From NCBI RefSeq assembly GCF_900539295.1, contig NZ_UQBH01000005.1, positions 2,275-66,274 of the forward strand: a stretch of 64,000 bases of DNA, read 5' to 3'. The notes under the pieces were generated by a model. It ran no database searches and had not been told where the DNA came from. It saw nothing but the letters and a program-made list of their open reading frames with translations. This stretch comes from an uncultured Megasphaera sp. Its GTDB lineage: Bacteria; Bacillota; Negativicutes; Veillonellales; Megasphaeraceae. A program made the translations under genes and the position numbers. This document shows, piece after piece, positions 1 to 64,000 of this stretch (position 1 is the stretch's first letter; each line of letters opens with the position of its first letter).

Positions 1-989
1 GGTTCAAAGAGCAGGGCTGCGTCGTTGAGGTGGAGTTTTTCCAAGGCGTCGCGCAGGTTGTCGTAATCGTTCGTTTCGACCGGGTAGAGGCCGCAGTAGA
101 CCATGGGCACAGCCCGGCGATAGCCCGGCAGGGCTTCCGACGCCGGCCGTTCGGCCAAGGTGACCGTATCGCCGACGCGGCAGTCGCGGACGTTCTTCAT
201 GCTAGCTGCCAAATAGCCGACACTGCCGCAGCCGAGAGACGGAACGGGATGCATCTGAGGCAGGAAGACACCCGTTTCGATGACTTCAAATTCTTTGCCC
301 GAAGCCATCATGCGGATGCGCTGACCGGGCTTTAAGCTGCCTTCCATGATGCGGATGTTGGCAATGGCCCCTTTATAGGCATCGAAGTGGGAGTCGAAGA
401 TGAGGGCCCGCAAAGGCTTATCTTCTTCGTCGGCCGGTGCGGGAATGCGCTGGACGATGGCTTCCAGGACCTGGTCGACGCCAAGGCCCGTCTTGGCACT
501 GATCATGATGGCGTCCGACGCATCGAGGCCGATGACGTCTTCGATTTCCTTGCAGACCCGGTCCGGGTCTGCACTGGGCAGGTCGACCTTGTTGATGATG
601 GGGATGATTTCTAAGTCATGTTCCAAGGCAAGGTATACGTTGGCCAAAGTCTGAGCTTCGACGCCCTGGGTGGCGTCGACGATGAGCAGGGCTCCTTCAC
701 AGGCAGCCAGACTCCGGGAGACCTCGTAGTTGAAGTCGACGTGCCCCGGCGTGTCGATGAGGTTCAGCGTGTACTGCTTGCCGTCTTTGGCATCGTAAAT
801 GAGGCGGGCCGACTGGGCCTTGATGGTAATGCCTCGTTCTCGTTCGAGATCCATCGTGTCGAGTAATTGGGCTTCCATCTCCCGTTCGGGAACAGTGCCG
901 GTCATTTCCAGCATCCTGTCGGCCAGGGTAGACTTGCCGTGGTCGATATGAGCAATGATTGAAAAGTTTCTGATATGATCTGTGGACAC
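1..989 (-). CDS. lepA: Elongation factor 4 (LepA), N-terminal part; the gene runs off the window start
   Basis: Minus-strand translation from a GTG at 987-989 gives [25 protein letters not shown]...DTPGHVDF...NKVDLP, the canonical LepA/EF4 GTPase N-terminus. An RBS (aagaaagagggg) lies 8 nt upstream. The ORF is absent from the track because its stop is outside the window. Confidence 0.85.
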
Positions 990-1008
990 CGTATGTTTCC
1001 CCTCTTTC

Positions 1009-2088
1009 TTATTGGATGACGCCGCCGCCGAGGACGCGTTCTCCTGTTTCAGCATCGTAGAGCACGAGGGCCTGGCCGGCCGTAACGGCACGCTGGGCTT
1101 CGTCGAACTCGACGCGCATATCGTCGCCTTTGGGATAGACCGTGCACGGCGATTCATTGGCAGCATAGCGGATCTTGCCGAGAGCCCTGAAAGGCGTATC
1201 CGGCACCGGTTCGACCCAGGTCGCTTCGCTGGCTTCGACCGTCGTCTGAAACAGGTCTTTTTCGGAACCGACGATGACCCGGTTGTGTTCGACGTCTAAG
1301 GCCGTTACGTAGTACGGTCCTCCGGGACCGCCGAGATTGAGCCCCCGCCGCTGGCCGACGGTATAGGCGGCAATGCCCTGATGGCGGCCGATGACGCGGC
1401 CCGCTTCATCGACAAAGTCACCGGGCTTAAAGATATCCTTCTGTTCCTTTTCCAAAAATCCCTTGTAATCGTTGTCGGGAATGAAGCAAATATCCTGACT
1501 CTCGGGTTTGTTGAAGACTGGAAGGTTCCACTCTTTGGCCAGTTTCCGCGTGTCGGCCTTTTCAAGGTCGGCCATGGGAAACAGGAGGTGCGGCAAGATG
1601 TCCTGCGTCAGCTGATAGAGGACGTAGGACTGGTCCTTGCGGCGGTCTGTGCCGCGTAAGAGCGAATAGATGCCCGTCTCTTCGTCTTTGGCGATACGGG
1701 CGTAATGGCCGGTGGCCAGGAAGTCGGCGCCAAACTGTTTGGCTTTTTCCCAGAGCAGGCCGAATTTAATAAATTTATTGCAGGCAATGCAGGGATTGGG
1801 CGTTTTGCCGCGGCGATAGGAATCGACGAAATAGTCGATGACATCGCGGCGGAACAATTCGCGGAAATCCAAGGTATAATGGGGAATGCCCAGTACCGAA
1901 GCGACGGCTTTGGCGTCGTCGACGGAACTGAGGGAACAGCAGGCGTGGACGTTGTCGATGGTACAGGCCGGGTCTTCTTCCCACAGGCGCAGGGTGATGC
2001 CGATGACATCATACCCTTGCTGCTTTAAAAGGCCGGCCGTAACCGAGCTGTCGACGCCGCCGCTCATAGCTACTGCGACTCGTTTCAT
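1009..2088 (-). CDS. mnmA: tRNA-specific 2-thiouridylase MnmA
   Basis: Translation [16 protein letters not shown]...; PP-loop SGGxDS motif and the MnmA/TrmU signature; 359 aa. Confidence 0.9.
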
Positions 2089-2090
2089 GT

Positions 2091-3233
2091 CTAATCTCCT
2101 CTACTGGTCGTCACGGCGTCCCGGATTTGGGACACGGCGTGTTCAATATCTTCTGTCGTATTGTCTTTGCCGACGGACAAGCGGATGCTGCTGCGCAGCC
2201 ACTTTTCTTCGACGCCCATGGCCTGTAGGACGTGGGACGCTTCGACGGCACCGGCTTCACAGGCCGACCCGGCCGATACGGCAATGCCCTGTAAATCGAG
2301 GGCAATGAGTAAAATAGCGCTGTCCACCCCGTCGACGCTGAAGTCGATGATGTTGGGCAGGACCTGACGGCGGCTGCCGTTGAGGCGGAACCGAGGATCG
2401 TCTTTAATGAGCTTGTCGTAGACGAGGTCGGTCAGGACCCGGGCCGCTTTGGCCCGGTCTTCCCGCTCCCTTTCAAGCAAGGCCGCTGCCTCGCCGAAAC
2501 CGACGATGGCGGCGACGTTTTCGGTCCCTGCCCGCAGCCGGTGTTCCTGAGGACCGCCGTAAGCTTCAGATGCCACCTTGAGGCCGTGGCGGATATACAA
2601 GGCGCCGACGCCCTTAGGACCATAAATCTTATGGCTGCAGACGGTGAGCATGTCGATGCCCTGTTCTAAAGGCCGGACGGGAAGATAGCCGAAGGCCTGG
2701 ACGGCGTCGACGTGGAAGGCGACATCCTTTTCCACAGCTACGGCTCCAATGGCTTCAATGGGTTGGATCATGCCCGTTTCATTATTGGCGTACATGACCG
2801 AAATAAGGACCGTATCGTCCCGGATAGCCGCGGCCACGTCCTCTGCCGACGCACAGCCGTCGGGGCCGACGGGGACATAGGTCACGTCATAGCCCTTTTC
2901 TTCCAGAGCCTGAAAGGTGCGCAGGACGGCGTGGTGTTCGACGGCCGTCGTAATGACGTGGCCGCCCTTTGGGAAATTGGCCCGCAGATACCCTAAAATA
3001 GCCAGGTTATCCGCTTCCGTTCCGCCGCTGGTAAAGACCAGGTCTTCGCCGCTGACGCCGAGGACGTGAGCGACTTGACCGCGCGCCTTCTGGACGGCGG
3101 CCCGAGCCTGTTGACCAAAGTAATGGAGGCTCGACGGATTGCCGTAGGATGTCGTCAAATAGGGCATCATGGCGTCCAGGACTTCCCGATCCATAGGCGT
3201 CGCTGCGGCATTATCTAAATAAATGCGTTTCAT
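2091..3233 (-). CDS. Cysteine desulfurase (NifS/IscS-like, YrvO-type, paired with mnmA)
   Basis: MKRIYLDNAAATP...SGGTEADN...SHKIYGPKG, a class V aminotransferase/cysteine desulfurase. The yrvO-trmU-like pairing follows B. subtilis. Confidence 0.85.
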   Translation of the reverse strand: MKRIYLDNAAATPMDREVLDAMMPYLTTSYGNPSSLHYFGQQARAAVQKARGQVAHVLGVSGEDLVFTSGGTEADNLAILGYLRANFPKGGHVITTAVEHHAVLRTFQALEEKGYDVTYVPVGPDGCASAEDVAAAIRDDTVLISVMYANNETGMIQPIEAIGAVAVEKDVAFHVDAVQAFGYLPVRPLEQGIDMLTVCSHKIYGPKGVGALYIRHGLKVASEAYGGPQEHRLRAGTENVAAIVGFGEAAALLEREREDRAKAARVLTDLVYDKLIKDDPRFRLNGSRRQVLPNIIDFSVDGVDSAILLIALDLQGIAVSAGSACEAGAVEASHVLQAMGVEEKWLRSSIRLSVGKDNTTEDIEHAVSQIRDAVTTSRGD

Positions 3234-3334
3234 TTATAGTACTTACTCCTCTATTGACAAAAAAGCCATAAAAAAATAGCTTAATCTTTATAATACCATA
3301 GGGAGGCCGTTTTGTATATCTGCCGAACCGCCGA

Positions 3335-5467
3335 TTACGACTTGACGTAGAGGCTGGGCACGCCGTCGACGTCGGCACACTTCGTATTGCAGCGATTTTC
3401 ACTGCAGACCCAAAAGGCGCCGTAGGGGCCATTCCTTTTTTGGAAGGTCCCCTTCTTGCAGCGCGGGCAGGGATAAGGCGACGGCTTGACGTCTCCGTCT
3501 TTACCCCCTCCTGAAACGGGTTCTGTGTGGCGGCACGTCGGATAGTTGCTGCAGCCGTAAAAGTCGCCGTACTTGCCGTGACGCTTGACCATGGGGCTGC
3601 CGCAGTCTGGACAGGCCTTGGCCCCTTTCACCTTCATGACGACGCCGCCGGCAGCGGTGACCAAGGCCTTTAAAAAGTCCAGTTGGTCCCGGAGGAAGGC
3701 GTCGAGATTGTCCTTGCCAAGGCTCATCTGATAGAGCCGCTCTTCCCAGATGGCCGTTTCATCGGGATAGAGCATTTCGTCAGGCAAAGAATCGACGAGG
3801 AGATAGGCGTTGTCCGTCGGCTTCAGGTATTTTTTCTTCCCTTCTGCCGTCAGGAATTTCCGCTGGATCAGCTCTTGGATGATCGTCGCCCGCGTCGCTT
3901 CTGTGCCGATGCCTTGAACTTCCTTCAGCTTTTTCTTCAAGCTGTCGTCTTTGACGTATTTATAAATCTCTTTCATGGCTGCCAGTAAGGTCGACGGCGT
4001 AAACCGCGGCGGCGGCTTGGTCGCCTTCTTGTCGACTTGGCCGCTCTGATAGTGGACGCTATCGCCCTTGCGGACGACGGGAAGTTCGCCTTTTTCTTCT
4101 TCGTCTTCGCCCTTATCGTTCTGATAGAGGGCTTTCCAGCCGAGAACGGTGACGGCTTTGCCGTGGGCAACGAAGGTCTCGTCGGCGCAGTCGATGGTGA
4201 TCCGCGTCTGATCGTATTCGTGGATCGGATAGAATTGGGCCAAATAAGCCTGGGCAATGAGGTAGTAGATGTGCTGCTGGACAGCCGTCAATTTATCGAA
4301 AGGACAAGGGACGGTCGTCGGGATGATGGCATGATGAGCCGTAATCTTACTGTCGTTCCAGGCCCGGCTCTTGATCTTGCCGTCGGCACCGCCGGCCCAC
4401 TCGGCCAGTTTCCCCGCCGGAATGGCGGCGATGTTCTGAAGGATGCGGGGCACGTCCTTTCGCTGATTGAGGGGCAGGTATTCGCAGTCCGAACGAGGAT
4501 AGGTCGTCAATTTTCGTTCGTACAAGGTCTGGGCCGTATCGAGGACCTGCTGCGGCGTATAGCCGTAGCGCTTGCCGGCCAGGACCTGCAGGGACGACAA
4601 GGACAGGGGCAGGCGCTGGGACTCTTTCTTCTTGGACTTCTTATTTTCGACGATCGTTCCGTCGGGGTTTTCGGCCAGGCGGGATAAGATATCCTTTGCC
4701 GCCTCTTCTTTGACGCAGCGCCCTTCTGAATCGAGGCCGGCCTGAGTATCTTTCGGCTGCCACTGGGCGCGGATGATGCCGTTTTTATGCTCAAAATCGG
4801 CTTTTACGACGTAGTATGTGACCGGCACGAAATCGTCGAGTTCCCGCTGACGGCGGACGACGAGGGCTAAGGTCGGCGTCTTGACCCGGCCGATGGGAAA
4901 GACGACGCGATGGCCCTGACGACGGGCCGACAAGGTATAAGCCCGGGACAGGTTCATGCCGATAAGCCAGTCGGCTCGGCTCCGGGCCAAGGCCGATTCC
5001 TTCAGATGGACGAAGTCGCCGTTGCTGCGAAGATCGCCTAAGGATTCATGGATGCTCTTTTCATCAAGGGCGTTGAGGAGAATGCGCTCGACGGGCTTTT
5101 CATTTCCCACGTAGTCGAGGATCTCGTCGATGAGCAGCTGCCCTTCCCGGTCCGGGTCACCGGCATTGACGATGCCGTCGACGTCGGGACTTGAAATGAG
5201 GCCTTCAATGATATGGAACTGTTCTTTGCTGGCCGGACTGATGAGGAGCTTCCACTCTTCGGGAATGATGGGCAAATCCTCGGCATTCCAGCGCTTATAT
5301 TTCGGATCGTAATCCTGGGGCTCGGCCTGCTGCAGGACGTGACCGTAAGCCCAGGTGACGATGCCGCCTCCCGTACGGATACAGCCGTTTCCCCGCCGGT
5401 GAGGTTCCGGCAGGCACTTAGCCAGTTCCCGGGCCATACTCGGTTTTTCGGCAATAAAAAGTTTCAT
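3335..5467 (-). CDS. topB: DNA topoisomerase III (type IA) with C-terminal C4 zinc ribbons
   Basis: MKLFIAEKPSMARELAKCLP... matches the TOPRIM and Topo IA core. The C-terminus carries CPDCGS...C...C and CPRCKKG...C zinc-ribbon motifs. Start chosen at the internal ATG (A at 5467), which has a GAGAG RBS; the track ORF starts 7 codons earlier. Confidence 0.85.
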   Translation of the reverse strand: MKLFIAEKPSMARELAKCLPEPHRRGNGCIRTGGGIVTWAYGHVLQQAEPQDYDPKYKRWNAEDLPIIPEEWKLLISPASKEQFHIIEGLISSPDVDGIVNAGDPDREGQLLIDEILDYVGNEKPVERILLNALDEKSIHESLGDLRSNGDFVHLKESALARSRADWLIGMNLSRAYTLSARRQGHRVVFPIGRVKTPTLALVVRRQRELDDFVPVTYYVVKADFEHKNGIIRAQWQPKDTQAGLDSEGRCVKEEAAKDILSRLAENPDGTIVENKKSKKKESQRLPLSLSSLQVLAGKRYGYTPQQVLDTAQTLYERKLTTYPRSDCEYLPLNQRKDVPRILQNIAAIPAGKLAEWAGGADGKIKSRAWNDSKITAHHAIIPTTVPCPFDKLTAVQQHIYYLIAQAYLAQFYPIHEYDQTRITIDCADETFVAHGKAVTVLGWKALYQNDKGEDEEEKGELPVVRKGDSVHYQSGQVDKKATKPPPRFTPSTLLAAMKEIYKYVKDDSLKKKLKEVQGIGTEATRATIIQELIQRKFLTAEGKKKYLKPTDNAYLLVDSLPDEMLYPDETAIWEERLYQMSLGKDNLDAFLRDQLDFLKALVTAAGGVVMKVKGAKACPDCGSPMVKRHGKYGDFYGCSNYPTCRHTEPVSGGGKDGDVKPSPYPCPRCKKGTFQKRNGPYGAFWVCSENRCNTKCADVDGVPSLYVKS

Positions 5468-5536
5468 ACCACATCTCTCTTTCTGCAATAGACTGTACCT
5501 TATAGTATATCATATTTTGAGGTTTCTTTACAGGGT

Positions 5537-5563
5537 TCCGCCGGCACAAAAAGCAACCCAGGC
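5537..5563 (-). terminator. Rho-independent terminator after the OLD-family gene
   Basis: On the minus strand: AACCCAAGCC-gtata-GGCCTGGGTT followed by GCTTTTTG, immediately after the stop at 5564. Confidence 0.6.
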
Positions 5564-7225
5564 CTATACGGCTTGGGTTACTTTGGCTAATTGTCCGACC
5601 GCCTTGATGACGTTGGCAAAGGCCGGCGGAATATCGTCTTTTTCAAGGGACTGGCCGAGAAGACGGCCGAGGATGACGCCTTTATTGCTGTACAGCCAGG
5701 CAAAATAGTAGATGTACAAGGCCCGTTGGTTGCGGGGATTGACATTCCACAGTCGTCGAGCCGGATAGTCGTGGTAATTGATGTCCAATTTGCGGCAGGC
5801 CTTTCTTATCATGTCCGTCGTCGCCCGGGCATGGTCGCCGCAGGCCGTGTTGATGATGCGGTCTAAATCACGGCGCCGCCCCCTGTCGAGGAGGGTCTTG
5901 GCCAAATCCATTTCAAAGCAGATTTCATTGGTAAAATAGACGCCCCGTTCGCCCTTGTGAGCGCCTTTGACGTCGGCATCGTACAAGGCAGCGACAGGGA
6001 TTTTGAAATACTCCAATAACGCTTTGATCTTGGCGATGGAACTTTCGCCGCGGGCGTTGATGAGACAGATGCCGTAGTAGTCGAAAGGGATACCGAGGGT
6101 CACGCCGAACTGATGGAAGCAGCCGTACTCCGTTTCCCCTTCGACGATGAGGGCGCTTCGCGAATAGAGGGCTGCCTTGACTTCCGGAAAATGCATGATG
6201 AGGTGTTTTTCGATTTCTTCATTGAAGTGGAAACAGACGCCGCAGGCCGCCTTGACCATGCCCTTCTTGTCGCGGTACAGGCGGATGATGTTGCGATAGT
6301 CGTCGATAAGGGAATCCGTCGAATGGGTGACGATGAACAGCTGGCCCCGCAGGCCGTCGATGTTGAATAAGTCCTTGAGGAGGCGGCAGAATTGAGGGTC
6401 CTCATTGTGGAGGAGCTGTTGGTAGTAATGGAGGACCGACCGCTGCATATACGGGTGCAGGTGAATTTCCGGTTCGTCGATGGAAATGATGAGCGGCAGA
6501 TAGCGCCGCCCCTTTTCATCGACGATGAGGTTGTGTTCCATGGGTACGGCCCGGCTGATGGACATTTGATAGACATGAGTAATGACGCACAGGGCGGCCA
6601 GGGAAATGAATTTCATATTGTCGGCTCGGGGCCGGTCCGTGCGGCACAAGAGCTTCGACAAGAGGAAGATATTGACGAAGTAGGAAGAATCGAGGCTGCC
6701 GACGGCCACTTCATGATGGATGAAGGCCCGGGCCTCTTCCGACAGGCTGTCCCAATGCTGCTCGCTCCAAGCCGAGAGCTTCTGTTCCAGGGCTCGATAA
6801 ATCCGCGGTGCCACCCGCTGTTCTTCCGGAAGGGTCGCCGAATAGGACACGTAGCGTAGGCGGCGGATCAATTCCAAGGGCAGCTCTTCCCCGCTGTCAT
6901 CGAGATAGAGGTGGGGATACATATCGCTGATGTGCATTTCCATGCGGACCCGCAGGTTCTGGCGATGCTCATCGGGCCTGTCGGCAAAGTATTCCTTGTC
7001 ACTCTCCAGCAGGTGAAGGCCCAAGGTGATGACGATGGGCTGTGACGGATCGGCATAGTCCTCTTCATCGACATTGCGGCCGTCGCTCATGTAGGCCAGG
7101 AGGCGCAGCAAACCGCTCTTGCCGATGGCGTTTTCACCGACGATATAGTTTGCCTTTTCATGAAAGGTCATCTCTACGTCTTGTAAGTTCCGATAATTTT
7201 GAATTCGCATATGCGTGATATACAC
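5564..7225 (-). CDS. OLD-family ATP-dependent endonuclease (AAA ATPase plus TOPRIM), standalone, class-1-like
   Basis: Walker A GENAIGKSGLLRL, Walker B LIISIDEPEIHLHP, the IVTHS motif, and TOPRIM motifs ALIVEGETEYGCF and LYDADVKG. 553 aa, or 548 aa if it starts at MRIQNY. Confidence 0.75.
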   Translation of the reverse strand: MYITHMRIQNYRNLQDVEMTFHEKANYIVGENAIGKSGLLRLLAYMSDGRNVDEEDYADPSQPIVITLGLHLLESDKEYFADRPDEHRQNLRVRMEMHISDMYPHLYLDDSGEELPLELIRRLRYVSYSATLPEEQRVAPRIYRALEQKLSAWSEQHWDSLSEEARAFIHHEVAVGSLDSSYFVNIFLLSKLLCRTDRPRADNMKFISLAALCVITHVYQMSISRAVPMEHNLIVDEKGRRYLPLIISIDEPEIHLHPYMQRSVLHYYQQLLHNEDPQFCRLLKDLFNIDGLRGQLFIVTHSTDSLIDDYRNIIRLYRDKKGMVKAACGVCFHFNEEIEKHLIMHFPEVKAALYSRSALIVEGETEYGCFHQFGVTLGIPFDYYGICLINARGESSIAKIKALLEYFKIPVAALYDADVKGAHKGERGVYFTNEICFEMDLAKTLLDRGRRRDLDRIINTACGDHARATTDMIRKACRKLDINYHDYPARRLWNVNPRNQRALYIYYFAWLYSNKGVILGRLLGQSLEKDDIPPAFANVIKAVGQLAKVTQAV

Positions 7226-7270
7226 GATATCTCCTCCCTTTTCACGCTTTCCTTACTATAGGTATTCGAC

Positions 7271-7322
7271 AAAAAACGCGCTGCTCCTTTCTTTTAGGAG
7301 TCAGCGCGTTATTCCATTTCAG
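7271..7322 (-). terminator. Rho-independent terminator after the GH13-GH77 gene at the end of the glg operon
   Basis: On the minus strand: AACGCGCTGACTCCT-aaaagaa-AGGAGCAGCGCGTT followed by TTTTTTG. Confidence 0.75.
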
Positions 7323-7332
7323 CAAGGATTTC

Positions 7333-10300
7333 TCAGCGACCGCTTTGACGGCAGAGTTTGGCCAGCCGGCGGGCGAGGTCAAAGGTCATCTGCCCTTCGG
7401 TCATCTGCCAGTGCCAGTTGCCATCGGCTACGCCGGGAACGTTCATGCGGGACTCGGCCGGAAGACTCAGCAGGTCCTGCATAGGTACGATGACCGTTTC
7501 TGCCCGGCGGCGGTAGGTATAGGCGATGACGGCCTGTACCAGTTCTTCCGGTGTGACATCGTCGGAAAGATTCAGCATCTGGCGGATGTGGAGCTGTTCG
7601 CTCGGCGTCAGGTCTTCTTCGTACCAGCCGCGGATCGTATTGTTATCGTGAGTTCCCGTATAGGCGATGCAGTTCGGTTCCGTATCGAAGGCCATGACAC
7701 CGTCGGCCCGGTCTTTGAGGTGGAACTGGAAGACCTTCATGCCCGGAAGATCGAGGTCGTCTTTTAAGGCGCAGACGTCATCGGTAATGACGCCCAAATC
7801 TTCCGCGACCAGGTTCAGGCGGCCCAGTTTCTGATAGACTGCCCGGAACAACTCGAGGCCCGGCCCTTCTTTCCAAGCACCGTCCCTGGCCGTCGGCGAA
7901 CCGTTTGGTACGGCCCAGTAAGCGGCAAAGCCCCGGAAGTGGTCGACGCGGAGCTCGTCGAAGAGGTCTTTCATGCGGTGGAAGCGGTCGGTCCACCACT
8001 GGTAGCCGTCGGCTGCCATGGCTTCATAGTCGTAGAGGGGATTGCCCCAGAGCTGGCCGTCGGCACTGAAGTAATCGGGCGGGACGCCGGCAACGGATAC
8101 GGGACGCCCTTCTTCATCGAGGTCGAACTGGTCCTGGTGAGCCCAACAGTCGGCGCTGTCGTGGGCGACGAACATGGGCAGGTCACCGAGGATAATGACG
8201 CCGTTCTTCTTGGCATAGGACCGCAGCTCGTGCCACTGGCGGTCGAAGATGTACTGCATGAATTTGACGTGAGATACGGATCCGGCCAATTCCTTAGCAT
8301 ACCGCGCAAGGGCCTCTTCCTCGTGGCGGCGGATATCGTCGGGCCATTCCGTCCAGGGACGGCCTTTAAAGAAGTCGCGGATGCTGCGGAACAGGGCGTA
8401 GTCATCGAGCCAGTAAGCATTGGCTTCACAAAATTCCCGGAAGGGCTGCCAGGAAATGGTCAGATTCTTATCATGAGAGAGGTTCCACAAGATGCGGGCC
8501 TTTTCGGCAGCTGCCTCGTGCCAAGACAGGCCCTCCTTCCCCTTTTTGATAAAGCCGGAGACAATTTCATCTTTCAGCCAGCCCCAATCCCGCAGGACTT
8601 CCAGGGAAATGAGGGCTTCATTCCCGGCAAAGGCCGATTCCGACAAGTACGGTGAATCGCCCGTAAGGGGCGGCATCAAGGGCAGGATCTGCCACACCTG
8701 TTGGCCTCCTGCCTTTAAGAAGTCGACGAAGCGGCAGGCTGCCGTACCTAGGACGCCGTTTCCGACAGCTGCCGGCAGGGACGTCGGATGGAGGAGGACG
8801 CCGCAGCGCTTCTTGCCGGCTTCACTGCCCTTTAAGATGACTGCTTCTAAGGGCGGCAGTGTCAAAGTCAGGCGGCTGTTCAAGGTGACGGCCGGTTCCA
8901 TCCGCGTGTGAAGGGCGTCAGTGAACTTGCCGTAAGCCAGCCCGTCCGTATAGAGGCTGATGGTCCGCAGGGCCGACGGATTGCGGTTCATGGCGACGAT
9001 GAACAGGCCGTCTTCGGCCGGTTTCCCGAAGACGTCGCGACCGCCTTCGATGAGACGAGCAAAGGCGAAGACGTCGCCGTCGGCGTAGAGGGGAATGAAG
9101 CGGCCCGTCTGCAGGGCGTCATGAGCCGTGCGCAGGCGCGTCAGAGCCTTGGTCCAGCCCAGGATATCCCAGTCTTCCCTCCCCCAAGGGTAGGTCCGGC
9201 GGTTGTCCGGATCTTTGCCGCCTGTAAGGCCGGCTTCATCGCCGTAATAGATACAGGGCGCACCGGGCATGGTCATCTGCCAGGCAGTCAGCAGCTTCAG
9301 CCGCTTCTTGGCCGTATCTTCGGCCGTGGCCACTTCAGTACCGCCGGCAGCGCTGAGGACGGTCAAAATTCGTTCGATGTCGTGGCTGCTGATGAGGTTG
9401 AGCATGGCATAGAAATTTTCTTTAGGATAATTTTCCCGAAGGCGGGTCAATTCGTCGTTCATGCGCCGTCCGTCCTTGGCTCCGGTAACAAAGTCGACCA
9501 TCAAGGCCCGCTGGGCATAATTCATGGCGCTGTCGATATCGTAGCCCGAGAGGTATTCCCGCTGCTCGCTGTAGCTTACCTTATTCGACGCGTCTTCCCA
9601 GACCTCGCCGATGAGAACGGCGTCAGGATTTTCTTCCTTTAAGGTCTTATAGAACTGCCGTAAAAAGGGTACGGGCAATTCGTCGATGACGTCGAGACGC
9701 CAGCCGCTGATGCCCTGATTGAGCCAGTATTTAAGGACACTGTCTTTCTTGTTGATGATAAAATCCATGTACGACGGATTCGTTTCATCGACGTCTGGCA
9801 GGTCCGATACGCCCCACCACGATTCATAGTCGTCGGGGTAGTTGTTGAAACGGAACCACTCGTAATACGGCGATTCCTTCGACTGGTAGGCGCCGACCCC
9901 GGGATAATGGCCGAAGCGGTTGAAATAGATGCTGTCGGCACCGGTGTGGCTGAAGACGCCGTCGAGGATGATGGCCATGCCCGCCTCCTTGGCAGCCTTG
10001 CAGAAGGCGGCGAATTCTTCGTTGGTCCCCAGCATGGGGTCGACGCGGAAATAATCAGCCGTTCCGTAACGGTGGTTGCTCGAGCTTTCAAAGATAGGGT
10101 TTAAGTAAATGGCCGTAATGCCCAATTCTTTAAGGTAGGGCAGTTTCTCCTGAATGCCCTTGATATTGCCGCCGAAAAAGTCGTAATAGACGATGTCGCC
10201 GACGCCTTCGCGCTTGCAGTAATACGGCCGGTCATACCAGTTGCTGTGAATGACGGCCCCTTCCTTGCCCCAGAGGTTGTCCGTATCCCGGCTGCGGTAG

Positions 10301-10746
10301 AAGCGGTCGGGAAAAATCTGATAGACGATGGCGTGCTTAAACCAGTCCGGCGTCCGCGATGCTCGATCGTACACCGTAATCTGATAGCCCGGCGGTACCG
10401 TTTCATAGACCGCCCCTTCCCCGCCGAGTTGGTCGCAATTGTTTCCGTAGTACCGCGTCGTATCGCCATCTTCGAGGATGAAGTAGTACCAGAGAAGGCA
10501 GCCCTTATCGGGCATGTCGACGACAGCAGTAAAGGCCCCGTCTTCATAGGTCATGGGCATCAGGGCTTCACCGACGTTGCTCTGCCACAGCCGGACCTGA
10601 GCCCTACAGCCTTCGGCACGGCCCTCCGCCGCAAGGCGCAGGATGAGGCGGCTGCCTGCCGGGACGGCGCCGAAGGAAGATCGATAGTAAAAATCATGAG
10701 AGTTGTGATACAGTCGTAAGTCCATAGGAAATCCTTTCGTATTCAT
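7333..10746 (-). CDS. Bifunctional fusion of a GH13 alpha-amylase-family (neopullulanase/cyclomaltodextrinase-like) domain and a GH77 4-alpha-glucanotransferase (MalQ-like)
   Basis: The N-terminal half has GH13 regions (GWRLDVIDELP, GEVWE, LISSHDIERI) and a CBM34-like N-domain. The C-terminal half starts GVLLHPTSLP... and has the amylomaltase signature. Start moved to the ATG after the intercistronic hairpin (MNTKGF...). Confidence 0.8.
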   Translation of the reverse strand: MNTKGFPMDLRLYHNSHDFYYRSSFGAVPAGSRLILRLAAEGRAEGCRAQVRLWQSNVGEALMPMTYEDGAFTAVVDMPDKGCLLWYYFILEDGDTTRYYGNNCDQLGGEGAVYETVPPGYQITVYDRASRTPDWFKHAIVYQIFPDRFYRSRDTDNLWGKEGAVIHSNWYDRPYYCKREGVGDIVYYDFFGGNIKGIQEKLPYLKELGITAIYLNPIFESSSNHRYGTADYFRVDPMLGTNEEFAAFCKAAKEAGMAIILDGVFSHTGADSIYFNRFGHYPGVGAYQSKESPYYEWFRFNNYPDDYESWWGVSDLPDVDETNPSYMDFIINKKDSVLKYWLNQGISGWRLDVIDELPVPFLRQFYKTLKEENPDAVLIGEVWEDASNKVSYSEQREYLSGYDIDSAMNYAQRALMVDFVTGAKDGRRMNDELTRLRENYPKENFYAMLNLISSHDIERILTVLSAAGGTEVATAEDTAKKRLKLLTAWQMTMPGAPCIYYGDEAGLTGGKDPDNRRTYPWGREDWDILGWTKALTRLRTAHDALQTGRFIPLYADGDVFAFARLIEGGRDVFGKPAEDGLFIVAMNRNPSALRTISLYTDGLAYGKFTDALHTRMEPAVTLNSRLTLTLPPLEAVILKGSEAGKKRCGVLLHPTSLPAAVGNGVLGTAACRFVDFLKAGGQQVWQILPLMPPLTGDSPYLSESAFAGNEALISLEVLRDWGWLKDEIVSGFIKKGKEGLSWHEAAAEKARILWNLSHDKNLTISWQPFREFCEANAYWLDDYALFRSIRDFFKGRPWTEWPDDIRRHEEEALARYAKELAGSVSHVKFMQYIFDRQWHELRSYAKKNGVIILGDLPMFVAHDSADCWAHQDQFDLDEEGRPVSVAGVPPDYFSADGQLWGNPLYDYEAMAADGYQWWTDRFHRMKDLFDELRVDHFRGFAAYWAVPNGSPTARDGAWKEGPGLELFRAVYQKLGRLNLVAEDLGVITDDVCALKDDLDLPGMKVFQFHLKDRADGVMAFDTEPNCIAYTGTHDNNTIRGWYEEDLTPSEQLHIRQMLNLSDDVTPEELVQAVIAYTYRRRAETVIVPMQDLLSLPAESRMNVPGVADGNWHWQMTEGQMTFDLARRLAKLCRQSGR

Positions 10747-10753
10747 CAAGAAT

Positions 10754-10779
10754 CCCCCGTCGCACATACCCGACGGGGG
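10754..10779 (-). other. Perfect 9-bp GC-rich stem-loop between the glgA stop and the start of the GH13-GH77 gene
   Basis: CCCCCGTCG-cacatacc-CGACGGGGG. No T-run follows, so it is probably an intercistronic mRNA structure rather than a terminator. Confidence 0.5.
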
Positions 10780-10796
10780 ACCCGATACTGAGCCCC

Positions 10797-12233
10797 TTAC
10801 AGCTGCAGTACACTTTCATATAAATTTATATACGATTCAGCCGACTGATTCCAGCTGTAATCGCAGGTCATGGCATTGCGGACCAGCTGATCCCAGAGGG
10901 CATCGTCTTCGTAATAGCCGAGGGCCCGCTTCGTCGTAAACAAGAGTTCGTGAGCATTGAAGTTCGGGAAGGTCAGGCCGTTGCCCTTCTTGCTGTACTT
11001 ATCGAAAGGCTGGACCGTATCCTTGAGTCCCCCCGTTTCCCGGACGATAGGAATGGAGCCGTAGCGCAGGGCAATGAGCTGGCTCAGGCCGCACGGTTCA
11101 TAGCGCGACGGCATGAGGAACATATCCGACGCAGCGTAAACCTTATGGGCCAAGGCTTCGTCGAAGAGGATGTTGGCCGACACCTTGTTTGGATGGCGGT
11201 AGGCCAGTTCCCGGAAGGCGTCTTCATAACCGGCGTCACCGGTCCCGACGACGACCAGCTGAACTTCGTCGTCGACGAGTTCATCCATGATGCGCATGAC
11301 CAGATCCAGGCCCTTGTCTTCGACAAGGCGCGTTACCATGGCGATGAGGGGCACGCCGCGCTTGATGCGAAGGCCCAGTTCAGCCCGCAGGGCGTCTTTA
11401 TTTTCCCGCTTGTCGGCCCGGGCCGTAGCTACGGAATACTGCTTGGTAATGTACGGATCCGTTTCAGGATTGTAGGCATCGACGTCGAGACCGTTCAAGA
11501 TGCCCGTCATTTTGCCGCTGTTGGCGCGGATATAGCCGTCCAGGCCTTCGCCAAAGTAGGGATAGGTGATTTCCTGAGCATAAGTCGGGCTGACCGTCGT
11601 AACCCGGTCGGCGTATACCAGGCCGGACTTCATGTAGTTGACGCAGCCGTCGCATTCGAGATTGCCGTTGTCAAAGAGTTCCTGCGGCAACCCGATGATG
11701 TCGCGCATGATGGACGGCGGATAGATGCCCTGATACTTCAAGTTGTGAATCGTATAGACGATTTTCATATCTTTGTAGAAGTCGTCGTGCCGGAAGTCTT
11801 CTTTCAGGAAGACGCCCATGAGCCCTGTGTGCCAGTCGTTGCAGTGGATGATATCCGGCTGGAAGCCGACGGCGGGCAGCATGGTCAGGACGGCGCGGCA
11901 GAAATAGGCAAATCGTTCGGCATCGTCGCCGAACCCGTAGAGGCCGTCCCGCTTAAAATACCATTCGTTGTCGATGAAATAGACGGTCACGCCGTCTTGT
12001 TCGATCATTTCGACGCCGTAATAGAGCTGGCGCCAAGACAGATTGACCGTACCGTTGACAACGGGCTTCATCTTTTCCTTTATGGCATCGGCAATGCCGC
12101 TGTATTTCGGAATGACCAGCCGAACGTCCATGCCTTTTTTGGCTAAGGCCTTCGGCAAGGCCCCCATAACGTCGGCCAAGCCGCCTGTTTTAATAAATGG
12201 CACTGCTTCTGAGGCCACAAATAATACCTTCAT
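10797..12233 (-). CDS. glgA: Glycogen synthase
   Basis: MKVLFVASEAVPFIKTGGLADV... (GT5). Start set to the internal ATG, which has an AAGGGAGGG RBS. The 56-aa N-terminal extension in the track ORF is not supported. Confidence 0.9.
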   Translation of the reverse strand: MKVLFVASEAVPFIKTGGLADVMGALPKALAKKGMDVRLVIPKYSGIADAIKEKMKPVVNGTVNLSWRQLYYGVEMIEQDGVTVYFIDNEWYFKRDGLYGFGDDAERFAYFCRAVLTMLPAVGFQPDIIHCNDWHTGLMGVFLKEDFRHDDFYKDMKIVYTIHNLKYQGIYPPSIMRDIIGLPQELFDNGNLECDGCVNYMKSGLVYADRVTTVSPTYAQEITYPYFGEGLDGYIRANSGKMTGILNGLDVDAYNPETDPYITKQYSVATARADKRENKDALRAELGLRIKRGVPLIAMVTRLVEDKGLDLVMRIMDELVDDEVQLVVVGTGDAGYEDAFRELAYRHPNKVSANILFDEALAHKVYAASDMFLMPSRYEPCGLSQLIALRYGSIPIVRETGGLKDTVQPFDKYSKKGNGLTFPNFNAHELLFTTKRALGYYEDDALWDQLVRNAMTCDYSWNQSAESYINLYESVLQL

Positions 12234-12397
12234 CGTCTGTCCCTCCCTTTTGCTGTCTGATTGAGTCGGTACCGATGACGCATTCGCATCGGCACGTCGA
12301 TGTATGTTTTGATTTTGGTTTTCTTGATGTTCTCCTTGTACCAACCGCCGCACTTGGCGCCGGCGTGTTCCTTTTCCCATGGCAGTCGCCTTCTTTC

Positions 12398-14344
12398 TCA
12401 TGCTTTCGGTCCTTCGTCCATACCTTCATGGGTTTCCAATAAATGCTTCGTGTCTCCCGTGAGGCGCAGGTAAATCGTCGCCAAGGGCGGCAGGGTCAGT
12501 TCGATAGACTGGTCCATGCCGTGCATGGGAACGTCCTGGGCGGTAAAGACGCCTTCATTGAGAACGTTCGACCCGCCAAAGGCTTCGGCATCGCTGTTGA
12601 AGACTTCCACGTAGTCGCCCTTTACGGGGACGCCGATACGGTACGAATGGCGGACGACGGGCGTAAAATTGCAGAGGACGACGGTCGAATCCGTTTCGTC
12701 TTTTCCCGTCCGGAAGAAGGCGATGGCACTGTTGTCATGGTCGTCGCAGCTGATCCAGGAAAAGCCCGACCAGTCGCAGTCTTCTTCCCAGAATTCCGGA
12801 TGGTCGACGTAGTATGAATTCAGTTTCCGTACGTAGTCGTGCATAGCCAGGTGCATGGGGTAATTCAAGAGATGCCAGTCCAGGCTGTCATCGTACTTCC
12901 ATTCGATGAACTGGCCGAATTCGCTGCCCATGAACAGGAGCTTCTTGCCGGGATGAGCCATCCAGTAGCCGTAGAAGGCGCGGAGGCCGGCAAATTTCTG
13001 CCAGTAATCGCCGGGCATCTTATCGAGGAGCGAGTGCTTGCCGTGAACGACTTCATCGTGCGACAAGGGCAGGATGAAGTTTTCCGAAAAGGCATAGCAC
13101 AAGGAAAAGGTAATGAGATTGTGGTTGTCCTTGCGGAACAAGGGATCCATGGCCATGTAACGCAGCATGTCGTTCATCCAGCCCATGTTCCACTTATAGT
13201 TGAATCCCAGACCGCCGACGTCGACCGGTTTGGTTACGAGCGGCCAAGCCGACGATTCTTCAGCAATCATCAGGGCCTGAGGAAATTCCTTAAAGACAGC
13301 CGTATTGAGGCGGCGCAAAAAGTCGATGGCTTCCAGATTTTCCCGGCCGCCGTACTTATTGGCCTGCCAGCCTCCGTCGGGATGGCCGTAATCGAGGTAG
13401 AGCATGTTGGCCACGGCATCGATGCGCAGGCCGTCGATATGGAACTGGTTCAGCCAAAAGATGGCGCTGGAAATGAGGAAGGACTGGACTTCCGTCCGGC
13501 CGTAATCGAAGTTCATCGTATCCCATTCTTTGTTTTCCGCCAAAATCGGATTGCCCGATTCGTAGCACGGTTCGCCGTCGAAGCAGCGCAGGCCGTGAGC
13601 GTCGCGGCAAAAATGGCCCGGCACCCAGTCGAGGATGACGCCGATACCGTTTCGGTGGCACAGGTCGACGAGATACATGAAATCTTCCGGCTTTCCATAA
13701 CGGCTGGTCGCTGAAAAATAGCCCGTTCCCTGATAGCCCCAGGAACCGTCAAAAGGATATTCGCACAGCGGCATGAGCTCGATATGGGTATAATTCATGT
13801 CTTTTACATAAGCGACCAGCTCTTCGGCTATATCGCGGTAAGTCAGCATGCCGCCGTCTTCGCCGCGCCGCCACGAGCCGAGATGGACTTCATAAGTCAG
13901 CATGGGCTTGCGGTAGGAGTCGTAAGCCTGGCGGCTTTCCATCCATTTCTTATCGTGCCAGGTATAGTGGAGCTTGGTCAATTTCGATGCCGTATGAGGC
14001 CGTACTTCCGACCAGAAAGCGTAGGGATCGCTCTTTAAGATGCGTTCTCCCGACGCCGTCGTAATGGCGTATTTATAAATATCGCCTTCTTTCAGGCCTT
14101 CTATATATGCGACCCAAATGCCATTGCCTTGGCGGCTTCGTTCCATCGGGTTGGCATCGTCATCCCAATGGTTGAAATCACCGACGACACTGACCTTCTG
14201 TGCGTGCGGCGCCCAGACGGCAAAACGCACGCATGATTTGCGGCGCCACGCTGTAAAGTGAGCGCCGAACAGTCGATAGCTGGCATAATTCGTACCCTGG
14301 TGATACAAGAAGGCACTGTATTCGTCGATTGCACTGAGTTTCAT
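12398..14344 (-). CDS. glgB: 1,4-alpha-glucan branching enzyme
   Basis: GH13 branching-enzyme motifs (GLRIDAV, EESSAWP); 648 aa. Confidence 0.9.
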   Translation of the reverse strand: MKLSAIDEYSAFLYHQGTNYASYRLFGAHFTAWRRKSCVRFAVWAPHAQKVSVVGDFNHWDDDANPMERSRQGNGIWVAYIEGLKEGDIYKYAITTASGERILKSDPYAFWSEVRPHTASKLTKLHYTWHDKKWMESRQAYDSYRKPMLTYEVHLGSWRRGEDGGMLTYRDIAEELVAYVKDMNYTHIELMPLCEYPFDGSWGYQGTGYFSATSRYGKPEDFMYLVDLCHRNGIGVILDWVPGHFCRDAHGLRCFDGEPCYESGNPILAENKEWDTMNFDYGRTEVQSFLISSAIFWLNQFHIDGLRIDAVANMLYLDYGHPDGGWQANKYGGRENLEAIDFLRRLNTAVFKEFPQALMIAEESSAWPLVTKPVDVGGLGFNYKWNMGWMNDMLRYMAMDPLFRKDNHNLITFSLCYAFSENFILPLSHDEVVHGKHSLLDKMPGDYWQKFAGLRAFYGYWMAHPGKKLLFMGSEFGQFIEWKYDDSLDWHLLNYPMHLAMHDYVRKLNSYYVDHPEFWEEDCDWSGFSWISCDDHDNSAIAFFRTGKDETDSTVVLCNFTPVVRHSYRIGVPVKGDYVEVFNSDAEAFGGSNVLNEGVFTAQDVPMHGMDQSIELTLPPLATIYLRLTGDTKHLLETHEGMDEGPKA

Positions 14345-14363
14345 CGCATAATCCCCCTGTCAT

Positions 14364-16796
14364 TCAGTCGTGCTTAGACGGTTTGATGTGCCAAATATCG
14401 TCGGCATACTGCTCGATCGTCCGGTCGCTGGAGAAGTATCCCGATTGGGCGATATTGACGATACTGGCCCGCCACCAGTCTGACTTATTTCCATACCGCT
14501 TGGCGATTTCCTCTTGCGCCGCACAGTAGGGTTTAAAATCTTTCAAGACGAAGTATTCGTCATTCTTATCGAGGAAGGATTCGTAGAGCAGACCGAAGGT
14601 TTCGCCGCCTACCGTTCCATCGACGAGGGCATCCATGAGGCGCCGTATATCGGAATCGCTGCTGTACATCTTCCACGACGAATAGCCGCCGCGAACGTAG
14701 TAATTCATGACTTCATCGGCTCTGAGGCCAAAGATGACGCAGTTGTCGTCACCGACGCAGCGGTGGATTTCGACGTTGGCCCCATCCATGGTCCCAAGGG
14801 TAATGGCACCGTTCATCATGAACTTCATGTTCCCCGTCCCCGACGCTTCCTTGCCGGCCGTCGAAATCTGTTCGCTGACGTCGGCTGCCGGGAAGAGGAG
14901 CTGTCCTAAGGAAACGTTGTAATTTTCCAGGAACAGGACCTTCAGCTGTTGACTGACCGTTCGGTCGCCATTGATCATGCGGGCTACGACGTTGATCAGG
15001 CGAATCGTTTCCTTGGCTTCGCCGTAACTGGCTGCAGCCTTGCCGCCGAAGAGATAGGTCCGCGGCGTAATTTTAAGGGACGGATTGTCCTTCAAGAGGA
15101 AGTAAAGGTGCAGGATATGAAGGATATTCAAGGTCTGGCGCTTATATAGGTGAATACGCTTGATCTGAATATCGAAGATGGAATCGGTCCGGATATCCTG
15201 GTTGTACTTGTCCCGAATATAGCGGGCCAGCCATTCCTTGCGTTCAGTCTTAACCTTGGCCAGCTGTTCTTTAAAAGATGCATCGTCTTTATAAGCCATG
15301 AGGTCCGACAGGCGCGACGGCGTCTTGCGCCACTTGTCACCGATGGTGTCATCGATGAGGGCCGCCAGTTTCGGATTAGCCTCAATGAGCCAGCGGCGAT
15401 GGGAAATGCCGTTGGTTTTATTGGAAAAGCGGTGCGGGAAACAAGTATAGAATTGGTGAAGCGTCGAATCCTTCAAAATCTGGGAATGGATTTCAGCTAC
15501 GCCGTTGACGCTGTGGCTGCCGAGGACCGAGAGATGAGCCATGTGGATCTGACCGTCCCACAAGATGGCCACGTCGCGGGCCTTGTTTTCATCGCCCGGA
15601 TAGAGGCGGCGGACTTCTCGGAGCCAGCGGTTGTTGATTTCTTCGATAATTAAATAAATTCGCGGCAAGAGGTCCTTGAACATGGGAATGGACCATTTTT
15701 CCAGGGCTTCCGGCAGGACCGTATGGTTGGTGTATGCTACGGTCCGGACGGTAATGTCCCAGGCGGCCTGCCACGAGAGGCCTTCTTCATCCATCAAGAT
15801 GCGCATCAGCTCGGGAATGACCAGGGCCGGATGAGTATCGTTGATGTGGATGGCAACGTATTGGTCGAAGCGATAGATGCTTTCGCCGTATTTTTTCTTA
15901 TAATGGCGGACAATGCTTTGAACGCCGGCCGACACGAAGAAGTATTCCTGCATCAGGCGCAGGCGACGGCCGTCTTCGGTGCTGTCATCAGGATAGAGGA
16001 AACGGGAAATCTGCTGGACGCTGTCTTTATAGCGAAAAGCCCGGTGTCGGTCCCCCGTCGCCAATTCCTTATACATTTCTGCCCGGGAATACTCGGCCCG
16101 CCACAGGCGCAGGGTATTGACCGTATCGTTGTGGAAGCCGATGACCGGCACGTCATAAGGAACGGCCTTGACCGTCGAGAACTGTTCGTGAACGCATTCG
16201 AGGCTGCCGTCCCCCGTCGGGCGCATGTAGGCATTGCCGCCGAAACGGACGTAGACGGCCTTGTCGACCTTTTTGACTTCCCAGGGATAGCCGTTCACCA
16301 ACCAGTTGTCGGGCAGTTCGACCTGCTGATTATCGACGATACGCTGATTAAAGAGGCCATACTGATAACGGATGCTGTTGCCGTGACCGGGAAGGGACAA
16401 GGCAGCCAAAGAGTCGATGAAACAAGCGGCCAAGCGGCCGAGCCCCCCATTCCCGAGACCGGGATCGCGTTCGGCCGGGATGACGTCTTCAAGATCCCAG
16501 CCAAGGTCTTTCAGACCATCTCGGCAGATATGGTCCATATCGACATTGAGGAGATTCGATTCCAACAAGCGGCCCATGAGAAATTCGATGGAAAAATAAT
16601 AGACTTGTTTGACTTTTTTCGCAGCATAGGATTGGTTGGTGCGGATCCAATCTTCACTGACCAGATCGCGGATCATGTAGGCAATGGTCTGATAGACTTC
16701 GTTCAAGGTTAACTCTTGCAGTTCCTTTTCCCACAGTCGGTAGGCTTTCTCTGTAAACAACCTTTTGAATTCTTCCTTGTCCTGCCATGTTTTCAT
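14364..16796 (-). CDS. glgP: Glycogen/maltodextrin phosphorylase (GT35)
   Basis: 810 aa. EASGTGNMKFMMNG is the PLP-binding signature of alpha-glucan phosphorylases. Confidence 0.9.
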   Translation of the reverse strand: MKTWQDKEEFKRLFTEKAYRLWEKELQELTLNEVYQTIAYMIRDLVSEDWIRTNQSYAAKKVKQVYYFSIEFLMGRLLESNLLNVDMDHICRDGLKDLGWDLEDVIPAERDPGLGNGGLGRLAACFIDSLAALSLPGHGNSIRYQYGLFNQRIVDNQQVELPDNWLVNGYPWEVKKVDKAVYVRFGGNAYMRPTGDGSLECVHEQFSTVKAVPYDVPVIGFHNDTVNTLRLWRAEYSRAEMYKELATGDRHRAFRYKDSVQQISRFLYPDDSTEDGRRLRLMQEYFFVSAGVQSIVRHYKKKYGESIYRFDQYVAIHINDTHPALVIPELMRILMDEEGLSWQAAWDITVRTVAYTNHTVLPEALEKWSIPMFKDLLPRIYLIIEEINNRWLREVRRLYPGDENKARDVAILWDGQIHMAHLSVLGSHSVNGVAEIHSQILKDSTLHQFYTCFPHRFSNKTNGISHRRWLIEANPKLAALIDDTIGDKWRKTPSRLSDLMAYKDDASFKEQLAKVKTERKEWLARYIRDKYNQDIRTDSIFDIQIKRIHLYKRQTLNILHILHLYFLLKDNPSLKITPRTYLFGGKAAASYGEAKETIRLINVVARMINGDRTVSQQLKVLFLENYNVSLGQLLFPAADVSEQISTAGKEASGTGNMKFMMNGAITLGTMDGANVEIHRCVGDDNCVIFGLRADEVMNYYVRGGYSSWKMYSSDSDIRRLMDALVDGTVGGETFGLLYESFLDKNDEYFVLKDFKPYCAAQEEIAKRYGNKSDWWRASIVNIAQSGYFSSDRTIEQYADDIWHIKPSKHD

Positions 16797-16823
16797 ATGC
16801 TTATTATCCCCTTTGTCAAAACA

Positions 16824-17945
16824 CTAACGTACGGAACATTTGCCAATGCACAACAGATCGTCGGCGGTTCGCTGTAAGTCGGCTTCCGGCTGGATGACCG
16901 AGTTCTTGTCGCAGACGACGTAATCAAGCTGCGCGTCGTCGCCGATAATCGAGTGCTGCATGATGATGCTGTTGCGGACGACCGCATTCTTTCCGACCCG
17001 GACGCGGCGGAAGAGGATCGAGTTTTCAACGCGCCCTTCGATGATGCAGCCATTGGCTACGAGGGAGTTGGAAACGTGGGATTCTTCCATATACTTGGCC
17101 GGCGCTTCGTCTTTGATTTTCGTATAAATACGGTGGTCCAAATCTTTGAGAAGCAGTTCGTGCCAAATGCGGCTGTCACGCAGATCCATGTTGACTTCAA
17201 AATACGATTGGAGTGAATCGATTCGTTTGGCGTAGCCCTGATAATTGTACCCGAAGATACGCAGGCGGTCGACATTGCGCTGGAATACATCGGTAATAAG
17301 ATGGGTATACCCTTTGGAGTAAGCCCGGCGGATGCAGTCCTGGAGAACGTCGCAGTCGATGATGATGCCCCGCTGATAAAGGTTGTCCCCGGCTTTGACT
17401 TCCATCTTGGCGTCGATGGCCCGAACCCGATTGGTGTTGTCCATATCGACGGTGAGGACATAGCCTTCGCGGTTAAAATCATACTGCTGCTTCTGATAAA
17501 TGAGGGTTACGTCGGCATTGTGGCGGCGATGGAAGTGCAGGACTTCATCGTAGTCGATATTCTGCACCATATCGCAGCCCGACAGCAGGGCGTAGCGCTT
17601 ATTGGCCCTCCGGATAAAGATCAGGTTCTTATAATAGGCGGCAATGTCCCCTTCGACGGGATTTTCGATATCGGCCCGTTCTTCCGGCAGATAAAACAGC
17701 CCGTCCCCCTTATGGGCCAGTCCCCATTCCTTCCCGGAGCGGATATGGTCCAAGACCGACCGCGACTGGCTCGATAGCATGAGGCCGACATTTTCGATGC
17801 CGGCATTGACCATGTTCGAAAGGGTAAAGTCGATGAGGCGGTACTTGCCGCCGATGGGAAGGGTCGCCAAGGGACGCGTGTCGTTGATTTCCTTTAACGG
17901 GCGGTCTTCACGCATGTTGATGAGACCGATCATATTACTGTTCAT
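16824..17945 (-). CDS. glgD: Glucose-1-phosphate adenylyltransferase, regulatory GlgD subunit
   Basis: ADP-glucose pyrophosphorylase fold lacking the GGxGxRL catalytic motif, followed by a left-handed beta-helix. It lies downstream of and overlaps glgC. Confidence 0.8.
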
Positions 17946-19117
17946 AGCGAGTCTTCCCCTTTCACGGTAACTTCTTCCGGTTCGCCGTCTTTAAGCTGGG
18001 CCTTGCGGCCGAGGACGGCAACCGATCCATCTTTATTATGCAGGACGGCGCCGGGATAGATGTGGCATCGTTCCCCTAAGATGGCCTTGTCGATGACGGC
18101 GTTTTCCTCAATGACCGAGCCCGGCATGATGACCGAATTGGTGACTTTGGCTCCCTCCTTGATGGTGACGCCGTAGAAAATGACGGAGTTGCTGACATTG
18201 CCGAGGATTTCAGAGCCTTCGGCGATGAGTGAACTCTTAGCCGACCCTTTAGGGCCGATGAGATGCGGCGGAAAACTCTGGTTGCCCGAATAGATGCGCC
18301 AGTTGCTGTCGCGAAGATTGATGGGCGGTTCATCGGCCAAGAGGTCCATGTTGGCCTGCCAGAGGCTGTCGATGGTGCCGACATCCTTCCAGTAGCCTTC
18401 AAAGGGATAGGCGTAGAGCGGAACCTTGTCGGCCAGCATGGTGGGAATGACATTTTTCCCAAAGTCGTGCTCCGACTTTTCATCCTTGGCATCGGCCCGG
18501 AGATAATCTTCGAGGACCGTCCGGTCAAAGATGTAAATGCCCATGGAAGCCAAATTGCTTTCGGGTTTGGCCGGTTTTTCTTGGAACTTATTGATGCGCA
18601 TGTTTTCGTCGGCAACCATGATGCCGAAGCGGCTGGCTTCGTCCCAGGGCACGCGGATGGTACCGATCGTGACTTGAGCCTTGTGCTTCTTATGGAAATT
18701 GAGCATCTTGTCGTAATCCATGGAATAGATATGGTCGCCGGACAAGATGAGGACGTAGTCGTCACCGACCATATCGACGAAATTCAGATTCTGATAGATG
18801 GCATCGGCCGTGCCGCGATACCAGTTGGAACCGCCGTCGCTCTGATAGGGCGGCAGAACATAGGTGCCGCCTCGGTTGGAGTCGAGGTTCCACGAACTGC
18901 CGTTTCCGATGTACCAGTTCAATTCGAGAGGCTGATATTGGGTCAGGATACCGACCGTATCGATGCCGGAATTACGGCAGTTGCTCAGAGGGAAGTCGAT
19001 GATGCGGTATTTTCCCCCGAACAAGAGGCCCGGCTTGGCTTGGTCTTTAGTCAGGACGCCAAGACGGCTCCCCTTTCCACCAGCCAGGATCATAGCCAGG
19101 CAATTAGATTTTTTCAT
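17942..19117 (-). CDS. glgC: Glucose-1-phosphate adenylyltransferase
   Basis: [23 protein letters not shown]...GGKYRIIDF. Start set to the ATG with an AGGAGG RBS (A at 19117); the 41-aa N-terminal extension in the track ORF is unsupported. Confidence 0.9.
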
Positions 19118-19239
19118 AAAAGCGCCTCCTAACGCGACTTCGGTCCGGCGGCCGGTAAAAAATGAATGCCCTATGCCGAAAAATAGCTGACGGACCTGCA
19201 TCGAACAGTACACATTACATACCATAATACATACTGCCA

Positions 19240-19335
19240 TTCATTTTATGATTATAGTACTAATTATACACCAAATCTGTTAGAAATTTAAAGAGATAAC
19301 GATTAAAAAGAGGCTGACAAATGTCAATTTTTTTT
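19240..19335 (-). promoter_or_regulatory. AT-rich promoter region of the glg operon, with minus-strand TATAAT boxes and a TGACAAATGTCA palindrome
   Basis: Minus-strand TATAAT hexamers at about 19251-19256 and 19263-19268, 130-150 nt upstream of the glgC start. Imperfect palindrome TGACAA/ATGTCA at 19315-19326. About 30% GC. Confidence 0.35.
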
Positions 19336-19438
19336 ATTTTTTATAAAAACTTGACTACAATTAGGCACTGTTAAGCACTAAAGTCGGAAAAAAAAGCACT
19401 GATTTCGGAACGTTTTCGTCCCGCAAGCCAAAAGATAC

Positions 19439-19475
19439 AAAAAAAGAGACAACCTTGTAAAAGATTGTCTCTAAT
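19439..19475 (-). terminator. Rho-independent terminator of the trmR/U32/DUF4911 operon
   Basis: On the minus strand: GAGACAA-tcttttacaagg-TTGTCTC followed by TTTTTTTG, downstream of the stop at 19522. Confidence 0.7.
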
Positions 19476-19521
19476 CGGATAAACGTATAACTATAAATTT
19501 TACTAAAAAAATACAGTCCAT

Positions 19522-19779
19522 TTATCGTATTTTTTCATTAACCTGATTTGCTCTTTCCAGCGCCTCGTCAAAAGTCAGGAGCTCGACGGAAATGGGAAGG
19601 GCCCGTAAGACGTCACGCGTCTCCCCTGCCGTATCGGCCGTCGTGCGTACGAAGCCGATACCTTTTTTTCCGTCGAGAGCGGTGACGACGCCGAGGTACT
19701 CGCAGCCTTCGATGATGCGGTTGACAAAGGTCATGTCCTTTGGCGCCACGCGAAAGTAGACCCAATCGGCATCAAGCAT
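19522..19779 (-). CDS. DUF4911-like small protein, commonly encoded next to U32 peptidase/TrhP genes
   Basis: 85 aa, overlapping the 3' end of the U32 gene. Family assignment is from memory of this conserved gene neighbourhood. Confidence 0.5.
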   Translation of the reverse strand: MLDADWVYFRVAPKDMTFVNRIIEGCEYLGVVTALDGKKGIGFVRTTADTAGETRDVLRALPISVELLTFDEALERANQVNEKIR

Positions 19780-21010
19780 GGTCTTCTACCTTCCGCCGCA
19801 TCATGGCATATTCTTCAAGGGGTTCCGGCACAGCCAGGCCCACGAGCTGACGAGGATGGCGGGCCGCGTCGAGGGCTGCCCCGTCTTCATCGATAATGGA
19901 GGCGATGGTGCATTTGACCAAATGACCCTTAGGCTGCAGAAATTCGACGGTCTGGCCGACCTTGAAGTGGTTCCGCTGTTCAATCCAGGCGATGCCCTTT
20001 TCGGCATCATAGGAACGGACGAGGCCGATGAAGTCGTGAGTCTGGGTATTGCTCGACTCGCTGTAGACTTGGTCGGCTTCCGTCGGCCGCGATACGGAGA
20101 AGCCCCGGGTATAGGGCCGGTGAGAAATCTTTTCCAATTCCTCGATCCATTCCGGACGGACCGTGAAGTGTTCCGGATCGGCTTCATAGGCGTCGATGGC
20201 TTCGCGGTAGACCTTGGTCACGGTGGCTGCGTAATGGACGCTCTTCATGCGGCCTTCGATTTTGAGGCTCGACAAGCCGGCGTCATAGAGGTCCGGCAGG
20301 TAGGGCAGCATGCACAGGTCTTTCGAGTTGAAAATGTAAGTCCCCCGTTCATCTTCGACGACAGGGAAATACTGGCCCGGCCGTTTTTCTTCGACGACGT
20401 TGTACTTAAAGCGGCAGCACTGGACGCACTCGCCGCGATTGGAATCGCGGTCGCCCTGGGTAAAGTAGTTGCTCAGCAGGCAGCGGCCGGAGTAGGAAAT
20501 GCACATGGCGCCGTGGACGAAGCCTTCGAGTTCGACAGCCGGCACCTTTTCGTGGATAGTCTTGACATCGGCCAGGCTGACTTCGCGGGCCATGACGATG
20601 CGAGCGGCCCCATTGTCGGCCCAGAATTTCGCCGACGCCCAGTTGGTCGTATTGCCCTGGGTCGAAATGTGAACCGGAAGGTCGGGCACGAGCTGACGAG
20701 CTAACGAAAAGATGCCCGGGTCAGCAATGAGGATGGCATCGACGCCGATATCGCGAAGATAGACCAGGTATTCCGGAAGGCCTTCCAGGTCTTCATTGTG
20801 GGGAAAGATATTGACCGTGACATGGATCCGCTTGCCGATAGCATGCGCGTAGTCGACGGCTTCTTTCAGTTCTTCATTTGAAAAGTTGTCGCTGAAAGCC
20901 CTAAGGCCGAAGGATTTCCCGCCTAAGTAGACGGCATCGGCACCGTACAAAAAGGCCATTTTTAATTTATCCATACTGCCGGCCGGAGCCAGCAATTCCA
21001 TTTTTCCCAT
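19772..21010 (-). CDS. Peptidase U32 family protein (YrrN/YrrO-like; tRNA U34 hydroxylase TrhP-like)
   Basis: MGKMELLAPAGS...LGGKSFGLRA is the U32 N-terminal signature, with the cysteine-rich segment CISYSGRC. Confidence 0.8.
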   Translation of the reverse strand: MGKMELLAPAGSMDKLKMAFLYGADAVYLGGKSFGLRAFSDNFSNEELKEAVDYAHAIGKRIHVTVNIFPHNEDLEGLPEYLVYLRDIGVDAILIADPGIFSLARQLVPDLPVHISTQGNTTNWASAKFWADNGAARIVMAREVSLADVKTIHEKVPAVELEGFVHGAMCISYSGRCLLSNYFTQGDRDSNRGECVQCCRFKYNVVEEKRPGQYFPVVEDERGTYIFNSKDLCMLPYLPDLYDAGLSSLKIEGRMKSVHYAATVTKVYREAIDAYEADPEHFTVRPEWIEELEKISHRPYTRGFSVSRPTEADQVYSESSNTQTHDFIGLVRSYDAEKGIAWIEQRNHFKVGQTVEFLQPKGHLVKCTIASIIDEDGAALDAARHPRQLVGLAVPEPLEEYAMMRRKVEDHA

Positions 21011-21014
21011 TATC

Positions 21015-21602
21015 TTATCCTTTCCATCGTGAAACGGTCATACCGTCTCCATTCTCAAAAAATACCGTCTCAAAATGCGTTCGGTCTTCGACGAGGGCCA
21101 TAAATTCCCGCAGACGGCTTATGGCCGTGCGGTGCTTGTGAGGCAAGGCCCCTTCAATATAAAACATCTCATGATAGCCGATGTTATCCGCCATGATGAG
21201 GGCTCCTGGCAGCAATTTCGGCATGAGATGACGGAGCTGGCGGACGTACTGCCCCTTGGGCCCGTCGAGAAAGACGAGATCCCACGGCCCGGCGAGGGTT
21301 TCAGCAAGTTCCGTCCCATCACCGCAAAGGGCCGTAATGACCGCTCCGTAAGGGGAACGGCGAATGAAGTCCCGGGCTATTTTCCAGCGCGTCTCATCGA
21401 ATTCAACCGTCGTAATCGTACCGCCGTCACCGAGTAAGGGTGCCATGCGAAGGGCAGAATAGCCGATGCAGGTCCCGATTTCAAGGACCTTCACCGGCCG
21501 CCGGTTGGCTATGATGTTTTCAAAAAGAGGGACTTCACTGTCCCTAAGGATAGGAAGCCCTTCTCTTTCGGCATAAGCCTTCATCTCATCGAGGAGGCTC
21601 AT
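21015..21602 (-). CDS. trmR: SAM-dependent O-methyltransferase (YrrM/TrmR-like; tRNA ho5U34 to mo5U methyltransferase)
   Basis: Class I methyltransferase motif VLEIGTCIGYS, caffeoyl-CoA O-methyltransferase-like. Located between the mltG and U32 genes as in the B. subtilis yrrL-yrrM-yrrN-yrrO locus. Confidence 0.7.
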   Translation of the reverse strand: MSLLDEMKAYAEREGLPILRDSEVPLFENIIANRRPVKVLEIGTCIGYSALRMAPLLGDGGTITTVEFDETRWKIARDFIRRSPYGAVITALCGDGTELAETLAGPWDLVFLDGPKGQYVRQLRHLMPKLLPGALIMADNIGYHEMFYIEGALPHKHRTAISRLREFMALVEDRTHFETVFFENGDGMTVSRWKG

Positions 21603-22675
21603 GGCATATACTCCTGCACGTTTTTCATGTGTTCGTCGTAGGTAGCGGCAAAGTGGTTGTGGCCGTCCTTATCGGCGACGAAGTATAGATAATTCGTCGT
21701 CGGCGCATCTAAGATGGCTTCCATACTGGGAAGGCCCGGATTGCCGATGGGTCCCGGCGGCAGGCCTTCGTAAACGTAGGTATTGTACGGCGAATCGTAC
21801 TGAGTCTCGCTGATGCTGTATTCTAATTTATGGTTGCCCATGGCGTAGGCAATGCTGGCATCAGACTGGAGCTTCATGTGGATGCGCAGGCGATTTTCAA
21901 AAACCGAGGCGATGAGAGGCCGGTCCGGTTCGAATTTAGCTTCCTTTTCGATGAGCGATGCCAAGGTGACGAACTGGTAGATAGACATATTCTTCTTGGC
22001 AATGCGGTCTTTCATAGCCGGCGTCAAATGCTTGTCGAAGTTCTTCAGCATCATGGCCACGACGTCGTCGGCTGTCGCATCATAAGGAATGAAATACGTA
22101 TCGGGGAACAAGAACCCTTCTGTGGCAAAGGTCACTTGTCGGTTGCCCTTCATATAAGGCAAAAGCTGAGCGTCAGAGGCAGCAGCCTTTAAGAAGTCTT
22201 CTTCGCTGATACGGCCGTTAGCGGCGACGGCTTTGGCAATCTTCCACACCGTGAAGCCTTCAGGCACGACGAGTCGGTCGGCTTCCGACTTGCCGCTGGC
22301 CAATTTCTGTAAAATCGTAAAGACGCTCATCCGCGAGTTAAAGGTGTATTCCCCGGCATGGATCGATTCGGCCTGGCCGGTCACCATAGCTGCAGCGCGG
22401 AACCACAGCGGGCTTGCAATGTAGCCCTTGTCTGTCAAGGCATCGCCGACGTCGGCTGCCGTCATGTCACTGCGAACATGGAGATAGCCGCTGGTATAGG
22501 GCAAGAGGAAGTTCGGGCCAAAAAAACCATAGAGCAGGACGGCGGCCGCGGCGATGAGGCATCCGGCAACGAATTTCTTAAGCTTCTGCCGATTCTGTTT
22601 CGGCGACGGTTCCGGAGCTTTCTGTTTGTTTTCTTTCGGAATCATATCGTTTGTTTCCATATTCTCCTTTATCAA
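21599..22675 (-). CDS. mltG: Endolytic murein transglycosylase MltG (YceG/YrrL-like)
   Basis: N-terminal transmembrane segment followed by a YceG-like domain (ASLIEKEA, ...YNTY...GLPPGPI). Confidence 0.8.
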   Translation of the reverse strand: MIKENMETNDMIPKENKQKAPEPSPKQNRQKLKKFVAGCLIAAAAVLLYGFFGPNFLLPYTSGYLHVRSDMTAADVGDALTDKGYIASPLWFRAAAMVTGQAESIHAGEYTFNSRMSVFTILQKLASGKSEADRLVVPEGFTVWKIAKAVAANGRISEEDFLKAAASDAQLLPYMKGNRQVTFATEGFLFPDTYFIPYDATADDVVAMMLKNFDKHLTPAMKDRIAKKNMSIYQFVTLASLIEKEAKFEPDRPLIASVFENRLRIHMKLQSDASIAYAMGNHKLEYSISETQYDSPYNTYVYEGLPPGPIGNPGLPSMEAILDAPTTNYLYFVADKDGHNHFAATYDEHMKNVQEYMP

Positions 22676-22686
22676 TCCTTATCGTG

Positions 22687-24525
22687 TTATCGGCCGGCAG
22701 TCCAGGTACGGCTCTGCTGGGCCTTTTCTTCACTGCGGTTTACGGCCTGGGCCTGTTGTTCCTTGTCGTACTGAGCCTGGGCTGCGTCTTTGGCAGCTTG
22801 GAGCTGAGCCTGCACTTCGGGATCCGGCGGGATCACCGTACCGTCTTCATCGACGGTCTGGGCCGCATTGAGCTGGGTCTGGGCTGCGGCGACATTACCG
22901 GCCAGGACCTGGAGCCGTTGGTTGTTGATATTGCCGCGCACATCCGCTTCAAGGGGTACAGACGGCGTCTTTTTGACGTCGACGTAGACTTCAAACAGGC
23001 GCTGCCACGGCAAGGTGACGTCAATGGTCCGCGGATCGACACCGAGATAGGTCGAGGCATAGCGCTGGAGCTGTTCTTTAGCTAGGCTCTGCAGTTCCTG
23101 ATTGCGTGAAGCGTAGGTCGGCGTAATGGCATGGGCTTCGAGTTTCTGGTCCATGCGGGATACGTAGTCGCGGACGTTGGCCTGATAAGCCCAGTTGTCG
23201 AGATACTGCGTGGTCAGCATGTCGCGGTGAGCCTCAGGGGTCATGTATTTCGAAAGGACGCCCTGAGACAGGCCGTAGCCGACAGAGTTGCTGGCCGTGT
23301 TCCAGCCGTTGTAGGCAGCCAGTCGGTACATCATCTTATCCTGATAGAGGCCGTAGACTAAGGTGTTGTCCGACCCGTTGGAAAAGGCCATGTCGACGAT
23401 GCTGACCGGAATATTGAGGTTTACGGCCTTTTCGATCTGATTGAGGAAATCTTTCGTCGACTGAAGCATGATCGGGAAGTTTTCAAAGTTGGCCGATTCT
23501 GTCGTCGTCGTCGTCAGCGGCGTATTGACGGCCAATAAGAGGTCCGGCCGTTCATTGTCGACGATGGTGCCGCCAATGGCTTCGACATGAGCGGCAATGG
23601 TCTTGCCAATAGCCTGTCCATCATAGCGGGGCACCGTCTTTTCTCCCCCGCCTAAGGGGTAGATGACCGATACCTTGGGATAGTAATTATTGAAGTCATT
23701 GCTGGCCCGCGTGATGAGGAGCAGGCCCAATTGGTCGGCACCGGGGAAGGAGCCGAAGGTCTTCTTGGGAATGCCGGCACCGGCCATTTCCAGGTACTTC
23801 GATTCCAAGGACGACTGGGTGCTGACCGAGTTGTCATCGTGGCCTAAGCTGTAATAGGTAAAGACGCCTTTTCGCGCATCATCAATGAGCCGGTAGTTGA
23901 TACTCATATTCTTGCGGCGCCGGTTGTACCAATCCTGGAGATATTCCATGGGGATACGGCGCATGATGGCAAACCAATCGTTCCGTTCCTGCGGGCTGAG
24001 GCCTTCTTCATCCATCTTTGCCTGAAGGGACGCCAATTGATAGATGTCGGACCCCATGGTCAAGTAGTAGTCCGGTTCGACGCCCTTGCCGCCGGCCCAG
24101 GGGCTGCGCATGACAGTGCTGAACACATATAAGGGTACCTTGGTGTTCGACTTGTGAAGGGCTTCTACTCTTTCGAGACGCGTAAGCAAGGTCGACATGG
24201 GAAGGTTATGTTTCCGAGAGTCGACGAGACCGCCGTAGACCAAAGAGTCGATGGACAAAACCATGGCATCGGCTTTATTGGCATTGTTTTCGACCCAAGA
24301 CATGAGCCGATCCGGCGAGCCGTGGAAATTCATGCCCGACAGATACTGTGCCGGCGGCGTCAGAACCGTGTACCCTGCCGATTCTGCCGTACTGACCGTA
24401 TATTCGTAATCCACAGGCCGGTCATCCTGAGGTACGTATAAAATCGTCTTAGCCAGTGCCGACGGTGAAGCACACAGAAATAGGGATACGACGGCCATGC
24501 TGACTGCCTTCTGTAACAGATTCAC
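22687..24525 (-). CDS. Secreted hypothetical protein, DUF4127-like, with a Q/A-rich C-terminal tail
   Basis: GTG start with an AGGAGG RBS; signal peptide MNLLQKAVSMAVVSLFLCASPSALA. Family call is from memory. The C-terminal 60 aa is low-complexity (QAQLQAAKDAAQAQYDKEQQAQA). Confidence 0.45.
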   Translation of the reverse strand: MNLLQKAVSMAVVSLFLCASPSALAKTILYVPQDDRPVDYEYTVSTAESAGYTVLTPPAQYLSGMNFHGSPDRLMSWVENNANKADAMVLSIDSLVYGGLVDSRKHNLPMSTLLTRLERVEALHKSNTKVPLYVFSTVMRSPWAGGKGVEPDYYLTMGSDIYQLASLQAKMDEEGLSPQERNDWFAIMRRIPMEYLQDWYNRRRKNMSINYRLIDDARKGVFTYYSLGHDDNSVSTQSSLESKYLEMAGAGIPKKTFGSFPGADQLGLLLITRASNDFNNYYPKVSVIYPLGGGEKTVPRYDGQAIGKTIAAHVEAIGGTIVDNERPDLLLAVNTPLTTTTTESANFENFPIMLQSTKDFLNQIEKAVNLNIPVSIVDMAFSNGSDNTLVYGLYQDKMMYRLAAYNGWNTASNSVGYGLSQGVLSKYMTPEAHRDMLTTQYLDNWAYQANVRDYVSRMDQKLEAHAITPTYASRNQELQSLAKEQLQRYASTYLGVDPRTIDVTLPWQRLFEVYVDVKKTPSVPLEADVRGNINNQRLQVLAGNVAAAQTQLNAAQTVDEDGTVIPPDPEVQAQLQAAKDAAQAQYDKEQQAQAVNRSEEKAQQSRTWTAGR

Positions 24526-24581
24526 ATTATCCTCCTATCGTAAGAAAAAACAAGTATTTTTTATTATAGCACATCTGCCCC

Positions 24582-25247
24582 TTAAAAAGAAGCACCCTGC
24601 TTCTTGCGGCGAATGCGAGGCACATTGAGATGGAAGCGGATTGCCACCAAGCGAATGGCGACGGTGACGGAAAAGCTGACGATGGCCCCGACTTCAAAGG
24701 GAACTTCAAAGGGAATGACAGCTCCGTATAAAAGAATGCTGCCCAAGAGCGACGCCGTCGCATAGACCTCCGTCCGAAGGACTACCGGAATCCGTCCGGC
24801 CAGGACATCGCGGATGACGCCGCCGCCGACGGCCGTGAGGACGCCGAGGGTGATGTCCAAAATCCAGTAGTCGGGATAATAGTAACAGCCGAGAAGCGTC
24901 CCGGTTACGGTAAAGGAACCGAGGCCAATGGCGTCGCATAAGAGATAAATGGCCGACAAATGGGTCATGAAACGGCGCCACATGCGGATGTTGAAGTAAC
25001 GGACGGTCAAGGTGACGACGACGATAGAGCCTAAGATAATCCACAGGTAGATGCTGTTTTTAAAGGCTGCCGGCAGAATATTGCCGATGAGGATATCACG
25101 GATGATGCCGCCGCCGACGGCCGTCGCCGCGCTGAGGACGAAGATGCCGAACAGATCCATTCGCCGGGAAAGGGCTGCAAAGACGCCGGATACAGCAAAA
25201 GCTGTCGTCCCCAATAAGTCAAAAATATGCCACCAAATCGCATCCAT
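24582..25247 (-). CDS. Trimeric intracellular cation channel (TRIC/UPF0126) family membrane protein
   Basis: Two UPF0126 repeats with glycine-rich motifs (AVGGGIIRDILIG and TAVGGGVIRDVLAG). Confidence 0.75.
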   Translation of the reverse strand: MDAIWWHIFDLLGTTAFAVSGVFAALSRRMDLFGIFVLSAATAVGGGIIRDILIGNILPAAFKNSIYLWIILGSIVVVTLTVRYFNIRMWRRFMTHLSAIYLLCDAIGLGSFTVTGTLLGCYYYPDYWILDITLGVLTAVGGGVIRDVLAGRIPVVLRTEVYATASLLGSILLYGAVIPFEVPFEVGAIVSFSVTVAIRLVAIRFHLNVPRIRRKKQGASF

Positions 25248-25313
25248 AGGATTTCCCCTTCCCTCTCTTTCGTGATATGATAAATAAACAATTTATTTCG
25301 TAAGGAGATTGTC

Positions 25314-25808
25314 ATGACTAAAGATGAATTTTATATGGGCAAAGCCCTTGCCGAAGCGAAGACTGCCTATGCCGTCGGAGAAATTCCCATCGGCGCCGTC
25401 ATCGTCTATCAGAAAAAGGTCGTTGCCCGAGCCTATAACCTGCGGGAATCCCTTCCCTGTGCTACGGCTCACGCCGAATTACTTGCCATTGAAAAAGCCT
25501 GCCGTGCACTCAATCGCTGGCGCTTGACAGGCTGTACGCTATACGTCACGGTCGAGCCGTGCCCGATGTGTGCCGGCGCCATCGTAAACAGCCGCCTGGA
25601 CCGCGTCGTCTACGGCTGCGACGACCCTAAGGCCGGTGCCGCCCGCTCTCTCTTCCGCCTCATTGACAGCGAAAGCCTGAATCACGCCGCCGCCGTCACA
25701 GCCGGCGTCCGTGCCGAAGAATGTGCCGCCCTCATGAAGAGCTTCTTCAAAGAGCGGCGAAAGAAAGGCCCTGTTACCCCTTCAGCAGATCATTCAGATA
25801 GGCCTTAA
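25314..25808 (+). CDS. tadA: tRNA adenosine(34) deaminase
   Basis: HAELLAIEKAC...TVEPCPMCAGAI zinc-deaminase motifs, with a GGAG RBS. Confidence 0.9.
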   Translation: MTKDEFYMGKALAEAKTAYAVGEIPIGAVIVYQKKVVARAYNLRESLPCATAHAELLAIEKACRALNRWRLTGCTLYVTVEPCPMCAGAIVNSRLDRVVYGCDDPKAGAARSLFRLIDSESLNHAAAVTAGVRAEECAALMKSFFKERRKKGPVTPSADHSDRP

Positions 25809-26649
25809 AATCATGGCTCACATCGTCGCGGCGCAGGGCATATTCGACAGTCGCCTTTAAAAAGCCCAGTTTATTGCCGGCGTCATAGCTGGTCCCCGTA
25901 AAGGTATAGGCATAAACCCCTTCGCGGTCAGCCATGAGGCGCAGGGCATCGGTAAGCTGGATTTCTCCGTTCTTCCCGGGCTGGACGCGGCGCAGGATTT
26001 CAAAGATGTCCGGCGTCAGGATATAGCGGCCCAAGGCGGCCAAACGGCTCGGCGCTTCGTCGACAGGCGGTTTTTCAATCATGTCGATGAGCCTTACGAT
26101 GCGTTCGTCATCGGTAGGCTGACCGTGGACGATACCGTAGCGCGATACCTGGTCGAGAGGCACTTCCTGGCAGCCCAGGAGAGTCGAGCCGACTTTGCTG
26201 AAGGCCTCGATCATCTGACGCAGTGCCGGCCGTTCCGGTTCGTAGACGATGTCGTCACCGAGAAGGACTGCAAAGGGTTCATTATCGATGAAAGACTCGG
26301 CACAGCGGATGGCGTCGCCAAGACCGCGCATATGCTTTTGCCGGATATAGTGGACGTTGATGCCGGAAATATCCTGCACCATACGCAGGAGCCTCGTCTT
26401 CCCCTGCTGGCGCAGTTGGAGTTCGAGGTCGATATTGGTATCGAAGTGATCTTCGATGGCCCGTTTTCCATGGCCGGTGATGATCAAAATTTCTTCGATG
26501 CCGCTCTGCATCGCTTCTTCGACGATATACTGGATGACCGGTTTATCGACGATAGGAATCATTTCCTTCGGAATAGCCTTGGTCACCGGCAAGAACCGTG
26601 TACCGTAACCGGCCGCCGGAATGACGGCTTTGCGAACTTTTTTCTGCAT
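25774..26649 (-). CDS. galU: UTP--glucose-1-phosphate uridylyltransferase
   Basis: KAVIPAAGYGTRFLPVTKAIPKEM... canonical GalU N-terminus. Confidence 0.9.
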   Translation of the reverse strand: MQKKVRKAVIPAAGYGTRFLPVTKAIPKEMIPIVDKPVIQYIVEEAMQSGIEEILIITGHGKRAIEDHFDTNIDLELQLRQQGKTRLLRMVQDISGINVHYIRQKHMRGLGDAIRCAESFIDNEPFAVLLGDDIVYEPERPALRQMIEAFSKVGSTLLGCQEVPLDQVSRYGIVHGQPTDDERIVRLIDMIEKPPVDEAPSRLAALGRYILTPDIFEILRRVQPGKNGEIQLTDALRLMADREGVYAYTFTGTSYDAGNKLGFLKATVEYALRRDDVSHDFKAYLNDLLKG

Positions 26650-26650
26650 A

Positions 26651-27745
26651 TTAAATCTCCTTTTCGGCGACAGTCAGGGCACGGGCGATGACGTCGTCCA
26701 TATCGTAGTATTTATATTCTGCCAACCGGCCGCCGAAGATGACGTTCTTTTCATGGCCGGCCAAAACGACGTATTGCTTGTACAGGGCCTGATTCCGTTC
26801 ATCGTTGACCGGATAGTAAGCCTCTTCCCCGCGGTGCCATTCCGACGGATATTCCCGGGTGATATAGGTCACCGGCTGGGTTCCGAATTCAAAGTGCTTG
26901 TGCTCGATGACCCGCGTATAAGGCGTTTCCCGATCGGTATAATTCATGACGGCCACGCCCTGATAATTAGCCTTCTCAAGGCGTTCCGTTTCAAAGCGCA
27001 GGCCCCGGTATTCTAAAGCGCCTAAGCGGTAGCCGAAATATTCATCGATAGGACCGGTATAGACGACCTTGCGGGAAATATCGAGATAGGACGACCGCTC
27101 CTTATTGTAATCGATGCCGGTCCGCACTTCGATTCCGTCTAAGAGGGCGTCGATGAGGCCGTTGTATCCGCCGCTGGGAATGCCCTGATAGCTGTCGTCA
27201 AAGTAATTGTTGTCAAAGGTATAGCGGACAGGCAGCCGTTTAATGATGAAGGCCGGAAGGTCCGTACAGCTCCGTCCCCACTGCTTTTCCGTATAGCCCT
27301 TGATGAGTTTCGTATAGATATCGGTGCCGATGAGGGAAATAGCCTGTTCCTCTAAATTCTTGGGCTCCGTAATATGCGCGCTTTGACGTTGTTCTTCAAT
27401 CTTAGCCGCCGCCTCTTCCGGCGTGATGACGCCCCACATCTTAGCAAAGGTATTCATATTAAAAGGCAGGTTATAGAGCTCGCCCTTAAAATTAGCAACC
27501 GGCGAATTGACGTAATGATTAAACTCTGCGAACTGATTAACGTAGTTCCAGACTTTTTTATTGGACGTGTGAAAGATATGGGCTCCGTAGCGATGGATGC
27601 GGATGCCCTCTTTTTCTTCGCAGTAGACGTTGCCGCCGACGTGCTGCCGCCGTTCAAGGACCAGGCACTTGCGCCCGGCTTTTTTCATCTCATGGGCAAA
27701 GACGACGCCAAAGAGGCCGCTGCCGACGATGACATAATCATACAT
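26651..27745 (-). CDS. glf: UDP-galactopyranose mutase
   Basis: MYDYVIVGSGLFG FAD-binding motif and Glf signature; 364 aa. Confidence 0.9.
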   Translation of the reverse strand: MYDYVIVGSGLFGVVFAHEMKKAGRKCLVLERRQHVGGNVYCEEKEGIRIHRYGAHIFHTSNKKVWNYVNQFAEFNHYVNSPVANFKGELYNLPFNMNTFAKMWGVITPEEAAAKIEEQRQSAHITEPKNLEEQAISLIGTDIYTKLIKGYTEKQWGRSCTDLPAFIIKRLPVRYTFDNNYFDDSYQGIPSGGYNGLIDALLDGIEVRTGIDYNKERSSYLDISRKVVYTGPIDEYFGYRLGALEYRGLRFETERLEKANYQGVAVMNYTDRETPYTRVIEHKHFEFGTQPVTYITREYPSEWHRGEEAYYPVNDERNQALYKQYVVLAGHEKNVIFGGRLAEYKYYDMDDVIARALTVAEKEI

Positions 27746-27866
27746 TGCAAAACACCACCTGATAGAAAGTTTTACAGCCTTCCTGCACTGCCTTTATGAT
27801 AAAAAGGTAACTCAACAAAAATTCGTAACGTCCCCACTGCCTACAGGGCCTGCCAAAAGCAGACTG

Positions 27867-28853
27867 TTAAGGCAAAACGGACGGAATGCCGTACATCGGT
27901 TCTGCCTTTAAAACGGCGCGGCGGACGGCCTGTTCGACGGCGTAGGCCGCAAGGGTCCCGGTCAGGCTGATTTCAGCCGAAACCGTACCGATACTGGCTG
28001 CATAAAGAGAGTCTCCGTCAGCCGTCGTATTGACTGGGCGAATGGTGCGAACCATGCCGTTGCTGCCAAGGGCGGCTATTTTTTTCAGCTGGGCTTTGTC
28101 AAAGCGGCCGTTGGTCACGATAGCCCCGATGGTCGTATTGGTCGTCGTCCCAACAGCCCGCTGGGAAAAGAGCGTCGGCGTCCGGCCTGCTTCTTCCAGC
28201 ATGACCCGCCTCGTATCGGCAAATCCTTTTCCGTCGCGGCTTCTCATCCCCGAGAGGATGTCTCCCGATTCACCGAGGACGTCGCCGACGGCATTGACGA
28301 CGACGATGGCGCAGACCTTGAGGTCGCCGACGGCCACGGCATAGGCACCGACGCCGGATTTCATCATATAATCGGGGCCGCAGAGCTTACCGACCGTGGC
28401 TCCCGTCCCGGCACCATAGCAACCCTCGCGGAAGTCTCCCTTGAAAGCCGCATCACAGGCCGCATAGCCCATGGCCGCATCGGGGCGGACATCGTCGCCG
28501 CAGCCGAGATCAAAGATACACGAGGCGACGACTAAGGGAACTTTGGCAATCCGCGTTTCAAAGCCGATGCCCTGTTCTTCCAGATAGGTCATGACCCCCG
28601 TCGCTGCATTGAGGCCAAAGGCACTGCCGCCGCTGAGGAGGATGGCATGGATGCCCGATGCTGCCGCCATGGGATTTAACAGCTCCGACTCCCGACTGGC
28701 CGGCCCGCCGCCGCGGACGTCGACAGCACAAGGTGCGCTTTCAGGGAAGACAAGGACCGTACAACCGGTGCCGCCCTTTCGGTCTTCGGCACTTCCCAGG
28801 CGGAACGTTTCTTTCGACAACAATTCCTGAATATCGATTTCTCTCATGGTCAT
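27867..28853 (-). CDS. P1/S58 family peptidase (DmpA/L-aminopeptidase D-Ala-esterase-like)
   Basis: GGTGCTVLV...DVRGGGPASRE is the DmpA/ArgJ-like autoproteolytic family signature. Confidence 0.75.
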   Translation of the reverse strand: MTMREIDIQELLSKETFRLGSAEDRKGGTGCTVLVFPESAPCAVDVRGGGPASRESELLNPMAAASGIHAILLSGGSAFGLNAATGVMTYLEEQGIGFETRIAKVPLVVASCIFDLGCGDDVRPDAAMGYAACDAAFKGDFREGCYGAGTGATVGKLCGPDYMMKSGVGAYAVAVGDLKVCAIVVVNAVGDVLGESGDILSGMRSRDGKGFADTRRVMLEEAGRTPTLFSQRAVGTTTNTTIGAIVTNGRFDKAQLKKIAALGSNGMVRTIRPVNTTADGDSLYAASIGTVSAEISLTGTLAAYAVEQAVRRAVLKAEPMYGIPSVLP

Positions 28854-28860
28854 ACCACTC

Positions 28861-29400
28861 CTATTTCTTCAGCTTTTCAAAATCTTTCCAAAGCATGCTC
28901 GGCTGGATGCCCGTATTGTTCTGATACTTTCCGTGCGTATACCGGTCGTATTCACCGTCGATATCATGGTAGTAAATCTGGCAGATTTCGACATTGGGAT
29001 AAATACGGATCGGCTGGACGCAAAAGATTTCCAGCGTCCAGTAACCGGCAAAGCCGACGTCGCCAAACCCGGCTGTAACGTGGATGAAGACGCCCAGGCG
29101 CCCGACAGACGACCGGCCTTCCAGCATAGGGATGTAGCCGTCGGTCCGGGTGTATTCATTGGTTCGCCCCAAATAGAGTGTATTTGGCTGGAGGACATAG
29201 CCCGACTCGGGGATCTCGATGGTCGACGCCGGATTGGGCTTTGCCATGTCCAGTTCGGCATGGTCATATACCATCAATTCGTTGTGAAGGGATAAATTAT
29301 AACTATTGGGATTGACCCGTTCCGGATGAAAGGGTTCAATAATAATTTCTTTACCTAAATGTTTGACAATTTCCTTGCCTGATAAAATCATAAGGGCCAC
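28861..29400 (-). CDS. dcd: dCTP deaminase
   Basis: MILSGKEI...NPNSYNLSL...GRSS(V)GRLG dUTPase-like trimeric fold motifs. Confidence 0.85.
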   Translation of the reverse strand: MALMILSGKEIVKHLGKEIIIEPFHPERVNPNSYNLSLHNELMVYDHAELDMAKPNPASTIEIPESGYVLQPNTLYLGRTNEYTRTDGYIPMLEGRSSVGRLGVFIHVTAGFGDVGFAGYWTLEIFCVQPIRIYPNVEICQIYYHDIDGEYDRYTHGKYQNNTGIQPSMLWKDFEKLKK

Positions 29401-29418
29401 TCGCTTTCTCTGGTAATT

Positions 29419-30708
29419 TCATTTCTTATGATATAGCAAAACAGGCTCGATGTCCACGGCGCGGCGAGCCGGTTTCTTCTTATTTATATCGAAAGCGTCT
29501 TCAACATAAAAAGTAACCTTCTCCCCTTCTTCCGCTCGGACGCGGTACAGCGATGCCGTACGGAAATAGTACTGACTGCCGCCGTATTCCCGAATGAAGC
29601 CGGCTTTCCCGCCGGGAAGGATTTTATCGATCGTTCCCGTATGCCGTTCTTCACCGGCATGTTTTTCAGCCATCCAAAAAGGCTGCAGCTCTTGGAGCAG
29701 CTCCTTTCGGCCAAGAGGCGGAAAATCATAGCTGTCGACTTTCTCGATGAGTTGAGGCGGAATCTTCCAATTTTGCTCAGTCCGGATGAGTTTTGCCAAA
29801 AGGTAATGATAATACGCCTCTTTCGCATAACTTCCCATGTTTTCCAAAGCCGATGCAAATTGAGTCATAAAATTGACCTTAGCCCGAAGCTCGCCCGTCG
29901 CTGCCATGGCCGCCGCCCCACAGCGCCGCATAGCCGTGCTGTCTCCCTTTGCCTGAGCCGCAAAGAAGAGGCCGCGGTAAACGATCCAGTGCTGCTTGTA
30001 TTTCAACAACTCCTCAAAGCGCTGCCGTGCGTCCTCAATCTGCCCTTGACGAAGCTGACAAAGACCGATGCGGTAAGAAAACCAAATGTCATTGTCGTGG
30101 TGAAGTTCGGGAAAGATACCCAGTGCCTGCCGGCAGAGGGTAATGCATTCATCGTACTTTTCTTCCTTGACCAAGACGCGGCTCATCAGCGCATACCAGC
30201 GTTCCCGGTCAGAGGCGATGACTTGATCCCTGCCGCGAAGATTGACCTTTTTTTCCTCATCGGACAAGAGGTCCGGATCGAGGCGGCGCAAATAATCGCC
30301 GGTCATATTTGCCACGGAAGGCGGCTTGGTCTTTAAGACGTCGACCATCCGCCATACAGCCAGGACGTACGGCGTATACGGTCCTTGCTGGCTGTACTTT
30401 AAAATGGCGTCGACAGCCCGGCGAAAATCTTCGAAGGTATGGAGTCGTTCGTCAAATTTTTGAATATATAAGTAGTAAAGGCACCAGCAGTAGATGCCGT
30501 GAAGATTGGTAAAATCCGGAAAGGCAATGATGCCGGCCCGGGCAATTTCCCTCCCCTTGGCATAGTTTTTAACCTTGCGCAGGGCATAAGCATAGTAGTA
30601 ATAATCCCAGTTCGTCCAGGAACCGTCAGGCGCTGCCTTGTCGTACATAGCCAGGACGTCGTTGTATCGACCTTCCTGACAAGCCTCGCGGGCTGCAAAA
30701 GAATCCAT
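29419..30708 (-). CDS. TPR-repeat protein with a C-terminal cold-shock-domain-like OB fold
   Basis: About 350 aa of TPR-like repeats. The last 70 aa (HTGTIDKILPGGKAGFIREYGGSQYYFRTASL...GEKVTFYVEDAF) align to the CspA-type pattern (TG.V.WF...KGFGFI.......VFVH.S.....L.EG..V.F.). Confidence 0.5.
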   Translation of the reverse strand: MDSFAAREACQEGRYNDVLAMYDKAAPDGSWTNWDYYYYAYALRKVKNYAKGREIARAGIIAFPDFTNLHGIYCWCLYYLYIQKFDERLHTFEDFRRAVDAILKYSQQGPYTPYVLAVWRMVDVLKTKPPSVANMTGDYLRRLDPDLLSDEEKKVNLRGRDQVIASDRERWYALMSRVLVKEEKYDECITLCRQALGIFPELHHDNDIWFSYRIGLCQLRQGQIEDARQRFEELLKYKQHWIVYRGLFFAAQAKGDSTAMRRCGAAAMAATGELRAKVNFMTQFASALENMGSYAKEAYYHYLLAKLIRTEQNWKIPPQLIEKVDSYDFPPLGRKELLQELQPFWMAEKHAGEERHTGTIDKILPGGKAGFIREYGGSQYYFRTASLYRVRAEEGEKVTFYVEDAFDINKKKPARRAVDIEPVLLYHKK

Positions 30709-30805
30709 AGAAAAACCTCCTACCCGTTTATCACAAAGCGTTCATTGTGCCTATTATAACATATGTTTCTTCTCTTTTAGGAATTATGAGAAACATCTCA
30801 AGAAG

Positions 30806-30860
30806 AAAAAAGAGCTTTTCCACGATAAGACATCATGGAAAAGCTCTTTTACAACCTCCT
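30806..30860 (-). terminator. Rho-independent terminator after etfA
   Basis: Perfect 12-bp stem AGAGCTTTTCCA / TGGAAAAGCTCT with a 13-nt loop, followed on the minus strand by TTTTTTCTTCTT. Confidence 0.75.
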
Positions 30861-30892
30861 ATGACCTGAACGCAAGGCTCATAGCAAGGGTT

Positions 30893-31894
30893 TTATCCTT
30901 TAATTTTGGCGATTTGTTTTTCCAATTCCGGCATAACTTCAAAGAGATCGCCAACGATGCCGTAGTGAGCAAATTCGAAAATCGGAGCATCGGGATCTTT
31001 ATTGACAGCAATGATCAATTCAGCATCCTGAATACCCAATTTATGCTGGATGGCACCGGAAATACCCATGGCGATGTAGATCTTCGGTGCAATTTTCTTG
31101 CCCGTAATCCCAATCTGTAAGTCATGGGGTGCCCATTCGTTATCGACGAGAGGCTTGGAAACGCCGAAGGCTGCACCGATGCGCTGAGCAAATTCCTGAA
31201 CGGCTTTCATGCCTTCTTCGTTCTGAACGCCGCGGCCGGCGCCGACGACGATTTCAGCCGATTCAATGGAAAGGCTTTCGGCTGCGTTTTCGACAGCTTC
31301 AAAGCTCGTTACTTTGACCGTCGGAGCATCGCCGCTGAAATCGACCTTTTCTTTGATGACTTCACCCGTGCGGGAAGAATCAGCCGGTACACCGTGGAAA
31401 ATCTTGTCGCTGACCGTACCGAGCTGCGGGCGGGTCGTCGTCTGGATCTTGACCAAGAGTTTGCCCGTGAAGGCCGGACGAATCCAAGTAAGCGTATCGT
31501 CATCGCCTTCGTGGAGAACGTCGATGCAATCGGCAACGAGGCCGACTTTCAATTCAGCCGACAGGCGGCCGCCGAGGTCACGGCCGTCCGGAGAACCGCC
31601 GATGAGGATGACACTCGGTGCGTATTTTCCGACCAAAGCCGCAATGGCTTTCGTATACAATACCGAGTCATACTTTTCAAGAATCGGATCTTCTACGGCG
31701 ACGACAGCGTCTGCACCGTAGGAAATCGCTTCGTCAGCCGCTTTGCTCGTATCGGCTCCAACGACATAAGCGACGACCTGTTCACCCTTCTTGTCGGCCA
31801 ACTGACGAGCCTTGCCCAATAATTCAATGCTCAGCGAGCTCAAGGCACTGCCGGCAATTTCAATATATACGCTGATGTTATTTTTCAATTCCAT
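30893..31894 (-). CDS. etfA: Electron transfer flavoprotein subunit alpha
   Basis: ETF alpha FAD-binding domain (...PKIYIAMGISGAIQH...); 333 aa. Confidence 0.9.
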   Translation of the reverse strand: MELKNNISVYIEIAGSALSSLSIELLGKARQLADKKGEQVVAYVVGADTSKAADEAISYGADAVVAVEDPILEKYDSVLYTKAIAALVGKYAPSVILIGGSPDGRDLGGRLSAELKVGLVADCIDVLHEGDDDTLTWIRPAFTGKLLVKIQTTTRPQLGTVSDKIFHGVPADSSRTGEVIKEKVDFSGDAPTVKVTSFEAVENAAESLSIESAEIVVGAGRGVQNEEGMKAVQEFAQRIGAAFGVSKPLVDNEWAPHDLQIGITGKKIAPKIYIAMGISGAIQHKLGIQDAELIIAVNKDPDAPIFEFAHYGIVGDLFEVMPELEKQIAKIKG

Positions 31895-31909
31895 AGTTCA
31901 GAGCCCTCC

Positions 31910-32692
31910 TTACAGTAAGTTCTTGGCAGTCAGATCTTTAACGAGATTAGCCGCAAGGTCCGCCGGTGTAGCACCTTCGATCATGATACCGACGGGGTTC
32001 GGTTCCGGTGCGAACATTTCCGTAACTTTCGTAGCCGAACCGGACTTGCCAACACTTGCTGCATCGAGGCCCAAATCTTCGATACGCCATACGTCGAAGA
32101 CAGCCTTTTTGGCAGCCATTTTACCGCGAATTTTCGGGGAACGCGGCGTATTGCTCTTGTCCGTAACCGAAACGACGGCCGGGACCTGAGCCTGAACCGT
32201 TTCCACACCGCCGTGGTTAGCACGAGTTGCCGTAATCGTCGTGCCTTCGACACTGACCGAATCAGCATAGGAAACGAGAGCGATATTCAAATACTGAGCA
32301 ACAGCCGGAGGAATCTGACCCGTATCACCATCGGTTGAGCGCTTGCCCGTAAATACCAAGTCGACGTCGCCGATTTTTTCAATAGCCTTCGACAAAATCA
32401 GGCCCGTTGCCAACGTATCGGACCCTGCCATGCGTTCATCGGATACGAGAACGCCTCTATCAGCACCGACTGCGATGCCGTCACGCATGACTTCCGCGGC
32501 TTGAGCCGTGCCCATGGTGATAAGGGTAATCGTGCCGCCCACTGCGTCTTTGACAGCGACAGCCGCTTCAATGGCATGTTTGTCAACAGGGTTAAGCATC
32601 GACGGAGCGCCGACACGGACCAGGTTATTATCTTGTGCAATTTCGATTTCGGAAACTGCCGGAACTTGCTTTACTAAAACTACAATATTCAT
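31910..32692 (-). CDS. etfB: Electron transfer flavoprotein subunit beta
   Basis: MNIVVLVKQVP... Start set to the ATG with a GGAGG RBS; the 15-aa extension in the track ORF is unsupported. Confidence 0.9.
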   Translation of the reverse strand: MNIVVLVKQVPAVSEIEIAQDNNLVRVGAPSMLNPVDKHAIEAAVAVKDAVGGTITLITMGTAQAAEVMRDGIAVGADRGVLVSDERMAGSDTLATGLILSKAIEKIGDVDLVFTGKRSTDGDTGQIPPAVAQYLNIALVSYADSVSVEGTTITATRANHGGVETVQAQVPAVVSVTDKSNTPRSPKIRGKMAAKKAVFDVWRIEDLGLDAASVGKSGSATKVTEMFAPEPNPVGIMIEGATPADLAANLVKDLTAKNLL

Positions 32693-32845
32693 AGAAGAAC
32701 CTCCTTTATAAGGACTGTAAGAATAGTGCATTCGCATATTGCGACTCTCTTATGTCCACTATTATACTCTATAATTAAAAATTTATCAATTAAGAATTGT
32801 TTTTAATTATATAATTTTTACAGTAAAAATCTCGTAAAGCCATCG

Positions 32846-32874
32846 TTGACAGACAGGCACTGTTCTTCTAAAAT
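32846..32874 (+). promoter_or_regulatory. Sigma70-type promoter for the OPT transporter gene
   Basis: TTGACA (32846-32851), a 17-nt spacer, then TAAAAT (32869-32874), about 70 nt upstream of the start codon and its GGAGG RBS. Confidence 0.6.
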
Positions 32875-32943
32875 TAAAGAGTCTACAATGGGTTAATCGT
32901 TTGATTTTCCAATGAAACTTTATACTTTTAGGAGGTTTTTATT

Positions 32944-34875
32944 ATGTCAGAACCAAACTCCGAACAACCGCGCTATGCCCCGCCTATGGCACCGGACAAA
33001 AGCTATGTTGAAATCAACGCCTACGTCGTCGGCTGGGGCCTGTTCTTTGCAGCCTTATTCGCCTTAGCCGTCGGCTACCTGTGTCTAAAAATCGGCCAGA
33101 CCGTCGACGCCTTTGCGCCGGTATCGGTCCTAGCCATGGGCATGGCCGTCCTCTTCAAACGGAAAAACGCCTTCCCGGAAACGGTCCACATCCAGGCCAT
33201 CGCCAGCGCCGGCACCAATATCATCGGCGGCGTCATGTTCATCCTGCCGGCCCTCTTCATCCTGCAGCTCGACAGCCAACTGTCTTTTGCCGAAATGGTC
33301 ATCCCCATCATCCTCGGCGGCGTCCTCGGCGTCCTCTTGGCCTCGACCTTCCGCCGCTACTTCTGCGAAGAAATGGATGCGGCCTACCCCTTCCCGTCGG
33401 GCCGGGCTGCTGCAGAAGTCCTGAGCTGCAACGAAGGATCTAAAGCCAAAGTCATGGTCTTCAGCGGTCTCCTGGCCATGGCCTACGACTTCGTCCTCAA
33501 CACCCTCGGCTGGTGGCAGGAAGTCCTGTCGACCATGACCTTTTCCTGGGGCCAGACCATTGCCGATAAATACAAACTAGCTTTCAGCCTCGACAACGAT
33601 GCAGCCCTTCTCGGTATCGGCTACTTCACGGGCCTTCGCTATGCGGCTATCATCGCAGCCGGTTCCTTCTTCTCGTGGTTCGTCTGCATCCCCGTCGTCT
33701 ATTACCTCGGCGGTGATCACGTCATGACCATCGGCGGCCAGTCGGTCCTCTTGGCCAATGCCTCCATCGACGACGTCTTCTCCCAGTACGTCCGTCATAT
33801 CGGCATCGGCATGCTGGCCATGGCCGGCATCATCGGCCTGGTATCCATGTCGGGCGTCGTCGGCCGAGTCATGAAAAGAGCCGCTACAGACATGTTCTCG
33901 TCGAACGGTCCTTCGGCAACGGATCTCCTCCGTACCCAGCAGGATATGCCCATGAGCCAGATCGTCACCGGGACCCTGGCCATGGACGCCTTATTCATCC
34001 TCTTCTTCCATGTCACCTGCTCCCAGAGCATTACCCAGACCCTCTTGGCCGGTGCCATCATCATTATCTTCTCCTTCATGCTGTCCGTCGTCGGCATCAG
34101 TTCCATCGCCTTTACAGGGAATGAACCGGTCTCGGGCATGACCATCTTCATGATCATCGTATCGGCCGTCCTCATGGGCAACGCCGGCATGAGCGGCAGC
34201 TCCGGCATCATCGCCATCCTGATCATGGCGGCCTTCCTCTGCGCCACCTTAGCCGTTGCCGGCAACTTCATGTCGGAATTGAAAGTTGCCTACCTCACGG
34301 GTGCTACGCCGAAGAAGATGCAGCAGTGGCAGATCGTATCTATCATCGTAACCAGCTTCGTTTCCGTCGGCGTCATCTTCCTCTTGAACCACGCTTACGG
34401 CTACACCGGCCCCGGCGCTTTGGCAGCTCCCCAGGCTAACGCCATGGCAGCCATCGTCAAACCGATGATGGACGGCGGTGCCGCTCCCTGGCCGCTCTAC
34501 ATGGCCGGTGCCTTCTTCGCCTTTATCCTGTGGATGATGAAAGTTCCGCCTTTGGCGTTTGCCCTCGGCGCGTACCTTCCTATGGAAATCAACACGCCGG
34601 TCCTCATCGGCGGCTTAGTCTCGTACTTCGTCTCGCACAGCAGCAAAGACGAAGCCCTCAACGAGCTTCGCCTCAGTGAAGGCAGCACCATCGCCTCGGG
34701 CTTCGTTGCCGGCGGTGCCATCGGCAGCCTCATCAGCGCCGTCCTCCACATCGGCGGTATCGACTGGTTCCTCAAAGATTGGGTCACGACGCCGGGCGCA
34801 ACCTATCTCGGCATCATCGCCTACCTGGCCCTCTGTGCCGTCATCTACTGCGTCGCCTGCCGCATCAAGGAATAA
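32944..34875 (+). CDS. OPT family oligopeptide transporter
   Basis: 643 aa with 14 or more predicted transmembrane segments and OPT-family conserved blocks near the N-terminus. Confidence 0.8.
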   Translation: MSEPNSEQPRYAPPMAPDKSYVEINAYVVGWGLFFAALFALAVGYLCLKIGQTVDAFAPVSVLAMGMAVLFKRKNAFPETVHIQAIASAGTNIIGGVMFILPALFILQLDSQLSFAEMVIPIILGGVLGVLLASTFRRYFCEEMDAAYPFPSGRAAAEVLSCNEGSKAKVMVFSGLLAMAYDFVLNTLGWWQEVLSTMTFSWGQTIADKYKLAFSLDNDAALLGIGYFTGLRYAAIIAAGSFFSWFVCIPVVYYLGGDHVMTIGGQSVLLANASIDDVFSQYVRHIGIGMLAMAGIIGLVSMSGVVGRVMKRAATDMFSSNGPSATDLLRTQQDMPMSQIVTGTLAMDALFILFFHVTCSQSITQTLLAGAIIIIFSFMLSVVGISSIAFTGNEPVSGMTIFMIIVSAVLMGNAGMSGSSGIIAILIMAAFLCATLAVAGNFMSELKVAYLTGATPKKMQQWQIVSIIVTSFVSVGVIFLLNHAYGYTGPGALAAPQANAMAAIVKPMMDGGAAPWPLYMAGAFFAFILWMMKVPPLAFALGAYLPMEINTPVLIGGLVSYFVSHSSKDEALNELRLSEGSTIASGFVAGGAIGSLISAVLHIGGIDWFLKDWVTTPGATYLGIIAYLALCAVIYCVACRIKE

Positions 34876-34895
34876 GCATAGCCTTAACTTAAAAT

Positions 34896-34955
34896 AGGAA
34901 AGGACTTCCTCGACCAGACCTGACAAGCTGACTAAGGAAGTCCTTTTCTATTTCG
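34896..34955 (+). terminator. Terminator after the OPT gene
   Basis: 12-bp perfect stem AAAGGACTTCCT / AGGAAGTCCTTT with a long loop, followed by TTCTATTT. Confidence 0.6.
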
Positions 34956-34986
34956 CTAACATTTGATATCCTATAGTTGATAGAGC

Positions 34987-35040
34987 CCACCACGCATAAG
35001 GCGGAAACGCACTGCGGGTGGGACTTTTTTTATTTTCTAA
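34987..35040 (+). terminator. Second strong plus-strand terminator hairpin 40 nt after the first (or the 3' end of a possible small RNA)
   Basis: CCCACCACGCA-loop-TGCGGGTGGG followed by ACTTTTTTTATTTT. Confidence 0.55.
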
Positions 35041-35064
35041 GAAAAGGCTCTCACCATCTCTTCT

Positions 35065-35100
35065 TATAGCGTATAAAAACGCCGACCATCTCACGATGAT
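35065..35100 (-). terminator. Terminator of the minus-strand zinc-ribbon membrane protein gene
   Basis: GCCGATCAT-cgtgag-ATGGTCGGC followed on the minus strand by GTTTTTA. Confidence 0.55.
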
Positions 35101-35111
35101 CGGCTTTCTCT

Positions 35112-35456
35112 TTAAAACGGAGCCCAAGGATTCAGCCAACGATAAACCATCTGGTCAGCGCCAAAATGGACGGCAATCATGCCGACGACAAAGACACCGA
35201 CGGCACAAGTGCCCGCTTTAATCAGATTCTGCTTGGTAGCCAGACTCTTTACAGCTTCCTTCATGTCCTGCAGTTCCTCGGCGGCAGTCCTGTTTTCCAT
35301 GGTGTCGGGCTCTTTCAATTCTTCGACGGCGTCTGCTTTCACTTCCGCAGCACTGCGTTCTTTCAGTTCGTGCCAAACGCAGGACTTGCACCATACGTTC
35401 CCGTCAAAACGGACAACCTTCTTTTTCTTCCCACAACAACTGCATTTCTTCTTCAT
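35112..35456 (-). CDS. Small zinc-ribbon protein with a C-terminal transmembrane helix (hypothetical)
   Basis: MKKKCSCCGKKKKVVRFDGNVWCKSC, C-terminal hydrophobic helix; GGAGGGA RBS for the internal ATG. Confidence 0.5.
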   Translation of the reverse strand: MKKKCSCCGKKKKVVRFDGNVWCKSCVWHELKERSAAEVKADAVEELKEPDTMENRTAAEELQDMKEAVKSLATKQNLIKAGTCAVGVFVVGMIAVHFGADQMVYRWLNPWAPF

Positions 35457-35810
35457 ATCCTTGCTCCCTCCAACCGACAAGACTCACGTCGGCCATCTTT
35501 TGTATATATTTTGGGTTTATTTTATTATATCATATATATACTTTATATGACAAAGAAGGCACGACCTGAGTCAAAAGCTCCGCCGTGCTCTTTTTGTCAG
35601 TCAACCAGTATGATAAATCCCATATTTACTTACAAATATGATCAAAGATATACTGCAGGGCCTCTTTGGCCTGGGCATACCGTTCCTCCGTTCCGCTCAG
35701 GAGACGGGCAAGAATGATAAAACCAATTTCACGGGACAATGACCGGACGTCATCTGTTGCAGTAGAACAATAGTCAAACCTGCCCCCCTATTCAGAAGGG
35801 CACGTTATCT

Positions 35811-36233
35811 TTATGTCCATTGAATTTTCATAAATTTAGGATACTCTTCTTCTATAGTACCTACGAGCATAAAAGCCATATCCAGAAGCACGGCGGGATC
35901 AAAGTGATCCTTTATAAACAGAGACCATCGCATGACGACATCGCCTTCATCACTGACGAAAAACTTGCCAAATCGATACCCCTGATTAAGTTCATTGATC
36001 AATCCCAATACGGCTTCTTTCTTTGAAGGATCTTCTATCTTGGCAATATCAAAAATGCCAAGGTCTACAAAGGTCTCTTCCTCGGAAAATTCATAAACCA
36101 CCGTAAGTATCTGATTGTTTTTAATCTCGTGCTGCGCAATAAAAGCCCGCGTCACGCCCTCATCATCAGTGAGCTCGCGATAGCGATATTCTCTTTCATT
36201 CAGATGATCTCTAAATAAATCCAGTTTGCTCAT
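35811..36233 (-). CDS. YbjN-like domain protein (putative sensory-transduction or chaperone-like regulator)
   Basis: About 140 aa with an acidic, YbjN-like alpha/beta pattern; GGAGG RBS 5 nt from the second ATG. Family call is tentative. Confidence 0.4.
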   Translation of the reverse strand: MSKLDLFRDHLNEREYRYRELTDDEGVTRAFIAQHEIKNNQILTVVYEFSEEETFVDLGIFDIAKIEDPSKKEAVLGLINELNQGYRFGKFFVSDEGDVVMRWSLFIKDHFDPAVLLDMAFMLVGTIEEEYPKFMKIQWT

Positions 36234-36404
36234 TGTTACCTCCATGATAAAAACAAATACGTATCATAACTTTCATTGCTTTTATCATAACACAAATAAC
36301 ACAGAGTCGTAAATATACGTACAATTTTCCCTAAAAAACGACCTCCCAAAGTCAGCTTTTTAATTCTAAACCTCAGGAGATCAAGGACAGCAAAATCGAT
36401 TTCA

Positions 36405-36986
36405 CTAGACATGAATCTTGAACAGGCCGTCACGATTGCAGTAGGCATAGATAAAGCCATGGCCCCGGCTCATGAACCGGCACTGCGCATCCTGTTCGGG
36501 GTACAGCTTCACCAAGGTATAGCGGTCGGCCGTCACATAGGCCATAAAGGAAATATAGTGCTCCTTGGTCATGGGATGGTCGATATGGACGAAGAACTCG
36601 TTTTCTATCATGTCATAGTCAATCTGATGATCTGACGACGCCTCTTCCACCGTAAGGACCGGTAATTTGACACCGCAGCAATGATACGCCCCTTCGCCAA
36701 AGCTGGTGATGATATTGCCGCAAATGGGACAGACGTAAAACTTAAGTTTTTTGACATTGGCCGATCGGTTATCGTTGACGGCATATTCACCGGCAAAGAG
36801 TTCTGCCACAGAAATCCCAAGGGCCTCGGCTAAGGGCGTGATCAAGGTAATATCGGGAAGGCCCTTGCCGGTCTCCCATTTCGAAATCGTCTTGTCGCTG
36901 ATACGCAGTTTCTCAGCTAAATCCTTTTGCGTGAGCTTCTTTTTTTCACGCAGTTCTTTTAACATCGTTCCTGATATATAGTTCAT
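36405..36986 (-). CDS. HTH-XRE transcriptional regulator fused to a desulfoferrodoxin-like module (Dx-type Cys4 site plus a SOR-like domain with His replaced by Asp)
   Basis: N-terminus has the XRE helix-turn-helix (LTQKDLAEKLRISDKTISKWE). The middle has the desulforedoxin motif CPICGN...HCCG (CxxC...CC). The C-terminus carries VHIDHPMTKEHYI...YCNRDG, aligning to the Dfx centre-II motifs (HPM..KH.I...YCNxHG) with the last His replaced by Asp. Confidence 0.6.
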   Translation of the reverse strand: MNYISGTMLKELREKKKLTQKDLAEKLRISDKTISKWETGKGLPDITLITPLAEALGISVAELFAGEYAVNDNRSANVKKLKFYVCPICGNIITSFGEGAYHCCGVKLPVLTVEEASSDHQIDYDMIENEFFVHIDHPMTKEHYISFMAYVTADRYTLVKLYPEQDAQCRFMSRGHGFIYAYCNRDGLFKIHV

Positions 36987-37170
36987 AGTAATTGCACCTC
37001 TTTCTGTTGCTATGACTATCTTAAAATAAAAGGGGCAATAATACTACCTACGGAGCGTAGAGTACCGGATTGTCTTACAAAAAGCAGACACAAACCTTCA
37101 TCATTTATGCTACAATAAAGAAAATATCACATTTTCATTGTTTTTTATTAACATTAAGGAGATGTTCCAT

Positions 37171-37662
37171 ATGCCCCGAAAGTTACTACTGACGCTCATC
37201 CTGTCTTTATGTTTTGCCTTACCTTGCTTGGCCCACTCCTATCCCCTGTCCGAAGCGTATATCGGTGGAGTCGGCCCTAACTGCACCATGAAATATGTCC
37301 AAAGTATTTATGGAGAGCCAAAATCAAAAAAATGGACAGCTACAGACGGCATCCGCAGCGTCACATATTATTACAGCCCCTTATATCAAGTCACGGGCAG
37401 AACCTGGGCCAATCATGCCATACCGGAAGACGAGTTTCCGGTCGTCGGATATACGGTAAAAGCAAATAATCTCACTACCCCGTCGGGCATTACCGTTGGC
37501 GTTCCTTATAGTACCGTTGCGAAAATGTATGGGCCTGGTCAACGATATGTCGAAAAAGGACGCGTAAAATATATTTATAGTTTGCCAAATCAACACGAAA
37601 TATCTTTTACCGTAAATAAAAAGGGTATCATTACAGAGATTTACCTGGGAACTGATTTTTAA
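37171..37662 (+). CDS. Secreted hypothetical protein, paralog A
   Basis: AAGGAG RBS; signal peptide MPRKLLLTLILSLCFALPCLA. Shares the blocks IGGV..T..YVQS.YG.P, N.L.TP.G..VG and a C-terminal KKG.I.EI motif with the 37746-38228 protein. Confidence 0.6.
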   Translation: MPRKLLLTLILSLCFALPCLAHSYPLSEAYIGGVGPNCTMKYVQSIYGEPKSKKWTATDGIRSVTYYYSPLYQVTGRTWANHAIPEDEFPVVGYTVKANNLTTPSGITVGVPYSTVAKMYGPGQRYVEKGRVKYIYSLPNQHEISFTVNKKGIITEIYLGTDF

Positions 37663-37696
37663 AGCCCTTACCGAGAATCGTAATTTAACGTAATGA

Positions 37697-37745
37697 CAAC
37701 AAAAAAACTTGCACAAAGGTCTTGTGCAAGTTTTTTGTAATTATC
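37697..37745. terminator. Bidirectional terminator between the convergent paralog genes
   Basis: CTTGCACAA-aggtc-TTGTGCAAG, flanked by AAAAAAA on the 5' side and TTTTTTG on the 3' side. Confidence 0.75.
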
Positions 37746-38228
37746 TCAAGGCGTCCAATAAATAGAAATTTCAGATATCTTCTTTTTATTATATTTGATC
37801 ATCATATTTTGTTCCCAACTGCCATTGCAGCGGTAGAAATGATTTCCTTTATACAACTCAGACGGACTAAAGTAATCGGTAACCACGGAGATATCCTGAC
37901 CAACGGAAAAGCCGGCTGGCGTCTTTAAGCCGTTATTCGCCGTCGTCCAAACTCGATGAACACCGCCTCTATCATTATACGTAATAAAAAAACTATTCCC
38001 ATAGCGTGCTGTATGAACAGTCTCAAACGTAACCGGATCTTGACTATAAGAAATATTATCCGGCGCACCGTAAACAGACTGGACGTAGGCTTCTGTCGAA
38101 GTTAAACTGACACCGCCAATGGCAATGTGGCTATTCCCGATATACGAGACCCGTGCATGAGCAAAGGACGAAAAGACCATGGTCAAGCAAAAAATCAGGC
38201 CCAACAAAACGACTATCTTCTTTTTCAC
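37746..38228 (-). CDS. Secreted hypothetical protein, paralog B
   Basis: Signal peptide MKKKIVVLLGLIFCLTMVFSSFAHA; shares sequence blocks with the 37171-37662 protein. Confidence 0.6.
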   Translation of the reverse strand: MKKKIVVLLGLIFCLTMVFSSFAHARVSYIGNSHIAIGGVSLTSTEAYVQSVYGAPDNISYSQDPVTFETVHTARYGNSFFITYNDRGGVHRVWTTANNGLKTPAGFSVGQDISVVTDYFSPSELYKGNHFYRCNGSWEQNMMIKYNKKKISEISIYWTP

Positions 38229-38241
38229 CTAAATCCCCTCC

Positions 38242-38517
38242 TTAGCGGTAATGTACATCTTCCTCGACGACTTCGCCATATTCATTGATGATGACACTGC
38301 TCGGGCCAATCCGCTGGGAGTGGAACAATACCTGATACCCCTCATCGACCACTTCAAGACCATAAATCATTACGCCGGGATACATTTCTGATACGATATC
38401 CTGCGCTTCATCGGCATCAATGGCAAAAACGACGGTCGTCGGCATAATGCCTCCCAGGCCGAAGGCGAGACTGATGCCTAATCCCCCAATGACTAAAGCT
38501 TTCTTCAAAAGATTCAC
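38242..38517 (-). CDS. Small PepSY-domain protein with an N-terminal membrane anchor or signal peptide
   Basis: 91 aa; hydrophobic N-terminus followed by a PepSY-like pattern (AQDIVSEMYPG...GYQVLF...VIINEYGEVVEE). Confidence 0.5.
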   Translation of the reverse strand: MNLLKKALVIGGLGISLAFGLGGIMPTTVVFAIDADEAQDIVSEMYPGVMIYGLEVVDEGYQVLFHSQRIGPSSVIINEYGEVVEEDVHYR

Positions 38518-38651
38518 AACGATACCTCCTAAAAAAACACAACAATGGTTATATATTACAGTTTCGACATAAAATTATATATTCCTTCTGGAAATTTCCA
38601 TGTCAATCCTATACGGAGGTTTTCGTTGTGATTCCCCGCCTTGACGTGATA

Positions 38652-40064
38652 TTAATTTTGATAGGCCAGTCTTTCCTGCCCGACTCCAAATCGGTGTGCC
38701 GGACGATACCATAAGAGCAGGGCAAAGATGCAGACGGCAGTCACGGCCAGGCTGACCGGGTAGGCCATCATGATCCAGTAGAATTCACGATGCTGCGGAA
38801 AGACGGCAAAAATCCAAAAGAGGCGACTACCGCAGATGGTGATGGTCGTAACGGCAGCCGGCAGCAAGGAAATGCCGAAGCCGCGCATATAGCCGGACAT
38901 GTTTTCATATAAAACAGTGAATATGTAGGCAACAAAGATGATTTTCAGACGAAGCATACCGAGTTCAATGACGGCCGGATCCGGAGAGAAAAGGGATAAA
39001 AGAAAGGGCCCGAACGAGAAAATCAGGAAAACAGCGGCTACAGAGGCAATGATGTCTTCGAAGAGAGCAATCTTGAAAATGCGGCGGCAGCGGTCAAGGT
39101 AGCCGGCACCATAATTTTGACCGACAAAGGTCGTGCAGGCCTGGCTAAAGGAATTGAGCAGGTCATAGGTGATCATTTCAAGGTTAAAAGAAGCCGCCGA
39201 AGCAGCAATCGCATTCGTCCCCAAGCTATTGATAGCCGCTTGAATAACGATATTAGCAAAGGTAAAGACGCCGCTTTGAACGCCTGCCGGAAGGCCGATG
39301 GCGATAACCGAACGGACGCAGTCCCAGTGAATGCCGATATCTTTGACCTGCAGCTGAATATAGCGGTGGGGCCGCATCAACAGGCGGAACAAGACGCCGG
39401 CACTAACGGCGTTGGCAATCACGGTAGCCAAGGCGGCACCGGCGACATGAAGGTCGAGGACGGCGACGAAAAACAGGCTTAGGATTACATTTACCAGTCC
39501 CGACACGATGAGTACCTTTAAAGGCATGCGCGTATCGCCGACACTTCGAAAGACAGCCGATTCAAAGTTGTACAACAGGATAACCGGCAGCCCCAAAAGA
39601 TAAATCCGTAAAAAGAGTACTGCCGACGGCAATACATCAGCAGGTACATTCAGAGATCCGAGAAGCGGTGCCGCCACGCCTTCCCCTGCGAGGGCTACGG
39701 CGACGCCGATGACCAAAGCCATGATGACGGCTGTATGTACCGTATGGGTTACAGTCAGTCGGTCCTTACGGCCGATGGCATTGGCGATGACGACGTTGAC
39801 ACCCAATGCCAGTCCGATAAAAAGGTTTAGAATTAAGCCGATGATGGGGATATTAGCCCCGATGCCGGCGACGGCAATCGTATTGGCGGCCCCACTGAAA
39901 TGACCGACCACGGCCAAGTCAGAAGCCAGAAACAGTTGTTCCAAAATGACCGTCGCTGCTACCGGCAAGGCAAAGAGAGGAATTTTATCCCAGAGCGAGC
40001 CGTGCAGCATGTCAATCTTAAACATTTTTTGATTTACGTGATGAATTGTATTTGTTTCTTCCAT
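38652..40064 (-). CDS. MATE family efflux transporter
   Basis: 12 transmembrane segments with MATE motifs. Start set to MEETNTIHH, which has an AGGAGGA RBS. Confidence 0.8.
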   Translation of the reverse strand: MEETNTIHHVNQKMFKIDMLHGSLWDKIPLFALPVAATVILEQLFLASDLAVVGHFSGAANTIAVAGIGANIPIIGLILNLFIGLALGVNVVIANAIGRKDRLTVTHTVHTAVIMALVIGVAVALAGEGVAAPLLGSLNVPADVLPSAVLFLRIYLLGLPVILLYNFESAVFRSVGDTRMPLKVLIVSGLVNVILSLFFVAVLDLHVAGAALATVIANAVSAGVLFRLLMRPHRYIQLQVKDIGIHWDCVRSVIAIGLPAGVQSGVFTFANIVIQAAINSLGTNAIAASAASFNLEMITYDLLNSFSQACTTFVGQNYGAGYLDRCRRIFKIALFEDIIASVAAVFLIFSFGPFLLSLFSPDPAVIELGMLRLKIIFVAYIFTVLYENMSGYMRGFGISLLPAAVTTITICGSRLFWIFAVFPQHREFYWIMMAYPVSLAVTAVCIFALLLWYRPAHRFGVGQERLAYQN

Positions 40065-40193
40065 AGTAAGTCTCCTCCTAACGACACTCATTATAGTGCT
40101 ATCATCATTTCATAGCAAAGACCTATAAACTATCATTATCATAGTTTACAGCAATGGTACGTCATGCTACAATGAACCTGAAAGGAGACTCTC

Positions 40194-41072
40194 ATGGATA
40201 TTCGCGTCTTACGTTATTTTCTGGCCACGGCCAGAGAACAAAACATTACCCGCGCCGCTGAAACCCTGCACATTGCCCAACCCTCCCTTTCAAAACAATT
40301 GATGGAACTTGAATCTGAACTGGGAAAACAGCTATTGATACGGGGCAAGCGGCGCATCACCCTTACACCCGATGGAGTACTGCTGCGAAAACGGGCGGAA
40401 GAAATCGTCGCCCTCCTTGAAAAGACAGAGCAGGAAATCGCCTCAACGGACCAAGATATTACCGGTACTATCGCCATCGGCGGTACACCGCGCCAGGGAG
40501 TGCTTGAAGCGGCATCAGCCCTTCATCAGCAGTACCCCCACATCCGATTCAGCTTTCACGTCGGCGATGCCCCGGATATTACGGAACGGCTGGATCACGG
40601 CAGCCTGGACTTTATCGTCCTCCTCGACCGTCCGGACAAGGCTGTCTATGGTTCCCATCCCCTGCCCGATGCTTCCGTTTGGGGCCTGCTGATGAAAAGA
40701 GATGACCCGTTAACCCAAAAAACGGCGGTCATCCCAGAAGACCTCTGCCATCGCCCCTTGGTCATCGCCCAACGAGAAGGAATTCGCCAGATGCTCTTTG
40801 CTTGGGCAAAACCAGTTTCAGACCAACTGGACATCATTGCTACCTACAACGTCATGAATGGCACCCCTGTCCCTTTCGCCCTATACACACCGGGCCTGGT
40901 TCTGATTATCCGCGATCTCCTGTCGCCTACCATCGATCCGGCCGTCGCCTTCCGCCCCCTCGATCCGCCCATAAAAACACAACATTACCTGGTTTGGAAA
41001 CGCTACGCCGCCTTTTCAGCCGCCAGCCAGAAATTCTTAGAAACGATACACCGCCTCTATCCTCAAAAATAA
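40194..41072 (+). CDS. LysR family transcriptional regulator, divergent from the MATE gene
   Basis: LysR HTH (MDIRVLRYFLATAREQNITRAAETLHIAQPSLSKQL) followed by a substrate-binding domain. Confidence 0.85.
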   Translation: MDIRVLRYFLATAREQNITRAAETLHIAQPSLSKQLMELESELGKQLLIRGKRRITLTPDGVLLRKRAEEIVALLEKTEQEIASTDQDITGTIAIGGTPRQGVLEAASALHQQYPHIRFSFHVGDAPDITERLDHGSLDFIVLLDRPDKAVYGSHPLPDASVWGLLMKRDDPLTQKTAVIPEDLCHRPLVIAQREGIRQMLFAWAKPVSDQLDIIATYNVMNGTPVPFALYTPGLVLIIRDLLSPTIDPAVAFRPLDPPIKTQHYLVWKRYAAFSAASQKFLETIHRLYPQK

Positions 41073-41147
41073 TACATCTCCCTAGTTTATGAATTTCTCT
41101 GTTTAAAGTAATTTCTTCCTAAAAGGATTGGTTCCATAAAGATATGA

Positions 41148-41205
41148 GACAAAAAAGAAGTTATCCCTAAGTCACGGTATACATTGAGATAACTTCTTTT
41201 TATAT
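41148..41205. terminator. Bidirectional terminator after the LysR gene
   Basis: AGAAGTTATC with a 22-nt loop then GATAACTTCT, flanked by AAAAAA and TTTTTAT. Confidence 0.6.
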
Positions 41206-41322
41206 ACATCACTATTATGTTTTTAATAGATGTCTGCTTGTGAGGTGCCCTCGATAGTCGAAAAATTCGCCGACTCTAAAGAGAAAAGAGCTGCTCAGTT
41301 TTTCCTTTAACCGATAGCCATC

Positions 41323-42027
41323 CTATGAAGCTTCTTTAGCCAAAACTACGGAATCCCCGTCGTGATCCGCCAAGGACAGCAGTGCCAACCGTTCGATAAA
41401 GAACAGGCGGCGGTTGAAGAAATTAACGAGTCGACCGACGGCCATGGCCGATACGATAGTCCCAACTCCGATAGCAGCAAAGGTCTGAGCACCGCCATAG
41501 AAAAGGGATAGTCCCAAGGCGATGGCGACCAATGTCGAATCGAAGGCCACTTTGGCCGTACCCATGCGGATATTCGCAGTTTGAGCAATGGCTTTTACAA
41601 TGCCGTCACCGGGGACCATGAGGACCTGCGAGGCCACTTCCAGGCAGATGCCGAAGGCCAGGACAGCACAACCGATGAGCAGGATTACTCCTGCCAGAGG
41701 CCAGGAATGTCCCTGCAGCCCCGATAAGAAAGGCATGTACAGATCGAGGGCAACGCTGAAAATAACACTAATACCTAACTGAAGTGCTTCTATAGGATGG
41801 AATTGCCGCCGCAGCAAAGCAACTTGAGCAGCAATAAACACGATATTCGCAAAAAAAGTAATCTGACCAAAGGTCCAATTCGAATACAGGCTGATAACGA
41901 TAGGGACGCTTGATATGGGCGATGACCCTAATCCGGCAACGATAATGAGGTCGATGCCCAAGGCGTTTATCAAAATGCTTAAGATAAATACGGGAATCCG
42001 AATCCCTTTATAGTGCATGCGACGCAA
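41323..42027 (-). CDS. YczE-like polytopic membrane protein (hypothetical)
   Basis: 234 aa with 6 or more transmembrane segments; co-oriented with and adjacent to a MarR gene, as seen for yczE-type genes. Family call is tentative. Confidence 0.4.
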   Translation of the reverse strand: MRRMHYKGIRIPVFILSILINALGIDLIIVAGLGSSPISSVPIVISLYSNWTFGQITFFANIVFIAAQVALLRRQFHPIEALQLGISVIFSVALDLYMPFLSGLQGHSWPLAGVILLIGCAVLAFGICLEVASQVLMVPGDGIVKAIAQTANIRMGTAKVAFDSTLVAIALGLSLFYGGAQTFAAIGVGTIVSAMAVGRLVNFFNRRLFFIERLALLSLADHDGDSVVLAKEAS

Positions 42028-42029
42028 AA

Positions 42030-42458
42030 TTAATCACCCCATTTTTTTTGATTTTCAATGATTTTACGAAAGGTTTCCATGAACTGCTGCTGTTCTGCAG
42101 GGTCGATGCCCTGCCACATAAAGTCGTCGAGACCGTAGATGATTTCGCGGATGTCCTTGGCCTTTTCCCACCCCTTTTCGGTCAGAAAAATAGACACGCC
42201 GCGCTGATCATCGGGACGGATTTCTTTGCGGATGAGTTCCAGTTTTTCCATTCGTTTCAAAAGACTCGTCACTGTCGACTTGTCGATAATGCATTCCTGA
42301 CCGATTTCTTTCTGACCGGCTCCGTCATGGAACCACAGGTACTCTAAAATCTTAGGCTGACCGGGCATGAGGCCTTCTTGCTTGGTATAGCGGCCGATTT
42401 CCCGAGTCGAGCGATTAAATCCGATTAATAACAAAATATGCAAAGCTTCTAAGTCCAT
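42030..42458 (-). CDS. MarR family transcriptional regulator
   Basis: Winged-helix MarR pattern (...KSTVTSLLKRMEKLELIRKE..); 142 aa. Confidence 0.8.
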   Translation of the reverse strand: MDLEALHILLLIGFNRSTREIGRYTKQEGLMPGQPKILEYLWFHDGAGQKEIGQECIIDKSTVTSLLKRMEKLELIRKEIRPDDQRGVSIFLTEKGWEKAKDIREIIYGLDDFMWQGIDPAEQQQFMETFRKIIENQKKWGD

Positions 42459-42625
42459 GTCGTCGTCTCCTTTATTAGTTTTAATTCAAACTAAATAGTT
42501 GTAATTCAAACTACTTTCTTATTATAGTCCAAGTATCCAAAAAGTCAATAGACTTAAGACATCAATACTCAGAAATGGGCAAAAAAAATAAGCACGACGG
42601 CTGTCATAGGCCATCGTGCATCTTA

Positions 42626-43270
42626 TCAATCATGGGAATTAGGCGGATAGGGATACAAGATGACTTCTCCGTCGAGGTATTCGGCTAAAAAGATATCCCG
42701 CGGTTCATAGCCCTGACGGGTCAATTCCTCCGTAAGCCATTCCGAATCCTTGTCGATCAGCACCAAGACGTCAGTATTGATCTGACCGTCGGCAATGATG
42801 GGAAAGCGGATGTTGTCTTCCCCCATTTGAACGACCGTCAGCTGACCGTTTTGCTCGAGGACAGCCCGCTTGACGTCTTGGATACGCTGGACGCCCATGG
42901 CTCGCAGCTTCATCTTCAGCTCAAAGGCCTGAATGCCCGAACGCAGGCAGGTTTCGGTCTGCAGTTCCCCCTGCTCGATGAGGATGACCGGCCTCCCATC
43001 GACGAGGACGCGAATGATGCGGCTGACGGATTTTAAGTATTTCAAGGTCATGACCAAAATCGTCCAAACGACCATGATCATGAGGAACTGGAAGATACTG
43101 ATCGTATCGTTATAAATGACACCGCCGATAATACCGCCAAGGACGTAGTTTTGTATCTGATCCAGAGCCGACGTCGGCGCCAGATTACGCTTACCCAAGA
43201 GATTAATCTGTAAAATAAGGGCCAACAGCCCCAAGCCTAGTTTAGCAAAAATCATAGAATACGGAAACAT
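42626..43270 (-). CDS. DUF421 (YetF-like) membrane protein
   Basis: N-terminal transmembrane segments, GGIIGGVIYN, and a YetF-like C-terminal domain. Confidence 0.6.
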   Translation of the reverse strand: MFPYSMIFAKLGLGLLALILQINLLGKRNLAPTSALDQIQNYVLGGIIGGVIYNDTISIFQFLMIMVVWTILVMTLKYLKSVSRIIRVLVDGRPVILIEQGELQTETCLRSGIQAFELKMKLRAMGVQRIQDVKRAVLEQNGQLTVVQMGEDNIRFPIIADGQINTDVLVLIDKDSEWLTEELTRQGYEPRDIFLAEYLDGEVILYPYPPNSHD

Positions 43271-43278
43271 GGCCCCTC

Positions 43279-43731
43279 CTAGTGCGGAACGTCGACGAGT
43301 TTGACGTCTTTTTGAATTAAATAGACCCGGTTGATGCGATAGGCCGTATAACTGCTGTTAAAATCGATACGATAGTAATCGTCACGGATTTTAATCAGCA
43401 TCCCGTCCTGCAGGCGCAGTGAATTGACGGCAATATCCGCCTCCGATAAGGTCATATTGTCGCTGAAGGTATCGAGAAACTGCATCATCCGCGACGTATT
43501 TTCCCTCGTTTCCCGCTGGCGGCTGTAACTGTCCCAATTGGAACCGATTAAAAATAAGCCGATCAGAAGCAGGATAATGCTCAAATCACGGTACTTCGAC
43601 TGCAGTCGGTTGCGCATATATTTGGCAGTGATGATGACCAGAGCCACTAAAATAAAGAAGATCAGGCCGTATTGAAACAAGTAACTGACCTGAGCCTGGC
43701 TTTCCAGATAAGCATAGGTATAAAACTGCAA
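43279..43731 (-). CDS. DUF4363-like small membrane protein, the usual partner of DUF421
   Basis: 150 aa with two N-terminal transmembrane helices, encoded directly upstream of the DUF421 gene. Confidence 0.45.
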   Translation of the reverse strand: MQFYTYAYLESQAQVSYLFQYGLIFFILVALVIITAKYMRNRLQSKYRDLSIILLLIGLFLIGSNWDSYSRQRETRENTSRMMQFLDTFSDNMTLSEADIAVNSLRLQDGMLIKIRDDYYRIDFNSSYTAYRINRVYLIQKDVKLVDVPH

Positions 43732-43814
43732 GAAGGCTCCCCCTTTCCCTTTGTTTTTCTATTGTAGCAAATCTTTTGCAAAAAAATCAACTGAAAAGAC
43801 CTCGTCGAATGATT

Positions 43815-43852
43815 AAAAAACAGCCTGCCGTCACAGACAGCAGGCTGTTTCC
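43815..43852. terminator. Bidirectional terminator
   Basis: AACAGCCTGC-cgtcacagac-GCAGGCTGTT, flanked by AAAAA and TT. Confidence 0.6.
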
Positions 43853-43956
43853 ATCATAGCATATAACGGCCGACGATGAGCCCTTTTCCGGAATGCATCT
43901 GCATGAAAAGGCACAGTTCTATCCTTTTAAACAGATAGATCATCGGCAGCGATGAA

Positions 43957-44409
43957 TCAGTTATTGGCAGCCGGCAATTCACTGGTGCAGTGCGGGCAGC
44001 GCGTGGCATCGTCAGCAATAGGCTGGCGGCAGAAGGGGCACAGGCGCGGATCCGCAACCGGTGCCGGTTTGGGCATCAAACGATTGAGCTGCTTGATGAC
44101 GATAAAAATAGCGAAGGCAATAATTAAAAATTCAAGAATCGTATTGAGGAAAGAGCCGTAAGCAATGACGGGGATCCCGGCTGCTTTGGCATCGGCCAAA
44201 GTTTCTACCTTTTCGCCGTTCATGCTCAACGGGATAAAGAAATCAGAAAAATCGATTCCGCCGAGGAGTACACCAATAGGCGGCATGATGATGTTATTGA
44301 CAAGAGACGTAACGATCTTGCCAAAAGCACCGCCGACAACGACGCCGACTGCCATATCAAGGACATTCCCCCGCATGGCGAATTCTTTAAACTCTTTAAT
44401 AAAACCCAT
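43957..44409 (-). CDS. mscL: Large-conductance mechanosensitive channel MscL with a C-terminal zinc-ribbon extension
   Basis: [33 protein letters not shown] is canonical MscL. The extra C-terminus carries CPFCRQ...CPHC. AGGAGTG RBS. Confidence 0.85.
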
Positions 44410-44549
44410 GCTATCCACTCCTATTCAAAAATGTAATAATGAAATATTAGTACATCTATTTTATCACTACATCACAAAAAGTGCAAAAGGTTATGGAGAA
44501 ATTTAGTACAATTTCTTTTAGATTCCCCAGTCGAGCCGGCAAAAGGCCG

Positions 44550-45935
44550 TTAACGGATGCCGGCCAGCTTCGCCGGGTCCATGGCCTTATCGAAATCTTC
44601 AGCCGTAACCCAACCGCTTTGAATGGCCGATTCTTTCAGTGTCAGCCCTTCTTTGGCAGCCGTCTTAGCAATGGTACAGGCCTTATCGTAACCGACTAAG
44701 GGGACCAATCCCGTGACCAAGATCAAGGAATTATAGAGGTTGGTCTCAATCCGTTCTTCATTGGGTTCGATGCCGACGATACAGTGCTTACGCAGGGATT
44801 CCATGCTGTCCGACAACAAGCGGATCGACTGGATAAGGTTGTAGGCAATGACTGGCATGAAGACGTTCAGTTCAAAGTTGCCCTGGCTGGCGGCGATGCC
44901 CATAGTCGCATCGTTGCCCATGACCTGGACGGCGACCATGGTGACGGCTTCGCACTGCGTCGGATTGACCTTGCTGGGCATGATGGAACTGCCCGGTTCG
45001 TTTTCGGGAATGCGGATTTCGCCAATGCCGCAGCGCGGTCCCGACGACAGCCAGCGGATGTCGTTGGCGATTTTCATGAGATCACAGGCAAGCCCTTTGA
45101 GCATGCCGTGAACGACGACCAATTCATCCTTACTGGTCAGGGACTGGAATTTATTCGGCGCCGTATGGAAGGTCGTCCCCGTCAATTCGCTGACGATTTC
45201 GGCAAAGCGGCGGTCATAGCCCTTCGGACAGTTAATGCCTGTACCGACAGCCGTGCCGCCCATGGCCAAATCACGGAGGAAATCGACACCACAGCGGAGC
45301 ATTTCTTTATTGCGTTCAATCATCCGAGCCCAGCCGCTGAATTCCTGGCCCAACGTCAAAGGCGTCGCGTCCTGAAGGTGGGTACGGCCGATTTTTACGA
45401 TGTCCTTAAAGGCTTCCTGCTTATCATGCAAGGCTTTATAGAGGGCATCCATGGCGGGAAACAGCTGCTGTTCGATGAGCAGAACCCCGACCATGTGAAG
45501 ACCTGTCGGGAAGGTGTCGTTCGAGCTTTGGGAATGGTTGACGTCGTCGTTAGGATGGATGCGAACTTCCTTCCCCCCTTCTTTGAGAATGTCTGCAGCC
45601 CGGTGAGCGACGACTTCGTTGACGTTCATATTGAACTGGGTTCCGCTGCCGGTCATCCACACGGCCAAGGGGAAATTGCCGTCGAGTTTACCGGCCAGGA
45701 TGTCGTCACAGGCTTTGGCAATGGCATCGGCCTTATCGGCATCGACAACGCCCAATTCTTTATTGGTCAGGGCTGCCGCCTTTTTCAAATAAGCAAAGAC
45801 GGTGACCATTTCGGCGGGAATCTTTTCCGTACCGATTTTAAAGTTTTCAAAGCTCCGCTGGGTCTGAGCCCCCCATAATTTATCTGCCGGGACCTTGATT
45901 TCTCCCATCGAGTCTCTTTCAATACGATATTCCAT
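44550..45935 (-). CDS. fumC: Class II fumarate hydratase
   Basis: The GSSIMPSKVNP signature occurs as GSSIMPSKVNPTQCE; 461 aa. Confidence 0.9.
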   Translation of the reverse strand: MEYRIERDSMGEIKVPADKLWGAQTQRSFENFKIGTEKIPAEMVTVFAYLKKAAALTNKELGVVDADKADAIAKACDDILAGKLDGNFPLAVWMTGSGTQFNMNVNEVVAHRAADILKEGGKEVRIHPNDDVNHSQSSNDTFPTGLHMVGVLLIEQQLFPAMDALYKALHDKQEAFKDIVKIGRTHLQDATPLTLGQEFSGWARMIERNKEMLRCGVDFLRDLAMGGTAVGTGINCPKGYDRRFAEIVSELTGTTFHTAPNKFQSLTSKDELVVVHGMLKGLACDLMKIANDIRWLSSGPRCGIGEIRIPENEPGSSIMPSKVNPTQCEAVTMVAVQVMGNDATMGIAASQGNFELNVFMPVIAYNLIQSIRLLSDSMESLRKHCIVGIEPNEERIETNLYNSLILVTGLVPLVGYDKACTIAKTAAKEGLTLKESAIQSGWVTAEDFDKAMDPAKLAGIR

Positions 45936-45946
45936 AATATCCTCCT

Positions 45947-47500
45947 TTAAATTCCCATGGCCGACGGATAAAAAATACGAGCATCCATCATTTTGATATC
46001 GGCCGCCATGAGCGGTCTGAATTCCATTTGGGCCAGCACGTCCTTTTCAAGGTCGATGCCCGGTGCCACTTCGGTCAGCATCAGGCCCGAAGGTGTCAGG
46101 CGGAACACGGCCCGCTCGGTAACGACCAGGACCTCTTGATTCCGAGTTGCCGCATAGGTTCCGGAAAAAGTAATCTGTTCGACGGTCTGCTTAAATTTTT
46201 TATAAGCCCCTTCGTGGTCGATGATTAATTTTCCGTCTTCACAGTGCTCCCGCAAGTGTCCTGCCGTAAAAGTCCCCATGAGAATCAATTTTTTGGTATG
46301 CTGTGCCAGATCGATGAAACCGCCGGGACCGGTAATGCGTCCATTGAACTTAGATACATTGACGTTCCCTTTGGCATCGACTTCTGCCAGCCCCAGGGCA
46401 CAAATATCAAGGACGCCGCCATGGCAGATATCCAGCATATCCACCTGCTTTAATTCCGCCTCGGCATTGATAGCCGCCCCCATATCGAGGCCCGACAAGG
46501 GAATGCCGCCGATGATGCCCGAATCAGAGGCCAGGGTCAGGCTGGGACCGAAACCTTCTTCGGCGGCTACGGCGCCGATAATTTCCGGAATGCCGATGCC
46601 AAGATTCATGACGTCGCCCTGCTTCAATTCAAGGGCAGCTCGGCGGGCACAGATTTTCCGGTTATCCAAGGGATGCGGCGGCAGTGACCGAAGGGGAATC
46701 TTTTTTTCACCGCTCAGTTCAGGCCGATAACCCCTTGCCGCGAAGCTTTGGACGTGGTATTTAGGGCGAGGAACGACGATATAGTCGACGAGAAAATGAG
46801 GAACCTTCACCAATCGCGAATCGAGGCGGCCTCGGGGTACGACATCTTCTACCTGGACGACGACGATGCCCTTTGATTGGTGAGTTGCCGCGGCGACTTC
46901 AAACTGCTCGCCGATCATCGCTTCCCGTTCAAGGGAAATATTGCCGTCTTCATCGGCCAAAGACCCTCTGATAAAACAGATGTCGATGGGAAATGTCGGA
47001 TAGTAGAGATAGTCGTCGCCATCGACGGATATGCGGCGGACGATGTCCCTGCCCTCAGCTGCCGTCTTAGCGTTAGCCTTACTGCCGTCGAGGAGCGGGT
47101 CGGCCAGGGTATGGAGACCGATGTCGGTCCAGACCCCTTTTCTCCCGGAAGCCAGCGCTCGATACAAGGCCAAAAGGTTTCCTGCCGGCACCGTATAAAC
47201 CAGGCAGTCATTAGCAGCCGCCTTGGCGGCCAATTTCTTTTCCATGCCAAAATGACTGGTGATGATCGTCCCCACGAGGCCGTCGGCAGCTAATCGGTCG
47301 CCGCCGCGGCCCCAACCGTCACTCGTTCCGGCAATTTTCACAAAAGTCAGATTACGCGGATGTCCTTCTTCAGCATATCGATCGTGGAGAGCCTTGAACA
47401 AGCCGTCAGGCGTACCGAATCCGGCCTGGCCGCCCGCAGCCAGGGTCATCTCATCGCCGACCAGGCGGGCCGCCTCATAAGGTGTGATAAATTGTACCAT
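45947..47500 (-). CDS. pct: Acyl-CoA:carboxylate CoA-transferase of the propionate CoA-transferase (Pct/YdiF) family
   Basis: 517 aa with fused alpha and beta CoA-transferase halves; the YPTFPI...FIRGS..DEDGNIS block resembles Pct family proteins. Confidence 0.65.
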   Translation of the reverse strand: MVQFITPYEAARLVGDEMTLAAGGQAGFGTPDGLFKALHDRYAEEGHPRNLTFVKIAGTSDGWGRGGDRLAADGLVGTIITSHFGMEKKLAAKAAANDCLVYTVPAGNLLALYRALASGRKGVWTDIGLHTLADPLLDGSKANAKTAAEGRDIVRRISVDGDDYLYYPTFPIDICFIRGSLADEDGNISLEREAMIGEQFEVAAATHQSKGIVVVQVEDVVPRGRLDSRLVKVPHFLVDYIVVPRPKYHVQSFAARGYRPELSGEKKIPLRSLPPHPLDNRKICARRAALELKQGDVMNLGIGIPEIIGAVAAEEGFGPSLTLASDSGIIGGIPLSGLDMGAAINAEAELKQVDMLDICHGGVLDICALGLAEVDAKGNVNVSKFNGRITGPGGFIDLAQHTKKLILMGTFTAGHLREHCEDGKLIIDHEGAYKKFKQTVEQITFSGTYAATRNQEVLVVTERAVFRLTPSGLMLTEVAPGIDLEKDVLAQMEFRPLMAADIKMMDARIFYPSAMGI

Positions 47501-47548
47501 CTGTACCCTCCTCCCGTCTTCGAAATGCAGGTCTTGCGCCTGCTAGAA

Positions 47549-47580
47549 AGAAAGCCCCTTTAACATAAAGGGGCTTTATA
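47549..47580. terminator. Bidirectional terminator after purD
   Basis: Perfect AAAGCCCCTTT-aacat-AAAGGGGCTTT. Confidence 0.75.
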
Positions 47581-47592
47581 AACCGTAAGCAC

Positions 47593-48867
47593 TTACGGCA
47601 AGTGTTTCAATCCTTTGGCACCGATGTCACGGCGGACTTGCTGGCCGTCAAAGTGGATGCGGTCCACGTTGGCATAAGCCTTATCAATGGCTCCTTTTAG
47701 GTCCGGAGCCACAGCCGTTACACCGAGGACACGGCCGCCATGGGTCACATAAGCCCCATCCTTTTGGGCTGTTCCCGAATGGAAGACCATGGCATCGTCT
47801 CCATCGATGCTGTCGAGGCCGCTGATGACGTCGCCCTTATGGGACGAAGCAGGATAGCCGGCAGAAGCCATGATGACGCAGCAGGCCGAAGCATTTTTCC
47901 AATGCACCATATCCGGCGATAAGGTTCCCTTCGTGCAGGCATACATAATCTGCGCCAGATCTCCGTCGAGGAGGGGCAGGACAGCCTGGGTTTCCGGGTC
48001 GCCGAAGCGGCAGTTGAATTCGACGACTTTTGGGCCTTTTTCGGTAATCATGAGGCCTGCATAGAGGCAGCCCTGATAGGTAATGCCTTCGGCCTTGAGA
48101 CCGTCTATGACGGGCCGTAAAATCGTATCTTCGACGACTTTTTGGATGGCCGGCGTAAAGACCGGAGCCGGGGCATAAGCACCCATGCCGCCCGTATTAG
48201 GGCCTTCATCGTTATCAAAGATTCGCTTATGATCCTGAGCCGAAATCATGGGCACGATCGTCTTGCCGTCGACAAAGGCCAGAAGGCTTGCTTCTTCACC
48301 GACCATGCATTCTTCAATGACGATGCGGCCGCCGGAAGCTCCGAAAATATGGTCTTCCATCATGGCATTGACGGCGTCAATGGCTTCTTCTTCCGTCTGG
48401 GCGACGACGACGCCTTTGCCGGCAGCCAGGCCGTCGGCTTTAACAACGATAGGTGCGCCTTGTTCATGAATGTAAGCTTTGGCTGCATCGCCGTCCGTAA
48501 AGGATTCATAGGCTGCTGTCGGAATCTGATATTTCTTCATGAGATTCTTGGCAAAGACCTTGGAGCCTTCCATCTGAGCAGCCGCTTTATTGGGGCCGAA
48601 TACAGCCAATCCTTTAGCCTGAGCTACATCGGCCAGACCTTCCGTAAGGGGTACTTCCGGACCGACGACCAGCATGTCAATGCCTTCCGAAACGGCGTAA
48701 TCGGCAATGCCTTCGAGGTCGGATAAGGAAATATCGACACACTTGGCGAGGTCAGCCATGGCTGCACTGCCGGGAATGGCGTACAGGGCATCGACACTCG
48801 GGCTCTGAGCCAATTTCCAGGCCAGGGTATGTTCGCGGCCGCCGCCGCCGATGACTGCTACCTTCAT
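47593..48867 (-). CDS. purD: Phosphoribosylamine--glycine ligase
   Basis: [19 protein letters not shown]... ATP-grasp fold; its ATG overlaps the TAA stop of the upstream gene. Confidence 0.9.
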   Translation of the reverse strand: MKVAVIGGGGREHTLAWKLAQSPSVDALYAIPGSAAMADLAKCVDISLSDLEGIADYAVSEGIDMLVVGPEVPLTEGLADVAQAKGLAVFGPNKAAAQMEGSKVFAKNLMKKYQIPTAAYESFTDGDAAKAYIHEQGAPIVVKADGLAAGKGVVVAQTEEEAIDAVNAMMEDHIFGASGGRIVIEECMVGEEASLLAFVDGKTIVPMISAQDHKRIFDNDEGPNTGGMGAYAPAPVFTPAIQKVVEDTILRPVIDGLKAEGITYQGCLYAGLMITEKGPKVVEFNCRFGDPETQAVLPLLDGDLAQIMYACTKGTLSPDMVHWKNASACCVIMASAGYPASSHKGDVISGLDSIDGDDAMVFHSGTAQKDGAYVTHGGRVLGVTAVAPDLKGAIDKAYANVDRIHFDGQQVRRDIGAKGLKHLP

Positions 48868-49472
48868 TATTTTGCAGCTCCCTTCTCAACCTGTTCTGCC
48901 AGATACGCAGCAATAGCCGTATCGTAGACGGCCGTATGATGAAAGGCTTCCTGCGCCAGTTCCAAGCGGTATTCATCGGAGAAGGCACCGTCTTTTTGGA
49001 GGATGGAAATGATTTCGCCATACTTGTCGGGATTGGTTACGATGGCAACATATTTGTTGTTCTTCGCCGAAGCTCGGACCATGCAGGGACCGCCGATGTC
49101 GATATTTTCAATGGCTTCGGCCAAGGTGACATTCGGTTTTGCAATGGTCTGCTGGAAGGGATAGAGGTTGACGACGACCAAGTCGATCGGCGTAATATCG
49201 TGGTCTTTCATGGCCTTTACGTGTTCCGGGTTGTCGCGGACGGCCAGGATGGCACCGTGAATCTTCGGGTTCAGGGTCTTGACGCGGCCGTCCATCATTT
49301 CCGGAAAGCCCGTTACGTCCTGAACGGCGATGACCGGTACGCCCGCTTCTTTTAACGTACGCATAGTACCGCCCGTCGAAATGATTTCAATACCGAGAGC
49401 CGCCAAGGCCTTGCCTAATTCGACGACGCCCGTTTTATCAGATACACTAATGAGTGCGCGTTTTACCTTCAT
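48867..49472 (-). CDS. purH: IMP cyclohydrolase domain only (PurH N-terminal, MGS-like); the AICAR transformylase domain is absent
   Basis: [15 protein letters not shown]...GGTMRTL...[10 protein letters not shown] is the PurH IMPCH domain. The ORF ends after 201 aa at a TAATG junction with purD. Confidence 0.75.
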
Positions 49473-49485
49473 GCTAACCTTCCTC

Positions 49486-50100
49486 CTATTCCTGAGTTCC
49501 CATGACGACGTTGCCGCGAACAGTCAATTTGTCGTCACAAAAGAGTGCCGCTGCCTTAATGTACGTCGGATGTTCCTTAGTCAGAATCCGAGCCGCCAGC
49601 GTATCTTCCGTGTCATCTTCATAGACCGGCACGGATGACTGCAGGATAATCGGACCGGCATCCATATCGGGCACGACGAAGTGAACCGTGCAGCCGGCAA
49701 TCTTGACGCCGGCTTCGATGGCCTGACGCTGTGCGTGGAGGCCGCGGAAGGACGGCAAGAGGGCCGGATGGATATTGAGCATCTTGTGTTCATAATGGGA
49801 AATGAAATCGCCGCTCAAGAGGCGCATGAAGCCGGCCAGGCAGATGACGTCGACTTCATAGGGCGCAATGGCGTCGAGAATGAATGCTTCAAAAGCTTCT
49901 TTCGAATCAAAGGCTTTTCGGTCGGCTAAGATGACCGGTACGCCCCATTCCCGTGCCCGGTCCATGACCGGAGCGCCGGGGATATCGCAGACCAGGGCCT
50001 TGATATCGGCCTTGATGGTCCCGGCCTCGACGGCATCGTGGAGGGCAATGGCATTGGACCCACGGCCCGAGGCAAAAATGACCATCTTCTTCTTAGTCAT
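49486..50100 (-). CDS. purN: Phosphoribosylglycinamide formyltransferase
   Basis: [10 protein letters not shown]...GCTVHFV GART motifs. Confidence 0.9.
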
Positions 50101-51157
50101 GGAACACGCCTCCCCGCAAGGTGACGGGTACGTCCGAATCTACAACCTTGCCGATGACATAAGCTTTTTCATCGCGGTCAGCCAGATTCTTAAGGATGCT
50201 GTCGGCATCTTTTTCGTCGACAATCATAATCATGCCGATACCCATGTTAAAGGTGCGGTACATTTCTTTGGCATCGACGCCGCCCCACTTCTGGAGAAGC
50301 GAGAAAATCGGAAGCTGCGGCCACGACGTGACGTCGATATCGACGCCGACGCCTTTTGGCAGGACGCGGGGAATATTTTCATAGAAACCGCCGCCGGTGA
50401 TGTGAACCATGCCTTTGACGGTGAAGTTTTTGATGATGGGCAGGCACGGACGCGGATAGAGGCGGGTCGGTGTGAGCAGGCATTCGCCGATGGTCATGCC
50501 TAATTCATCGACGTACTGGTCGAGTTTCATCTGCTGGCGTTCAAAGACGATCTTACGGACCAGAGAGAAACCGTTGGAATGGACTCCTGTCGACGGAAGG
50601 CCGATGAGGACGTCGCCGGCCTTGATATTTTCGCCGGTAATGATCTTATCGCGGTCGACGATGCCGACGCCAAAGCCGGCCAAATCGTAGTCGTCTTTGG
50701 CATAGAAGCCGGCCATTTCTGCCGTTTCCCCGCCGAGGAGAGCGCAGCCCGATTCTGTACAGGCATTGGCAACCCCTTTTACGATGGAGGCGACCTGAAC
50801 CGGGTCGAGCTTGCCGACGGCGATGTAGTCGAGGAAGAACAAGGGTTCCGCTCCCTGAACGAGGACGTCATTGATGGACATGGCCACGCAGTCCTGACCT
50901 ACCGTATCGTGCTTGTCCATCAGGATGGCCAGCCGCAGTTTCGTGCCGACACCGTCGGTGCCGCTGACGAGAACGGGCTTTTTAATATCGCTGTTCATCA
51001 GCGAAAAGAGGCCGCCAAAACCGCCGAGGTCGCCGAGGACTTCCGGACGGTATGTAGCCTTGACAGAGTCTTTCATCAATTCGACGGCTTTATTGCCTGC
51101 GTCGATATCGACACCGGCATCTGCATAGGTCAATCCTTTATTTGTGTTCGAGAGCAT
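50093..51157 (-). CDS. purM: Phosphoribosylformylglycinamidine cyclo-ligase
   Basis: LTYADAGVDIDAGN... AIR synthase family; start set to MLSNTNKG. Confidence 0.9.
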   Translation of the reverse strand: MLSNTNKGLTYADAGVDIDAGNKAVELMKDSVKATYRPEVLGDLGGFGGLFSLMNSDIKKPVLVSGTDGVGTKLRLAILMDKHDTVGQDCVAMSINDVLVQGAEPLFFLDYIAVGKLDPVQVASIVKGVANACTESGCALLGGETAEMAGFYAKDDYDLAGFGVGIVDRDKIITGENIKAGDVLIGLPSTGVHSNGFSLVRKIVFERQQMKLDQYVDELGMTIGECLLTPTRLYPRPCLPIIKNFTVKGMVHITGGGFYENIPRVLPKGVGVDIDVTSWPQLPIFSLLQKWGGVDAKEMYRTFNMGIGMIMIVDEKDADSILKNLADRDEKAYVIGKVVDSDVPVTLRGGVFHD

Positions 51158-52565
51158 ATTTTTCTCCTTCCTCATTCATCTGCGGCGTATCCGTAGGATA
51201 ATCATCATTGAAGCAGGCTAAGCACATATCTTCCTGGGGAATGTGTTCAATGGCCCGGTTGAGGCCGTCGATGGAAATGAAGTGCAGCTTGTCGACGCCG
51301 ATGTATTTCTGAATCTGTTCGGGGCTGAACGTCGAAGCGATGAGTTCCTTGCGGACCGACGTGTCGATGCCGTAGAAGCAGGGATATTTAATCGGCGGTG
51401 CCGAAACGCACATATAGACTTCCTTGGCGCCGGCTTCCCGCAGGAGCTTACAGATGATGCCGCTCGTCGTTCCGCGGACGATGGAATCGTCGACCATGAC
51501 GATGCGCTTGCCCTTTACGACGGACTTGACGACGTTGAGTTTCATGCGGACAGCCAGTTCACGCTGTTTCTGGTTCGGCTTGATGAAGGTACGGCCCATG
51601 TAGCGGTTCTTGATGAGACCGTGCTTGAACGGAATTCCCGAAGCCTGAGAGTAGCCGATGGCAGCCGTATTGCCGCTATCGGGAACGGCGATAACGATAT
51701 CGGCATCGTACTGGGTTTCATTCCACATTTCACGACCCATATTTAAGCGGGCCTGATAGACATCCTGGCCGTCGATGACGCTGTCAGGACGGGCAAAATA
51801 GATATATTCAAAGGAGCAGATCTGTTTACGCGGTGCCTTGGCGAAAATCGTCGATTTGACACCGTTTTCATTGATCTGAACAAGTTCGCCGGGATGGACG
51901 TCACGGACGAATTTAGCGCCGATGGCGTCGAGGGCACACGTTTCCGAAGCCAGGACCCAGCCGCCTTCATCGGTCCGGCCGATGCACAAGGGGCGGAAGC
52001 CGTAGGGGTCGCGGACGCCGTAGAGAGTATCCTTGGTCATGAGGACCAACGAGTAGGCACCCTGGATGCGGTTCATGCTTTCCATGATGCGTTCTTCGAT
52101 GGTGTTTTTCTGGCTGCGGCTGATGAGGTTGACGATGATTTCACTATCCATAGTCGTCTGGAAAGCAGCGCCGCTGCGGTCGAGTTCTTCGCGAAGGGCG
52201 CGGGTGTTGGTCAGGTTGCCGTTATGGGCCAGAGCCAACTGTCCCATGGGCGTATAGACGGCCAAGGGCTGAATATTACGAGGATTGTTGGAACCGGTCG
52301 TCGAATAGCGGACGTGGCCGATACCGACGGGGCCTCCTTCTTCTTCCGGTACGCCGTCGGCAAAGACCGTACTGATGAGCCCCATGCCGCGGTAGGTATG
52401 GATATCCTGTCCGTCGGTCAAGGCGATGCCGCCGCTTTCCTGACCGCGGTGCTGCAAGGCAAAGAGCCCCCAATAAACGTAACGGGGGATATCAAGGTGT
52501 TTATCATAAATCCCTAAGACGCCACATTCTTCATGCTGCTTATCCCAAATCGGATCGTAAAACAT
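51138..52565 (-). CDS. purF: Amidophosphoribosyltransferase
   Basis: Ntn-hydrolase N-terminus (...EECGVLGI...) plus a PRTase domain; 475 aa. Confidence 0.9.
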   Translation of the reverse strand: MFYDPIWDKQHEECGVLGIYDKHLDIPRYVYWGLFALQHRGQESGGIALTDGQDIHTYRGMGLISTVFADGVPEEEGGPVGIGHVRYSTTGSNNPRNIQPLAVYTPMGQLALAHNGNLTNTRALREELDRSGAAFQTTMDSEIIVNLISRSQKNTIEERIMESMNRIQGAYSLVLMTKDTLYGVRDPYGFRPLCIGRTDEGGWVLASETCALDAIGAKFVRDVHPGELVQINENGVKSTIFAKAPRKQICSFEYIYFARPDSVIDGQDVYQARLNMGREMWNETQYDADIVIAVPDSGNTAAIGYSQASGIPFKHGLIKNRYMGRTFIKPNQKQRELAVRMKLNVVKSVVKGKRIVMVDDSIVRGTTSGIICKLLREAGAKEVYMCVSAPPIKYPCFYGIDTSVRKELIASTFSPEQIQKYIGVDKLHFISIDGLNRAIEHIPQEDMCLACFNDDYPTDTPQMNEEGEKYALEHK

Positions 52566-52608
52566 GAATTAAACCTCCTGTTATTGAGAAAATAGGACGC
52601 GCACACCC

Positions 52609-53103
52609 TTAGAGGGCTTTTACGTCTTCTTGTAATTTCTTGTTTTTAGCCATGACTTCATTGGCCATGTTTTCGCGATATGCCTTGTATTTCTTAGCTA
52701 ATTCGGCATCGCTGACGGCGCCGATCTGAACGGCCAAGAGGGCCGCATTCTTCGCGCCGTTAATGGCAACAGTGGCAACGGGAATCCCCGACGGCATCTG
52801 AACGATGGCCAAGAGGGCATCCATGCCCTGCAAACTGCCGCTTTCCAAAGGAACGCCGATGACCGGCAGCGTCGTGTAGCTGGCAACGACACCGGGCAAA
52901 TGAGCTGCCATGCCGGCGCCGACGACAAAGGCCCGAATACCGCGTTCTTCAGCAGTCGTAACGAATTCACGAACAGCTGCCGGCGTCCGATGAGCCGATG
53001 CCAATAAGACTTCATAGTCTACCCCAAATTCTTTAAAAATAGCTACTGCTTTTTTCATAACGGGAAAATCAGAGTCGCTCCCCATAATTAAAGCTACCTT
53101 CAT
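52609..53103 (-). CDS. purE: 5-(carboxyamino)imidazole ribonucleotide mutase / AIR carboxylase catalytic subunit
   Basis: MKVALIMGSDSDFPVM...SAHRTP PurE signature. Confidence 0.9.
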   Translation of the reverse strand: MKVALIMGSDSDFPVMKKAVAIFKEFGVDYEVLLASAHRTPAAVREFVTTAEERGIRAFVVGAGMAAHLPGVVASYTTLPVIGVPLESGSLQGMDALLAIVQMPSGIPVATVAINGAKNAALLAVQIGAVSDAELAKKYKAYRENMANEVMAKNKKLQEDVKAL

Positions 53104-53120
53104 CAGAACCCCTCCTTAGG

Positions 53121-53160
53121 AATAACAAAACCCAAAAGTGACAGAAATCACCTTTGGGCT
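53121..53160 (-). promoter_or_regulatory. Leader hairpin with T-run (attenuator/terminator-like) immediately upstream of the purE RBS
   Basis: On the minus strand: GCCCAAAGGTGA-tttctg-TCACTTTTGGG followed by TTTTGTTATT, then the TAAGGAGG RBS. This resembles a riboswitch or attenuator expression platform, but no aptamer class could be assigned. Confidence 0.4.
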
Positions 53161-53390
53161 TTTCAGTTAGATACACGGAGACTGTTTACAAACGGCATAA
53201 AAACCTGTCCATAAACATTTTGTCATAGTGCGTCTCCTCATTGATTAAAATATTTATCAAACACACTTTGATTCTATCAAAAACACACGTGACTGTCAAT
53301 GAAAATCCGCCTTTCTATGGCAAGACAGTATCCCCCACCAAGGGACTGTGTTACAATGGAATAAAGATGCGATGGAACGGAGGAATACCG

Positions 53391-55922
53391 ATGAATTTAA
53401 ATGAGAAGCAGCAGCAGGTCGTGAATGAGCTGTCAGAGTCGATTTTACTCAACGCCCCGGCCGGAACCGGCAAGACCCGGGTCCTGGCAGCCAGGGTTGC
53501 CAATATATTGGCCCAAAAGAAGGCCAAGGGCTCGGAAATCCTATGCCTGACCTTCACCAACCGAGCCTGCAAGGAACTGAAGAACCGCATCATCGACACG
53601 GTACCGGAAGAAGGCTTCGCCGTCACGGTAAAGACCATTCACAGTTTCTGCTACAGCCTCATCAAAGAAGAGACGAAACGGCAGAGCGACCGATACCATG
53701 ATTTCCTGATCTATGACGACGAAGACTGTAAACAACTCCTCGCTTCCATAGACCTTACGAGAACGACACCGCGTCCGGCATTACAGGAACTTCAGACCTT
53801 CATCGAATTTGAAAAAAAGAAACGCGTCATCCCCGGCCTGCGCGATTTCACCAATATTCAGGATGACCTCAAGGGTTGGCTCGCAGACTACGGCGAAGAC
53901 CTTGTTTGGGAATACGATATCGCCCTTGCCGACAACCATGCCATCGATTTTACCGACCTCATTACCGGGGCCTATGAATTTCTCCAAGACGATGCCGTCT
54001 GCCGCCGCTGGCGGGAACGGTACCGCTTTATCTCAGTCGACGAAATGCAGGATACGAGTGAAGTCGAATATACCGTCATCAGCCGCCTCTTTCCGGGCCG
54101 CAACATTCTCCTCTGCGGCGACTACTTCCAAACCATTTACGAATGGCGCGGCTCCTATCCTCAATACATTTGGCAAGAGTTTAGAAACGACTATCAGCCT
54201 CTGGAAGTTACCTTCACCACCAATTACCGGGCCACTCAGCTCTTGCTGGAAGCTTCTCAGTCCTTCTTATTCCGCACCTTGGGGAAAGTGACCGTCCAGA
54301 GCATCTATACCGAGCCGGGCATTTCGGCCTCAAAGGATTGCGGCGCCCCCATCGTCCTCCATAAAGCCGGCACCGGGTTCGAGGAAGCCCGCTGGATTTT
54401 CCGGGAAATCAAAGCCCTTCCTCCGGAAGAACGCCTGAAGGCCTGCATCCTCGTCCGCGACAACCGCCAGGCTAAGCTGATCTGGATGGGCATTACGTCG
54501 CATAACCAAAAGTACCCGCAAGACCAGCAGCTGCCGGTCACCTGCATCGACCAATTCCACCTGTTTAAGCGGCAGGAATGCAAAGACGTCCTGGCTTATC
54601 TGCGCCTCGTGCTCAATAAACACGACAACCTCAGCCTGAAGCGAGTCGTCCAACGCTTCGTCCCCCGCATCGGCCGACGTACCCTGGAAACCATCGAAAG
54701 CGATTCCTATCGAAAGGTCGGCCTCATGCTCAGCGACTTCATCGACCCCCTGTCCCACCAAGGGGGTGACCCTTACGGGCTCCTACTGACGGCACTCGCC
54801 GAAGGACGGCTGGTCGTCTTCGACGTCGAAAGTACAGGCACCGACACGACGCAGGATGAAATCATCCAAATCGCTGCCATCCGCCTCGATGCGAAAGGGC
54901 AGCCCATCGATAAGTTCAACACTTATGTAAAAGCCGGACGATCCGTCGGCACGTCGTACTACGTCCATCACATCAGCGACGAAAAACTGGCCGCTGAAGG
55001 GATTCCTCCGAAAGAAGCCCTGACAAAATTCTTGGCCTTTGCAAAAAATGCCGTCATCGTCGGCCACAACGTCACCTACGACTTATCCATCCTCCAAAGC
55101 GAACTGCAGCGCCTGGGAATTTCCGAAAGTGCCGACTTTCCCTACTACGATACCCTCGACATCTACCGCCGCTTTTACCCCACCTTGCTCAACCATAAGT
55201 TAGAGACCTTGAGCCGCCTCTTCCCCAGCGGCCACAAGCCGACACACGACGCCTTTGACGATATTTTGGCTACAGCCGGGCTCCTGATCCATGCCATAAA
55301 GGAAAAGATTCGCCCGACGGAAACAGCCCGCCGGGCCGCTATGGCCATCTATCTCCCCCTCTTTGCCCCCTTCAGCCGAGAAATGGACGCTTTGCGGCGC
55401 TTATCCTATCAGGCACGGCCCACGAAAATGATTACGTCCGTCATGAATGACAACGGCGTCAAAGCCTGGTATCAAACACATCGTGACACCTCCGACAGAG
55501 ACAACCACATCGATCGCTTGGAAAACATCCGTAAGCTCTACCGCATCGCCAAAGAAACAGACGACGCCGAACAGAATCCGCGCGATGCCCTGACCGAATT
55601 TCTCAAGATGACGGCCCTTTCGAACAGCGAGCTCGACAGCATGCTGGCCAAGGACCCGAAAATACCGATTATCACCATTCACCAAGCCAAAGGCCTTGAA
55701 TTCGACTACGTCTTTATGGCCAGTTTAGAAGACCATGTCTTCCCGACTTATTGGGCCCGTCAAAAAGGGGATATTGAAGAAGAAAAACGCCTCTTTTATG
55801 TCGCCATGACGCGAGCAAAAAAGAGGCTGTATCTCAGCTGGCACCAAGGATTTGGCCGGCAGAGCTATCTGCCGAGCCGCTTCTTGAATGGTGTCAATCG
55901 GGACTATTGTGAAATCAGATAA
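53391..55922 (+). CDS. UvrD/PcrA-family superfamily-1 helicase with an inserted DnaQ-like DEDDh 3'-5' exonuclease domain
   Basis: Walker A NAPAGTGKT and motif II DEMQDTS in the N-terminal half. Exo motifs VVFDVESTG, VGHNVTYDLSIL and HKPTHDAFDD at about aa 480-650. UvrD C-terminal motif TIHQAKGLEFDYVFM. Start set to the ATG with a GGAGGAA RBS. Confidence 0.75.
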   Translation: MNLNEKQQQVVNELSESILLNAPAGTGKTRVLAARVANILAQKKAKGSEILCLTFTNRACKELKNRIIDTVPEEGFAVTVKTIHSFCYSLIKEETKRQSDRYHDFLIYDDEDCKQLLASIDLTRTTPRPALQELQTFIEFEKKKRVIPGLRDFTNIQDDLKGWLADYGEDLVWEYDIALADNHAIDFTDLITGAYEFLQDDAVCRRWRERYRFISVDEMQDTSEVEYTVISRLFPGRNILLCGDYFQTIYEWRGSYPQYIWQEFRNDYQPLEVTFTTNYRATQLLLEASQSFLFRTLGKVTVQSIYTEPGISASKDCGAPIVLHKAGTGFEEARWIFREIKALPPEERLKACILVRDNRQAKLIWMGITSHNQKYPQDQQLPVTCIDQFHLFKRQECKDVLAYLRLVLNKHDNLSLKRVVQRFVPRIGRRTLETIESDSYRKVGLMLSDFIDPLSHQGGDPYGLLLTALAEGRLVVFDVESTGTDTTQDEIIQIAAIRLDAKGQPIDKFNTYVKAGRSVGTSYYVHHISDEKLAAEGIPPKEALTKFLAFAKNAVIVGHNVTYDLSILQSELQRLGISESADFPYYDTLDIYRRFYPTLLNHKLETLSRLFPSGHKPTHDAFDDILATAGLLIHAIKEKIRPTETARRAAMAIYLPLFAPFSREMDALRRLSYQARPTKMITSVMNDNGVKAWYQTHRDTSDRDNHIDRLENIRKLYRIAKETDDAEQNPRDALTEFLKMTALSNSELDSMLAKDPKIPIITIHQAKGLEFDYVFMASLEDHVFPTYWARQKGDIEEEKRLFYVAMTRAKKRLYLSWHQGFGRQSYLPSRFLNGVNRDYCEIR

Positions 55923-56481
55923 GACCGGCCATTCCCAGTACCAGGCCCAAGACGCCGGACCCGAGGAGAACCTTGATGACGCCGATGCCTTTACGGGTTG
56001 CCACGATGGCGGCGATGAGGATGACGAGCCCGCCGCGGCTGAAGGCCAGCCAATCAGAGGGCAGCTCTTCCGTATTCCATAAAGCCAGGAGGATGAAGCT
56101 CAGGCTGGCTACGCATATGAGGGCTACGACGGCCGGACGAAGGCCGTTCAAGATGCCGCGGATCGGTCCGATATCACCGTACTTCAAAAAGATGCGGGCT
56201 AAGAAGATGCCCAAGAAAAAGGACGGCGTTACAAAGCCCAGCGTCGCTACGACGGCACCGCCAAGACCGGCGATGCGGGTGCCGACAAAGGTCGCCGCAT
56301 TGATGCCGATCGGCCCCGGCGTCATCTGCGAAATCGTAAAGATATCGACGAATTCACTCATGGTCAGCCAGTGAAAGGTATCGACGACACTGGCCTGAAT
56401 GAGCGGCATGGATGCATAGCCGCCGCCGACACAGAAGATGCCGACCTTAAAAAATTCCCAAAAGAGCAAGGCATAAATCAT
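55915..56481 (-). CDS. chrA: Chromate transporter ChrA half-protein (short-chain CHR)
   Basis: 188-aa CHR domain with 6 transmembrane segments, adjacent to a second half-size chrA. Confidence 0.8.
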   Translation of the reverse strand: MIYALLFWEFFKVGIFCVGGGYASMPLIQASVVDTFHWLTMSEFVDIFTISQMTPGPIGINAATFVGTRIAGLGGAVVATLGFVTPSFFLGIFLARIFLKYGDIGPIRGILNGLRPAVVALICVASLSFILLALWNTEELPSDWLAFSRGGLVILIAAIVATRKGIGVIKVLLGSGVLGLVLGMAGLI

Positions 56482-56492
56482 GACGGCACCCC

Positions 56493-57074
56493 CTAGTTAT
56501 ACAGCGCATCGCGCATAAATAAGAAACCGATGATGCCGTCGATGAGGATGAGCACCATGATATTGGTATCGAAGAACAGGTTGGCTACGAAAGTACCGAT
56601 GATGATGAGCAGCGGCAGGATCAGTTTTTTCCTGCCCTGCTTGACCAACAGGTCGATGCCGACATTGACGATGAGAGCCGTCGCCCCGCACTGCATACCG
56701 CGGAGGACCATTTTGATATAGGCATTTTGAATGAAATAATCATAACTGTACGAGATAATGGTCAGGGTAATCAAACAGGGCAGAACCGTTGCGACAAGGG
56801 CCACCAAGGTCCCCAGGACCCCTGCCATGCGGTAGCCGAGGATGACGGCACTGTTGACGGCGACGACACCCGGCATAGACTGGGCAATGGCAACCATATC
56901 GAGGGTATCCTTATCGCTGATCCAGTGGTATTCGTCGACGTACTTGCCCTTGAGCAGGGGAATGATGACGAAGCCGCCGCCGACGGTAAAGGCGCTGATT
57001 AAAAAGGTCGATTTGAAGAGAGTCCAATAAAAATGGGCGTCTCGTTTCGGTGTGACAAGGTCCATGAGTTTCAT
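56493..57074 (-). CDS. chrA: Chromate transporter ChrA half-protein (short-chain CHR)
   Basis: 193-aa CHR domain; paired with the downstream chrA as in the B. subtilis ywrA/ywrB pair. Confidence 0.8.
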   Translation of the reverse strand: MKLMDLVTPKRDAHFYWTLFKSTFLISAFTVGGGFVIIPLLKGKYVDEYHWISDKDTLDMVAIAQSMPGVVAVNSAVILGYRMAGVLGTLVALVATVLPCLITLTIISYSYDYFIQNAYIKMVLRGMQCGATALIVNVGIDLLVKQGRKKLILPLLIIIGTFVANLFFDTNIMVLILIDGIIGFLFMRDALYN

Positions 57075-57196
57075 CCTTTCTGAAAATAAATGGATTTTTT
57101 ACATGGCTAGTATACCATAGGTGTATCTATATTGAAAATATTTGTATCATTGCTATAATATACGTAAATCATATACCACAAAAAGGAGTATCCCTT

Positions 57197-58063
57197 ATGG
57201 ACCTTCGCCAACTCACGTATTTCTTAGCCATCGCCGAAGAAGGCCAGATCACAGCGGCCGCTCGGCGTCTAAATATGGCCCAACCGCCTTTGAGCCAGCA
57301 AATGAAAGCCCTGGAAGAAGAACTGGGTGTCGAACTCTTTCTGCGGGAACCGCGCAGCGTCACCTTGACCGATGCCGGCGAAATCCTCTACCGCCGGGCC
57401 CGCCAGCTCATTACCCTCGCCGACTCGACGCGCCGCGAAATCGGCGACTTTAAAAACGGCCTGCGGGGCACCTTAGCCATCGGCACCGTCTCGTCATCGG
57501 GCAGCGTCATCCTCCGGCCGGCCCTGCGGCAGTTTCACGACAGCCACCGCGGCATCCGCTTTGAAATCTACGACGGCAACACCTTCCATGTCTTAGACAT
57601 GCTGCGAAAAGGCCTGATTGAAATCGGCATCGTCCGAACCCCCTTTAAGCAGGAATCCTTCGACTGCACCTTTTTACCGGAAGAGCCTATGGTCCTGGCC
57701 TATGGCGGAAAAGATCCGAAGCCTGACAAAGAAACCCTTGCCATCGGCGATTTAGAAGGCCTGCCGCTCATCGTCTACCGCCGCTTCAACCAGCTTCTCC
57801 TCGACGTCTGCGAAGGCCATAACGTAACGCCGTCCATCATCTGCCGCAACGACGATGCCCGGACGACCCTCCTCTGGGCCGAAGCCGGACTGGGCTATGC
57901 CGTCGTTCCAGCATCAGCCCTGTCTCGTGGACGATTGACGACACTGAAAACGAAGGTCATCGACGAACCGCTTCTTCGCACTCGCCTGGCCGTCATCACG
58001 GCCAAACATCGCTACCTGTCCGGCATTGCCGGCCAATTCATCGAAGCCTTAACCAAAGCCTGA
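57197..58063 (+). CDS. LysR family transcriptional regulator, divergent from the chrA pair
   Basis: MDLRQLTYFLAIAEEGQITAAARRLNMAQPPLSQQM LysR HTH. Confidence 0.85.
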   Translation: MDLRQLTYFLAIAEEGQITAAARRLNMAQPPLSQQMKALEEELGVELFLREPRSVTLTDAGEILYRRARQLITLADSTRREIGDFKNGLRGTLAIGTVSSSGSVILRPALRQFHDSHRGIRFEIYDGNTFHVLDMLRKGLIEIGIVRTPFKQESFDCTFLPEEPMVLAYGGKDPKPDKETLAIGDLEGLPLIVYRRFNQLLLDVCEGHNVTPSIICRNDDARTTLLWAEAGLGYAVVPASALSRGRLTTLKTKVIDEPLLRTRLAVITAKHRYLSGIAGQFIEALTKA

Positions 58064-58066
58064 GGA

Positions 58067-58573
58067 TTATTCCTTAACGGCCAAGCCCTCCAAATGCAGG
58101 AGGGCTATTTTTTTATCGATACCGCCGGCATAGCCCGTCGCCTTGCCGCTGGCCCCTAAGACACGGTGGCAGGGAATGATGACCGAAATGGGATTATGAC
58201 CGACAGCGCCGCCAACGGCCTGGGCCGACATGGCCTTCCCCGTCTGAGCTTCAATGGTTTTAGCCAGGGTGCCGTAAGTCGTCGTCTGGCCGTAAGGAAT
58301 CTGGCAGAGAAGGCCCCACACGCGGCGTCGGAATTCATTGCCTTCCGGTGCCAAAGGCAGGGTCATGATAGCCGGCATACGACCGGCAAAGTAATCATCA
58401 AGCCAATGGGCAGCCTTCTGCAGCACCGGCGTTTCTTTCACCGTCACCTCAACCCCCTTCAATCCGTCCCTATCATATTTCTGCCCGTCAAACCAAAGGC
58501 CGACCAAGGCCGTTTCATTGGCAGCTATGGTCATCGCCCCTAAAGGCGACGCATAGCCCATCGTATAATACAT
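58067..58573 (-). CDS. ogt: Methylated-DNA--protein-cysteine methyltransferase
   Basis: Active-site PCHRV motif and the DNA-binding helix; 168 aa. Confidence 0.85.
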   Translation of the reverse strand: MYYTMGYASPLGAMTIAANETALVGLWFDGQKYDRDGLKGVEVTVKETPVLQKAAHWLDDYFAGRMPAIMTLPLAPEGNEFRRRVWGLLCQIPYGQTTTYGTLAKTIEAQTGKAMSAQAVGGAVGHNPISVIIPCHRVLGASGKATGYAGGIDKKIALLHLEGLAVKE

Positions 58574-58823
58574 CGTAAGTACATCCTTTCGATTATTGTG
58601 GTCAATCGTTACCTTTTAATTTTCACCTCACGGCTATTGTCTATACCGTTCAATCGGTTCTCAATAATTCCTAATTTGTAAATCTCGTCATTCGACCACC
58701 TTACCATAATATATATTCCACGTATTAAAAGAATCAATATTGAAGAAAAATCCTGTAGTTATAATGTTTCTCTCCACCCATTTCCATTTTATACCTTTCA
58801 TCTCCGCGAGATAAATCCAATCC

Positions 58824-59765
58824 TCAAATCGTTGAATGTTCCTGCAAATATTTAACGCTTTCACTGATCATAACCTTACCCGGTGCATACTGTGAAAAAT
58901 CACTATCCATGGCTACGATGGGAAAAACAATTTCATCAAAATTAGTGAGGAAACCGCTCATAAAAGCAGCCGGGCGATTATTCAAAAATAGGCAAAAGGT
59001 ATAATGCGAATCCATCTTTTCCATAGCCCATGTCAAAGCAGAAAAATATCGATGCTTAAGGAATGGAAAAAAATCTCGCTTGCGGTGTTTTCGTTCTGAC
59101 TCTCTCTTCGTATAAATTCTCATCAAACTTGATAAAAGTTCTTTATTCTCGATAGGTCCCCGAATTACTTCCAAACGAATCTCGGCATTCGTTTTCTTTG
59201 CTTTATTGTAAGCCTTATGGAGGTTAGACCTGGAATTACGGGATAAACCCTGAAAATAACTTTCGTACTCATCTGGAAACATTACCTTAACACAGACTCG
59301 GTCCATTTCCATTTTCATACAGTACTGTTCAGACAACTCATTTTGATGCTGCATGAAGAAATGATAGAGTCGAGAGCGCTGATTTATTTTATAAAGTCTC
59401 AGTTCCATCCCACGAAATTGTTGACCTAACTCGTTTAAAGCCGAAAAAATCTGTTCGTCTGCAATATTTTTATCATAAATAAAATCTAAATTACCAGCCC
59501 CGCTAATATTTTCGCCAAAAATATAGACCTTATTCTTTTTGACAAATACCGGAATTACCATCAACGGCCTCGTCGGTTCCTTCTCCGCATAATAAATAAA
59601 GAAATGGTCTTTTTGGCGCAACGTTGTGGGTTTTACTTTTTTATATTTAAAAATATATTCATTATATTCTCTAGACGAGTAAGGAAACACATACGCATTC
59701 TCTTGATACAGTTTTTTCCAAGTCTCTGTCAAAGTCGAACTTTTCCAGTCATACTCAATCAACAC
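58824..59765 (-). CDS. GNAT-fold acyl/acetyltransferase (CelD/BioF2-like or FemAB-like), low-GC
   Basis: 313 aa, about 33% GC; the C-terminal fold pattern resembles PF13480-type GNATs. Family call is moderate. Confidence 0.45.
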   Translation of the reverse strand: MLIEYDWKSSTLTETWKKLYQENAYVFPYSSREYNEYIFKYKKVKPTTLRQKDHFFIYYAEKEPTRPLMVIPVFVKKNKVYIFGENISGAGNLDFIYDKNIADEQIFSALNELGQQFRGMELRLYKINQRSRLYHFFMQHQNELSEQYCMKMEMDRVCVKVMFPDEYESYFQGLSRNSRSNLHKAYNKAKKTNAEIRLEVIRGPIENKELLSSLMRIYTKRESERKHRKRDFFPFLKHRYFSALTWAMEKMDSHYTFCLFLNNRPAAFMSGFLTNFDEIVFPIVAMDSDFSQYAPGKVMISESVKYLQEHSTI

Positions 59766-59795
59766 TCCAACATTCCTCCAATGAACGAAAAAATA

Positions 59796-60003
59796 CTATG
59801 CATAGTATTTTTTATACCAAGCAGCAAACTGTTCCAGCCCTTCTTCAATCGTCGTTTCCGGCTTAAAATCAAAGTCGCGCTGCAATTCGCTGACGTCAGC
59901 ATAAGTCTGATAGACGTCGCCGGCCTGCATAGGCAGATATTCTTTTTCTGCAAAAAAATTATCAGGACACATATAAAAAAGCTCATAAAGATGGCCTCTA
60001 CAC
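59796..60003 (-). pseudogene. Remnant 3' end of an NAD-dependent sugar-nucleotide epimerase gene (host-like GC), trapped between low-GC genes
   Basis: Minus-strand frame gives ...NFFAEKEYLPMQAGDVYQTYADVSELQRDFDFKPETTIEEGLEQFAAWYKKYYA*, matching the conserved C-terminus of UDP-glucuronate/WbpP-type epimerases (YLPMQPGDV..TYADV..L......P.T...EGL..F..WY..YY). About 50% GC against about 33% for its neighbours. There is no N-terminal part, because the LtaS-like gene stop abuts it. Confidence 0.55.
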
Positions 60004-62016
60004 TTAGATATGGCGAACCATCCATGCCGTCAATGATACATAGTCCGAAGCTAAACGTTCTCCTCGATTACCAGCAACATTATATTTTTCACGCAAATCA
60101 ATCGTCGCCTCACCTTGAGCTTCGGCCTTTCCAGACATTACCTCACCCAATTCATCTGTCGTCATCCATTGCTTTGGAGTCACAATATACTCTGGCTGTT
60201 CCTGTGTTAGTGATGGATAAAGCGAATAATACGTAAAACCTTTAGGTGCAATCAATTCAAAAACCGTAGGCATAATATTCAAATGAGTCCCTATCGTCGC
60301 CCCCGAAAACCAGTCTTGCGAAAGATCCCGATGATGAATTAACAGCGGTGTACAATATAATTCACGAAACAGATAGTCTCGCGGCACCAACGATGAGTTG
60401 CCTAAGTCCCCATACAAACTGGAATGATCTCCCGTATAAATAAAGAGACTATCGGGAAAAGCATCCTTCATTTCAGCAATAAACTGACTTACAGCTTGGT
60501 CAGCATAGCGCGCTGTTCCCAAAGCGCGGCAGCGGCTTTCACTATCTCTAATATCTGTTTTAATAGTACTATCAAAAACAGACTTATCAAAATTTAATAC
60601 GTCATATTTCAATTTATAAGGACCATGGTTCGATGTCGTATAAATAAAATGAAATGTCGGTTCTTCAAAATTCTTGATTCGTCTGGCAGCTTCTTTTAAA
60701 AATACATGATCGTATACACCAACCCAAGTCTGAGGCGCCTTAGGTCCACAAAAAGAAGTTGCACTTTCGACACAGTCAAAACCTTGAGCGATACCAAAAT
60801 GATTAAAGTTACCATTTGACGCATTGCCACCATACCAGTAAATCGTTCGGTAACCTAATTTTTTCATCTGACCGGCAAATGTCGTAGGAACACTTTTTTT
60901 CCAAAATAATTCCATCTCATTTAGTTCTAACTGTGCGTCATAGATTCCCGCCATCAAAGAAACGATGGATGGTCTGGAAATATTTCCAGCCGGTAAAAAT
61001 TTATTAAAATAGACTGTATTAGGATTATTAATCAAAGCCTTGGTTCCATCCATTATATGCAATCCAGCATATAATGGATCAAGTGCCCATTGCGGTACAC
61101 TCTCTCCAACAATAAGGAACACATGCTTCGGCTTTTTGATTTTGGCTCCCTGTGCAGTACGGACAAATGCCATCAGAGGATTTTCTAAAGACTGCCAGTT
61201 TAAAAAATAGTCATTGGGCATGATATCTGTAATGTGCTGCACTAAGTCTTCATCACTATACTGCATTTCATCTGCCAACGGTTTCCGACGCACCCATTTT
61301 AGCGCTACCAAATCGTCGATACATGCTCTAGCTAAGAAAGAATCTTCCTTGACAATTGAAGGAATTGTATCCCATTCCGGCTTATTTCGATGGTCTAAGG
61401 TACCTCCGAATCTGACCCAATAAAAACCGACGATAGCTAAGACAAAGACAAGCACATTAAAAGTATATTTCTCAACAGGTAAATCGAAGATAGGCAATCC
61501 AATAGAAGGTATGCTCTGCAAAGCAAGACAAGCTAATAAAACTAAAATAGTATATGGTATATATCCAATCAAGATCCATGCACCATAATCTTCATGAAAA
61601 AAAACATCGATAAGATTGCGTTTTTCCGCATTTTTACCCATGTTAAGCAAATAATTATATGTATCATGAAAATGGCGATAGAAAATCAGTTTCCCCATAA
61701 ACGCCGTATATAAAATCACGGCATAAATACCGCCAATACTTAATCGAAGTTCCAGACCATGCACTCTAAAAAAGTCAAAAAAGGCCGCGGGAATCGAAAT
61801 TAAAACGAAAGAAACCAAAAACACATAAGCGTTAAAATCCATCCCCCACCAAAACCCATATCGAAAACATTCAAAAAGGGCTTTTCCTCTGCCACTAAAT
61901 GAAGAGTACGGTTGATATATTTTTATAAAGGCTAGTCTAAACACAGCACTCAAAATCGGAAAAAATAAAAATAATTTAATATCCTGTTGCAAGCCATAAA
62001 AGAAATATTCAAACAT
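60004..62016 (-). CDS. LTA synthase/sulfatase-family (phosphoglycerol transferase-like) membrane protein
   Basis: N-terminal polytopic membrane domain plus an extracellular alkaline-phosphatase-superfamily domain (LIVGESVP..., ...YTGDHS...); 670 aa; low GC. Confidence 0.65.
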   Translation of the reverse strand: MFEYFFYGLQQDIKLFLFFPILSAVFRLAFIKIYQPYSSFSGRGKALFECFRYGFWWGMDFNAYVFLVSFVLISIPAAFFDFFRVHGLELRLSIGGIYAVILYTAFMGKLIFYRHFHDTYNYLLNMGKNAEKRNLIDVFFHEDYGAWILIGYIPYTILVLLACLALQSIPSIGLPIFDLPVEKYTFNVLVFVLAIVGFYWVRFGGTLDHRNKPEWDTIPSIVKEDSFLARACIDDLVALKWVRRKPLADEMQYSDEDLVQHITDIMPNDYFLNWQSLENPLMAFVRTAQGAKIKKPKHVFLIVGESVPQWALDPLYAGLHIMDGTKALINNPNTVYFNKFLPAGNISRPSIVSLMAGIYDAQLELNEMELFWKKSVPTTFAGQMKKLGYRTIYWYGGNASNGNFNHFGIAQGFDCVESATSFCGPKAPQTWVGVYDHVFLKEAARRIKNFEEPTFHFIYTTSNHGPYKLKYDVLNFDKSVFDSTIKTDIRDSESRCRALGTARYADQAVSQFIAEMKDAFPDSLFIYTGDHSSLYGDLGNSSLVPRDYLFRELYCTPLLIHHRDLSQDWFSGATIGTHLNIMPTVFELIAPKGFTYYSLYPSLTQEQPEYIVTPKQWMTTDELGEVMSGKAEAQGEATIDLREKYNVAGNRGERLASDYVSLTAWMVRHI

Positions 62017-62286
62017 AAAAGCTCTCCTTATACTGTCTACTCGGCTGGATTAATATGCATATTCGAATGCTATTAGTCTAACGATCAAAGCACCTATATA
62101 GTTTTAACTGACAAGGTTTGCGGTAAATAATTCTATAAATAATATAGACGATGTCTCTATTATTATCTTCAACACTTCAATGTAATACAATCCCTCTAAT
62201 GGAATCAAAAATAAAAGTTCAATCACATTAATATATACATCAAACAAATAACAAAAATACACCTAGAAGATATTATCTTATCAGCT

Positions 62287-63519
62287 CTAAGTACGTAATT
62301 TGTTTCTATTCACATCGGATACTTCTCTTAACTGAATCATTAAAGCTAATATGAACCACAAAGTTCGAATTACAGATGACAGACGATAGGTCGGCTGAAA
62401 AACACCAAAAAGTACCATTCCCGCTAAAAATACCGTAAAGAAAATCAAGTCACAAGGATTTCTATGCTCTAGCCACCGTTTAAAGGGCGAAATCAGAAAA
62501 AATCCGTAGAAATACAGCAAGCCTAAAAAACCAATAGTTCCGGTTTCAGCCAATAATTGCATATAATTACTGTGGGCATGCGGTAAATTTTGAGTCTCTT
62601 CCGCATATCGGTATCCTTTATTTTTATAATACCAGTTCCAATTATTTAGTCCAACCCCATTGATTGGATAATCCTTAAACATATCAACGCTCGCCTTCCA
62701 GGCCCATATACGATCAACATTTGATTTATTAGTTGTCGTATTCATTGTGGTAGATAAACGTTCCACGTATTTAGGACTACTTCCAATAGTGCCACCGATC
62801 AGTAAAAGTATAATCAAAACAATCCCTGCAATCTTTTTGCTGTTCCGCAAATAATAAAACAAATAAAAGGGAGCAACTAAAGCGCTGACTAAAAATGCAC
62901 CTCTTCCAAAACATCCAAAAAGTCCGGCAATCGAACTAATCACACCTAAAAGTGCAAATTTTTTAATATTTTTATCAAAAGATGAATCCAAAAGAATAAT
63001 AGCTGACAGAGCCAAAACCATACAAATAATCGCGGTCAAATCCAGATAGTCGCCATGAAACCCACGGCCTCTCTCCCAATGCAAGATAAAAAACTGATAA
63101 CAAGCCACAAAACAATCTATCGAAAAAACGCCTAAAAAACCCGCTAATATCTTTAATAAATACTCTTTCTGCCGTACAAAAGCAACGATTAAAACAAAGA
63201 CCATAAAGCGCCAAACCCAATCGCCTAAAAAATAGTAAAATGTGGCAGCTTTATTATCAACGTCAATAATAGAAAATAAGGCCGCTGCAAAAAAAATCCC
63301 TACTGCTTTCATATACTTCTTTGCCAAAGGATTTAATTCTAATCTTTTCCCGTTTTTCCACCATAAGTAAACCCCCATCAGAGTTGCTAGCGCTAGTGAA
63401 ATTTGAGAAACAGCTGTGGATAATCGAGTTAAGCAAACTCCCAGTCCAATCAAAACGGCCATCACAATCTCAAAAACTGGTGCTGATTGGTAAAAGCTTA
63501 TTTTATTATTGTTCTCCAT
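62287..63519 (-). CDS. O-antigen ligase/polymerase (WaaL/Wzy-like) family membrane protein
   Basis: 410 aa with 10 or more transmembrane segments and a periplasmic loop carrying a Wzy_C-like pattern; low GC. Confidence 0.6.
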   Translation of the reverse strand: MENNNKISFYQSAPVFEIVMAVLIGLGVCLTRLSTAVSQISLALATLMGVYLWWKNGKRLELNPLAKKYMKAVGIFFAAALFSIIDVDNKAATFYYFLGDWVWRFMVFVLIVAFVRQKEYLLKILAGFLGVFSIDCFVACYQFFILHWERGRGFHGDYLDLTAIICMVLALSAIILLDSSFDKNIKKFALLGVISSIAGLFGCFGRGAFLVSALVAPFYLFYYLRNSKKIAGIVLIILLLIGGTIGSSPKYVERLSTTMNTTTNKSNVDRIWAWKASVDMFKDYPINGVGLNNWNWYYKNKGYRYAEETQNLPHAHSNYMQLLAETGTIGFLGLLYFYGFFLISPFKRWLEHRNPCDLIFFTVFLAGMVLFGVFQPTYRLSSVIRTLWFILALMIQLREVSDVNRNKLRT

Positions 63520-64000
63520 TTTATATTCACCATCTAGATTAGATTTATTATTTCAAAAGCTATTCGAATAACTTTTCCATATATTCCCACTCAGAAATAA
63601 TAATTTTTTAATAGATATACTTTCAAGATAAAGCCTATATCCTCAGCCTTGATTTCACAGAAGAACTTGTACCTTCCTTATACCATCCATCAATGTTTCC
63701 ACCATTAAATCATTATAGATATTCATAAATGGCCTATAGATATTAAATTGACAAACAGCGCTATAATACATAGCTCATCGAACCATTGGATTGAGAGAAA
63801 AAGCATATCCAGCCTCAAACTATTTGAATAAATGATACAATTCATCATTCTCTACTAATTGATTAAAAACTATTTGTGCTGTAATATTTTTCATGCATTT
63901 CACCGTCTTACACTTACGTGCAGTTTCATCATTGCATGGTGAACATTCATAGTTTAAATATATTGGCGTACATTTTTTCTAGGCGCCCAACGTGAAGGTA

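Follow-up and report, generated by a model that had tools for sequence, protein, structure and literature searches.

A UvrD/PcrA-type helicase with a predicted DEDDh exonuclease nested inside subdomain 2B, found in Megasphaera

Introduction

Fusions of helicases and nucleases recur in DNA repair, with AddAB/RecBCD, ExoDinG, WRN and Dna2 as examples. The gene discussed here lies in a 64,000-nucleotide stretch of DNA from an uncultured Megasphaera sp. (hereafter the window), and its product carries the motifs of both a DNA helicase and a 3'-5' exonuclease. Which kind of motor is this, where exactly does the exonuclease sit in it, and what might a cell use such a protein for?

The gene and its start site

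The open reading frame spans 53241–55922 on the plus strand. The signals around it, read from the sequence, are as follows.

53391–55922, plus strand: coding sequence of the 843-aa helicase-exonuclease, with stop codon TAA at 55920–55922
53379–53383, plus strand: Shine-Dalgarno sequence GGAGG, separated by 7 nt from the ATG at 53391
53349–53357, plus strand: candidate extended -10 element TGTTACAAT (TGn + TACAAT), a putative promoter element inferred from the letters

The frame also offers an upstream alternative start, the TTG at 53241. The ATG at 53391 is likely the true start, because GGAGG precedes it by 7 nt and because the resulting length of 843 aa matches that of a Megasphaera sp. homologue (P0001, 98% identity over 100% of the length, called ‘3'-5' exonuclease’ by its source). 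The candidate promoter element lies about 34 nt 5' of the start codon and was not called in a scan for consensus promoters, since it has no good -35 hexamer.

Two types of regulatory signal were sought and not found. LexA boxes of the form GAAC-N4-GTTC are missing from the 300 nt upstream of the gene in 85 loci and from the window, so there is no pointer to LexA/SOS control or damage induction by a Firmicute-type box. An Rfam scan of the whole window gave no family at its gathering score. The purE leader that adjoins the gene is therefore no known riboswitch.

A complete UvrD-type motor

The helicase features of the protein are distributed over both ends of the chain (aa numbering from the ATG at 53391).

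53397–54194, plus strand: UvrD/REP N-terminal helicase region, subdomains 1A and 1B, aa 3-268 (Pfam PF00580; E. coli UvrD alignment from residue 9)
53454–53477, plus strand: Walker A motif APAGTGKT, aa 22-29
54039–54053, plus strand: motif II DEMQD, aa 217-221
54210–54707, plus strand: N-terminal halves of subdomains 2A and 2B, aa 274-439 (first part of the UvrD_C match)
54663–54683, plus strand: PRIGRRT, the equivalent of the GIG motif, in which R430 corresponds to R421 and T431 to T422 of E. coli UvrD (EcUvrD)
55317–55919, plus strand: C-terminal halves of 2B and 2A, aa 643-843, aligned to EcUvrD 448-636
55677–55715, plus strand: motif V region IHQAKGLEFDYVF, aa 763-775
55800–55829, plus strand: motif VI VAMTRAKKRL
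55848–55868, plus strand: GFGRQSY, aligned to LYGKEVY of EcUvrD, which we take to be the strand-separation hairpin

Pfam recognizes UvrD-helicase (PF00580) at aa 3-268 (E 3e-56), UvrD_C (PF13361) as one stretch spanning aa 274-819 (E 2e-107) and UvrD_C_2 at aa 760-815. Walker A, the DExQD box and motifs III to VI, including the arginine fingers, are all present (G25-T-G-K28-T29, D217-E218-x-Q220-D221, G243/D244/Q247, R280, Q765/K767/G768 and R808). None of these residues varies among 36 sequences, and across 115 family members they are almost invariant. Judged by its motifs, the product of 53391–55922 is thus a predicted SF1A helicase of the UvrD/PcrA type. The roles of the GIG motif and of EcUvrD R421 are taken from published work (PMC5973834, PMC11912403).

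An exonuclease inside subdomain 2B

Between the two parts of the motor lies a second, self-contained set of features.

54708–54806, plus strand: helical linker, aa 440-472, the start of the insert, unaligned to UvrD or PcrA
54807–55316, plus strand: exonuclease domain of the DEDDh (DnaQ/PolC) type, aa 473-642 (Pfam RNase_T)
54819–54839, plus strand: Exo I FDVESTG, aa 477-483
55062–55082, plus strand: Exo II GHNVTYD, aa 558-564
55245–55262, plus strand: Exo III HDAFDD, aa 619-624

The Pfam match to RNase_T (PF00929; aa 475-631, E 6e-25) is nested within the UvrD_C stretch. All three superfamily motifs are present, that is, D-x-E in Exo I, D in Exo II and H-x4-D in Exo III, and the catalytic residues D478, E480, D564, H619 and D624 align with those of the PolC exonuclease of T. 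maritima (2p1j; LDFETTG / HNANFD / HRALDD). No member of the pentad changes in any of 36 sequences, and of 115 representatives that are 30-60% identical to the query, 114 keep it intact. The best relatives of solved structure are PolC 9qpc (4e-18), PolC 2p1j (4e-16), Cas2-DEDDh and ExoDinG 8zef. The linker has its own conserved features, with G444, D449 and L465 invariant in the family and a conserved GDPY motif. A match to PF21762 (DEDDh_C) was considered as an additional domain following the exonuclease and was rejected, as this is an overlapping model of the DEDDh domain itself.

The alignment with EcUvrD places the insert precisely. Query residues 2-439 align to 9-430 and residues 643-835 to 448-636, and the sole break falls between residues 430 and 448. 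Linker and exonuclease together form a 203-aa module (aa 440-642) that stands in for EcUvrD residues 431-447, inside 2B. The module begins nine residues past the duplex-contacting GIG motif and, when its position is mapped by sequence, falls between the two elements that form the activating 2B–2B dimer interface in published UvrD1 structures. In UvrD, UvrD1 and PcrA, this is the 2B surface that touches either duplex DNA (in the autoinhibited monomer) or a second 2B (in the active dimer).

An AlphaFold2 model (pLDDT 88.6, pTM 0.83) agrees with this layout. Its match to 2is6_A, the closed UvrD–DNA complex (TM-target 0.80, Foldseek E 4e-35), supports the four-subdomain 1A/1B/2A/2B fold, with AddA and RecB also among the structural neighbours. 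In the model the exonuclease domain is a confident alpha/beta fold and the linker is made of four short helices. No PDB entry covers the exonuclease part in the fold comparison (TM-query no higher than 0.63).

On these points the first-pass annotation holds up well. It had proposed a UvrD-family motor with an internal exonuclease, which the nested Pfam domains and the EcUvrD alignment bear out, and every motif it quoted is found in the 843-aa protein, with motifs V and VI after the insert. Its description of the exonuclease as complete is confirmed by the alignment to 2p1j and by the intact pentad across the family; the motifs are not degenerate. Domain models and the AlphaFold2 model both bear out an internal insertion. 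One refinement is needed: the exonuclease had been placed ahead of a C-terminal helicase domain, and the actual site lies inside 2B, directly after the GIG motif. In summary, a complete predicted 3'-5' DEDDh exonuclease is nested inside the regulatory subdomain 2B, and the predicted active sites of motor and exonuclease are both conserved across the family.

Relation to PcrA and UvrD

Could the protein simply be the PcrA/UvrD orthologue of its lineage, with the usual roles (RecA removal, RNA polymerase backtracking, nucleotide excision repair, rolling-circle replication) and with the exonuclease as an accessory add-on? The helicase core finds its best NCBIfam and PDB matches in PcrA and UvrD, and all helicase motifs are kept together with the GIG-like motif. 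The scores, however, are far from those of orthologues: 332 bits on the PcrA model TIGR01073 against a cutoff of 911, and 283-287 bits on two UvrD equivalog models against cutoffs of 965-1144. The Rep equivalog model gives 266 bits, also far under its cutoff. Moreover, the protein has no C-terminal extension with a Tudor domain. The alignment stops at EcUvrD 636, which is query residue 835 of 843, and the eight remaining residues leave no room for an extension of about 70 aa made up of linker and Tudor domain. It also counts against an orthologue that the 203-aa module interrupts the 2B activation surface, and that Firmicutes normally carry an essential canonical pcrA beside ligA. We therefore regard orthology as unlikely.

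A widespread family with generic names

The architecture occurs in at least 579 species-level genomes and in about 159 clusters at 50% identity. The carriers belong to the Negativicutes, to Clostridium sensu stricto and, more distantly, to the Bacteroidota; among anaerobes of the gut and mouth it is a common architecture. They include human commensals and pathogens such as Veillonella, Megasphaera, Prevotella, Selenomonas, C. perfringens and C. botulinum. Databases offer generic names only (‘3'-5' exonuclease’, ‘helicase’), none of the NCBIfam equivalogs passes its cutoff for the 843-aa protein, and a full-text literature search found no paper on a UvrD-type helicase that carries a DEDDh domain internally. 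The family may bring to light a repair activity that is unstudied in these abundant commensals and pathogens of humans.

Genomic context and what it says of function

In the window, the gene is flanked by purE and chrA, and its GC content is that of its surroundings. Neighbours were compared by clustering the ORFs of 82 loci through all-against-all BLASTP. Eight Megasphaera loci have chrA and LysR neighbours in common. The 24 Veillonella loci share one neighbourhood, in which dnaX-ybaB-recR is followed by a small ORF, the helicase-exonuclease gene and, 26 nt downstream, a pseudouridine synthase. In 11 Selenomonas/Mitsuokella loci, comEA-comEC lies upstream, at a distance of 20-45 nt in three of the 11. 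Positions are thus fixed within a genus (pur/chrA, dnaX-recR, comEC, PEPCK/mltG), and no neighbour is conserved across genera among the 82 loci. Since every cluster is confined to one genus, there is no universal operon partner, and the adjacency to recR and comEC, being genus-specific, could be incidental. A second UvrD-like gene was sought in the window and in the flanks of the loci, and none turned up. Overall, the helicase-exonuclease gene behaves as part of the core chromosome, with synteny at the level of the genus.

The Veillonella arrangement, with the replication genes dnaX and recR close by, bears on one further reading. The motor might unwind RNA:DNA hybrids at transcription–replication conflicts while the DEDDh domain degrades the 3' end of the RNA, which would make the protein an R-loop enzyme. 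Pfam gives a weak match (E 5e-4) to the exoribonuclease family of Rv2179c-like proteins, which fits such a role. A similar action has been proposed for B. subtilis DinG, which one report describes as an exo(ribo)nuclease that eases replication stress (PMC12525004). Against this, the nearest relatives of the exonuclease are DNA proofreading domains, and the 843-aa protein has no Tudor domain. It is the Tudor domain that tethers PcrA/UvrD to RNA polymerase. An RNA-directed role appears quite improbable to us.

A helicase-nuclease of this kind might also serve in defence, degrading the DNA of phages or plasmids from 3' ends in the manner of GajB, Nhi or the DRT-associated helicases. The PADLOC matches are strong (RTasHel 6e-129, many GajB models, cas-associated DEDDh 1.9e-34), but they reflect generic UvrD and DEDDh similarity. 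A 44-kb Chryseobacterium plasmid carries a homologue of the same architecture directly behind an SF1 protein that is very large and has MkoA-like matches. When phages and plasmids were searched by tblastn with the 2B-exonuclease-2B segment, however, 50,697 phage records held no family member (matches were to the exonuclease domain only, at less than 35% identity), and the sole full-coverage match among plasmids was a 2.6-Mb replicon. The window does hold an orphan GajA-like OLD nuclease gene (5564–7225), yet it lies 46 kb away, and when the neighbour clusters of the 82 loci are ranked by how widespread they are, the first 25 include no OLD-type gene. In addition, the helicase-exonuclease gene stands singly without a conserved partner, in a housekeeping position that is fixed in each genus, and does not deviate in GC. 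Taken together, a defence role is very unlikely. Its most specific form, a GajB of a Gabija system, can be rejected, because Gabija requires adjacency to GajA and the flanks here are purE and chrA, the sole GajA-like gene of the window being the distant one.

Two earlier suggestions change in the light of these data. The first-pass annotation had thought the architecture uncommon, which the count of genomes contradicts; the alternative it had named, a widespread and well-annotated family of known function, applies in its first part only, given the generic names, the equivalog results and the outcome of the literature search. It had also left the role between repair and defence, and here the genomic context points to core DNA maintenance rather than defence.

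Proposed function and mechanism

On balance, we lean towards a core-genome DNA-maintenance enzyme in which a single polypeptide would unwind a 3'-ended strand and itself degrade that strand. The mechanism that follows takes its polarities, its substrate and its coupling of the two activities from what homologous domains do. The motor would load onto a 3'-terminated strand at a nick, a gap or a 3' tail and peel this strand off its complement. The strand would then exit, 3' end first, at subdomain 1A, consistent with the path of ssDNA in UvrD-family helicases (5'-2A-1A-3'; PMC11912403, PMC13238157). Here the tethered exonuclease could catch the emerging 3' end and digest the strand behind the motor. 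The outcome would be to turn an ssDNA-specific exonuclease into an ATP-powered device for excision or resection on duplex DNA.

The position of the insert adds a layer of possible control. Subdomain 2B is regulatory in this family, switching between contact of the GIG motif with the duplex and 2B–2B dimerisation, and recent cryo-EM and biophysical work presents it as the master regulator of UvrD-family helicases (PMC11912403, PMC13238157). As the insert occupies this activation surface, helicase activation is expected to be rewired, and engagement of the exonuclease may be coupled to the way 2B is rotated. On the other hand, the exonuclease may be out of reach of the tracked strand unless 2B undergoes a large rotation or the domain acts in trans within an oligomer, because in the closed state 2B sits over the duplex ahead of the fork, away from the exit of the 3' end at 1A.

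A bolder version of the preferred mechanism, which we consider improbable but worth stating, has the insert replace dimerisation or partner proteins as the switch. That is, capture of the 3' end would set the rotation of 2B and license a monomeric motor, giving self-contained strand excision gated by the 3' end. If true, it might account for excision by a helicase plus a 3'-5' exonuclease, a step that is still poorly defined, in MutH-independent mismatch repair or in the processing of post-replicative gaps in Negativicutes, Clostridium and Prevotella. More generally, a natural graft of a 200-aa enzyme at the GIG motif and the 2B–2B interface provides a ready-made test of how 2B controls unwinding.

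Comparison with known systems

The Megasphaera protein shares with UvrD, PcrA and Rep (2is6, 3pjr, 1uaa, 9des) the 1A/1B/2A/2B fold, the helicase motifs and a GIG-like motif. It differs from them in the 203-aa linker and DEDDh module in 2B and in the missing C-terminal Tudor extension. AddA and RecB likewise combine a UvrD-like 3'-5' motor with a nuclease whose target is the 3'-terminated strand being tracked. Their nuclease, however, belongs to the PD-(D/E)xK endonucleases and sits at the C-terminus, and they need AddB or RecC/RecD as partners, whereas the Megasphaera protein has its DEDDh domain in 2B. It contains no PD-(D/E)xK domain, its scores on the addA and recB models are 84-130 bits where the cutoffs lie at about 700-860, and no addB or recC/recD partner gene was found in the flanks.

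ExoDinG (the DinG of B. subtilis and S. aureus; 8zef) offers another Firmicute example of a DnaQ-like exonuclease and a DNA helicase in one polypeptide, and the two exonucleases are homologous (E 3e-7). Recent reports propose a role for it in replication stress (PMC12525004, PMC12345164). According to a further source, Clostridia have ExoDinG as well (PMC3270479), so the UvrD-DEDDh family would not simply be its replacement. The designs also differ, since ExoDinG combines an N-terminal exonuclease with an SF2, Rad3/XPD-like 5'-3' motor, whereas the Megasphaera protein has an internal exonuclease in an SF1A motor (the 3'-5' class). DinG models match its exonuclease domain only (aa 472-641).

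Human WRN also unites a 3'-5' helicase, of the RecQ family, with a 3'-5' exonuclease in one protein. With its SF2 RecQ motor, its N-terminal DEDDy-type exonuclease and its eukaryotic setting, it is comparable by analogy only.

The same logic is seen in mismatch-repair excision in E. coli, where the helicase UvrD exposes a strand that the DEDDh 3'-5' exonucleases ExoI or ExoX remove. In B. subtilis, the DEDDh exonuclease MrfB works with the helicase MrfA, as described in PMC11194089. In both cases helicase and exonuclease are separate polypeptides, and MrfA is an SF2 enzyme; the Megasphaera protein joins the two covalently.

Domain architecture and active sites

The helicase-exonuclease ORF extends over 53241..55922 on the + strand. 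The ATG at 53391 chosen in the first-pass annotation is preceded by GGAGG with a spacer of 7 nt, and a start there yields an 843-aa product, equal in length to P0001, a Megasphaera protein of 98% identity.

Domains and insert parts of the 843-aa product
aa 3-268: UvrD-helicase (Pfam, E 3e-56)
aa 274-819: UvrD_C, one unbroken stretch (Pfam, E 2e-107)
aa 475-631: RNase_T, nested within the UvrD_C stretch (Pfam, E 6e-25)
aa 440-472: helical linker of 33 aa, first part of the insert; G444, D449 and L465 invariant across the family
aa 473-642: alpha/beta DEDDh domain, second part of the insert

The nesting of RNase_T inside UvrD_C bears out the UvrD motor with an embedded DEDDh exonuclease first read from the sequence, and each motif quoted in that reading lies at its expected place in the product. 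Among solved structures the insert matches PolC proofreading domains (9qpc, E 4e-18; 2p1j, E 4e-16), Cas2-DEDDh and ExoDinG; D478/E480, D564 and H619/D624 coincide with the catalytic positions of the aligned exonucleases. Across 36 homologues, the most distant at 45% identity, these five residues never vary, nor do the helicase residues G25/G27/K28/T29, D217/E218/Q220/D221, R280 and R808. A wider set of 115 full-length cluster representatives (clustered at 50% identity; 30-60% identity to the query) keeps the motor residues practically invariant, and 114 of them retain the whole DEDDh pentad. The exonuclease is therefore complete rather than degenerate and, judged from conservation, both active sites appear real, under selection and catalytically competent.

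The one exception, the 820-aa homologue P0262, has lost the pentad (GREEL) with its helicase motifs intact; it is either a natural variant with a dead exonuclease or, possibly, an artefact of sequencing or alignment.

Placement of the exonuclease within 2B

In a phmmer comparison with solved structures, query residues 2-439 align with E. coli UvrD 9-430 and residues 643-835 with UvrD 448-636; in this alignment the 203 residues of aa 440-642 stand in place of UvrD residues 431-447. An AlphaFold2 model built with 36 homologues is confident (pLDDT 88.6, pTM 0.83) and superposes better on closed UvrD-DNA complexes (2is6_A, TM-target 0.80) than on open apo UvrD (3lfu, 0.63); Foldseek found no PDB entry spanning the whole chain (TM-query <=0.63).

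By the alignment, query numbering minus 9 gives E. coli UvrD numbering at this site, so query R430 and T431 correspond to UvrD R421 and T422. UvrD residues 414-422 form the GIG motif, which touches duplex DNA (PMC5973834), and the R421 equivalent in M. tuberculosis UvrD1 is C451, at a 2B-2B dimer interface made up of C451, helix V452-T459 and loop K474-N479 (PMC11912403). Mapped onto these published sites, the exonuclease module would be grafted immediately past the GIG motif, between two 2B-2B interface elements. The domain-level description of the first-pass annotation thus stands, with a more specific topology than it gave (an exonuclease within 2B, next to the GIG motif).

Distribution and naming

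Relatives occur in at least 579 genomes (scan of one genome per species), and nearly all of the best 80 of these matches span the full query length. The best 80 include Negativicutes (Megasphaera, Veillonella including V. parvula, Selenomonas, Pectinatus, Mitsuokella, Schwartzia), Clostridium sensu stricto (C. perfringens, C. drakei, C. sartagoforme, Sarcina) and scattered other taxa; a protein search added C. botulinum, C. sporogenes and C. tepidum. When the 2B-exo-2B segment was searched exhaustively with HMMER, 159 clusters (50% identity) came back at E <=1e-30, and most matches listed are ~800-900 aa long and matched at residues ~400-740. A few relatives differ in having a larger insertion in 1B, a Sel1/TPR tail at the C-terminus or an extended N-terminus. 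The same nested architecture is present in Bacteroidota, in Prevotella nigrescens WP_004367753.1 (899 aa, 24% identity, collinear across both junctions) and in a protein on a Chryseobacterium plasmid. The architecture can hence no longer be called uncommon, as it was at first.

Databases label the relatives only in general terms ('3'-5' exonuclease', 'helicase', 'UvrD-helicase domain-containing protein'), and a full-text literature search found no paper on a UvrD-type helicase with an internal DEDDh exonuclease. Could the gene simply be a decorated PcrA orthologue? This is unlikely: no NCBIfam equivalog reaches its cutoff (PcrA, 332 bits vs 911), and the chain ends 8 residues beyond the UvrD 636 equivalent, leaving no room for a C-terminal Tudor extension. 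Of the proviso that this might be a widespread, annotated family of known function, only the wide spread holds; given the generic names and the lack of an equivalog or a paper, the family is common in genomes and, as far as we found, unstudied.

Proposed mechanism

In this protein the mobile 2B subdomain links a motor of the UvrD class to an exonuclease of the DnaQ class. SF1A motors travel 3'->5' with ssDNA bound 5'-2A-1A-3' (PMC11912403), so the tracked strand exits the motor 3'-end-first. A nick, gap or tail would give the enzyme a 3'-ended strand to load on; the motor would then strip this strand off its complement and the protein's exonuclease would degrade it from the 3' end, turning an ssDNA exonuclease into an ATP-driven excision/resection activity on duplex DNA. 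We lean modestly towards this general role, and less towards the detailed cycle. Its chief difficulty is one of geometry: the closed conformation holds 2B above the duplex and well away from the 1A exit, and to get to the 3' end the exonuclease would have to swing with 2B or act in trans.

Digestion of the displaced strand is disfavoured by strand geometry, as that strand shows a 5' end at a junction entered by a 3'-5' helicase.

Contact of 2B with the duplex is autoinhibitory and is released through 2B-2B dimerisation or partner proteins (PMC13238157). Because the insert sits on the 2B surface serving duplex contact and 2B-2B pairing, helicase activation has probably been rewired, and 2B rotation may act as a gate for the exonuclease. 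An R-loop or RNA-directed activity, plausible by analogy with B. subtilis ExoDinG (PMC12525004), seems to us quite unlikely.

Genomic context

The gene is monocistronic in the window and has the GC content of its surroundings. It diverges from purE (AIRC) on one side; on the other it converges on two half genes of a chromate transporter, sharing 8 nt with the first, and beyond these come genes for a LysR regulator and an O6-methylguanine methyltransferase. When the neighbours of 82 loci were clustered, conservation was seen within genera only.

Neighbours of the gene by taxon
Megasphaera (8 loci): downstream chrA and LysR
Veillonella (24 loci): dnaX, ybaB, recR, 83-aa hydrophobic ORF, gene, pseudouridine synthase (26 nt downstream)
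Selenomonas/Mitsuokella (11 loci): comEA-comEC upstream, spacing 20-45 nt in 3/11
Pectinatus: PEPCK, gene, then mltG
C. botulinum: flanked by trkAH and DUF116

In the V. parvula locus (L063), the unannotated 83-aa hydrophobic ORF (MGALLASPIISAV...) occupies a ~270-nt recR-helicase gap, a spacing that recurs in most of the 24 Veillonella loci. Its stop lies ~12 nt ahead of the helicase ATG, with the helicase Shine-Dalgarno between, and it has no Pfam match. We take its position to be reminiscent of bofA after recR in B. subtilis.

No Firmicute LexA box was found upstream of the gene in any of 85 loci. The fusion is absent from the phage records searched, and the sole full-coverage 'plasmid' match is a 2.6-Mb replicon. 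The pattern is that of a vertically inherited core gene, at times beside replication, recombination or DNA-uptake genes, and not that of a defence-island gene. A role as a defence helicase-nuclease is accordingly very doubtful, its PADLOC matches being generic and the Gabija adjacency test failing, although a plasmid cassette keeps the idea alive for some family members. This cassette lies on the 44-kb Chryseobacterium plasmid pA2BH1 (NZ_MN657149.1; L087, locus coordinates 1-5143), where an 859-aa helicase-exonuclease of the same architecture directly follows an SF1 protein (AAA_11/AAA_12) of very large size whose PADLOC matches are MkoA-like; the pair could be a mobile two-gene unit with a conflict-related role there.

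Other features of the window

2091-3233 (-): cysteine desulfurase
3335-5488 (-): type IA topoisomerase (Toprim + Topoisom_bac + Zn ribbon)
5564-7225 (-): orphan OLD-family ATPase-TOPRIM nuclease (GajA match, PADLOC PDLC00085, E 1e-127)
7333-10767 (-): alpha-amylase catalytic domain fused to a 4-alpha-glucanotransferase (GH77), 1144 aa
48867-49472 (-): 201-aa PurH-like ORF
53104-53299 (-): purE leader
58000-64000 and about 36000-38000: GC 0.34-0.42, vs ~0.54 elsewhere

The OLD-family nuclease has no GajB or UvrD helicase adjacent and is followed by the topoisomerase and desulfurase genes; candidate readings are a class-1 OLD gene and an unusual pairing of OLD nuclease with topoisomerase. The amylase fusion is the first gene of a glycogen operon with GlgA-, GlgB- and GlgP-type genes. 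The PurH-like ORF, flanked by purN-like and purD-like genes, has MGS (IMP cyclohydrolase) as its sole domain plus the first 62/311 positions of the AICARFT_IMPCHas profile, and the AICAR transformylase part is absent from the locus. Just upstream of purE, the leader has a near-consensus promoter (TTGACA-17-TAGAAT with TG, 53299..53271) and then a 16-bp hairpin (53162..53127) that resembles a terminator; no Rfam family reaches its gathering score, and the leader may be an uncatalogued attenuator or riboswitch of the pur operon. The low-GC DNA, whose 58-64 kb segment contains a 313-aa ORF resembling GNAT and a gene for a 670-aa protein of the sulfatase family, may be horizontally acquired.

Comparison with known systems

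The finding would gain weight if the conformation of 2B proved to be coupled to the exonuclease, or if an excision step in MutH-independent mismatch repair proved to be supplied by the enzyme. The proposed unwinding and digestion of one 3'-ended strand would follow the same logic as AddA and RecB, whose nuclease attacks the tracked 3' strand, and as E. coli UvrD acting with ExoI or ExoX. The enzyme is a variant on the helicase-nuclease theme, not a new category.
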